A model generated the notes under the pieces. That model was not told the DNA's origin and did not search any database. It was given only the letters and a program-made list of their open reading frames with translations. This document shows, piece after piece, positions 1-64,000 of a stretch of 64,000 nucleotides of DNA. Origin of the DNA: Mytilus edulis. Its lineage: Eukaryota. Each line of letters begins with the position of its first letter. Within the stretch, counting starts at the first letter, position 1. The position numbers were made by a program, and so were the translations under genes. The DNA lies in contig NC_092345.1 of assembly GCF_963676685.1 (NCBI RefSeq), positions 47,616,001 through 47,680,000 on the forward strand. Direction: 5' to 3'.

Positions 1-237
1 TTAGGGTATCTGTTATGATTTTAATCTATTTTTACATGATTTCCAAACCAAAGTAGAATCAGGTGAGCGAGCGACACAGGCTCTTGGGAGCTTCTAGTTT
101 GTACCAAGCAATATTGATGACATCTACTTTATTATTTATCTTTAATGCGTTATTTGAAACCCAAATTGTTGCTAAGCATCTGTCATACCTCAATAAAACA
201 TAAGGATGGAATCCCAGCTAATAAAGCCCCAAACATT

Positions 238-600
238 TTTTTTTAGCTCACCTGGCCCGAAGTGCCAGGTGAGTGTTTCTCATCACTTGGCGTCCGTAGT
301 CCGTTGTCATCGTCGTCGACGTCATTAACTTTATTACATTTTGAACCTCTTCTAGAGAACTAATGAATGGAATAAAACCAAACACGGCATAAATGTTCCT
401 TACGAGGTGCTGACCATGTGTTGTGACTTTGAAACCGATCCATCATCCAAGATGGCATCCAGCGGGGGACCTCGTTTAACATACGATCCTATGAGAAAAA
501 ACATACAAATGTCTTCGTTTAGAGAACCACTGGATGGAATGAAACCAAACATGGCATGAATGTTCCTTATGAGGTGTTGACTAAGTTTTGTTACTTTGTT
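238..600. mobile_element. Helentron-like (HINE-type) non-autonomous element fragment with tandem core repeats
   Basis: Starts TTTTTAGCTCACCTGGCCCGAAGTGCCAGGTGAG (hairpin), then a (CGT)n tract and two copies of a core unit (GGAATxAAACCAAACAyGGCAT). The opposite-end motif CAGGTGAGCGACACAGG..CTAGTT occurs at ~60-99 and ~50409-50443. Confidence 0.6.
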
Positions 601-998
601 TACATTCATCACTCATTTACTAAAAAAAATATACATTTTGTCCGTAAATCTACGACATCTTTTAAAATGTTTAACCCTATGTTAATCTGTTTGAGGCACA
701 CTCGACAAAGTGTCTTTGAATATCCATGTAAAAACTATAATATTTGAACATTTATTAGTGAATTAATTGGTCCACACTATATTCAATCCTGATGCGGCTT
801 GATTTGGATTTTTCGATTAAATTTTCCTCAAGTCCCTGAAAATGTTTTCTTTCAGTATACTCTTAAATCTATTGAACTAACTATAACAAAACTTGACAGT
901 AATACTTGAAATAAGTAGTTTTTCACAGACAAATTTTCACAATCAGTCTATTCGATAAAAAAGTCTTGCTTAGGTGTTAAACCAACAAATCATAGTAC

Positions 999-2288
999 TG
1001 TAACGAAAACCGAGCGGTCAAGCCTTAGTGTTTAACTATAAATGTGTATCCCTCAGTGTGTTGCTATAAGAATGTTTTTTTGTAAGAATGTATAAATATA
1101 TAGGAAATAAAAGTTATAATTGGTGACCCTTCTTTGGTAGTGTGGTACTCTGGTATCGTGGAACTCTGGTTTTCTGTATACAACCTGGTAAGGTTGGTTC
1201 CTCTGGTAGGGTAAAGACTCGAATAGAAAGGCGTACATTGGGATATAGGATTTTGGTCTGTGAAAGTGTGTGAGGTTCTGGATAATGGTAACTCTCCGTA
1301 TTGACGTATGGAAGAATAACAGACTCGTTAAATAAAAAAAACAACTTATATTAACTTTAATATGCATTAAATATCAACAATACATATATATATTTTGAAT
1401 AACTTAACGGTGTTCAATTCTATTAATAGACTCAGAAAGTTTAATAATTGTAATTTAGTAATCGGCAAATGGTAAACCTCAATACTTAAAGGTTCGTTAT
1501 AAATAAACTCATCATAGATACCAGGAATGAAATTTTGTATTTGTGACAGACGCGCGTTTCGTCTACAAAAGACTCATCAGTAAATAAAAAAAAGTTAAAA
1601 AAAGGCCACATAAATTACGAAGTTGAAGAGCATTGAGGACCACAAATTCCTAAAAGTTTTGCCAAATAGAACTGAGGTAATCTATTCTTGAGGTAGAAAA
1701 GCCTTAGTATTTCAAAAATTCAAAGTTTTGTAAACAGTTAATTTTTCATTATGTCCATATCAATGATAATTCATATCAACACAGCACAGAAGTGCTGATA
1801 ACCCACATAATACGGATGTAGTCTCCTCGTAATGCTTGTTCTGGTAAATGGTATCTATACTTGTATTAAAATCGCTTGGAATTAGCGAGTGTTAATTGCC
1901 AAATGTAAAGTCGTACTGAAGACTTATCTGTATTCTCCGTATTTATACTTAGGTAAACTAATTTACCGATTTGGTTAACCATTTACCATTTTGGTGTACT
2001 ATTCACCATTTACCATTTAGAAAAATACATAAATTACCGAAACCGGAACTGGTTATAACCAAAATAGGTAAAGGTCATTGTTAGTCAATTAAAATAAACA
2101 ATTCAGAGGTGTTCCGAATTTAAAAACAAAGGCACAGATAATAAAAAAAAATAGAATTACAATGTTTAAACATAGTTATACAAGAAATATATAATAACAA
2201 AAATCATTTATCGGTACGATTAAAACAACGTCATTACAAAAATTTAGGCGAAACCAGTTCCATTTCATGGAACCGACATTTTGTCACA
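999..2288 (-). repeat. Gypsy 3' LTR (carries a retrozyme-like insert at ~1501-1800)
   Basis: Colinear with 3715-5447. TG..CA ends; abuts the PPT. Confidence 0.85.
1501..1800 (-). mobile_element. Retrozyme/Penelope-type repeat with a type I hammerhead ribozyme core (1549-1580)
   Basis: Minus strand reads CTGATGA-GTCT-TTTGT-AGAC-GAAA-CGCGCG-TC: hammerhead core, stem II, palindromic stem III. Absent from the sister LTR. Homologous to 28152-28490 and 29385-29468. Confidence 0.75.
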
Positions 2289-2419
2289 CTTCCTCCACCT
2301 TTGAAAAATAATATTTGTCCTCAAACAAGAAAATGTATTTTTTTTTACTTAAAAATCAGTTCTTCAATATTATTCATTAAAATATCCCATAACATGCATA
2401 GTGCCGTGTTAAGGTCTAT

Positions 2420-3630
2420 TATTTTGGAAGGCTTCATATTCAAGAGCTACTTGAATAGCGTTATTAATACTTTTTGCTTTGGTCTAAAATAGCCTATTCC
2501 ATGTCTGCATCATTTAGGGAATCAACATGATCAATAAAACAATCGCGCGCTAATTGTTCTTTAACCTCTATCGGAGCTGATGGATACGCTAGTCTTACTA
2601 GACGTTTTATGTCTTGGCCTAACACAGGTGTTTGTTCCGTGCGTCTGAGTATTTTACTTTTCATATGCGCCCTGTATACTTCAGCTTGGTTTTCTGGTTG
2701 AAAAAGATACGCTAAGGCGTATAAAATTGGTCCGCATCTCTGGTCTTAAATCGGCTAACATACTTTGGGCTCTTAAGCTAGTAGCTAGTTCTAAAGCTTT
2801 CTCTATGTCAGACCATTTGTTTATTGCTGCAATTATTTCAAACTGAACTAAATAGTGTCCCCAATTACCCTCCCCATCATAAAGTGCTGGTTTCTTTTTG
2901 TATTATTTGTATTTTGCAAGTTAATATCATAATAACGCCCAAAAATTTGTTATTTACTAATGCCAGCATAATTTAAATTACTGGTTATTTCACCTGTACG
3001 ATGTTCGTGGTCCGTCCCGTTATTCCCCACTCAGAGGGTCAAAGGTAATGCTTGGTACGTTGCCCCCTGATTATGGTGTACGCCCTGGTCCAAAGTCCTA
3101 GGTAAGTCTCTCGAATCACATATACCCAGTCGGGCATCAGATTCAAAAGACGTCATGACTCCTCTTGTACTCCCGGAGTCTCCCTCAGCATTATCCATTG
3201 CTTTCTGACTCCAAAATCAATACCTAGACTCTCTGGCAACATGGTCAGGTTCCTGTGGTAAAGGGACCAAAAGAGTCGTCGACTCATCACCAAAATTCTG
3301 TTTTACCGTACGCGCTTCATTTTTTTTCAAATGCACAACCGTTGCTCTGTTTGAAACTTCCGGGTTTTTCGCTTGGTCAATGGCCACTTTCCTTGACGGT
3401 GATACATCACCTGACAATTACCTATTGTTATTATGATAAATACCATCCTTGTCGTATCTTTTCGTATTCTCTTGTGAGGGCCATTGATCTTGGTTCACTC
3501 TTATGTTTATCTCTCCGGTCGGCGTCAGATCATTGAAAATTTCACAGGACCGAGATCGGGGAAGCACTAGTTTACCCTGGGCAATCAACCTAGGTTTTTC
3601 AAATTTACTTTCTACTTCCGCGCTATCCAT
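2420..3630 (-). pseudogene. gag: Gypsy gag pseudogene
   Basis: Minus-strand translation of ~2900-2420 gives KPALYDGEGNWGHYLVQFEIIAAINKWSDIEKALELATSLR..DIKRLVRLAYP..EQLARDCFID..AIQVALEYEAF (Gypsy capsid) with stops and frameshifts. N-terminal pieces are ORFs 3418-3630 and 3217-3417. Confidence 0.8.
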
Positions 3631-3714
3631 TTTACTTTATAATTATGTATACCTTATCTTAAATATATTACCTAAGAATATAAAAATGTAGGTACATGCC
3701 TCCACTGCCACCGC

Positions 3715-5447
3715 TGTAACAAAAACCGAGCGGTCAGGCCCAAGTGTTAAACTATAAATGTGTATCCCTTTGTGTGTTGCTACAAGAATGTGTTTTTGTA
3801 AGAATATATAAATATATAGCAAATACAAGTTATAACTGGTGACCCATCTTTAGTAGCGTGATACTCTGGTATTGTGGAACTCTGGTTTTCTGTATACAAC
3901 CTGGTAAGGTTTGTTTTTCTGGTAGGGAAAAGACTCGAATAGAAAGGCGTAATAAGAAATAGGTTTTGGTCTGTGAAGTATGTGGTTCTGGATAATGGTA
4001 ACTCTCCGTATTGACGTTTGTAAGAATAATAGACTCGTTAAATAAAAATGTGTAAGGGTTCCGCGGAACCCAGTGTCTCGCCTACTTTTGCTGTAAATTG
4101 CAGGCTCAACAAAAATGAGGAAAAAATCAATAAAAATATTCTTCTTGATACTATCTTATGATTGTAAGAAGCTTCTGTCCAAGTTTGGTAAAAATCTATG
4201 ATAGTTTAATGAATATAATAAATGTTTTAAAAACTTTAACTGCAGACTGTATGTAATGTTACCCCGCAGAAAAACTAAGTCCATTTAAAAGTAAAATACG
4301 GAAACAATGGATTTATTTTTTAACAATATTTACCTCTTGATACTATCTTATGATCATAAACAAGCCTCTGTCCAAGTTTGGTACAAACCAAGCATAGTTT
4401 AAGAAAGTTATTAAAATTCTAAAAACTTTAACCACAGAGTGAATGTAATGTTTCCCCGCAGAAAAGTCCATTTATGAGTAAAATACGGAAAAAATGGAAT
4501 TTTATTTTTACAAAATTTACTTCTGGATACTATCTTATGATCATAAACAAGCTTCTGTCCAAGTTTGGTAGAAATACAGTACAGTTTAAGAAAGTTATTA
4601 AAATTTCAAAAACTTTAACCACAGAGTGAATATTTGTGGACGCCGCCGACGACGACGGAATGTAGGATCGCTTAGTCTCGCTTTTTCGACTAAAGTCGAA
4701 GGCTCGACAAAAATCAACTTATATTAACTTTAATATGCATTAGATATCAACAATACAGATATATATTTAATGAATATGTCAACAGTGTTCAATTCTATTG
4801 ATAGACATTTTATCAGCCTTCTTCCGTAAATAAAGAAAATGAATAGCGGAAAAATATACTCAGAAAGTTTAATAATTGTAATTTAGTATTATGCAAATGG
4901 TAAACCTCAATACCCAAATATTCGTTATAGAGTGTTTTCTAAGTGAATCTTGTAAAGGAATTTAAAAAACCTACATAGTACGGATATAAAATGTAGTCTC
5001 CTCGTACTGCTTGGTCTGGTATATGGTATCTATACTTATACTTATGAAAAATCGTACTTAAGACATATCAGTATTCTCCGCCGTATTTATACTTAATATG
5101 TAATTGAAACCAATTTACAGATTTGGTTTACATGTACCATTTACTATTTTGGTTTATCATTTACCATTTACCATTTAGGAAAATACCTAATGACCGAAAC
5201 CGGAACTGGTTATTACCAAAATATGTAAAACGTCATTGTACGTCTTTTGAAATAAACAATTCCGAGGTGTTCCGAATGTAAAAACAAAGACAAGGATCAT
5301 TACAAGTTTTATAGTTACAATGTTTAAACATAGTTATACAAGAAATATATAATAACAAAAGTCATTCATCAGTACGATTAAAACAACGTCATCACACAAT
5401 TATAGGGGAAACAAGTTCCATTCCAGGGAACCGTTATTTTTGTAAAA
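3715..5447 (-). repeat. Gypsy 5' LTR (carries a HINE insert at 4049-4710)
   Basis: Homologous to 999-2288; the outer terminus is mutated (TGTAAAA vs TGTCACA). Confidence 0.85.
4049..4710. mobile_element. Helentron-like HINE with ~190-bp core tandem repeats
   Basis: Left hairpin GGGTTCCGCGGAACCC. GATACTATCTTATGAT at 4147/4339/4526. (GAC)n tract and terminal hairpin TTCGACTAAAGTCGAA. Inserted in an A-run that is uninterrupted in the sister LTR (1334-1341). Confidence 0.75.
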
Positions 5448-7704
5448 GTACGTAATATTACACAGTTTCATATGAAAAAGGATCGCAAAAAATATTCTCC
5501 TTGAATTTGACAGTTGAAGGAAGTTAACCTTACATTTCATTGTAAAAAAAAATTAATTGAGTCATAAACACATTGCTTCGGTGCTTCAAAATAGGATTCT
5601 TTTTCATTCGTTTTATTTTCTATAAAATATTTTGGAAACTAGGGGTTGCATGCATAGTTAAAAAGATTTTACATTACAGGAGATGCTGTCCATGTGGTGA
5701 ATCCATTTTTGCTCGTTTTGGATTCGAGTCATTCATTTGTTTGTTACCTTGCTTTGTTTTCTTAATTGGTTTGTGAGAATTAAACATCGTAAATCTGTAG
5801 GGTCAAAATAAGAAATCAGTAAGTAGGGAAACCTGTTCATGTGAACCTGATTAAGATCAATCATTTCTTCACGGATACACAACGGTATTAAAATCCTGAC
5901 AAAACGAGAGTTTTACAAGATCTGAAAAAGTGTAAAACGCATGAAAACTGGTTGTTAACTGTGTTTTAATAGAATGAATCGGAATATTCACTTGAAACAG
6001 AATATTGATGTTATAATCAATTATTATACACGCATCCATTTTCTTATTTTAAGAAATAATGTAAAGGTATGATGTGTTCTTTATTTGACCCTGAATGACA
6101 AAGCAAATGAGGTACTTTTAAAATTATGTTCAGCCAATTTTGTCTTTTTGAAATAGGAAAGAAAAATACTATTAACAACTGTTATGCAATTAGAGGTTTA
6201 GATAGCTGTAAAACAAGGTTTGACGAGGTTTAACCAACCGTTTTCTCCTACCAAGTCGGGAATATACCAGTTGTGTTGGTTCATATAGTATAGTATAACG
6301 TTTGATTTTATCAGGGTTTAATGCCTCTTTTTATAATGTAACTTTAAGTGCAATTTTTTTTAACACGTCGTTTCCTCATATATTTAAATCACTCGATATC
6401 AAACAAGTTTTTAGTAGGTTTCGATTTTCTTAGTTTTAAGTTTTCTGTTTAGTGTTTTGCAAAATTGCTTGTTTGTTCTCTTTTTTTAAATTGCCATTTG
6501 TTTTGTCATTTTTTTTTTAATTTCCCTAAGTATCATCCGTCCCCTTTTTTATCAGATTTTATTAAGTTTACACTTAGTCTAGTAGATGAATAAAAGTCTT
6601 AAAAAGTCAATTTAAGCTTCACAAAATCGACAAAGTATGAACAAAACACGTGTAGTTATGTCCAGTAGTTCAATCAATTTCCAGACTTATCCACTGCTAT
6701 AAATTCAGTACTGTTCAGGCAATTCGTTTGCAGTCAATTCACTACTGTTTAAGAGCTTTTCGGACAATTCATTATGATGTTCATGTAAATAACATTTACC
6801 GAATAAACTGAACACGCACTGGACAGATCTTAATTGACTGCAAGGAAATTGTCGGAACAGTACCGAATTTAGTGAAGTTTGAAAATCAACTGAAAGACTG
6901 AAATTAACTTTATAAATTATTGTTCAGCCTTTTAACATGTTTAAGATGAGCTCAGTTCAAATTGATAGCGTCAGATCTTAATTGGTCTATTTGTGCTGGT
7001 CCATTTATAGCAGGTGTGTCATTTAGGATTTTACTGTGACAAAATGCCCATCTTTGTATAAGATGACTCATTCAATACAATTTTTAGAAATATGAAATAA
7101 ATGATTATTACTTCAGTCAAAAGAAACATAATGATTTGAAGATGTGGTATGATTGCCAATGAGACAACCATCCACCAGAGTTAAAATGAAGTTGAAGTAT
7201 GCAATTGAAGGCCACCGTAAGAACAATCATATCGTATAGTCGACTATAAGAAGTTTTTCACTTTGCTCCCGTACCAATCATGGTACTAAATGGGAACAGT
7301 CAATGAGCTTTTGCAAATTATTGATGTATATACTTATTTCCAATGTCCGTTTTATGAATCATAATCAGTAGCATTTATAAGAAAGATTTTACCTGTAACA
7401 ACAGTACGAAGAAAGAGTCAAATTATAGAAAACGTTCGTAAATTGTTTCAAATAGTGTGTTAGTGCAATTTGCTATAATACACTAGTTCAGGGAAACAAT
7501 GCGCATGTGCAAGATCGATCGTGTGATTTTGCGTTATCAACTAATAAGTTACGAGATTTGATAAACTGGAGGCATTATCAGTTTATTGATTTATCAGATC
7601 GGCATCGTAATTACTGTAGTCAGATTAATGAATTTTCAAGAAGCATACACATGCTATGGCAAACGAAAATATATACAATATATGACAATAAAAAATAAAT
7701 AAAT

Positions 7705-8250
7705 TATTCTGTTACACCGTTCCGTAATTTGTATAGTTCGTTTGATTATATTCTTAATCTGTTTATGTGTTCCAGTCTAGGAGGATTATTCATCTTTAAC
7801 GTTAAAACATCGTACCGTCGCTACCTTTCCCTCACTCTCACGTATCCGTTACAGGAAAACTGCAAGGTCATTACGATCACCAGGAACATTTCGTTGAGAC
7901 GTCATCTTGGACACAATTCGTGGCTAACCACAGAGTGAGTTTATTATAAACATTGTAATTAAAGCCTTCAAATTGCCTTCCGTATAATTGAACCTTTTCT
8001 CCGTGAAATACTGGATATGTAACCGTTCTTGAAAGTACAACATTTTCTCGGATTCAACGGACTGTGCTATCAATTATTTTGGACATTTCATGCACTAGAA
8101 ACATTAATTCAACACATTGTAAAATTGTATTTTATTTGTTTTTCAGCTTTTTACCATTTGTTAGATTGGTTTGAGAATAAATTATCAGCACCTGATAGTC
8201 TTGTTGCTTGAGCCCAATCGTCGGTTAAACTTAATGGTCAGGCCATTACA
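7705..8250 (+). repeat. Bel/Pao 5' LTR
   Basis: Direct repeat of 12545-13090; TATTCT..ATTACA; AATAAA at 8176-8181. Confidence 0.95.
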
Positions 8251-8502
8251 GTAAAAAGTCTACAACTTGCCTGTTGTGTCTCACAGATAACGCCACTCCA
8301 CATTAGTTCTACAGCTACAGAACAACCTACCTGTTGAACCCTGCATTAACGCGGCATACCTTGACTTACAGTAAATTGACGACAACCTGTCTTTCCATAT
8401 CCAGACAAGGAACGACAACGTAGCAACTGACATACCTTTACACTGACAGTGGACTACATATCTTGTGTATACTCGACAGCAACCTAACAACGTTGAGTCA
8501 AC

Positions 8503-11500
8503 ATGGATCCCAGTCATGAGGAACAACAAGAAGAGATACAGACCCCAGAGGGAAAGGTTCCAGATTTAGAACTATTACAAAATCCATCTAATACAATCCA
8601 GGCAGATGAAAATCCCGAGGCAAGGCGAGTTCGTGACCTCACGGAAAAAGGACAAGGAGCTTTCACCGAAAAACGTGACAAGTTCTGTCAGGAACTAGAG
8701 GCTCTCTGGGCAGACATTGAATCCCAGTTATTGGAAGTAACAGCGCCCCCTAACGATCTCCAGCAACTCCTAACAGTCCAGGACACACTTGTTAAAGCCT
8801 GCAATAATTATCGTAGGCTCACAGATGAATACCTAGAATTTCTGAAAAGGACCAGAACATTGGAGAGTCAAAAAGAAATTGATGCATGTAAACTCTCTTT
8901 GGATTTACGTCTGTCCAAAGTGGAACTTGTTATGGAAAAACTACACGAGCATCGCCTCGCCCTAACAAAGGCCAAATCCACTAAAACAAAGACCTCAAAA
9001 GGTAAGAAAACCTCACGCAGTGGTAGCTCTAACGTGTCAGACATGTCAAGCCTAGCACGGAGAAAGCGTGCCAAGGCAGAGGCTGCCAAGTCTAAAATAG
9101 CCTTTGTAGAAAAACATGCCATTATCCTACAACAGGAAGCAATGTTAGAGGAACAAGCCCTGTTCAGACAAATTGAAATGGAACAGGAAGCAGCACACAA
9201 AAAGGCAAAAATGGAACAAGAAGTCGCTCAGGAGGCCGCACAGAGAACAGTTCAGTTAGAACAAGAGGCTATGCGCAGGAAGGCTCAAATGCAACAAGAA
9301 GCCGCACGAGTAAGCCGAGAAAAGGCCCAACTTAAAGCCAAATTTAACCTTCTTGAAGCACAGAGAGAAGCTGCAGCCGCAGAAGCCGAGGCTCGTATCC
9401 TGGAATACGATGATAGCCAAGCCTTTATCGAACTACCTGACGAAAAGGAAGACCCGCTCCAGCGTGTGCAAGATTTTGTCAACAAACTTCCTGTATCAAC
9501 AGCTGTGAAGGAAGTAACAGCACCTCAAAAGAAAAAGCAATTTCCTGTTAAAATTGAGCTGAGCCACGAAGCACCAGCGTTCGTGCCGTCCGCGGCACTG
9601 AACTTGCTGTCACAGACATCTGCTGTCTTACCTTCCGATACTAAGTCACCGGAAGTTACCTTTATCCCAGATCTGGGATTAGTAACCGGTATACAAAAAC
9701 TAGGCCTTTCAGATGAGAGCCCTATTGAACACCAAAAACAGGGTGTAAAAGAAGCGATCCCTGTCTTACGCACAAAACAAGATGTTATAGAAGAAATCCA
9801 TGTTTCACACACAAAACAAGACCTATTAGAAGATATCCCTGTTGCACACCAACAACAAATCAACCTTACATCAGAGATAACTAGATTCCTCTTACGCAAG
9901 GACTTGCTATTCTCCCGATTAAAAAGCTTTAATCTGGCAGAATCCTTTCATACTTGGAAAGCTAGCTTCAAAAACGTGACTGATGAGTTACAAGTCTCTG
10001 ACTCAGAACAGATCGATTTACTGATCAAGTGGCTCGGTCCAGAGTCTGCTAAACACGCCATTAGCATAAGAGCGTCGAACGCTAATAATCCTACCATAGG
10101 AATACAGAGATTATGGCAGAGGCTTGACGAGCGGTATGGTGCTCCAGAAATGTTGGAAGCCTCTCTCATGAGTAAACTCGTCAACTTCCCTACCTTGACG
10201 AACAAAGATAACGCACGTCTTTATGACTTGTCTGATATTCTTTCAGAAATCGAATATCACAAGGAAAACCCCAAGCTGGGATGTTTGCTTGCTTATTTCG
10301 ACTCTTCGTCCGGAATAAATCCTATTGTAGAAAAACTGCCATACGGACTCCAAGAAAAGTGGATTACAAGGGCTTCAAGATACAAGTCTAAATATGAAGT
10401 TGCCTTTCCACCTTTCACAGAATTATCTGCCTTCATCAGGGAAATTAGCAAAATTAAGAACGATCCTGGGTTCATCTTTGGCTCAAAAGTAACACCAAAT
10501 ACAAAAGAATCTATGCCAAGGTTCACATCTCAGACGTACTCTAAAGTCAACGTTCATAAGACAGCTGTTGAACAGCAAACTGAAGACAGCAGTCAACAAC
10601 AAGATCTGTGTATCCTACACAAGACAATGCATACCTTGAATGAATGCCGAGCATTCCGAGCCAAACCGATCGAGGAACGCAAGGAACTGTTAAGACAAAA
10701 CAATGTGTGCTACAAGTGTTGTGAGTCAACCACACACAGAAGTCGGAACTGCAACGCAAGCATCAGTTGTAACGAATGTGGAAGTGAACGACATACCACA
10801 GCACTTCACATCACTAGACCACAACAATCTGAAGGTTCCCAGTTTAGCTCACCCAGACCAGCCTACGGCGGGGAGCTTACACAAGTCTACGGCGGGGAGC
10901 AGACAGAGTCCGCTGAAACAAAGTTAACCTCTGTGAGTTCGATCTGCACAGAGATCTACAAAGATCATAAGAGCGAGAAATCTTATGCCAAGATATTACC
11001 TGTGGACGTGTACCACAAGGACAAGACAGACAAAATTATCAGAATGTACGCCATTATTGACGACCAAAGCAACCGGTCTCTTGCCTCGCCTGAATTCTTC
11101 AGTCTGTTCAACGTTCGGGAAAAACCTGAAAACTACTCTCTTACGACATGCTCCGGCAGAATAGCTACCTCCGGGAAAAGAGGAAAAGATTTCGTCATAA
11201 AATCTGTACATAGTGACGTACAGTTTGATCTGCCTACATTAATTGAATGTAATAATATTCCCAATAATCGAGACGAAATTCCTACTCCTGAAGTTGCAAT
11301 GCATCATCCTCATCTGAAAGAACTCGGAGGAAGCATTCCACCAATAGAGGAACGTTGTCAAATTCTACTCCTAATTGGAAGGGACCTTATAGAGGCACAC
11401 CACGTCCTTGAACAACGCCTAGGACCATCCCGAACTCCATTTGCCCAAAAGTTGAGACTTGGTTGGGTCATAATTGGAAATACATACATTGACAAGCAAA

Positions 11501-12360
11501 CTGTTCCTATTGAAGTCAACACAAAGATAACCAACGTTTCAATTACGGAATCAAAACAACGTCTTGCCTCAAGACCGGAAATAGCCATCATCAAGGACAA
11601 TAATCCAATTGTTGTTCAGGCTAACGACCAATACGTTCATTCGAATGCCAAGCTTGCGAAGTCGTATTCCGTACAATTCATTGAATGTACAGAACCTAGT
11701 TCCAAGCCTGGTAAACGCACAAATTCCTCTAAAGGGACAGCACTCGTGTCACTAAAAGCAAAATCTTTGACCTCGATAGAAAAATCTATAAATAAAGAAA
11801 ACTTCATTCCGAAATCAACAGGACCTGAAGTTCATGGTGAGGAAATCAGTAGCATTCACAAATATATTCCGATAGAAGGACCTATTGCCAATATCAATAT
11901 GCCTTTGAGCAAGCAACCTCTACTCCGAGGAGGAAGCAGAATTGCCAAATCTGATTTGAATTTTAGTGAAAAGGAACCAGTAGTCTTATCTGGACATCAT
12001 CAGAAAGTAACACCTTTTCTTGGACATTACTACAACACAATCAAACATAGAGGACCCCACTTCATAGATAGAACAACTGGATCAGCAAGATGGAACGTTA
12101 GGACGAAACGCTTAATTTCGTCGGATACTCAAAGAGATGTGACATTTCGCCAAACTGGAATAGGATCAAGTATTAGCTCTCGTCATACCCATCGGAGGAC
12201 CACCTTCAACCGTCGTCGCCGTCTAACAACGTTGGAAAAAACAGTTCCTACTATCTCAACAGCAACTATGGAACATTTTGCGAATCACAGCAACCGCATT
12301 AGAGAGATCCTTCTTCAAAGAACAAGAAACTGCGCCGAACCCAGTTTTCCGTGGAATTAG
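8503..12360 (+). CDS. gag-pro: Bel/Pao Gag-aspartic protease polyprotein with eroded pol remnant (1285 aa)
   Basis: Coiled-coil N-terminus. Pao capsid region (FHTWKASF..LIKWLG..LWQRLDERYG). Three Cys/His knuckles (CILHKTMHTLNEC, CYKCCESTTHRSRNC, CNECGSERHTTALH). Protease YAIIDDQSNRSL..LLIGRD. No YVDD RT motif and no DDE integrase core. Confidence 0.92.
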   Translation: MDPSHEEQQEEIQTPEGKVPDLELLQNPSNTIQADENPEARRVRDLTEKGQGAFTEKRDKFCQELEALWADIESQLLEVTAPPNDLQQLLTVQDTLVKACNNYRRLTDEYLEFLKRTRTLESQKEIDACKLSLDLRLSKVELVMEKLHEHRLALTKAKSTKTKTSKGKKTSRSGSSNVSDMSSLARRKRAKAEAAKSKIAFVEKHAIILQQEAMLEEQALFRQIEMEQEAAHKKAKMEQEVAQEAAQRTVQLEQEAMRRKAQMQQEAARVSREKAQLKAKFNLLEAQREAAAAEAEARILEYDDSQAFIELPDEKEDPLQRVQDFVNKLPVSTAVKEVTAPQKKKQFPVKIELSHEAPAFVPSAALNLLSQTSAVLPSDTKSPEVTFIPDLGLVTGIQKLGLSDESPIEHQKQGVKEAIPVLRTKQDVIEEIHVSHTKQDLLEDIPVAHQQQINLTSEITRFLLRKDLLFSRLKSFNLAESFHTWKASFKNVTDELQVSDSEQIDLLIKWLGPESAKHAISIRASNANNPTIGIQRLWQRLDERYGAPEMLEASLMSKLVNFPTLTNKDNARLYDLSDILSEIEYHKENPKLGCLLAYFDSSSGINPIVEKLPYGLQEKWITRASRYKSKYEVAFPPFTELSAFIREISKIKNDPGFIFGSKVTPNTKESMPRFTSQTYSKVNVHKTAVEQQTEDSSQQQDLCILHKTMHTLNECRAFRAKPIEERKELLRQNNVCYKCCESTTHRSRNCNASISCNECGSERHTTALHITRPQQSEGSQFSSPRPAYGGELTQVYGGEQTESAETKLTSVSSICTEIYKDHKSEKSYAKILPVDVYHKDKTDKIIRMYAIIDDQSNRSLASPEFFSLFNVREKPENYSLTTCSGRIATSGKRGKDFVIKSVHSDVQFDLPTLIECNNIPNNRDEIPTPEVAMHHPHLKELGGSIPPIEERCQILLLIGRDLIEAHHVLEQRLGPSRTPFAQKLRLGWVIIGNTYIDKQTVPIEVNTKITNVSITESKQRLASRPEIAIIKDNNPIVVQANDQYVHSNAKLAKSYSVQFIECTEPSSKPGKRTNSSKGTALVSLKAKSLTSIEKSINKENFIPKSTGPEVHGEEISSIHKYIPIEGPIANINMPLSKQPLLRGGSRIAKSDLNFSEKEPVVLSGHHQKVTPFLGHYYNTIKHRGPHFIDRTTGSARWNVRTKRLISSDTQRDVTFRQTGIGSSISSRHTHRRTTFNRRRRLTTLEKTVPTISTATMEHFANHSNRIREILLQRTRNCAEPSFPWN

Positions 12361-12544
12361 TCTATTCTGGAAACTTTATAGTGAAATGTCGTAAGTTGAG
12401 ACGTGATATTTCTCACACGACCTATAGTGGTTATTTCATCTGTATATATTCAATTTATATTGGGATTTATTCATTTATCTAGATCTTATTCTCATTCGCA
12501 AATAGTTATAGAATAGTGATATCAGATAGACATCAGACGGGGAG

Positions 12545-13090
12545 TATTCTGTTACACCGTTCCGTAATTTGTATAGTTCGTTTGATTATATTCTTAATCT
12601 GTTTATGTGTTCCAGTCTAGGAGGATTATTCATCTTTAACGTTAAAACATCGTACCGTCGCTACCTTTCCCTCACTCTCACGTATCCGTTACAGGAAAAC
12701 TGCAAGATCATTACGATCACCAGGAACATTTCGTTGAGACGTCATCTTGGACACAATTCGTGGCTAACCACAGAGTGAGTTTATTATAAACATTGTAATT
12801 AAAGCCTTCAAATTGCCTTCCGTATAATTGAACCTTTTCTCCGTGAAATACTGGATATGTAACCGTTCTTGAAAGTACAACATTTTCTCGGATTCAACGG
12901 ACTGTGCTATCAATTATTTTGGACATTTCATGCACTAGAAACATTAATTCAACACATTGTAAAATTGTATTTTATTTGTTTTTCAGCTTTTTACCATTTG
13001 TTAGATTGGTTTGAGAATAAATTATCAGCACCTGATAGTCTTGTTGCTTGAGCCCAATCGTCGGTTAAACTTAATGGTCAGGCCATTACA
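12545..13090 (+). repeat. Bel/Pao 3' LTR
   Basis: Direct repeat of 7705-8250, preceded by the PPT. Confidence 0.95.
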
Positions 13091-13095
13091 TAAAT

Positions 13096-13440
13096 TAATA
13101 ATAATATCTAAGATCAACTTACTTGTGTCGATTTGGCCAAGAACAGTAGAATAAATATAAAATTCTATACTCACAGATCTATACGTTGGACATGATAAAA
13201 CAAAGTGATATTCGTTTTCCAAAACATTCATATTGCAACATATTCTATTTTCTCTTTGAGTATTCGGATAACGATCAACTTCAACATTTAATCTAAGTGT
13301 GCCGCTACGCAATTTTGTTAATATAGATACATTACAATGAAAATCTAAGTATCTTTCAAAACCACGCAAATACTAGTTTATATCATTTGTAAATACTAAG
13401 TTTGTTACATTCTTCTAAAGCTGCAGATTCTACTGGCATA
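13096..13440 (-). pseudogene. Non-LTR retrotransposon (RTE-X/L2-like) ORF2 C-terminal fragment
   Basis: LTKLRSGTLRLNVEVDRY..RICC..ENEYHFVLSCPTY is a C-terminal CCHC motif of LINE ORF2. Truncated by the Bel/Pao insertion. Confidence 0.7.
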
Positions 13441-14299
13441 TTAAAACAGACTATTTTGACCGTTATGTTAATTAATCTTAATTACAAAAGGAACGGTTAG
13501 ATATATGTCACCTGACTTTGAGTGTTACATTGTACCTTCACGCAAAAATGGACAGATTCACGCTGTGATGTTCACTTAGCAGATCGTCTTTATATTCAAG
13601 AAGGTACTGATCTTGCCGGGGTCATAAAAATAAAAGTCCATCAACACCTAGCCATAAGGTATCATAAGGTTTTACCTTAAACTATTAATCTCACATTGCG
13701 ACAGTTAGACACAATTAATATACCCTTAATAATCATAAACATGTTCTGACAGTTAGGTACTGTTAACATATATGTTCAAAATGCTAGCCCTGATTGCATG
13801 CGTGTATTACATTTACATAAAGTTTTTTGTGCTTAATTCAAATGAAACGGATCTTGACATTTTTTGAAAGGAAGTGTATCCGGGTCGTTCAGCATTTTAT
13901 TTTGATATACGTATTGTGAAGCATACATGATATTGTATACAGAATATCTAGTTAATTTCAATGAGATTTATAAAAGATACTTTATATTTTGTTGTTGTAT
14001 TTTCAGAAAGTAAATACATTTTCACACATATACATATATAGTTTGGCATTTGATTACATACTTTTAATGAACAGTTCTGTCGTATATTTGTTTTTGTATT
14101 AGAAAATTCACGTTCGTAGGTAGAAAAATGATACTAAATGCGAAAACAAATAATGTTATATTACAGTTGCTATCCCCCCCTTTTTGGACAAAAAGAAAAA
14201 AATTGTTGTCGTCTTGTCGTAAGCAAGGAGGTCTTTAAGATTTATGAGTGAAATAGCTGCCTACTTGGATCTTTTGACATACAAGCTTCTTTTTAACAA

Positions 14300-14560
14300 G
14301 TTTTGCGAAAGCGATACTTAGCGAAAGCGATACTTAGCGATCTTAGATTCCGCCGACTACTTCAGCATTAAGTTCAGTCTGTGGTTAAAGTTTTGTTTTA
14401 CATCAAAATCATTGTCAAACATAATAGAATTTCGGGAAATTGGGGCAGAAGCTTCTTTATGTCCAAAATACAGTATCCAGGTCAAAATTTTGCAAATATT
14501 TATTTTTATTTTCCGTATTTTTCTACTAGATGGACTCCGTTTTTCCTGAACAGTTAATTT
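14300..14560. mobile_element. Degenerate HINE fragment related to 4049-4710, opposite orientation
   Basis: Contains reverse-complement matches to the core unit (CTGTGGTTAAAGTTTT, CAGAAGCTTCT, TTTTCCGTATTTT). Confidence 0.5.
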
Positions 14561-17359
14561 CATGTTTTGTCTGAGGTTAAAGATATTCCCGCAGTCATCA
14601 ATAACCGTTTTGTTTAAACGTCCAGTTGCAAGTTAAATGCATATCCATGCAGCTCAAGATCATGATAATGATATATGAATGTTGAAAATATTTTGTTCTA
14701 CATTGCGCTGGACTTTTCACTCGTTTGTCTAAAATGCAACAGTCAGAGTAAAGACATTGTATATATATCTTATTAGTGAGTGCGGTTTTTTTGCTAAGAG
14801 TTTAATTCCATATGACGACCTATAGCTGTTTGATTTTATGGGAACTTATTTTTTTATGGTTTGAACAAGGAACGTATATACTGTTCCAAGTTTTAGCGAT
14901 CAGATTATTTATACAATATTGAAAACATAACATTTATGAACCCATGGTTATTTTTTTTATTGAAGACGTCGCATCATATCATTCATTGCGACTATGTGTG
15001 ATGACCAGCAACAACTTTTCAAAAAGCTCCGTTTTCACACAGACAATCATATGATTGAGATTGTTTATCTATATTTTCCCGACAAAAGCTAAAGAGAATA
15101 AATAGTGTAGTGTCTCCATTGTATGATATACTGTTTTGGCAATTAATGCCATTACACCAGCATGTTTCTGGAAATTATTCTCAATCGCCAAAAATGATAT
15201 TTCTGCACATAAACTTCCTCAAAGCTCTAAACAGCCTCCAGTGACTTGAAGGATCTCGTTCCTTCTTTAGAGGTCCTTCTTTATCAAATTTTTCGTTTTG
15301 GTTATTTGCAAGCCGTAATTTCAAATTTATTTTTCCAATTTTCTCCCGTAATTTTCAAACACCATGTCTCTGAATTTTTCACAATATTTTTATTTTACTT
15401 TATTTAATTTAAACATAAACAAACAAAAAACAGGTGACACTCAACGACTTCACAGGTAAACGGGAAAGCGGCGGGCGTCCTAATAAAGGCCTATTAAACA
15501 TCGAATATTGATGTGTACCATATATGACTTTGCCCCCAGTTCGTCCAAATCTGGCATATTCTCGTATGAATTTTAATTAAACGCTTGACCCACTCAGAAT
15601 TCTAGGTCGCGAACAAGCTTTCCCTGAACTAGTGTATTATAAAATTTATTAAAATAGTTCTTGTTTTTTTAATATTTCAAACCATTTAGACATTGGTGTT
15701 TTTTTCATCGTCAAAAGAGTCGTAAATTTATATTTTTCAATAAATTTTAATTTACTTTTTAAGAATGCATTTAATAAATCATAAAGTTGTGGATAAAAAT
15801 CTCTCTTTTGTAGCAAGTGTTTGTGTAGACTTTCCCGTGTAAAACTGATGTTTCTAAATCTAGGAAAGAATAAATATATTTCTATTTATATTTGATTTAA
15901 TTTAACCTAAGTTCCGTTGGATAGTTTCGGCAGTATATTTGGAAACTTCCTGACTATTTACCGTAATAATACAATCAATATCTTTAACTTATGAACTAAT
16001 GGATTTAAGACGGATGGTTTCTAGGATTGGTCATACACATTGATTCATAACAGTACAGGGAGAAAATTCCGCTATTGCCGGGGCGCAAGTGGTGCCCGTA
16101 GAAATACCCGCAATATGCCGATAAACTTAATTGCCGACAAAAAAATTAATGATGTCATAGAGATTATTTACAGGTTCAATCATCACATCACATCTCGTTC
16201 AAGTATATTTAGCATATTTACGTTTGTCATTAAAGAAGGCTTTATATAAATTGCAGCAAATACGGTTTCCGTAGATTTTTCAAACGACCAGTTAATTAAT
16301 AGTAAAAGTTTTGATTGATCAAATTATATTGAAGTCTAGTGTAAGCAGATGAAAGGCAAAACAGTCAACCGAATTATAAGGACCATCGAAAGCACGTAAT
16401 TTATATAAAACATCCACAGAACTTTTTTCACTCTAAAAAATAGATAATTCCAATACATTAATTTCATATGTTTTATGACATAAATCTATGATACGTTCAA
16501 TGACAGTCGTTACGGAACCAGTTTATAACACTTACTTAAGACCATGAAGAAACGGTATTTACGTTTTTTGTGAAGTTGAGGTAACAAATACATTGTAGGG
16601 ACCATCAGATCGTCAGGATAGGCCTGAAACTGAGATGTGGTAATGATAGGATTGTTAACTATACATATAGTGTATGTACCTGAATATAGAATTTATTATT
16701 GCATTCTGAAAAACGTCCGTGTAGTGTTTACGTCATACCACCACAACATTGGTGGCTGCTTTGCCAGCCGTTATATAATCATGAACACAAAGCACTCTGC
16801 CAGTACTTGAAATTTATTTCTTATTCTATATAAATACGTGAAGTATGTACCCTTTAATTTATGTCTATACCATTTTCAAAATGTGATATTAGAATATCCA
16901 CAATATTCATTTATTTATTCAAAGAATCAGAAGAATTATTATTAGATTTTGCTTGTTAACACAACTTTTTACAGTTCTACGAAAGATAATCTTTAATGAC
17001 CTGACGACACTGTTTCCAATCTAATTTAGATGGAACACGATATTGTGATCCCTTTTCACAGTCTAAAGTTGAAGGAACATTATGATCTACACAATTTATA
17101 CTTACGTTTGATATCAATGACGTATAATTTAACAAAAATAAACTTCTACTGTTTTTGGTAGGTAAACGAAAGAGTAGGTGATTCTGTGTTATCAAATAGG
17201 AAGGTCGGACGTTTTGAAAATGAGATTGTGATTCACACCTTGAAACAATTATGTAATTTACTAATTGTTTTCTTGATATAGTTTAAATAATTACTGATGC
17301 CTACCATATTTTTTAAATATAGATAAGACATCGTCAAGTGTATTATTTATACAATGTTT

Positions 17360-17638
17360 AGGGAGCTACCATTTGATTTTTATGGGGGGGCTAGAAAGAA
17401 AAATTTTGTCCTGTTTTTCTTTTTAGCTGTAATCTCTGTCCTGCCTTTTTATTTTTCACTCTGTTCCGTCCTGCCTTTTTTTTTTGGTTTATCCTGACTT
17501 TTTTTTACCAAAATTGTCGTCCTGACTTTTTTTTTTGCAAGTGTCTCATCCTGCCTTTTTTTTAATCAAAACTCCTGTCCTGCCTATTTTTTTCAAATTC
17601 CCCCCCCCCCCCCCATAAAAATCAAATGGTAGCTCCCT
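17360..17638. mobile_element. MITE (Kolobok-like, TTAA-type site)
   Basis: TIR AGGGAGCTACCATTTGATTTTTATGGGGGG / CCCCCCATAAAAATCAAATGGTAGCTCCCT; internal TCCTGCCTTTTT repeats. Confidence 0.8.
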
Positions 17639-20356
17639 TAATTCATTCAATAATTGAATTTTGATTGACACGTTTGTCATGAAACCTATGAATATGTTGT
17701 CTGTAATCAACAATATTCATGTTATAAATTGATGTTTGGTTTAGATAATTCCTGACCCCATTATTATGCCATTTAGACTAAGGGGATATGCAATCTTCAG
17801 TCTTTTAATTTTAAAAAAGATCGATAACTTTAGTTAATGTTACGATATATGAGGTTTTGAGTTATACTTATTTTCAAAATATTCAATAAATGATGAGTCA
17901 GGTACTATAAAATAATATTTATTTTGAATATAAAAAGTAGTCTAACTAAAGAAATATTTGGCAGCATACATTTAAAATTTATACATCAGTGACATTTCCA
18001 AAATTATCTCTACATGAAGTGCATAAATTAGCAAATACTTATAACACATTTTAAAGAAAACAGAAAAATACAATCTTTTAATTCAATTATGATAAGCAGA
18101 TAACATAAGGTAACATTTTGCATTTCGAATTTAGAAATAAACATATTTTTACATGCGGCTTATATATAGGAAAAAAGTTAACGTTCTTCAACTGTCAAAA
18201 AATTAAATAAAACCTAATGTATATCATCTATTTCGTAGTATGCTTTAAACATGTAATCATTTATTAAATCAATTTTCTTTAAAAGTCTTGTAAAAACTTG
18301 TTTGACTCAATTTCAATAACATCGACGTAATTAAGCATAGGTTTAGTTTCAAATGAATGTAAATTTCTGAATGAAAGCTTGCTACACCACAGTATCAAAC
18401 CACAATTTTAACTATAAATTATACACTATAGGGGTGATTTTGAAACAACATTTTCTTTATCAATCTAACTTTTTTTTAAAGTGCCACGTTTAGAATTTCG
18501 CCAATGAACTATTGTTCGATTACTTTCTATATTAAAATTTCCTCTTCATAAAACAATGATTCAGAAGGTATAGGTAAATCCAAAGTATTTAAAAAAAAAA
18601 ACTGAAAAAAAAAACATTTCATTTTATGTTACAATAATTTAAAATAAAACCTGCAGAATAATCATAATTTACTATTCATGTTTAAACAATATCTATTCTA
18701 AATATGTATTTTGTTTCAAACTGGTATTAAAATACTACAATAAAACCTCCCAAAACTTAATATGTTTAAATTCCTTCCACTCTGGTCAAAAGGATTTCTC
18801 TAAAACACAACCAAACAAATGTCTTATTTGAGTTGCCAGCATGTTTTCATCAATATACCAATGATAAAAAATACACTTCACAATGTTTACCACAAGGAAA
18901 TTACAGCAGTATTTAAAATAATACAATAAAATTACCACTCAGACTTAAAGGTTTAATTATCAAACAATAATATACAGATAAAAAAATAAAATAAAACATA
19001 AATCTACAACCACAAACTCGTGCAAAGCATAAAAACAAATCACCACAGGATGGATTGTCTTCTAACTATATTAAGGATGAACTTAGATATAATTGATACT
19101 ATAAGCCGGATGAGCATTAGTTAAGGATCAAGCTAAAAGGTGATGGAGCATTTGTTCAAGAATTTGTATTTTAAAACATGCCTGGGAAAGTCTGACTCCG
19201 ATTTTCACCTTATATTTGCATTGGTATTATTTGGGTCTCAAATCAAAAGAAAAAAATTAAGTATCTGTTCAAATTTTGGTAATGACTTTCTATGAGCTAT
19301 TACGTCTTATATAAAAAGGTTAATGGGTGTTATGGGACAAAATATTTTACCTTGTATTGTATGGAGAAACACCAACGAGTCCGAACATCTGACACAAATT
19401 CCAAACCTCAACTTAAGTACGTTCTTCTACAGTATTTGAATTTACTGATGAAGAAGATATATAGGTTATAAAAAAAATCTTTATATGACTTTTCCTTTTT
19501 CCCTTTTTTCCTTTTTCTTTAATTATTTTTAATACAATTGACCACGACTGCATCTCTTCAATTACGGATCTTTTTAAAGTTGGTAAAAATTTTCTCATTA
19601 TAAAATTTTACATACTACAAAGAATTTTTTTCGTAATGCATCTAGTTTATTATACAAATATACTTTAAAAAGTTGAAAAAATTATCATGAAAAAAGAATC
19701 TGGAGAACAATTTAGTACAAATTGCTTTAAAATGATAAAATACTATTTACACCTTTTATTATTTATATAAATAACAAAGAAATTGTCAACAAGTTAAACT
19801 AGATTAAATTGGAATAAAATATAAACGACTAATCTAGTTATCCCTAATCAAGTTAATAGATTACACCTAATTATAAAGCTGAATAAATATATCTACCATG
19901 TTCAGAATGATATGGATTCACTTGTGATGATTAAAAATAGTTATGATTAATATAAAACACATACATATATGTACGTTTGCTAATCTCTCTCTCTCTCTCC
20001 CTCTGTATATATATATATATGATATGTGTTAACCATACAAGATAAAAGACATAAACCATATCAGACCTTATCACATAACAGTTATGAAAACATTTATTTT
20101 AAAAGTAAGGCTTTAACTTCTAGTAAAGGTTGGGATTTTTTAATTTAAAGTATAATAAAAAAAAATGTTCATATGGTGACCAGTTAACATCATTCACAAA
20201 ACCAGAATTAGTATCAACCATTTCTTGAATAGAGCAAACCAATATAAATTAGTCATTTCAGATATGTTAATCAAGTAAACGGGTTATGTTTCTAGCTTGA
20301 AATTTACTGGAACAATATGTAAGAAAATGTGATTTTTATGGTGACCCAGTACACAA

Positions 20357-20650
20357 ATAAGAATGTGTCCAAAGATCACGGATGCCCCATCCGCACTATC
20401 ATTTTCTATGTTCAGTGGACTGTGAAAATGGGATAAAATTTCTAAGTTGGCATTAAAATTAGAAAAATCATATGATAGGAAACATGTTGACTATGTTTCA
20501 AGTTGATTGGACTTCCACTTCATCAAAAACTACCTCGACCAAAACTTTACCCTGACGCGGGACAGACGGACGAACGAACGGACAAACGAACGAACGGACG
20601 GACGGACGCACAGACCAGAAAACATAATGACCATAAATGGGTCATAATAA
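20357..20650. mobile_element. HINE-like short element
   Basis: AAGAATGTGTCC..CACGGATGCCC start, core sequence, (GACG/GAAC)n microsatellite. Second copy at 30661-30900. Confidence 0.65.
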
Positions 20651-21088
20651 AGTTTCAAAGATGGTCAACGACGGTTAGTATTCAGGACAGATATTTAAAA
20701 AGATAAGTATTTTTTTTCCCTTTTATATCTTACTTAATAACACATACACATTATTTTATATTTCCTCTTTTCAAATAAAGATTAGAAAATAAAAACCAAC
20801 AAAAGGCTGCAAAAAGAAAACGAAGCAAATATATGCATAACCAGTGTATTGAATAAATACACAAAACATGTTTTTTTCTTAACCTATGGTATATGTGTCA
20901 GCTTCAGAGACCAAAATGATTATATTTAAGTAAGTCGTAGTAAAATCCTATCCCCTACAGTTCGTCCCTTTTTCTAAGGGTCATGATGTCTAAAAATGTA
21001 GTTTTATAAATTATGTCAACTCTTATGTCAATAAATCTAGTTTCAATAATGTATTTGATTTGTTATGTTTTTGCCTAATTTACAAAAG

Positions 21089-21209
21089 TTAGTCGCATTG
21101 TTTCTTTTCGAAGGCATATTTATAAGCAACTTCATTGTAGAATCCTTCCAAAGACTTTGTTCCCCTCAAACTAGAATCCCTTCTACCAAAGGCTTGTCGT
21201 ATCTGCCAA
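21089..21209 (-). CDS. Last coding exon, cytoplasmic tail
   Basis: TTTCAG acceptor; [39 protein letters not shown]. Confidence 0.75.
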
Positions 21210-24200
21210 CTGAAATTTAAATTAAATTTTTAATCAAAAGTTGATTAGTTCATAAAGTTTATTTTCGTCACATGATCGTTATAATAAATCAAATATATTT
21301 GAGTTAAAGTAGAATTTTACATTTAGTCTCAATAAATTACTGCAAATATTGTTTAGAATGTGTAAATGTTTCTGTCAACACGTCCATACAATAGAATACA
21401 AATGTAACGATAGATGACATTCATCTTATAAAGAAGATAGCATACTTGAAATTTTTATAGAGAAGGAATGTATAGATATAAAACAACCAACTGATAGTCC
21501 TTTAACTACAGTCAGAATGATATTATCAATTGTCTATTTATTAATCATGCTTAAATATTTGCATGTAATCTTCGAATTTTTATGTGATCCAGATTATAAA
21601 TATTTGTTAATTTATATTTATTTAAATGTCTAAATAAATGAACTGACTGCATCAACACTCATTCATATCTATACATACTTATCATCTTCTTGTTGTCCTT
21701 GCACTATTAATTCAGACTTTCTTTTTTTAGATCTACAGAACATGCATATCATGATCGTTATAAAGATCGCAAATGCGGCAATGGCTAGAGGTAATCCTAT
21801 ACCTAGGCCCAGTATCAAATCTGATGAACTTTTACCTAAAATGGAGAAACAAAATATATAACTTCACAATACATTTTCAACTGAGTTGGTAAGCCTTTCC
21901 TAAAAATTTGGTGTTTTGCAATGGCCAGTAAAACTCTTTTATTGAAATCTAAAATTCATTCGTTTAAATTTTAAGAAATTTGTTGTACAACGCCACAGAG
22001 AGATTTTGTTCATATTTAGACTCTCTCTCTCTCTCTCTCACGTTTGAATTTTGCAATCAATCATGAACCAAAATTTCTGAACGGCAAAAAGGAAATCGTA
22101 ATGAACAAACTTGAACACAAAAAATACAGCATATTAAAATTTAAGAGCATTGACTGAATGGTTAATGAATTATTGCATGAAAATAGCATGTGCAACTTTC
22201 TAATGAATCAAGGACCACAAGTCAAAAACAACCCAAAAAAAGAGCGTAAATTCCGAACCTGAACTCTACTCTATAATCAGTAACACAAAAGTAAATTAAC
22301 AAAAATACCAAACTCCGAGGAAAATTCAAAACAGAAAATCCGTTATCAAATGGAAAAATCAAAACTCGAAAAGGTCAAACGAATGGATAACAACTGTCAT
22401 TTGATTGAATTTAATAAATATTTTTATTCTTATTTATTCCTGGCAGAAATGTGGTGGATTAAACCTCTTTTTTAGCTAGATAAAACTCTCAGTTGTATGA
22501 CATCATAGGTAGAAACGTCAAAAATAGGGGTACAACAGTCAACATTGTGTTAAAATCTTAATTACTATAAATTACTAAAAAAAACAAACAAATGTGTAAC
22601 AAAGAAAACCAAAAAGGCATAAAGATGAAGCGTTCTAGCAACAACATGAAAGACAAGTTTACAATAATTTACCATAACACATCAACACAATCGCGGGATG
22701 TATAAGTACAGAGCCACTTCATACATGTATGTAACAAAGAAACACCAACAGGCATATGGGTTCCAAAAATATATGGTCTCTGTATATAATCATTTGACAT
22801 GCGGGAAATCATTATGCAAGTTGAAAAACAAGAACATGAACACGAATACTGGTCTTGCCCTTCGTTTATTCTTTTAAAATTGTAGGTAACCATGATTTAC
22901 GGTTTATGAGTTACATAAACACACAAATCATAGTATACACAAAAGGAAACGAGAAGCATTGTGAACAGAAATGCCTCGGTCAAAATTTAAAAGATCACCC
23001 AGAATACGTACCAGGCTTTCAGGATGGACATTGATTCGATATCTTTTACAGTTTTGGAGAAGAACAGATGACGAGAAAAACATTATAAGGGAGAAAACTC
23101 CCATATTAAACCATATCAAAAAAGCAAGTTTTAAAAGAACAACTATCAATATCAACTATCTTATCAACACGTTGTGACACAACAGCGACATTTCAGAAAC
23201 AAACAGAAAAAAATCATCTGAACAACAATATATCAGTCTGTCCTAAAAAAAGTGAGGGAAAAAGATATCAATATCATTGCAAAAGCAAAATTGCCACATA
23301 CACTAATATGAATTAACATGTAAAATAAAAAGTAAAATCACACAAGTACTGAACTCCGAAAAAAATTCAATCGGAAATTTCCTTATGCCATGACTAAATA
23401 AAAAGCAGAAGCACATCAAATAAATAGACAACAATGGTCAAATTCTTGAATTGGTACATAAATTTTCTTGTGTAGATAATGGTGGATTCAACCTTTTTTT
23501 AAAGCTAGATAAAACTTCTCTCTGAAACGTACATCTTTATGAATAACACTGGAAACCAATATTTTTTCTTGTTAAACAATATGTTTGCCCTTAGCTACTT
23601 TAAATGCCTCCTAATGAGTATTAAATGTTACACATTACAAGTTCTATTAAGGAAACATTAGTATACTGCTGTTCTGTAGTAATCATTCAATTAAGGAAGT
23701 TCACTGCTCAGTTTCAAAATAAATAGCTATCCATAACACTAGTATATATTGATTAAGGACTAGTTAATTGAGGAATAAAGAATAAAATAAAAATAAAAAA
23801 ATATAGGGGTCAATGTGCTTGTTTTCGAGATATTAGCCAATGGAATTTTGCCGGGAAAATGTCATCTCTTAATTTTTCATAGCTTTACCATTGACCAGTT
23901 AAAATTCTCAAAAACTTGAAAAATAAATAAGATTTTATAAGACTTTTACAAATGGCTTATAATTATACATGTAAAAGATTTATAAAAAGAAAAATAGGGG
24001 TCCATTGGCAAATTTTTTTAAAGCATTCAAATTGATAAAACCCGAGGATTACAAAAATCTGACAAAAAATCCAAAAGCAAATATCCTTAAGCGAAACCGT
24101 TGGAAACATACCAAATATAAAAATGCAACGGAACAACAGAAACACTGAACTGCAACAAAAGCAAACACCAACAAACATAAAAACGGACTATTTGGTAACA

Positions 24201-27200
24201 CATGCAATCTTCTTGACTTGGTTCACATAATTTGAAATGGTGGGTTGAACTTGATTTTATGGCTAGCCAAATCTACCACTTAATATATGGCAAACTTGGC
24301 TGATACTAATTAAACCTCATCATCATGGATTTAAACTTAATCTGTCCTCACATTATATTGTATTCAGTGAAATTTGAAGTTTTACTTTTCTTCCAAAAAT
24401 TGATTGACCATTCAGCCTGTATCAAATTGATTTCGGTTAAAACTTTCATCATATTGCCGTTCTATGAGAGTATTGGTATTCTTATTGCAATTAAGATAAC
24501 ACTTTACATACTTTGTACAGTGGTAGTAGTTCGTTCTGAAGTTGAGCTTGCTGTGTGTTCTGTTGTTGGTTGATTACTGTAATGGATGTAGAAATATATT
24601 TTTAAAGTATTACTGAAATGATGATCTTTATTGATTTTATATAACAAAACTCATATACATATATCTGTTTCTAATTTTTCATCTTTTGACAGCGAATTTG
24701 ATCATAAAAAAATTAAATATAATGCTCTTCCATATTTTATAAATTACTGTTCGGTGTGAACCAAGGTTCCTTGTTGGAAACCGTACTTTGATCTATAAAG
24801 GTAAATATTGATATTAATATTGATTTTGTTATCAGTAAGTTAAAGTCAAACTAATATACAAATGCACATGCACGGCTTTTAAATCCGTCCATATCTGTAT
24901 CTTTACTGGCATTGCAAAAGGTATTTATATTCTCTGACCGTTAATGAATTCAAAGCATAGAATTATAGATTATCGTTGATCATCTCAACGAGATTGATTT
25001 TCCCGCTTTAGCCGGTACGGCGAGAGCGAGAAAGGCAATCGAGTTGAGATGATCAATGATAATCTGTTTATCGCTATTTTACCTATGACAACGTGGTCAA
25101 TTTCATGTTAATTTCATTAGCAACGCCACGTGCCTCCTTAGTTTCTAGCAATAATTTTCCATCTCAAGCGAGTAGCATGATATGAAAATTATCACAAAAA
25201 AAGATCAAAGGCAAATGCACAAAATAGCGATAATAATATATATAATGAAATTCATAATTCATGTGTATAAATCCGAATTAAACACATTTTGACTATCATG
25301 ATAAATACTTACACACATTGATATCTGGAAGTTTGAGTGACTTGTATACACTGCTGTGTCACAGAACAGGTACTACATATCACAGGTTCTACAAGTGAGC
25401 AAGTTACAATTATACATTAATTAGAAAAGACCATGAAATGAGCCATAACATGCAAAACTAGAGATACCACGAGGAAATCTCCAAAATTTTTCCCTTTGTA
25501 ATCTTCTTTTAAAAATGTATTAACCTTGACGACACACATTTAAACAGATTCGAACACCGCAATATTTATAAATGAAATGTTTCATCAAATATCATTTATA
25601 ACCATCAAGAAATGCGTAAGAATATGACTTTAAATATTTAACTATTAGGATGTTAGGCTGGTTGAAATAAGGAATCTGTACTGGGTAGGAACATGCATGA
25701 ATTATAATATTCTTTTGCCTACCAAAAAACACTAAATCATAGTAAAAAAAGTCATTCTACAGCAGGGATATCATGTCATTGATTGATAGAGTCTTGATAC
25801 CGCCTTCGATTTTAAAAATTTACCGTAATAAAACAAATCTAATCTTGTTTATAATTTATAATTACTTTCAAGTGTTGAAAAATATTTATAAATTTCAAAA
25901 TTTAAGTAATGACCATCTTCAATACAGTGGAAGTCGTTAACTTACTTCAAATCGTCACATAAAGTTCAAATTGACAAAGTGTCTTGATGTGAAATTGCAT
26001 TTCAAATTCCTTCATATTTTTATATTTATCTTATTAACCTCTATAACACTTAATAAATTTTGAATAAAGACAAATGTGTATATGAATTTAGCAGTGTTTA
26101 CTGAAAAAGTAAATGGCTCTGTGTGTAGTGCATTTGGTGGAAAGTCTTCGATTTAGATCTGTTCGTTTTTTTTCTAAATGACACCAATTTTGCTGACGTC
26201 TTTGCCAAACATTGCGATAACACAGTATTAAAATGTTAGCATGCAATACACAATAATTACAGTGGAGTCTATATAGGGTCGAACATTTGTTAAAACATTT
26301 ATTCTATAATAATTATATGTAGACCTCATTTATTTATATCTTTATTTTACCAAGTGGAATGACTTTGCCAAAAAATTGTCAATTAACTGTATTAAAAAAA
26401 CACTTCCCATGCTGAAAAAATGTTAGCTAAAGCATTAAGAAATCAAATTTCTATTTTTAAATTCTATCTTACCTAATGTTGTAGTTGTGTTGCCTAATGT
26501 AATACTGCCATTTACAGCAATGCACATATCTATAATATCTGTACAGGATTTATCTTCGGTTTCCATCTTTACCAATAAGTTCAAAACTTTATCATATTGT
26601 AATGTCTTATTAGCAACGGTGTTGAATATCACAACAAGGCTAGTTGTAACTCCCTCAGTGTGATTTCTTTGCAAATAAAAAAGGAGACACATTTTCAAAT
26701 ACAGAAAATGTATTGGTTCAGTTATTCCATTATTAATTTGTAAAGTATGAACAACTCAAATTGGACCAGTGTTTGGGGTTTTAAGAAAATAATTTGAAAT
26801 AATATTTTATTGATTCAATAAATCATCTACTACTGTTTATGGGGCTAAAAAAAGAAACTATTAGAAAACAAGCAGTAAGGCGACTGACAGTACTGTAAAG
26901 TACTCATACATTACACATTCTCACTATCAATATGCTAACCAAATATGAAGGCCGTCTGTTCAGTTAAACTGGAAAGTTGTACGATGGACAAAAAGGTCGA
27001 CTGCAATATACCCCTACTCCTAGAGTGGGAATAGGAGTAAAAGTTATCGTGTTGCTGCCTCATAGTGATTAATAATCCATATTTTTTCCATTAAATGTCA
27101 AAGTCAGACACTCCATGTGTTAAAATTAATCTTCCATTGTTATTGTTATATTTTAAATTATGATAAAAAGGAGTTATCGTTTTGGTTGATCCTAATATTA

Positions 27201-30200
27201 AATAAGGTTGATCCTAATATTAAATAATCAGCAAAAATCTCAACTTTGATGGTCGAAAAATTGCGTTTAAATATTCCAAATAATTCAGGGAAACATGCAA
27301 ATAATTCATCCAGGCTATAAAATGAAACAGCCGTTACATTCTTTCAATAAGTATCAGAAAACGTGGTAACATTGTATGTCTCACAAACATGCAAAAGTAC
27401 TTTCAGTTAAATATTGTAAGTTAAAAATACTATGTTGTAAAGTACAAATATCGTTAATATATTATACAATTACTGTGTTTTGATGAGGTAAATATGTAGT
27501 TTTATTTAGTTTTGATATACACGTAAAACCACGCGACGTATTGCGCGGACGGTGAATACACTTTTCCGCAGGTGAATATGCTTATTTATTCAAAATCCCA
27601 TTCATATAGAAAAACCTACTAAATTTTTATTAATATGGAATAATATTCAGTTATTTAGGGCCATTCAATAAAAAGGGGGGGGAGAATAAAACGTGCATCT
27701 ACATTCTTTTTGCAAGATATTGTCTTATAGTTTATAGATAATTTGAGACTACAACAGCGAGAAATACCAATTGATGTTCATTTTGAAAAAAATTCTATTG
27801 TTTGCCAAGAATAATTGTTTTTAATGATTAACAGGATTAACTGAAATTTTTCCAGCATTTAATGCAAGACTAATAATTTGTTTGCGTATATTAATTACCT
27901 GAAATCTGTCACATTTATGTACTGGATATCTCCGACATCACTCATCTCTGTTTTAAACTGACATTATATGAAAAGAGAATATTAAATACTGCATAAAAAG
28001 AGATAATTTTAAACTTTTGGGCAAATGCAAGATTGTTGTAACAACTAAATAAACTGGGCGTGCTTTCAAATAATGAACAAAGGGTTAACATTGAATGAGA
28101 ATTTTGGTATCAGATGACTTATACGATAATTAAACATGATAATTTTGAATATGTTACATCACTGGGTCGATACCTCTGCTGGTGGACTCTCAGTCCCCGA
28201 GGGTATCGTCAGCTCAGTAGTCAGTACTTCGGTACTGACATGATTTAACAAAATTTTCCGTTTGTAAATTTTGAAATTATTAAGAAACTAAGGTTTCAAC
28301 TCCCTCAGGCAAATTTGACTTTAGATGAATTTGGCTATTTATTTTAGGTATTTTTGTCATAAAGCTCTTCAACGCTTTCGGTACTTATACATCTTCGGAT
28401 TTCAAATGTTTGGTTTTGAGCGTTCCTGGTGAAGGTAAATCCAGAAAAGCACTTCGGACGCATAGAATTATTAAACGTGTTGTTTTCCATTGATTACTTA
28501 TTGACGTTGGAAACGTTAAAACAAAAATTATCAAAAACTTTCAAGAATGGACAATAAATTAAGGCTTTAATCGAAGAGGAAACATTATATAAGTATATAA
28601 GTAAGTTTTAATCATATGCTTAATTGCCAAAGGAAACATCGATTTCATCAATGTTGTGGACTTTTCCTTCAGTGCAACGACAGGTTTCAAATAAAAATAA
28701 TTTTTCTTACGTATTCAGGGTATGGTTGACATCCTGCTGATAAATTAATGATTTCTTACAATAATATACAACTACTTACTGCTTGTTCTATATCTTTTTC
28801 ATATGCAGCATAATCTAAATGAAGTTTATTTCCATAATTTGGATGAAATGTTTTCCGGAGAGTAGCCTCAATGAATAATGACCTACTCTCTAGTTTAGCT
28901 GAAACAGTTATATAGATCATATTTCGTATATTTATATTAACAAAAGTAACCCTTTACACATAATCAACATCTACTGGGACTCCTGATTTTCAATACTAGA
29001 ATGAGAATCTTTTTTCATTTTAAAAATAAAAGCTACTTTGTATACCCAAACAAGTCTCTCTTTACACATATGATGAAAAAAAAAAGAAACAAATTTTTGT
29101 GAGCTGTGATGAATGTTGGGAAGACATGTTTTTTCCTGTTTTCTTACTTTGTTTTGGTTCGTTTTGCTGTTGCCAAAATTCCAAATTTGTGTGATTTATA
29201 TATTTTCTTTTCTCTTCTTTTACAAATTTATGGATCATTCTATAATGCTATACATGTATGTATTAAATTGACATGTTGAAGATATTTTAATTTAGAAATG
29301 TATATTTTAAAAATGTTGATATATCTGCTTCAAATCATTCAATCAATCAATCATATAACTTAAAATTTATTATATTGCAATGAACATTACCGATGAGTCT
29401 TTTGTAGACGAAACGCGCGTCTGGCGTATATACTAAATTAAGTCCTGGTATCTATGATGAGTTTATTTATGTCTAAATCATTTATAGTTTTATCACAGGT
29501 TTTGAATTTTTTGTCTTTATCATGAGGAAGTTTTTACCTTCGAACATTTTTCAGATTAATAACATGTTGTACTAAACCAACAACCTGAGTCATTTCATAA
29601 GATGGCAGTTTGCAGAAGAAAAACAAAAAAAACTCCGTTTCACACCATTCAAACTGGGCGGAAAAAGTAAAATAACAAAGAGGAGAAGTCGAACTGGGAA
29701 AAATTCAATAAGCAAAAACAAAACCCTAAACACATTAAATGATTGAATACCACCTGTCATATTTCTGGCTTGGTACAGGCATTTTCTGGTTTGGAAGCTA
29801 GCTTAACCATTTACTTGTTTGACAGTCGCATAAAATTCCATTAAATTGAAAACGATTTGTGAATAAAACAAACAGACATTACTGGTAAAAAATGGTGGTA
29901 AAGTAGTCAAAAGTGTAGAGTAGTCTTAAATAATTGACAAAGACACATGGAATATTTTATCATGTAACTAAGAGGACAAACAAATCTGGTACCTATAAAC
30001 TATAATTCAAGACTTGGTGTATCATTAATGAAGTAGCGACGGAATATTTATCTAAACATGCTATGAGACGGGATATCAGTACGGGCACATTTTAAGGAGA
30101 TTTGAATAAACATGTACCTCCTCAATTCTAAGTTCAAGGAATAATGCATGAATAATAAATGTATAAAACACACAAACATAACTTACACAATGGTGGTCTG

Positions 30201-33200
30201 CATTCATAGGTACTTTTACGTAGTATAACACATGTGTGATTAACCCGACACAATGTACAGGTTAACGGCTCTAAAAAACACAGAAACAATATACATTCAG
30301 TTGTTATACGTAATCAAGCAACACATAAAAAAAAAACCAAGATTTTGAAACACATATCAATATCCGAACCATTCTTATGTATCAATAATTTCCTTTAAAA
30401 ATGCATCATGTATATTTCACTCTACTTTTTATTGCAACATAGACATACTCATTTCTTTTACAATTGTACACTGTTACCCACAATTTTGCAATGACGGTTT
30501 TTTAATCAATACATAGGAATAAAACAAATATTTTCATTTCTTGGTAAAAACCTTTTATGCTAGGTTTGACTTAAGCTGATCTAAATGAAGGTTGAAATAA
30601 GTTCAATTTAAACTATATTGAACATAAATTAACAAAAGGATAATGCGTAAATAGGACATAAACAAGAATGTGTCCACAGTACACGGATGCCCCACTCGCA
30701 CTATCATTTTCTATGTTTAGTGGACCGTGAAATTGGAATAAATTCTCTAATTTGGCATTAACATTAGAATGATCTTATCAAAGGGAACATGTATACTAAG
30801 TTTCAAGTTGATTGGACTTCAACTTCATCAAAAACCACCTTGACCAAAAACTTTAACCTGAAGCGGGACAGACGGACGAACAGACGGACAAACTAACACA
30901 CACATGCATACACAGTTTAGGGCCCTCTATTATGGAAATCAAAGAATTAAATCTTAGTCAAGAAAACATCTGTAATATTTCAAATTGTTCATCATTAAAA
31001 TGAGTGTTTTTTCAATTTTTAAATACATACGACATTCGGCCATTGGTATTATCTTTTCATCGCTGTAAAGTTAATCTAAGGATATCATTTCTACAACCGA
31101 ATAGTCTCAGTAAATAAATGCCACTGAATATAATTCCATACAAATCAGCGGTGTTAACAAATAGCAATACATACTTCCCAATCATGTTCAGTATATATTC
31201 AGTTAAATTTCAGTTTTATGCATTCCAAAACAGAGCTGTAAATGTTCGTATAGCATTTGTAAGTCATCTACATACCCTGATTTTTTGTTTGGTAGTTGAC
31301 AAAAGTTTCTCCTGTAACACCATATGACTTATCGAGTACAGTTATCTGTGTTATATTATTTGTTACACTGGCAGTCTCCATTATCAAACTGTCACTCAAA
31401 CTTTGGTTAAATACAACTATATACTGAACAACTGTACTACCAAACCTGCAAGTTAAAAAAAACGTTCGAGCAAAATTTACAGATTCGTTAGTTTTATAAT
31501 CTGATAAGAAATTTTAATATTATTTAAACTATCTTAAATACGTGTAATTCATATATACAGTCATTGCTTGACAGCTGCTGCTTGGTGTGACCAAAGACTC
31601 TGTCTCATTGGCACTCATACCACATCCTCTTATTTCTATATGTGTATGTTTAACAATTTGATAACAATATTTTCTACACGTAATTATGTGTTCTAATCAA
31701 TTGCATTGTATATAATATTCAGATAGAGATCACGTTAACATAGATAATTTGGAATGATTTTAAGTTAAAGCTGGTGCTCCTTATAATATTCAGGGTTATA
31801 ATTTAATCGGTTGGGTGTATTATTGCTCATAAATTCATTATTTTTTTTTTTCAAGCAATGTTATTCCTATAACCATGAAATTATGGAGGCAACAAGTTGT
31901 AAGCTCTCATGTTGGATCTTACAAAAGACACTTTCCTGTTTGCACGTGAGGTTTTTAACTTTCAAATCTATGAGCATTTTTAGAGTGGCAAAAATTATGC
32001 ATATAAAAACTAACGTAATGTTCTTTTTAAAAACCTCATGTGTAAATGTTCATACAAGTTGTTTTAATATTTTTAATTTTTTTTCAAGATTATACTTTGA
32101 TTGGATGATTGAATAATAGATCGATTGATGATTAATCAACACCTTGTCAGCACATCAAGGTTCTATCACATTGACAATTCCTTTTAGATTACAAAGTAAA
32201 TGATTACTTACGAAAAGCTGATTACAGTTAAGGATAAAAATCCAGGAATATTGCTGTATCTGAAATACAGCTGAAAAAAGAGAAACATTCTCCATTATAT
32301 CAGAAATTCATCAAACTCGGAGACTAAATATAAAACATTCGTATCTGGTATATCAGTACCAGAGAAAAACATGAACAACACTTGAATTTGTTTCAGAAGT
32401 GTTTTTTGAATTTTCATAGATACAAGAATACATGCTTAAAAGTTTTTTTCTTATGCAGATTTGGAAAGTCGTTACTGTGGTAATGTAATAATATCTTTTG
32501 AATTGATGTATTTTAATTCGCCTTGCTATTTTAGGCAAGTTACATGCTGTTAATAAATCGCAACTGGGGGTTGAATTCAAATACTGTTTGTACATTAGCA
32601 CATTCCTACAAGATTGCTACCCAATAGTGAAATCTGCCTCATGCTACATAAATGAGATATTAAACTGTGTGCCACAATGTGTTATTGAAGTACAAAAGTC
32701 AAAATATAGTTAAAGTCCATAAACTCCGATTAGGAATGGTCAAATCAAAATGACAGAACAATCTGGTCTTCTACACATGATGACACACAACCCTATTAAC
32801 TTTTCGAGCTTTCTTTCAATTTGTCTTAGGTGTTATTGTCACAATACTCCAAAATTTAGTTAAAGTCCAAAAACTTCCATAAAGAAGCTATTGTCACAAT
32901 AATCGAAAATATAAGTCCATAACTCTCTTAAAGGTGTTCGTGTTACAACAGTCCAAAATATAATCAAAGTCCGATAACTCCCATGAAAATGACTGGATCA
33001 AAACGACATGCAGTGTCATAAAGTCAACAACTCATGACATCAAACAGTCCTACAAAGAATGATAACTTTCTGTAAAACAGACTCAGAGAATTTCCGTCCA
33101 CATGGTTGAATTGGTACAATGTCAAAAGAAAATTAACCAAAGTCCTTTTAAACACCTGTAAAAATGGTCAAATAGATTAAATTGAGGATATATCACAAAA

Positions 33201-36200
33201 GATTATGACAAAAATAATCCTGCTTTTTTGTGTATGAGTTTCATAAAATTTTAAAATATAAAATATATATCAAAGTTTTATGTCAAACGGTCGTTCTGAA
33301 CTGATTTGTTTTGAACGGATGTATGTATGAAAAAAGACCACATACCTAGCAGCGCGAAGCGTGAGGAAGAAGGTCCACAAAGAGGTAATGCATTTTTTTA
33401 GTGCTTTCTTTTTTTTTCTTTTTTTTATAATTGATTTCTTTTTTTTATTTGCACATGAACATAATAATAAGTTATACACAATTTTTTTGTATAATTGTTA
33501 TATGAAATAGACAGGATATATATACTATTTTTGATAGACACAGCTGTAAGAGTTTGGTACATTGCAGAATATGATTGCAAGACAAAGGCTGTTTGGATAT
33601 AAAATGTATATACAATATATGTGGTGTCTGTTGCCTTTTTTGTGAACCATACTTGTAAATGTTCGTTGGCAATTGTTCGGTTTCAGCTGTTTAGGGACGG
33701 GATTTGCTTCAATGTGTTGAAGACCATTTGGTGGCGAGGGGTGTTTTATGCTTTTTTGTCGGGTTGTTGTTTCTTTGACCAATTCCTCGTGTCCATTCTA
33801 CATTTCCCGTTTCTAATTTTTAATTTTTAGAAACTTTTTACTGGACATTATCAAGCTACAAATTCCAGAACTTTTATTAAATAACTGAAATCTTTAAGGA
33901 CTTAGTCTGTAGAAGAATCTAACTTACTGCTACTTTAATATCAACTCGTGCATGTTTGAATTCATCTGTGGAGTGATCTGCCATTTCACTTGTGTATGGA
34001 AAATTTGTTGTCAAGTAAATCTCAACTGATATGAAAACAGCTACAAAAATATATAAATTTGATCAATTTTGATTCATTTGTAGTAAAGGCGGTTTTTTCT
34101 ATATAAAAAAAGAAAGCTTAGTACACTGAGTGAGTTTTTTGTCCTGCCAAATAAGATATGAGACAAGTTTTCAGAAACCTATTAAAACAGAATTGTTAAA
34201 GGCTAGCATAGTCATCTTGTGAGGCAACTCCCATGCAAACAATATACATGATGACTTTTCATCGTTTATAATAATAACCAGCTTGTACCAAGAAGGAAGC
34301 CTTGCAAATTTTGCTACATACAAAGTGATTTTCACAAAGTAGGCGTCTTCTTTATAATAGATGGGTTGCAAGCATTTACCTGAGCATGTCTGATTGTCAT
34401 GTATACTGAGTTTATAATTTTCTGGACAATAGCAGACAGGTTCACTGTTCTCTAGTACACAGCCATAGCTACAGTTGATATTGTTATTTGCACATGGGTC
34501 ATAATCTGAAGTATAACAAAACGTATTTACAGTTTTATATTATTAATGTAGACAAACGCCTGCATCTATTAAATTCATCAATGCAGCAAAGACAAATATA
34601 TATATTAAATCGAATTATACGCATATGAAAATTAACAAGTCCATACATGAGTCTCTGACGTGCATTATTTATTATTTGAAAATTTATGAAATAAACTTAT
34701 AGTAGCTAGCTTCTATGCTTATAGTTTTGATTGGACCTGTATCCATCTAAATGAGGTCAAAGTAAGATTAACCATACATACCAGAAGGAAACGATCATTC
34801 CAAACATTCTTTGTACCAAATGTTTATAGAATTTAAGCTGCTGACTTGATATTTCAATCAACTATTTGAGAAACATGCAAAAACATACTACCTAGACACT
34901 TAGCATAATACCATGAACGTGAGATCAAGGTCAGACTAACCTACAAGACCGACATGTACATCTTTTAATTGTTGTATACACTACGTATAGTTGACTCATT
35001 ATCATCAACCGAGAGATGAAAAAAAATATGCAAAAATAGCATTAACTAATTATAAATTAATATTGAACATTGAACCATGAACGCTGAAAATGAGGTTAAG
35101 GCAAGATAAACCTGTCAGGGATACATGTACATATAACAATCATATATTTATCAAATATAATCGTTTACTGCTAAAACTATCTGAAAAAAAACAAAGTATG
35201 AAGCATCCAGGATTATTTCAGAAATTTAAAGGTTAATAGAAATTGTTTTACGGCCACAACTGCTTGATTATCAGTCACGTCATTCATTCTTAGTCTTTTA
35301 TTGCAGTCAAAAATGAATCAATAGACAAAAACAAATCGATTCTTCAACAGTATCTAAAAAATCCACTTTTCATGAAATTTTATATTCCTTTTATTCGCAG
35401 GTATATTCACTTTTTATACCAATAAGTTGGCAGACATCTGACATATTCCAAACAGACATTTTGGAAATAAGACATCTTCGTGGGACTATGAGTTATAGAT
35501 TGTCTAGCTTCTCTATCTTGGAAATTGTAGCTCTTAACAACTTTATAACACTCTGCTGTCGCACAACTGTCAGGTCAAATTCAAGTAATGTTTTGACTTA
35601 GTGTCATTAAAATTGTGAGGATATCTGACTGAATAATATACAAAATACAAAATATGAATAAATTACCTCTGCTACAGCTACTTTGATCAGAGTTCAATAC
35701 AAAACCATCTCTACATGAACAGTTGAAACTCCCAATTGTGTCCACACATATCTGCTCACAGTTATTGATTAACAGTGTACACTCGTCAATGTCTGAAAGT
35801 AAATAAAAATGTAAATTCTTAATATTGAATTTTCGTTTTGACAACCGCATGAGGAGTAAATCAGACCACCAAATTAAAACATTATTAAAACTTACCCTTA
35901 TTGTCCACATTTTACACATAAACAGCCATTTTTTCCTTTAAAAATGCCCTGTACCAAGTCAGGAATATGGTCATTGTTATATTATAGTTCGTTTCTGTGT
36001 GTATTACATTATAACGTTGTGTCGTTTGTTTTCTCTTCTTTTTGAGTGTAAATTCACATTGCGATAAGACGTGTCACGGTACTTGTCTATCCCAAATTCA
36101 TGTATTTGGTTTTGATGTTATATATATATATGTTATATTTGTTATTCTCGTGGGATTTTGTCTATGTGTGTTACATTTTAGTGTTATGTCGTTGTTCTCC

Positions 36201-39200
36201 TCTTATATTTAATGCGTTTCCCTCGGTTTTAGTTTGTTATCCCGATTTTGTTTTTTGTCCATGGATTTATGAGTTTTGAACAGCGGTATACTACTGTTGC
36301 CTTTATTTTTTACTACAAAATGTGTATACAGTTCATCAAAATTTTAAATTATAAACAAATATACATGTAGCTTTTTATTCTTGTTGATCAAAATTATGTT
36401 TTTAGAAAGGATGTCTACTGGATTTACACAGCAATGGCATTTGAACACATGAAACAAATAAAAAAATATTTCAACAGAAATATGAAAAAAATAAAATATT
36501 GGCCTTGTGTCAATGAAACATTAACCAATTTAAATAAAATAGAAGGACATCTACATGTTTTGATATATATATTCGTGTTGCACTTATTGTTTATACAATG
36601 ACAAGGAAAAAGGGAGTAAGACAAAACATTTTAACTTGATAATATAAGATGAAAAGTTTAAAAATATAAAAGTTGAATTAAAAAGTAGATTGATATCATT
36701 GAAAGAGAAACAAAATATATTTGCTTTTTTTTCTTCAATTAAATTTTATATTCAAATGTATGAAAAAGTAACATGTTTATAATTTTCTGACATGGTTAAG
36801 ATTGACATTGTTTCCAAAGTATGCAACTATTTATGTTGGTTCGATACTTTGTAACAATCATATTATACTACAGTAACCGTACAAGTGTATGTCGTAGTTG
36901 GTGGTATATTTCTGGTATTTCAATGTTTTCATTTCGTTATTCATGAACATTTTTTAGTTTATTAGAAGAAAATAACAAGACAATATCATTCCTTCCGTTT
37001 CTTCTTGATAACTGCTTCATATCAAAAGTTGTGAATCAACATTTTATAACTCTTACTTATACATGTTGTGTTCCCTGTCAACTCAAAACCATCCTCACAA
37101 GAACACAGATAACCTCCAGCAGTGTTGATACACCTCTGATTACAAGAATGTGTTTCTAAAACACACTCGTCTTCATCTGAAAAAATATTTTGTAGTATAG
37201 CCATTAAATTTTGTAAACAAAGTGTTCAGACTTCTTATTCATTCTTCATTTTCAGTTTCGATATTATTGCAGTTTAAAAGCTTATTAATTCACAGGTCTT
37301 GCAGAAATGGTCATAAATAATATAAGGCCCTGTAATGTCACCAACCCTACGCATTGACTGATATCCTCATTTATCGCATTTTTATGCACAAGAATTGAAA
37401 GGTTTTCTTAGAATGTAGATATAAACCAAGTCCGAGGACATAATTTGACTATGACTTAAAAAAATACTTTCTCAACTTTATTAAAGCAACATCATGAGAA
37501 GATTTTAGCAAAGACATAAAAAAAAATCAAACATTTTGTTTGAACTAACATAGAATGTATTTCAGTTTTAATAAAACATGTTTTACAATTAAAAGTCGAT
37601 CACCACAGGATAGTGTTTGAATATCAGTCAGGTTGACCGTTGTCAATATAAACTATGAAGCATTACCATGTTAAAAAGTCATGTTTTGCAAAATTACGCA
37701 ATTTTCTGATTTGTCTTTTTCATTTTATGTTTGTTTTATCAATATGTCTAACTAAAACCACACATATTTTTATTATGTGAATTATTAATTTGACACTTGG
37801 TGCATTTCCGCTAAAACGTAAACACCTTTTGATAAATAATTTGGTTGTTTCACAACTGATGACTGCAAATTTATGAACGTATTATTTACACCTGTTTTAG
37901 TTAATTAAATTTTGAATGGAAATGGGACGTGTGTCAAAAGGACAACAACCCGACCATAGAGCAGACACAAGCCGAAGGCCATCAATTGGCCTTCAATGTA
38001 TCGAGAAACTCCCGCACCCGCGAACGTCCTTCAGATGGCCCCTAACCAAATATGTATACTAGGTCAGTGATAATGGACGTCATACTAAACTGCGAATTAA
38101 ACACAAAAAAATAAAACTAAAAATGTCTTGGCTGCGATGTAAAAACAGAAAGACTGTTGACAGTACAGCCCTCATTTACTAAATCACATGATAGTTGGTA
38201 CTATAATATTTATGTTGTTAAACTGAAATAGAAATGAAACAATTTCTAATTATTTCAAAGTACTTTTTTTTACTTAGATGTGAGTCCGTTGACAAACAGG
38301 AAGATATAACATACGAAAGAAAGATTTGGTTCAGCTACATATACCAGTTTAGGTTTTAACATAAGTCAAGCGCGCGTCCAATTCTTTATAAACATAAAGT
38401 GATAATATATATAAAAAAATATATTAAAAATATTTGCTTTTAAAAAGGATATTCATAGAATGTTTTTCATTTACTATGTGTTACTATATATAGATTATGT
38501 ACTCTTAGAATACCCCTTGTGCGTCCTGTCCAGTAATTTTCTTTAAACACGACATTATCAACTACACACAAGGCAAGAAATACAGTATTGACAATAGATT
38601 AAAAAAAATTGAGCTATATTCAGTAAACCTTTTATAGTGGTATATTTTACTGATTCTGTAGATGTTATATGGTTGTCGTTTGTCTCTCCGGCAGGTATAG
38701 ATGATTCAGAGGTATATTCTGTAGTGGTTGTCGCCATGGATCGCAAATCTGATGTATACTTTTCAATATATATAGTACTTGTTTCACTCCCCACTGTCTC
38801 ACTAGTAGCTAATGACTCTGCAGAGTAGTAAATTGACAAACAAAAAGGTAAAACACAATAATACTATATGGTATACATTAGAAGTGAAGTGCAAAAATTC
38901 AAATTTGAATACGGACTGTTTAAAAATGGCTTAATAATCGTAAAAGTTGTATCTACTTATAGTAAACAGTTTTTCTTACCAACACGTACACTTTTATGCT
39001 AAAACAATGTGAACATTTATCATATAATAGCTTATTTGTAAAAAAAAAAATGGTTTAATTATGGCATACATTTATCAGAAACTGTTTAAATATTGGGTCA
39101 ATTCGATAAGAGACTTTTTTAAAACTACCAATTACCACAACTGTATAAAACTAAGCAGGATTATGGGTTGCTATGAAGGTTTAAACTACATTACAGAAAA

Positions 39201-42200
39201 TATCCTCTACATGATCAACGCACATTATTTTGTGTATTGTTGACATTTATTTTTCTTTTATTTACTAGCTTTTGTATACATTTTCAAGCTTGAAGTTGCA
39301 TATTTCTCATCCACAACATAACTATATATTATGTTGTATGTTTTAAACTGATCATATTTAATTTACAAAATTAATAATTCAAAGGCAATCTTTACATACC
39401 TTAATAACGGTTAAACTAAACCCTCTTTAATTTTTTACACATTGAACGTAAGGATTATAAGTATTACAGAGCTCACCACGCTAATGATAAGTGATACTAA
39501 ATCATTAAAATTTCGTTCAATATAAAACTTCTATGTAACAATGTTTGGAAATTTATTTCTAGTTCAGTCGTTATATTAAGTAAGGGATAGAAATTTCAAA
39601 AGTCGTTGAACTTTCTAAAGTCTTACCTTTTACAGTGGTATATTCCGCTGTAACAGGAGGTGTTGTATGTTTGTCATTTGTATGTACATAATGTACAGAT
39701 AAACCAGTCGTATCTTCTGTAGATATGATTGGCGTTACATTAGATTCTGGTGAATTCATTTCATGAGAACTGGTACTTGTTTCACTTTCCACTGTCTCTC
39801 TAGCAGCTGATGACTCGGCAGCAATATTAGTATATTCAGTTATATATGAAGTCAATGGTGATACTGAACTTGGTGTAGTGTCTGTAGATGATACTGAAGA
39901 AGTTCCATAGTCAGTTACAGTTATAGTGATATTTGTCATAGATGACTTTGATGGGATGCCATGATCTACTATTATAACCTTAAATTCATACACAGTCGTT
40001 GAATTCAAAAGAACTTTCGTTTTTATACTTCCAATGGTCTCATCTATTGCAAAAACTGGTTCAATATCTTCATCAACTATCTGAAATGACATTTGGTCGT
40101 GATCAATGTCATGTCCTGATAGTGTTATAATAATTGATCCAATCGATACATCGAATGGCACGGTCTGTGAGTAACCAGTCATGTTGAATATGGGGGCATA
40201 CATATTCCGTGGTCCAAAAGTGATATCATACGTAACTTCCACACCCTCCTCAGTTGTTTCATTTGAGGGAATTAAATCAAATATATGGAGAAAAAACTTA
40301 TCAAGAATATGTGTTGTCTGCCATACATTCTTTTCAATCATTAGTTTCCTATTTAAACTTGATTTACATTGTAGTAAATTTTGATTATCAACAGGGTTTG
40401 AACTTGTGATGTTATTTTCCATTCTAGTGTACGTCCAGGTTGATGCGTTTGCTGTTACCTTGATATGTACCACTGTATAGATTTTGTTTTGTGATCGCAC
40501 GTACGAGCTAGTGTATAGTTGAGTTATATTTCCTATATAAACATCATATACATCTGATCCATTCTGACTGTTATAAAGTTTATCTGGCATGGCATTACTA
40601 TCCACAATGTCATTCACCAAAAAATCGTCAAAGTCATTAATTTCATTTTCTGTATTTATTCTTACTAAGTGAACAAGTTCATGATATCCAAGTTCATCAA
40701 ATAATGAAAGTTGGGGATCTCCAAGGGGGTTGATGTTTTCAAAGGTAGCAGTATAGTTGTAAAATGTTCCTTTAAGAGTTGACGTCAAGAGCCAAGTGGC
40801 AGTTTTTGTTTCAAAGGAATGAATGTCCCCGAAATCAACTACAAGTGACGGAGTAATTTGATCGTTTCCAAGTTTTGCACCTAAAATCGTAAATGTTATT
40901 ATTAAACCTTTTTCATTTTCAATGATTTCTGGCTGAGCAGATGAAATGCGGAGAGCCTGGGCTGTGCCAAACCCATCATTCATTACAGACACTGCTAAAC
41001 TAAATGGAATAATTGGCTCAATAGCTGCTGTTAATGGATCATCTCCTCTTACATACTTTTCGTGGAAATAATGCACCACCAGACTAGGATTAGGTTTCAC
41101 AGTTATGATGTCTGGAAGCAAAGGAACAGAAAAGTTTGAACCACCAACACTGTAGGATAACTGACCTCCAACATTATACAATGTATCCTCTTGTGGAGCT
41201 GCTGTAGAATAAGGTATCATTAACCATTCAGCTGACCCTGAAAAATCTTTTCCAAGGGTTCCCTCTCCGTCTACACCAGATATTCCTATTAATGACGGTT
41301 TACCTGAAAATACATTCGTCTGCTATATTGAAAAATGATATAAAAAAAAAAACCCAAAAAATCTCTTATAAGCCTATGTCGCTCACCTAGGTAGAAGTTT
41401 AATTTTGAAAATAACCATCCTTTAACATTAAAGAAAAAAATACAATTAATGACTTAAACCTGGTTAAAGTTTAATTTTTATAGTTTTCAAAATAATAAAC
41501 AGACACGCAAACAAACAAAATAAAAAATCTCCACTCTTGACTTTTAAGTTGTCACATGGTGGCAATCATACCTCAACTTCGTATTCTTATATTGGTCTCA
41601 TATAGACAGGAAGCAGATAACAATATTGTGAACATTTCAGGAACTGTCATATTTTCTCTATATATATATATCAGTTATTAGACAGACAATATTTTATTCC
41701 TATTTTCCAATGTGAGTCACATTCGCTATGGCGGTAGGAAAGGTTTCATGGCTCATTTCTATACTGAAGAAATGTACCCTTAAGATGATAGTACCTAAGT
41801 TTACATCAACTTGGCCCTTTAAGTTTCAGAGGAGATTTTTGGAAGCAATAAATAGATGACTATACCAGACATCGATAGACTCAAAGTGACGAGAATAGTG
41901 TACTTGACCCTAAATGTCTTGCAAGCTAAAAAGAATAAAAGATTCATTTGCAGCACGCCTGTTGCCGTTTTAGTTCGTAATGTCATACCAGAAGCTATAA
42001 AACAACAAAGGCGAGTATTGCAATAGTCATAAATAAGTCACACAAACTTCCAAAAATTGGTTAAAGCGTATTTCAGTTATTGTCAAGAGTGAGACGATGG
42101 ACGAACGGTCAGACGGTCTGACAACAGTATTGTTTGTATTGGATACCTAAGCTTCATAGAATTCCGTACAAACAACGGTACATTGTCGGCTCATCTGCAT

Positions 42201-45200
42201 GATCCACCTAAGAATTGTCCATTAGATTGACTAAAATTCTGTCCGCAGTGAAAGAAGGCCTTCAGAAATACTGTGAAACTGTTTACTTGCGTAGTTGCAT
42301 TAACCATATGTGGATTCTAAACAATTCTAAAGAACTTCGAGATAATGTTAAATCTTGGTCTTTTTCTGAAATCAATTATTAGTTCTATTTAAACCTTTGA
42401 TTTTCCAATCCTGTATACCACCATTCCCCATGAGAAATTGAAAAATCGCCTGAAAGAAATAATCCACAATGCCTTTCAACATAAAAATGGTAACATACGC
42501 TATAAATTTACTACTTTGAATGTCGTAAGGCATATTTTGTTAAAAGTGAACAAAAGGGTAAAACATGCTACACAGTATTACGTAATATGTTATTAGTGTG
42601 CTGAAGTTTCTAATCGACAACATATTTGTTGAATTTGGAGGTATACTTTTTCAAAAAATTGTCGGCATTCTTATGGGAACGAACTGTGCGTCTCTCCTTG
42701 TCAACCTCTTCTTAATTCATATGAATCGGAGTTCCTTCAGACACTTGTCAAAAACAAGAAGATCAAAGAAGCCAAATTATTCAATTTCACTTTCAGATAT
42801 ATTGATGATGTGTTTTCCATTAACAATCCGAACTTTTCTGACAATGTTCCATTAATATATCACCAAGAAGTAGAAATTAATGAAACAACAGACACGGCTT
42901 CATCCGCCTTATTTTAAAACTTATATCCAGAATTTGACATAGACAGTCATCTCAGTACCAGAATCAACTAGATATCATTGAGATGGGAGCCATCTCTGTG
43001 GGCCCCGCTGTGAATAATGTGCATTAAAAAATTGTATCTTTACCATAGGACATGGGTTTGTCAACTGAAATCAAAGTTTTTGACCTTGACCTTTGACCTA
43101 GGAAGTTGTCAATAAATTATGACACACCCTTTGGTGTTGGTTTATAAACATGTCAAGTATAAACTTTGAAATGATAACGGTTCTCAAGATATAGAGCGGA
43201 CACGATCTTTACCATAGGACATGGGGTTGTCAAATGAAACCAAAGTTTTTGACCTTGACCTTTGATCTAGGAAGTTGCACATAAATTATGACACACCCTT
43301 TGGTGTTGGTTTATAAACATGTCAAGTATAAACTTTGAAATGATAACGGTTTTCAAGATATAGAGCGGACACGATCTTTACCATAGGAGATGGGGTTGTC
43401 AACTGAAACCAAAGTTTTTGACCCTTGAACTTTGCCCTAGGCAGTCGTTCATAAATTATGACACACCCACTGGTGTTGGTTCATATACATGTCAAGTATA
43501 AACTTTGAAATCATAACGGTTCTCAAGATATAGAGCGGACACGATCTTCACCACAGGACACAGGGTTGTCAACTGAAACCAAAGTTTTTTTACCTTGACC
43601 TTTGACCTAGGAAGTTGTACATACATCATGACATGCCCTCTGGTGGTGGTTAATACACATGTAAAGTATAAAGTATGAAATCATAATGGTTCTCTAGATA
43701 TGGAGCGGACACAAAGTTAAAGTGTTATGGACGGACGGACGGATGGATGAATGGACGGACGGACGGATGGATGAATGGACGGACGGACGCACGGACAGAC
43801 TGATCACTATAGGGTGACCCGCCTAAAGGCGGGGCCCTCGTGACAAACGAGACGATTTTATCTTCAAATTATAAATTTGTCCCACCTTAGTAACAATATA
43901 CCAACTTCATCTGCATATGGGATATATATTTCCCAGCTTATTCGATATTCAAGAGCTTGCAGCTACTAATCAGACGTTGTAAAACGTCACCAGAGTCTGA
44001 GCAGAAAGTTGATGAATCGTCTCATCCCTTTTAAAAAAAAAGTTCATCGGTAGGTACCAAGACTTTGTTGATAAATATTCCGTATCAACTTCACAAATAA
44101 TGCATGATGGTCTTGATGCATAGATTCTGCGTACTGACGCAGTTTATCATCTTCACTACGTGTTAAATTGTTCTTTTATTTGCCTTTGTTCATTTATTAA
44201 TATTACTTTTACTGTTTGATCTGTTTATGTTATATCCATTTGACGTGGCTCTGTACTATTGCATCGGTCAATGTGTTTGTATTATCTTTCATTTTTGTTG
44301 TTGTGTTTTGTATATGCGACCTTTTGTGTTTCTTTGGTTTTTACAACGTGACTCTGTACTTTTAAAGATCTCGTCATTATGTTATTGTTCTATTATATGT
44401 CATTATGTTATTGTTTTATTATAAATATCATAATACTTTGAACGACAATCGATAAAATTATTTTATTCGCGTAGTGGTATTACCCATATATGGATTCTTG
44501 AAAATTCTAAAGATCTTCTTGATAATTTTTAATCTCGGTCTGTTTCTGAAAATATTTCTAACTTAACTTTTGATTTTTTAACCCTGCATACCACCATCCC
44601 CAATGTGAAATTATAAATGTTTTGAATATACATTAAACGACAAAATTTCTTCATATGTGACGTTTACATTTTCTGACGCCAAACACGCGAAACAAAGAAT
44701 GTGTTTTTTAATTTGATAGATGCTTTTTTTGCTTTTTTGTAAATATTTGTTTGTTTTGCGATTGTTACACAGAGGTAACTGCGGTATGTCTGCTTTGTTC
44801 ACACATCGTTGAAAATATTACGGAAACATCAGAAATACCGAGCTCAATTTCTCTATTTAAAATCATTGAGTTATAATTCTTCCAACAATAGCTTATGATT
44901 TAATATGAAGTGTTTATCTGTTTTAACCACTGTTAATAACAAAGTCCATGTTTAACAATCAGAAACTCGATTTTTACATTAAAGAATTTAACAATAGTTG
45001 ATAAGAGTGGACGTGCGCATTACAATAAGGTATTCTAAAATGTTAACATGAAAGTATCATATACGTTCGAAATAAATTTTAACTCATGTGACCTTAATAC
45101 GATAGAAATGCAAGACTCACAATCTTTTTATTCATTAATTCATTAAATGTAGTTGGCTGTAGTCAACGTACATTGTCAATCTGATTGAAAATGCAGGGAA

Positions 45201-48200
45201 AGTGAATGGTAACAAGAAGTAATTGAAACAGGATGCTGTTACGAAGTCTCCCAAACAAAGCTCCCATAACTTGCAATTCATATGGTCCCATGTTCATTTG
45301 ATTTGATGTTTTGTCCCATACAAGAATATATATTGCTTACTGGTGGGGATCTCCACCATTTACAAGTATTCAAACAGGAGGGGGTGGTGGTGACCCCCAG
45401 GGACTTTACCTACATTTCATTTGATTTGTTTTATTGTCCCATACAAGAATATATATGGTTTAGGGGTGGGGATGTTGACCATTAACAAGTTTTCAAACAA
45501 GAGTGGGGTGGGGTGACTCCCTAGGGACTTCCCTTTTATTTCATTTTATTTGTTTTATTGTCCCCTACAAGAATATATATGGTTTAAGGGTGGGGATGTT
45601 GACCGTTTACAAGTTTTCAAACAAGAGGGGGTGGGATGACCCCCTCAGGACTTCCCTTTTATCTCATTTTATTTGTTTTATTGTCCCCTACAATAATATA
45701 TATATGGTTTAGGGGTGGGGATCTGGACCATTTACAAGATAATAGTACATTCTCAAATTAAACGGGGTGGGGGTGACCCCCAGGAACTTCCATTTAATTT
45801 CATTTGATTAGTTTTATTGTCCCTTACAAGAATATATATAGTTAAGGGTGGGGATGTTGACCGTTTACAAGTTTTCAAACAAGAGGGGGTGGGGTGACCC
45901 CCTAGGGACTTTAATTTTATTTCTTTTCATTTGTTTTATTGTCCCCTACAAGAATATATATGGTTTAGGGGTGGGGATCTGGACCGTTTACAGGATAATA
46001 GCACATTCTAAAATTGAAAGGGGTGGGGATGACCCCCGGGGACTTCCATTGAATTTCATTTGATTTGTTTTATCGTCCCATTCAAGAATATATATGGTTA
46101 AGGGGTGGGGATCTGGACCGTTTACAAGATAATAGTACATTCTCAAATTGAACGGGGTGGGGTTGACCCCCAGGAACTTTTATTTAATTTCATTTGATTA
46201 GTTTTATTGTCCCAAACAAGAATATATATGGTTAAGGGGTGGGGATCTGGACCGTTTACAAGTTAAAAGCATATTCTCGAATTGAAGGGGGTAAGGATGA
46301 CCCCCAGGGACTCCCCCTATATTTCATGTGATTTATTTTATTGTCCTTTAATCATTTCTGAAGACTGCATGTATCTATCACTTACAGTTTTCAAGTTATA
46401 TTTATTTGAAAATTTTAGAAAATAAAATCCCATAGGGTTCTTTAGTAAACCCCTCCCTTCTCTTTGCCCCCCAGAATACCCCTTAATAGACCCCAATGCA
46501 CAAATGAACGATTGATGGCTCACCTAGACATTTTATGAAACCCTAAGTAAATCTGACAAGTAGTTTTGGAGAAATGCTGCGGACAATTTCATTTTTAAAG
46601 TGGCGGAAGAAGAAGAGGAAGAAGAGGAAGAATAACTAGATTTGTAATTGCTAGCAATAACAGATGGCACCCTTCCCCCATTGCCAGGGTAACAGCAGCC
46701 ATTTTTAAAATTTCTTAGTCAAAGAGTGCATCTACAGTTGCAAATTAACATTTTTTTAAAGTTTCATAAATTTTGGAGCTTTTTGAAATTTCTGACATTT
46801 TTGCAGTTTCCATGGTAACGGCGGCCATTTTGAAAATTCCGAAGTCAAACTGTAAATCAGCACATGCCAGTTACCATTCCTGTGAAGTTTTTTCCACTTT
46901 GGAACACTTCGATGTTTTTCGCATTTTTGCTGTTTCCATGGTAACGGTGGCCATCTTGACCATTCCAAAGTCAGAGGGACAACTTTGGTGGTCAACATTA
47001 TACCATAGTTCCATCAACTTTGGTCCATTCTATTCTGAGAACTGCTCCGGACAAAAATAGTGGAAGAAAAATAATAAAAAAAAGAAAAAAAAGAAACGTA
47101 GAATAACAATATGTCATCCCAACTCCGTTGAGGGTGCCATAATAAAAATAATAAGAACTGAGCAAAAACAATAAGTCTCCAAACTTTGTTTGGGAGACTT
47201 AACAAGTACAAGCTTATTACACAGACCCAGTAGACAGCGGAATATGATCAACTAATTAACTGGAGGATGGTGATTGGAGTCATTATAAAAACTTATTGTA
47301 ATGCAGATGAGAACTCTTCTAAGACGATATCGATGACATTTCACATAAAAATATCATGTTCGAGGGAAAGCAGAAATTTTCCTGATTCAACATTAGTCCA
47401 TACCTCAAAACGTATACAAAATGTGTACATATACACAGAAATGGTTAAGTTGAACTAAGTTTTAACCATGATTTTACTATAACAATTCTCCAAATACGCC
47501 AGATATAATCATCCAAATATGAGGGGCAAGAGAATAACAACAGATTTTCGCACATGTATTAAAGCATAACTAAGTTAAAATAATCTGCTGCCATGATGTT
47601 CACCTATAGTTGTTCCTTCCTTCTACGAGACATACCAGAAAATTACTATCGGTATGTTGTCGAGTCATTGGAAGGAACCATTAACTCATATTAAAGTGAG
47701 GCTGTTGTGTCTGTTTTCTCTTCACAAATCAACTCTTTATTTACTTATTTTAACAACTAATTTTGTCCTTTAATAACGCCTAATGTAGAATAATCGTTGA
47801 AACAAAGTATATGATTAAAAGTGAATTAAATGTATTGCTTGTTTAATGTTCAGGTACAATAATGTCATGTACATTAAGGGGAAGAAACTAAAACTAATCC
47901 ATTCAATATATATGTTCTGTCATGTGGGTCCTGGAACTGTCACTGGGCAACAATGGAATTTTGGAATCCCTAATCCTGCAGGTATCGATTCAAGAAAGTA
48001 TGTTTGTCTTACATGATATGTTGAGCTTTAGTCGTTCGTAAATAAAAACTTGTATGAAAACAATTAAGGATGTTTGCTCCTCCATTTTTTGATTTTTTGC
48101 CAGATTTGCGGATCTTCCGGTTTTATCCATGTATTGTCTTTACAAAAATTTGCCCACTAGCCCCTACTTTTCTTTTAATAATTTTATTACATAAAGCTTG

Positions 48201-51200
48201 AAAATCCATATTTCAAAATTTTATAAAATTCTTGTTAATTTTTCATAATTTTTGAAACAGATAAGGTGCCAATGTTAAATATATGAAAAATCTTAAGAGA
48301 TTTATTTCCCGCCAAATTTTCAATGGCTTATATTTCGAAAACGAGCACACGGACCCTCCATTTTTTTCATATTTTAAAGTTTCTTTATTTATATACTATC
48401 AATCCATAACAGTCTTTTAAAAAGCTTGTTACTTTTTAACAGAGTAGCGAACATCCTTAACAGCTAACTCGTGCTAGTCTAATTTTTTACCTATTGAAAA
48501 CGTATCCTTTGCGGACTCTCCATTTCCAAAAGTTTTTGTAATTCTTATCTCCACTTTGATATTCTTCAATGCAGAAGTTTCTCCATTTTCCATTTCAAGT
48601 CTAGCATTAAAGGCATCTCGTGTTAGAACTAAGTCCTGAACAATTCTAACTCTGACTTTTGCACAAACGGAATCACTAGTACTACTACCACTCTGTAAAC
48701 ACATTAAAAAATAGGGATATTACAAAAGAGACTTATGTAAATGTGTGACTATAGCTGACACTTCTGGATATACGTTTTCTTAAAGCTTTATGCTTATTGC
48801 ATGTTAATTCATTTCACACTAAAGAGAAACTATCCTGTAAAGTTAATTTGAACGATTTAATAAAAAATCAGTAATAATGTGTTTTTGTACATAGACAATA
48901 ATAGTGCATTGACTTGACATATCAACGATATAAGGATGAGGCTTAGAAACGGGAAAATGCGAGGCTGTGCCGAGCATTTTCCCCGTTTCGGGCCGAATCC
49001 TTATATCGTTGATATGTCAAGTCAATGCACTATTATTGTCTTTATACTGCAATCTAAAAAAAAACATTTTCAATTGTTGTTTATTGTGTTAATGTTATTT
49101 TTTTTATTTAAATATTGGGAAAAATCCCCCTTTAAAAAGGCCTCATATCACACAGACGGAGAAATATAAAACCCGATGAAATGTACATCATTACCGCAAT
49201 CAATGGTGAACGAATTCGTTGCAGACTAAAATATCAACAATAAACATAAATCATAATGATTTATAGGTTGCAAACAAAAAAATATTAAAAAGTGAAATAT
49301 GTTTTCCCGAAAATTGCAAAAAAAAAACAAGTTTGAGTCGTTAAACGCATCGTTGTTTACATTGAAAACAAGAACAGGTTGAAGAGGTCGTATGAATAAT
49401 TAAACATAATTTCACCAATTTCTATTTAAATATTCATGAGGAAAAGTGATATCAGTTCAGTGACTGTATATTGCATAGAAATATACGGTCAACGCATTTT
49501 GACTGCTCAAATAGAACGAGTGCAGTATAAATTGAAATAAATATATTCAGTGTTGCAGAAAGTTGAAAAACGTACTTCATTTTTAATCAAGAAAATATTA
49601 ATTCTGAAACGTGTATGTTGATAGCTTTGTTTTTATGATTTTGTTCAGTTTTCTAAAAATATAATCATTGATATCACATATAACAGGTCTGAGGTTGAAC
49701 ATGATACAATGTCACTCTATGTCTCATTGTCCCTTCTGTATTGCAAAAAATGCTCACAATCAAACTGGAATGGAGTTCCTGCTGTTGAAGTATATTGCAG
49801 CACTTTTTAGCTAATTTGCCAATTTCCAACACAATGATATGCACATCTACATATTATGCACTATATATGCTAGTTTTCGGCGGCCTCCTTCTTAACGTTT
49901 GAGGTTTTGAATTTATAAAACTATTTCTCATTTATAGCTTACCTGACCTGAAACTACTGGACCAAATTTAACCAAACTTGGCCACAATTATCACTAGGGT
50001 ACATGTATCTAGTTGGAAGGATGTGTCCAATGACCCCTCCTGCCAACAAACATGACCGACATGGCTAAAAATAGCACAGAGGGGTGAAATATGGTTTGGC
50101 CTATACATGTATGTCTGAAACTAAAGCATTTAGAGCAAATCGGACATGGGATAAAAGATTTGATCAGGTTAACATCTATCTGCCCGTCAATTTTCAGACG
50201 AATCCTAAAAAACGTTGTTTTGTTGCTGCCCCTGATGTGGTAATTTTAAGGAAATTTTGAAGTCTTTGGTTATTATCTTAAATATTATTATAGATAGAGA
50301 TAAACTGTAAGCAGCAATAATGTTCAGCAAAGTAAGATCTTCAAATAAGTCAACATCACTTAAATTGTCAGTCAACCCGTTAAGGAGTAATTGCCCTTCA
50401 TAGTTAATCAGGTGAGCGACACAGGATTTTGAGAGCCTCTAGTTCTATTTTTCAACTATATTCATTCAAAATTACAAAATGCTTATACCAGAGTTTCTTG
50501 TTCGGCTGTTTTGTAGGTTTCTGTTGCATGGTCATACTCATCAAATATTGAATTAAATCCCTTTGTCTTAGCGTTGTTATGGTCATCAATATATTGTTGA
50601 ACTCCTGGATCCAGTGTTTGAAAATTTATTACATCAGCAGTATCAGCCAATGTGTTTAATGTCCCATCGTTCCATGCTGTTGCTGAAATGCATAACACAA
50701 TGTACCAATAACATCTGCATTCTCTGGTTTTTAAAAATAATATTGTTTGCTGACTTGTAATCTTGGAAAATGTTACAACATGTCAGTCAATTCAATGTCA
50801 TAACTTAAATATATGACTGTATGCTAGTCTTTCGAATTATTTATTTTATTATGGTTGATTTGGTACTTTGTTTGGTTATATGAATTCCAGTGAAAGTCAT
50901 GCATCCTCACCAGGAACGATGGATTATGCAATCGTCCTGCAGATACATGTACATGATGTATTGACCTGTTACTAGTATTAATCAATAGTTGAAGAAGTAG
51001 ATAGAGTATGAACGAAAAAATAACTGGTATATTCTGTTTGTTATGTATTCAATGAGATAGTCCAACTATCTAATAATTCTAAAAAGAGCTAGGCTCTTAA
51101 AAGTTTTACAATCCTATAAGAGTTGACTGTGAGCCAAAATAAGACCTACTGCAGAAAATCCGTCAGAGAACAATTGGATCTCCATGTTATCAGTATGCTA

Positions 51201-54200
51201 CAGCAGTTGTTTGACATTTTGTTTTAGTATATATTGTATACTTTTGTCACCAATAAAACTGACCACAATAAAAATAATGATTAAATGTTGGCTCAATCAA
51301 TCAATTACTATAATACGATGATTTTACATTTAATTACTGTTATAAAGATATGATAAAATTACAAGCAGCAAATCTTTAACGTAAGCAAGGTAACAAAATG
51401 CACTCGCAAAACAAAATCTAACACTTAGTTCAAACTTCCTTAATAATGTTTTTTCATGAGAAATTAAAAGTTAGCTTTGAATAAACACAGCAGCAGAAGA
51501 AAATAAACTTATTGTAATGGAACCATTCATATTGCAAAACATCAAATACCCAAATAGGCAGGTTGAAAAATGGAGAAAAGCGACAGTTCCTAAAATTCCT
51601 TCTTATATTGTGAGCAAGGCATAATAAAAGAGAAATAAGGTACCTGTGTTGTTCCATCTTTCTAAGAATTTATGCAATGTAACCTTCTGTGTTTCGTCGT
51701 TAATAGCACTAAGTACTTTGCTCAACTCTTCTGGTGACAGCTGAATTCCTAATGGACTTTCATCAGATATAACTGGTTTAAATGCTCGATACCATGACGT
51801 ATCTACATCATACCTATTAATTAAACAAATGATGTTCAATCTGGACAAATAAACGTTTTGAAAAATCAAATTAAAGTCAAAACAGACTGCATTTGCTTAT
51901 TTCAGAGAGCTGTTTTAGCCTCATCAGAAATGTTAAAGCGACAGATAAGTAGACCAAATATGGAAGCTTTTTAATTCCAAAAGGTTTTAAAACATAAACA
52001 GAATATACCAAAGATATAATTTCGATTATGGGAGACAGACTTGGAAACTTTGAAACTTAACAAGTGTATGTAGTGGAGCAAAATCTTTTAAGCAATCTTT
52101 TCATTTTATAACTTATGATTACACCTTTGGTATTTATTATTCGATAGTTTGGCAGTATTTTGCAGAAAATAATATTCTTCATATATAAAGCATAAAAAGG
52201 ACAGGTTTATCAAAATAGAAATTAAAATATTGAAAATCAAATAAGGTTGTAAACTTTAAAAAGATTACAGAATCACTATCCATCACATCTACAGAACATA
52301 TCTACTGATCATTTCGAAATAAAAGATTGGAAAATTCTGCAGGCAAGAACAACCAGTTTTCGGTTACACTCTGTAAGATATGCCCTGCATGTACTGTTTA
52401 GTGACGTTAATAAACAAACCGTTTTGAACCAGATCAAAAGTTTTAACAATGTCTAGAATGGTAGCCCTTGTATATGTGGCTATTGCAAATTAAGACCAAT
52501 CTTAGATGACACGTCCTGAAGACGTTTTAATGGAGACTCAATAAAAAAAACAATCATGTTTAATCTTCGGAGTTTTATTTAAATAGATGCAGTAATGAAC
52601 AGAAACTATTTGTGAACACACAAACTATAAACATATGGGTCCCTCCATCAGCAAAGAGGTTAGTAGAACCTAATATTAAAATGTGATTTATGTGTTTCGG
52701 TTAAAACCTCTACAAAGCTTATCTTATATTAGTCCCCCCCCCCAAAAAAAAAGCATTTCAAGACGTCATAATTGTTTGAACTAATGTTATTTTAAGTCAT
52801 GTCTACTGACTGTAAGTAAAACATCTAAAACTATGTATCTCTTTACTTTACAAGTTTTCATAAGATCTTTCTGGTATAAACACAAAAAATGAATAAGCTA
52901 TTAGTTTAATAAAATATAATTATTTTATTTACATGTTTTCATCATTAAAAATCTGCTGCATCAATGCAAAGAAATTATCAACAGGCTTGGCAGCATCTAA
53001 CAGATTGTTCACAACTTCACTGCTAACATCACGTCTTCGCCGTCCACCATTACCACAGTTGTAACTAACATCAACTAGACATCTGTCAAAATCATTTTGA
53101 TAAAAATGATGAAATTTGTTTATCATGTTTATATACCTTAGAATAAATTTTCATATTTCATGTTAAATGCACGATTTAATTAATTTAAACGACGGAGACA
53201 CTTTTATCTTTGTGTTCCATGCTTTACTGTAGATAAGAAAAGGTTACATCGAACAACCTCTGAATAAAATAACTAGTTAATAGAAATTTCAAATATTTGA
53301 ATTGTAAACAAGTCTAATACCCTGTTATGGAATTCAAAATAAAATCCATAAATAGGGGATGAGGCAGAATCTCCTACCGATTTTCCTCGCTCTCAGTGTA
53401 TACGTAGGGGTTCAATAGTGAATCGTGCGACTTAGAACCAAAGGAACATATGAATGGTCAGGAGGATGGACGCATACTTTTTTAATAGTGTTTATTTGAT
53501 ACAATATACTACCTAGTTACTGAGTACAGCACTGCGACAACCCCGCCAACACATCCAACAAATGTATCAATAAGTGCAAGACTAACATCCATTAATCTAT
53601 AGCTAATTCCTCCTCTATTTTCACCCTGTAAACAGATAAAAAGTATTCTTGGAAGATATTCAGACACAGATGAGTTAATAAAAATAAACTTACAATATTT
53701 CATATGTCAAACAAACTTATTTGGTGTTTTAAAATCAATTTATTAACCTTGCTAAGTATTTATCCCGGTTAATTAAGAAATCAATAATATGTAAACTTTC
53801 TTTTGAAATTAAATCAGATTGAAAGGTAATTTTGACAAGCTGGTGTATGATCAATTAACTTCCTGCATGCTTGAAATTCAAAATGCAAGCAAGTAAATGA
53901 TTACAAGAGAATAGTTCATATTTAAAATGATATGTTCTTAGATAAAACTTGAATGGTTCCACATGTAATGTCATTAGTGTTTGGCAGCCTTGTTTGGGAA
54001 GGTAAGCAGGCAGATATTTAGGGTCTTTCAAGTCTCCTTTGCAACACCAGGTATGCTTACATTTGCAAGATGTGCCACCAGCGCATGACACAACCTAATG
54101 GTGTGCATGTCGAAGTTGTTACAAACACACAATAGAATATTTAGATGGAATTTAATCAGACGCTAAAAAAATGGCTCTGAACAAAAATATGTCTGCGGAT

Positions 54201-64000: not shown

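Follow-up and report, generated by a model that had tools for sequence, protein, structure and literature searches.

Candidate introns in the LTRs of mussel Bel/Pao retrotransposons are predicted to assemble a self-primer when spliced out

How does a Bel/Pao retrotransposon that has no tRNA primer-binding site (PBS) begin reverse transcription? We examined this question for an element of Mytilus edulis, located within a window of 64,000 nucleotides (GCF_963676685.1, NC_092345.1, positions 47,616,001 to 47,680,000, forward strand; coordinates below are those of the window) in a 1.37-Gb genome. The 5′ LTR (7705-8250, + strand; 546 bp, TATTCTG...CATTACA) equals the 3′ LTR (12545-13090, +) with one mismatch, at 7867. 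The pair is flanked by a 5-bp target-site duplication, TAAAT (TSD; 7700-7704 and 13091-13095), and a polypurine tract, AGACGGGGAG (12535-12544, +), lies directly upstream of the 3′ LTR in this and other copies. The LTR limits are thus exact; they were re-checked by the TSD in another copy, and 5-bp TSDs were verified for other copies and families. The 5′ LTR is followed directly by GTAAAAAGTCTAC (8251-8266 reads GTAAAAAGTCTACAAC), with no TGG.

A first-pass annotation, made from the sequence alone, had proposed that removal of an intron at 7935-8146 would create an 11-nt complement of the bases next to the LTR, and this is correct at every coordinate. A consensus donor, AGA|GTGAGT, lies at 7932-7940 (+) with its GT at 7935, and the octamer CTTTTTAC (8147-8154, +) directly follows a polypyrimidine-tract acceptor, TTTATTTGTTTTTCAG, which ends at 8146. 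Joining 7934 to 8147 removes a candidate spliceosomal intron of 212 nt (GTGAGT...TTTTTCAG; 7935-8146, +) and gives AGA+CTTTTTAC, the exact reverse complement of the putative PBS GTAAAAAGTCT (8251-8261, +), with the octamer alone complementing 8251-8258. Pairing stops at the LTR edge (A8250 against C8155). The 3′ LTR carries the same candidate intron (12775-12986) and exon-2 head (12987-12994). When random 20-mers were tested against every GT..AG pair in this LTR, an anchored junction complement of 11 nt or more arose in 6 of 3000 trials.

The annotation had treated the element as Bel/Pao, which is supported, but the element is not a complete one. It is a recently inserted, 5.4-kb non-autonomous derivative with a single ORF of 1285 aa (8503-12360, +), which encodes a coiled-coil N-terminus, a gag core with a sub-threshold DUF1759 match (23.8 against a cut-off of 25.4 bits), two zinc knuckles, a protease-like region and a degenerate integrase N-terminal remnant, but no RT, RNase H or integrase domain. 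Residues 480-1000 are 78-81% identical to polyproteins of 2130-2200 aa that carry PF05380 and PF18701 and belong to the likely autonomous partner. The genome holds many copies of about 4.8 kb with the same structure, at least 40 LTRs at 87-100% identity, and dozens of intact ORFs of about 1300 aa, so this is an amplified non-autonomous family. The PBS is unchanged in 16 of 18 copies that keep the 5′ LTR junction. Covariation within the family was uninformative, because the PBS and the junction are nearly invariant among the copies aligned. Among 29 LTR copies, the exon-1 tail plus donor (7932-7940; 99.2%), the last 31 nt of the intron (99.2%) and the exon-2 head (99.1%) are the most conserved stretches, against 94.2% for the whole LTR and 92.9% for the intron body.

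We next asked whether the junction and the PBS change together between families, beginning with the autonomous partner, whose LTR limits were fixed by five TSDs. Its LTR is very different in sequence, too diverged from that of the non-autonomous family for a conservation map, and its PBS, GTAAATTGACG, is different as well. The LTR contains CCGTCAA|GTACGT and TTTCTTTCAG|TTTACC, and joining these gives CGTCAA+TTTAC, an 11-nt complement of its own PBS. That the non-autonomous family and its helper have different PBSs, each matching its own LTR, is expected if the primer is self-supplied. A relic PBS of the partner type (GTAAATTGACG; 8371-8381, +) is now internal to the window's element, where homology (91%) to the autonomous family begins at 8370, exactly at that family's LTR/PBS border.

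To widen the sample we took 14 further Bel/Pao insertions of this genome, chosen only by ORF length and Pfam-hit length, without knowledge of their PBS; these families are denoted by letters. Seven have long LTRs (533-751 bp), and all seven show the same design. Families A, B and M join TAATCG+AGAAT, AGTTG+AGAAT and AATCG+AGAAT, opposite PBSs ATTCTCGATTA, ATTCTCAACT and ATTCTCGATT, respectively. Families G and H join GAT+CTTTTCAC and AAT+CTTTTCAC, opposite GTGAAAAGATC and GTGAAAAGATT. Families F and L join CAATACG+TTAAT and CAATATG+TTAAT, opposite ATTAACGTATTG and ATTAACATATTG, with spacers of 4 nt and 2 nt after the LTR, respectively. Close pairs (G against H, F against L, A against B) differ by compensatory changes on both sides: G has GAT with a PBS ending ...GATC and H has AAT with ...GATT, while F has CAATACG with ...ACGTATTG and L has CAATATG with ...ACATATTG. 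Although splice-site consensus was not required in this test, every winning site was a consensus donor (GTGAGT, GTACGT, GTAAGA, GTATGT, GTAAGT) or a pyrimidine-tract acceptor. In contrast, five families with short LTRs (140-215 bp) and resolved ends carry TGG-type PBSs, such as TTGGTGCCGTGAC, and have a best junction match of 4 nt or less; one further family (I) could not be resolved because of satellite repeats. In total, 9 of 9 long-LTR families sampled have a GT..AG interval whose removal gives a 10-12-nt complement of their own PBS, and 0 of 5 short-LTR families do.

To ask whether the design extends to other hosts, we used a 15-protein alignment to collect 95 Bel/Pao loci (L numbers below) from bacterial-MAG and metagenome contigs, which are evidently invertebrate host DNA. 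A scan that does not use LTR boundaries, but requires a strong donor, a pyrimidine-tract acceptor and a target 30-330 nt downstream of the acceptor, found junction complements of 10-17 nt in 19 of 89 loci, against 4 in the mirrored control and 1 in the antisense control. Most of these targets directly follow ...ACA, the typical LTR end, although this was not imposed. These hits were selected by the criterion itself, and only the Mytilus sample and the loci anchored by LTR pairs are unbiased. Where LTR pairs fix the boundary, the anchored test gave 11 nt with credible splice sites, at the exact border or 1 nt from it, in L071, L072, L102 and L119; in L068 it returned 10 nt at an offset of −2, but read by hand, the junction TGC+CTTTTTAC complements 11 nt of the PBS. 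The hosts outside this genome contribute at least 17 further families.

Over all 28 elements there are 25 distinct PBSs, paired with junctions of 10-17 nt, and the split between the two exons varies (3+8, 6+5, 5+5, 7+5, 10+7 and others). In 23 of 28 the PBS abuts the LTR's terminal CA. All donors match GT[AG]NG[TA] and all acceptors have pyrimidine tracts, as the scan required for the 19 metagenome loci but not for the 9 Mytilus families. Introns are 76-536 nt long (697 nt in L068), and the acceptor lies 53-182 nt from the PBS. An AATAAA or ATTAAA occurs 8-63 nt after the acceptor in 23 of 28 elements; in the window's element, AATAAA lies at 8176-8181 (+), 29 nt after the acceptor, and again at 13016-13021 in the 3′ LTR. 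These elements share as little as 32-35% Pol identity with the query, so the design is old and widespread.

The comparative data bear directly on two alternatives. AT-rich LTRs do give junction matches of 10 nt or more in 0.1-2% of random trials per family, but chance complementarity is contradicted by the recurrence of the match in 9 of 9 sampled long-LTR families and in many other hosts, at consensus splice sites and with compensatory changes. Priming by a host RNA, such as a tRNA fragment or small RNA, is likewise excluded, because each PBS matches only its own LTR junction. A second alternative is plain self-priming without splicing, in which TTTTTCAG would be an initiator (TCAG, which resembles an arthropod-type initiator) rather than an acceptor, and a transcript starting near 8145 would pair with the PBS through its first bases, CTTTTTAC. 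The 8-nt contiguous match in this family and the AATAAA 29 nt downstream are compatible with such a start. In other families, however, the contiguous part is only 4-7 nt, while the 3-10 nt just before a distant consensus donor complete the match perfectly and covary with the PBS. We therefore regard this reading as very unlikely.

Is the interval spliced? In L125, the LTR aligns at 86-91% identity with that of the L102-L105 family but lacks exactly a 168-nt stretch, GTAAGC...TTTTAG. This leaves GGACAATCG joined to TTTGACGG, so that the 11-mer complementary to its PBS (GTCAAACGATT) is contiguous. Such a precise GT-AG deletion is the signature of a spliced RNA, either copied back into DNA or assembled from transcripts, and in this related family it indicates removal at the predicted sites; it also speaks against the initiator reading. 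L088, L090 and L127 also carry a contiguous 11-nt self-primer, 101 nt upstream of a PBS that follows ...AACA, so Tf1-like, intron-less arrangements exist within the same group. A scan for contiguous complements was at noise level overall (18 real against 21 control), and only hits with the context of the clade (L088/L090, L125) are credible.

For the window's own family, RNA-seq reads from four runs end exactly at 7934 and continue in unrelated sequence. The donor is therefore used, probably in chimeric transcripts from other copies. No 7934^8147 junction was found at 3 reads or more, at a depth of only about 1-3x, with 6-18% of each run read and in runs that may not come from this species. 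Loose read ends before 7899, which suggested an exon at 7900-7934, proved to be a variant LTR subfamily rather than an acceptor.

Taken together, we favor, with reasonable but not complete confidence, a model in which the minus-strand primer is the element's own RNA, assembled by pre-mRNA splicing; no biochemical evidence of priming exists for any Bel/Pao element, and priming itself is inferred. In this model, transcription would start in the LTR upstream of 7934, and removal of 7935-8146 would join AGA to CTTTTTAC. The 11-nt junction would fold back, or anneal in trans, onto the PBS at 8251-8261, about 100 nt downstream. As in fission-yeast Tf1, the RNA would be cut at the 3′ end of the duplex, after C8154, leaving an RNA that ends ...AGACUUUUUAC, and reverse transcriptase supplied by the autonomous partner would extend this end, copying U5 and R from 8250 back to 8155. 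The strong-stop DNA would then transfer to the R copy in the 3′ LTR (8155 to the poly(A) site after AATAAA 8176), from which everything upstream of the primer site, intron included, would be regenerated. The complement ends where minus-strand synthesis must begin, its length (10-12 nt in most elements) matches the 11-bp Tf1 duplex, and the predicted fold of 8147-8266 closes on the primer/PBS helix around two hairpins (dG −30.1 kcal/mol, z = −2.86). Copying of the primer into plus-strand strong-stop DNA would also keep the PBS and the junction matched, which would explain the pervasive covariation, an inference from retroviral and Tf1 biology. Circularization of the RNA, which the first-pass annotation offered as an alternative to self-priming, has no specific support.

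The model requires either that the 3′ LTR intron remain unspliced or that priming occur in trans, and neither is shown. Occasional splicing of the 3′ copy would give intron-less LTRs of the L125 type. In a trans variant, the genomic RNA stays unspliced and a separate spliced LTR transcript, possibly a short RNA made by splicing the 5′ LTR donor to the 3′ LTR acceptor, is co-packaged and anneals by its junction to the PBS, with the intron copied from the unspliced template. This would explain retention of the intron in all copies without differential splicing of two identical introns in one molecule, and the junction is the same whichever acceptor copy is used. However, no such RNA was seen in the low-depth runs, Tf1, the only studied precedent, appears to fold its own 5′ end back on the PBS, and the roughly constant 50-180-nt spacing between acceptor and PBS, together with the predicted fold-back, fits a cis hairpin. 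We consider the trans variant possible but less likely. It is more doubtful still that the pairing is merely regulatory, masking the PBS or shaping the leader for translation, packaging or dimerization while another molecule primes. Long-range leader pairings seem to control RNA fate in retroviruses and Ty1, and no priming data exist here, but any true primer must also be complementary to 25 different PBSs, which no single host RNA can be; the complement stops at the U5 border; and intron-less relatives have the classical contiguous self-primer layout.

Self-priming is documented for Tf1/Tf2 of Schizosaccharomyces pombe (Levin and co-workers, as cited in PMC6317226). There, as here, there is no tRNA PBS, approximately 11 nt of LTR-derived RNA are complementary to a PBS that abuts U5, the intervening U5/R region is predicted to fold, and the sequence upstream of the primer must be restored from the 3′ LTR copy. 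In Tf1, a Ty3/gypsy chromovirus, the 11 nt are contiguous in the DNA and form the first bases of the transcript, while in these Bel/Pao elements they are split by a 76-697-nt candidate intron. Self-primers predicted in the Tf1/sushi, Tcn1 and TAR (Houba, Osr-1) lineages were recognized by a contiguous complement of 10 nt or more of the post-LTR sequence inside the 5′ LTR (PMC6317226); such screens would miss a split complement, and none of these lineages is in Bel/Pao. Belpaoviridae are described as primed by host tRNA-Arg or tRNA-Gly at an 18-nt PBS (PMC8742986). The short-LTR families in the same genome do have TGG-type PBSs, and the window's element shares Gag-Pol relatives, LTRs, a 5-bp TSD and a polypurine tract with canonical Bel/Pao, but its PBS is not tRNA-like and matches its own LTR junction. 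For the half-tRNA primers of Copia, Ty5 and fungal Helenus, the PBS matches the anticodon-loop region of mature, intron-less tRNA (PMC10886601), so that the complementary sequence likewise exists only after intron removal; there, however, the primer is a host tRNA processed by tRNA splicing rather than, as inferred here, the element's own pol II transcript with a GT-AG intron. In full-text literature searches, we found no description of a retroelement primer assembled by splicing of an LTR intron.

If correct, this mechanism would overturn the statement that Belpaoviridae are tRNA-primed, at least for a large marine-invertebrate clade, and would explain why many Bel/Pao elements lack a detectable PBS in annotation pipelines of the LTRharvest/LTRdigest style. 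It would explain how an intron can persist inside an LTR, and would tie reverse transcription to RNA processing, a possible quality control or way to discriminate genomic from other RNAs. It also provides a simple sequence rule (donor tail + acceptor head = PBS complement) for annotating these elements. A broader hypothesis, which we judge only slightly more likely than not, is that a large, phylum-spanning Bel/Pao clade obligatorily builds its primer in this way, with the 5′ copy spliced to create the self-primer and the intron restored every cycle from the 3′ LTR copy. Reverse transcription would then be licensed by nuclear splicing, and occasional intron loss would produce Tf1-like elements. 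This would be the first retroelement intron maintained through LTR regeneration.

Terminal overlaps of circular-like metagenome contigs, examined as a guide to R, TSS and poly(A), were inconsistent. Donor-aligned sequences, inspected for a TSS a few nucleotides upstream of the donor, show no fixed TATA distance, and a pyrimidine-purine step at the 5′ edge of the complement occurs in 12 of 25, which is suggestive only. Finally, a CRE-like GACGTCA motif (7899-7905, +), a candidate promoter element whose function is inferred, lies about 30 nt upstream of the donor, and TGACGT-type motifs are visible in the LTRs of families A-E and M.

The leader of the non-autonomous element contains, at 8360-8381, a second, now internal PBS of the autonomous-partner type (GTAAATTGACG, 8371-8381), preceded by ...CTTGACTTACA. 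Homology to the autonomous family starts at 8370, exactly at that family's LTR/PBS border. Thus, the non-autonomous lineage seems to have acquired a new LTR, PBS and 119-nt leader by recombination at the priming site. Downstream of this leader, the 1285-aa gag-protease ORF with a degenerate integrase remnant (8503-12360) is intact in dozens of copies, which have open frames of about 1100-1330 aa, and the non-autonomous family may depend on its own gag-protease.

We also noted that the termini of these elements are unusual. The LTRs begin TATTCTG (7705-7711) rather than TG, and the LTR of the autonomous family (locus L032) ends ...CATA, or CACA in one copy; these termini were nevertheless verified by 5-bp TSDs. 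Within the LTR, a CRE-like TGACGT/GACGTCA motif (7899-7905) recurs in the Bel/Pao LTRs of families A-E and M, both long and short, and is a candidate shared promoter element. At the LTR donor (7934-7936), RNA reads break and continue in three or more unrelated sequences; LTR copies probably donate a 5' splice site to chimeric or host transcripts.

In another copy (loci L003/L007; G000:C11:10842170-10847539, in our genome and contig numbering), the LTR at the 5' side is itself preceded by the family's PPT, and at least two elements therefore lie in tandem and share an LTR. Around the insertion of family I (loci L058/L059; G000:C2:32239343-32247164) there is a 24-nt satellite containing CCCTAA units, and upstream of the LTR of family D (locus L048) there is a 55-nt tandem repeat. 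Upstream of the element in the window, direct repeat families D2-D4 (85-91% identical copies 2.7-3.2 kb apart, plus a 187-nt tandem) lie at 998-5440. Finally, the Bel/Pao elements of loci L068-L082 sit in contigs binned as bacterial MAGs (Sedimenticola, Endozoicomonas, Rubritalea, Poribacteria and Thiodiazotropha) and in a Wolbachia chromosome record, which is most likely host-animal DNA, either mis-binned or inserted.

Follow-up and report, generated by a model that had tools for sequence, protein, structure and literature searches.

Conserved basic sites frame part of a candidate membrane-inserting cassette in a giant surface protein of the mussel Mytilus edulis

We describe here a 180-residue segment with 12 cysteines (residues 2685–2864), enclosed by the basic motifs RRKR and RRRR, within P0187, a 4,236-residue membrane-anchored protein of Mytilus edulis. 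The protein matches, exon by exon, the product of a minus-strand gene in the 64,000-nucleotide stretch of DNA analyzed (the window). Our tentative interpretation, to which we give somewhat less than an even chance, is that the segment makes up one half of a cassette that can be swapped, carried by a giant surface protein, and that the module containing it is protease-armed, tethered and membrane-inserting. We favor a membrane-inserting role because the basic sites are conserved in loops predicted to be disordered, and because the helical bundle between them is predicted to be a separate domain, is hydrophobic, evolves fast, and is swapped in bacteria for other cassettes that look lipid-facing.

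The sequence-only reading of this DNA had proposed that the two motifs bracket about 180 residues with 12 cysteines, and the motifs, their coordinates and the spliced segment were all verified. Exon A (62715–62418, minus strand, as are all features of this gene) encodes the end of a predicted Ig-like domain, basic site 1 (RRKR, residues 2681–2684, at 62640–62629) in a predicted disordered loop inside that MSP/ASH-like domain, a beta-hairpin and a Gly/Asp linker; two predicted beta-strands completing the Ig domain lie at 62607–62536, with the near-invariant Cys2701 at 62580–62578. Exon B (60596–60433) carries the end of the linker, the near-invariant Cys2779 (60525–60523), bundle helices 1 and 2 and the first hydrophobic segment (60492–60454), and exon C (53625–53513) carries helices 3 and 4 and the second hydrophobic segment (53574–53536). 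Exon D (53082–52932) contributes the end of the bundle, basic site 2 (RRRR, residues 2861–2864, at 53042–53031), also in a predicted disordered loop, and the first helix of an acidic helical domain. These exons splice in frame. The B–C junction (53624/60432) is present in 4/4 runs and the C–D junction (53082/53513) in 3/4, both with GT-AG ends, in contigs presumed, rather than recorded, to be RNA, and the 364 nt predicted between 62505 and 53082 are exactly the content of one contig. Since the contig junctions and the 364-nt contig agree with the predicted splicing, a wrong exon model is rejected. The intron after exon A contains a short degenerate tandem repeat (61300–61540).

The acidic helical domain, which is the second half of what we call the alpha cassette, continues on two exons (51812–51644 and 50682–50489, spanning 50489–51812), and a further exon (48486–48692) opens a conserved core and holds the invariant Cys3028 and Gln3037, with an 11-residue stretch at 48668–48636. 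A large exon (39628–41300) encodes the conserved Ig-like core, which is 31–52% identical to bacterial homologues, a cadherin-like domain and the start of a Ser/Thr stalk. From the module to the C-terminus the protein continues with the stalk, EGF domains and SEA-like regions (exons within 24510–38818) and ends in one transmembrane helix and a short cytosolic tail (the final two exons, 21092–21833). Its N-terminal part consists, in order, of beta-helix repeats, EGF domains, IPT/TIG, Ig-like domains and a carboxypeptidase-regulatory domain, and P0187 as a whole has 81 sequons in addition to the C-terminal transmembrane helix. The stored P0187 model probably lacks its true start, and exons resembling the discoidin domain of its relatives are located further upstream; a signal peptide was not located in the window copy, where the start of the model is likely missing, and leader sequences are visible by eye in five relatives.

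The same genome encodes several paralogues: two close ones on the plus strand, which have a hydrophobic C-terminal tail that by eye is GPI-signal-like, a pair on a different contig, and one copy that is broken. A family copy at G000:C2:47945690-47947541 has its core exon split across frames, with a stop. The window also contains a 1,287-residue plus-strand open reading frame (8497–12357) with a weak DUF1759 match and near-identical stretches on either side (7699–7935 and 12530–12775), and the region 7699–12775 is probably a BEL/Pao-type LTR retroelement between two facing paralogues.

Both basic sites are conserved among animal-like homologues. Dibasic residues are present at both loops in 58 of the 68 animal-like homologues (11/17 named-animal and 47/51 other animal-like ENA homologues), versus 2/25 bacterial homologues, counted per protein. 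The full R-X-K/R-R motif is found at both loops in 21/68 (10/17 named-animal and 11/51 other animal-like ENA homologues) and in 0/25 bacterial proteins. The background per 30-residue interval is 9% for dibasic residues and 1.7% for the full motif, and whole P0187 has three R-X-K/R-R motifs against 0.34 expected. Because the sites are conserved across homologues, far above the per-interval background, a chance origin of the motif pair is ruled out. Ten of the 68 animal-like homologues miss a basic site, and one mussel paralogue is without basic site 2. The same two places in the bacterial proteins are flexible loops, often Gly- or Arg-rich, and in the mussel protein both loops have pLDDT below 50 in an AlphaFold2 model of residues 2481–3340. 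A conserved R-X-K/R-R in an exposed loop is the sequence signature of a proprotein-convertase site, and both putative sites bear it, as judged from alignment and model.

Two models inform the anatomy of the module: the one just mentioned (model 1; 42 sequences, pLDDT 80, pTM 0.61) and one of the cassette of a paralogue-type protein, P0050 (model 2; 50 sequences, pLDDT 85, pTM 0.59). Model 1 places site 1 inside an Ig-like domain that is completed by the two strands after the site and matches major sperm protein over 111 residues (Z 9.9, rmsd 3.5). These strands are followed by a Gly/Asp linker of about 50–55 residues that is predicted to be disordered, and the whole insert is flanked by strands of one split beta-sandwich (GAE domain match: Z 9.7, rmsd 3.1, 102 residues). 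For the window copy, model 1 gives a poor prediction of the first bundle half; in model 2, four helices in an up-down bundle precede site 2, and a helical domain of its own comes after the site. The bundle has pLDDT 75–86, the two-domain model reaches a pTM of only 0.59, and fold matches mostly span one domain or the other and are generic (best Z 6.1); the bundle is predicted to fold as a domain separate from the acidic one. The enclosed 180 residues are thereby predicted to comprise Ig strands (the first ~35 residues), the Gly linker and a bundle of ~80 residues. The proposal that they form one releasable, free peptide does not hold up, because the first ~35 residues complete an Ig-like domain that belongs to the N-terminal piece, and near-invariant cysteines could tie the segment to the C-terminal piece. 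The opposite outcome, in which the segment is the buried core of a soluble fold, is not what is predicted either: the bundle is modeled as its own domain and the sites lie in disordered loops.

The bundle is hydrophobic and close to neutral, with a median GRAVY of +0.68 and a median charge of -1 across 50 homologues. Its best 19-mer reaches a KD value of at least 1.6 in 21/50 homologues (13/50 with cysteine set to zero), and the neighboring helical domain, which alone forms the comparison set, does so in 0/50 and has a median charge of -14. Within P0187 the bundle (exon C) ranks second in 19-mer hydrophobicity at 2.11, after the transmembrane helix at 2.62. The near-neutral charge is unlike that of typical cationic antimicrobial peptides and is a point against the antimicrobial option of the sequence-only reading. 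The cysteine pairs 2781/2856 and 2789/2848 are lost together in 14/14 and 4/4 cases and 2797/2834 in eight rows (134 rows in all), which points to three nested disulfides within the ~80-residue bundle; the six bundle cysteines and the hydrophobic character are retained from Bacteroidota to molluscs.

The expectation that the enclosed segment evolves fast was borne out for the bundle, with a dN/dS of 0.85–1.1 versus 0.08–0.3 in the regions beside it, and bacterial homologues swap the bundle altogether. By simple codon counts over 90 codons, comparison of the window copy with two paralogues gives 0.85 and 1.10 for the bundle, 0.32 for the helical domain and 0.08–0.09 for the core; between the two paralogues themselves the values are 0.43, 0.24 and 0, respectively. 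This pattern fits selection that is either diversifying or relaxed. Across four runs only 0–4 letters differ in exons B and C, so the variation lies between paralogues and not within the window gene. The positions of two related hydrophobic segments on separate exons were confirmed, but their likeness is peculiar to the window copy, in which a stretch of ~23 nt recurs nearly unchanged in exons B and C (Z 4.8 versus codon shuffles); the paralogue exons are without it (Z 0.9), and a family-wide repeat is rejected. The shared stretch (60454–60492 and 53536–53574) possibly reflects local conversion in this copy. The turn prolines of the paralogues are also lost from the window copy bundle.

Three further cysteines are nearly invariant in the 134 rows: Cys2701 in 133, Cys2779 in 131 and Cys3028 in 134. 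Because they number three, and because the cysteine count of the module is odd in 140/172 proteins and 67/97 further ones (related sequences, so that the counts are not independent), one cysteine is likely to be without an in-chain partner. This would be compatible with a thiol-switch tether, an inter-chain bond or a thioester. Gln3037 is kept in 182/183 sequences. Thioester-domain motifs are given as [YFL]C-Phi-zeta and Phi-Q-zeta-Phi-Phi in PMC4450167. The context of Gln3037 fits the glutamine motif loosely, and the cysteine contexts do not fit [YFL]C-Phi-zeta.

Named homologues are found in bivalves, gastropods, Lingula, Lamellibrachia, two shrimps, a rotifer and Saccoglossus, and many ENA proteins group with these. 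A genome scan identified at least 573 loci in bacteria; of these, the best 80 are mostly from Verrucomicrobiota, Planctomycetota and cyanobacteria; Bacteroidota members include Fjoh_3246 of Flavobacterium johnsoniae. The alpha cassette profile recovers 818 clusters at 50% identity, and the cassette lies outside the scaffold in 0/139 new hits (both flanks were present in 97, and the other 42 ran into an edge), which leads us to reject a stand-alone peptide family. Neither core nor cassettes match Pfam or NCBIfam, and a PDB sequence search returned only the cadherin domain for the mussel protein and nothing for the alpha or beta cassette. Fold searches gave generic Ig and helical-bundle matches, with no saposins, pore-formers or TEDs among the matches listed and no credible fusogen (viral class I/II or fusexin) among those listed for BFVD and PDB; atlas searches gave unnamed clusters below 0.9, the second query covering only part of the beta cassette. 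We found no description of the family in the literature searched, largely openly available main texts. On the core tree the 27 animal-like rows lie on one side of a branch with FastTree support of 99, and IQ-TREE support for the animal-like branch is 100 (13 rows, in a set of 48 picked by hand). We infer a bacterial origin of the family, on an unrooted core tree, because cassette diversity is greater in bacteria. Among the animal-like records, a Saccoglossus protein with three tandem modules and a Halocaridina protein with two (P0235/P0236) may be fused gene models, and many ENA homologues of ~2,200 residues (P0026, P0064, P0135 and others), several of them on equally long contigs, point to extensive expansion within a single animal group.

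In bacteria the slot is a swappable cassette on a conserved scaffold. Cassettes could be scored at 68 of the best 80 of the at least 573 loci, the other 12 being incomplete sequences: 43 are alpha, 13 and one borderline case are beta, five hold a Gly-zipper helical insert and six are empty. The beta cassette is Cys-stapled and amphipathic, with an amphipathic helix and long hairpins, and both the amphipathic beta-hairpins and the Gly-zipper helices look, from their sequences, lipid-facing as well. The 101 bacterial rows of the core tree show 21 changes of cassette type; for the beta cassette at least seven changes are forced by well-supported branches, and at least five in a second tree analysis. 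Microcystis scaffolds that differ by only ~0.01 changes per site have a beta cassette or an empty slot, and both alpha and beta occur in a single Verrucomicrobiales genome bin. No shared or cassette-linked small open reading frame resembling an immunity gene was found downstream among the best 80 of the at least 573 loci (10/80 ended at an edge on the downstream side). In seven loci, with alpha and beta cassettes alike, the gene is directly followed by a common, apparently secreted protein of ~250 residues (L040, L058, L066, L077, L086, L091 and L096). Separately, L066:5392-6252 and its relatives (beta cassette) could be a pore-forming or lipid-carrying domain.

Beyond this anatomy, we infer a series of steps by which the module could act. 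A furin-type convertase would cut both loops in the secretory pathway, with the three pieces held together by beta-strands that they share and by a disulfide among Cys2701, Cys2779 and Cys3028; that the middle piece would stay bound after the cuts is judged from a model of the single chain. The N-terminal discoidin-like and beta-helix domains would then bind a target, and this binding would free the bundle from its acidic neighbor, perhaps via thiol-disulfide exchange, allowing it to swing out on the Gly linker of ~50 residues and enter a lipid surface, for example a microbial membrane. Several observations stand against membrane insertion: the near-neutral bundle, no pore-former among the fold matches listed (best Z 6.1), no shared immunity-like gene downstream, an empty slot in 6/68 loci, 0/25 bacterial proteins with a furin consensus at both sites, a missing site in 10/68 animal-like homologues and in one mussel paralogue, and variation that lies between paralogues instead of within the gene. 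Alpha pore-formers must also open up, and three nested disulfides would hinder such opening.

There are several other models to consider. The cassette could be a variable tip with which an adhesin or receptor recognizes its target or binds lipid, with the convertase cuts serving only to mature the protein and nothing inserting or killing. The remainder of the mussel protein is built like an adhesin, with beta-helix, EGF, TIG and cadherin domains and a stalk, bacterial scaffolds carry Calx-beta, CARDB and Big domains, the bundle is disulfide-stapled, empty-slot versions exist with no immunity gene found downstream, and fast change fits recognition equally. We nevertheless consider this model somewhat less likely than membrane insertion, since two conserved flanking cuts would not be needed and the hydrophobicity of the bundle is unusual for an exposed domain. 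The odd cysteine count raises the prospect of a covalent trap, in which the unpaired cysteine is engaged in a thioester with Gln3037, or in a disulfide open to exchange, and the cassette is a cap taken off by cleavage, comparable to complement C3 and bacterial thioester adhesins. However, no thioester domain is found among the fold matches listed for the Cys/Gln region, the cysteine motifs do not fit, and an inter-chain disulfide explains the odd cysteine equally well, so that we regard a trap as unlikely.

The retention of six bundle cysteines and of hydrophobicity from Bacteroidota to molluscs, together with the replacement of the bundle by unrelated cassettes in bacteria, argues against the segment being a folding pro-piece or spacer that finishes the Ig domain and is cut in maturation with no activity of its own. 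We think this improbable, although the first strands of the segment do complete a domain, a dN/dS near 1 can reflect relaxed selection, and the turn prolines of the paralogues are gone from the window copy. Shedding of the bundle as a signaling peptide also seems improbable to us. Anaphylatoxin C3a offers a comparable architecture, and the ~80 residues, four helices, three disulfides, split Ig scaffold and adjoining convertase site would suit such a peptide, but there is no ANATO match, a basic C-terminal effector tail is absent except for the cut site, and the same cassette occurs in bacteria.

A wider extension of the membrane-inserting interpretation, which we offer as speculative and would not expect to hold in full, is that bacteria of the PVC group, cyanobacteria and Bacteroidota use a delivery scaffold in which alpha or beta-hairpin membrane-inserting cassettes sit in a split Ig fold and are freed by proteolysis and a three-cysteine switch. 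The alpha version would have been acquired once by an early animal, furin sites would have been added, and the protein would now serve as a contact-dependent weapon or fusion device on invertebrate cells. If true, this would be a second teneurin-like gift from bacteria to invertebrates, with a cell-tethered, protease-armed, fast-evolving membrane-active tip, and a new arm of mollusc and crustacean defense or adhesion. The family is large and unnamed, and in Fjoh_3246 of F. johnsoniae it has a culturable, tractable member in which function is directly testable.

Several known systems share features with this family. Teneurins and bacterial teneurin-like proteins, as presented in 10.1101/2025.11.11.687626, have variable N-terminal adhesion domains and variable cargo, and were probably transferred into animals. 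The mussel protein is similar: it is large and surface-bound, contains EGF and carboxypeptidase-regulatory domains and a variable cargo region, has relatives in bacteria whose N-terminal adhesion domains vary, and was probably transferred into animals as well. It differs in having no YD/RHS shell or beta-propeller (no RHS/YD Pfam match in P0187), in carrying its cargo internally between two loops instead of at the C-terminus, and in that no shared neighboring immunity-like gene was found. Polymorphic toxin systems combine a conserved scaffold, exchangeable cassettes and an immunity gene. Cassette exchange on a conserved scaffold, even between near-identical Microcystis scaffolds, and secretion or anchoring tails recall these systems, whereas the internal position of the cassette, the empty versions and the lack of a downstream immunity gene among the loci searched do not, and the cassettes match no known toxin family in Pfam or NCBIfam. 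Saposin-like proteins and small hydrophobic helical bacteriocins are cut from precursors and have ~80 residues, four helices and nested 1-6, 2-5, 3-4 disulfides. The bundle is like saposins in size, helix number, nested disulfide pattern and hydrophobicity but differs in cysteine spacing, predicted up-down topology and near-neutral charge, and there is no Sap Pfam match in 52 members. Complement C3 and alpha-2-macroglobulin contain MG, CUB and TED domains, a CGEQ thioester motif and a tetrabasic convertase site. Multiple Ig domains, helical domains inserted in split beta-sandwiches, a tetrabasic site, a small three-disulfide helical piece and a likely unpaired cysteine are all reminiscent of C3; in contrast, there is no A2M or ANATO Pfam match and no CGEQ-type motif at the conserved cysteine, and Foldseek matches to alpha-2-macroglobulin have TM below 0.1. 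The family fails the defining tests of teneurins, polymorphic toxin systems and C3, yet its logic is like that of teneurin-type and polymorphic cargo proteins, and its layout echoes that of C3.
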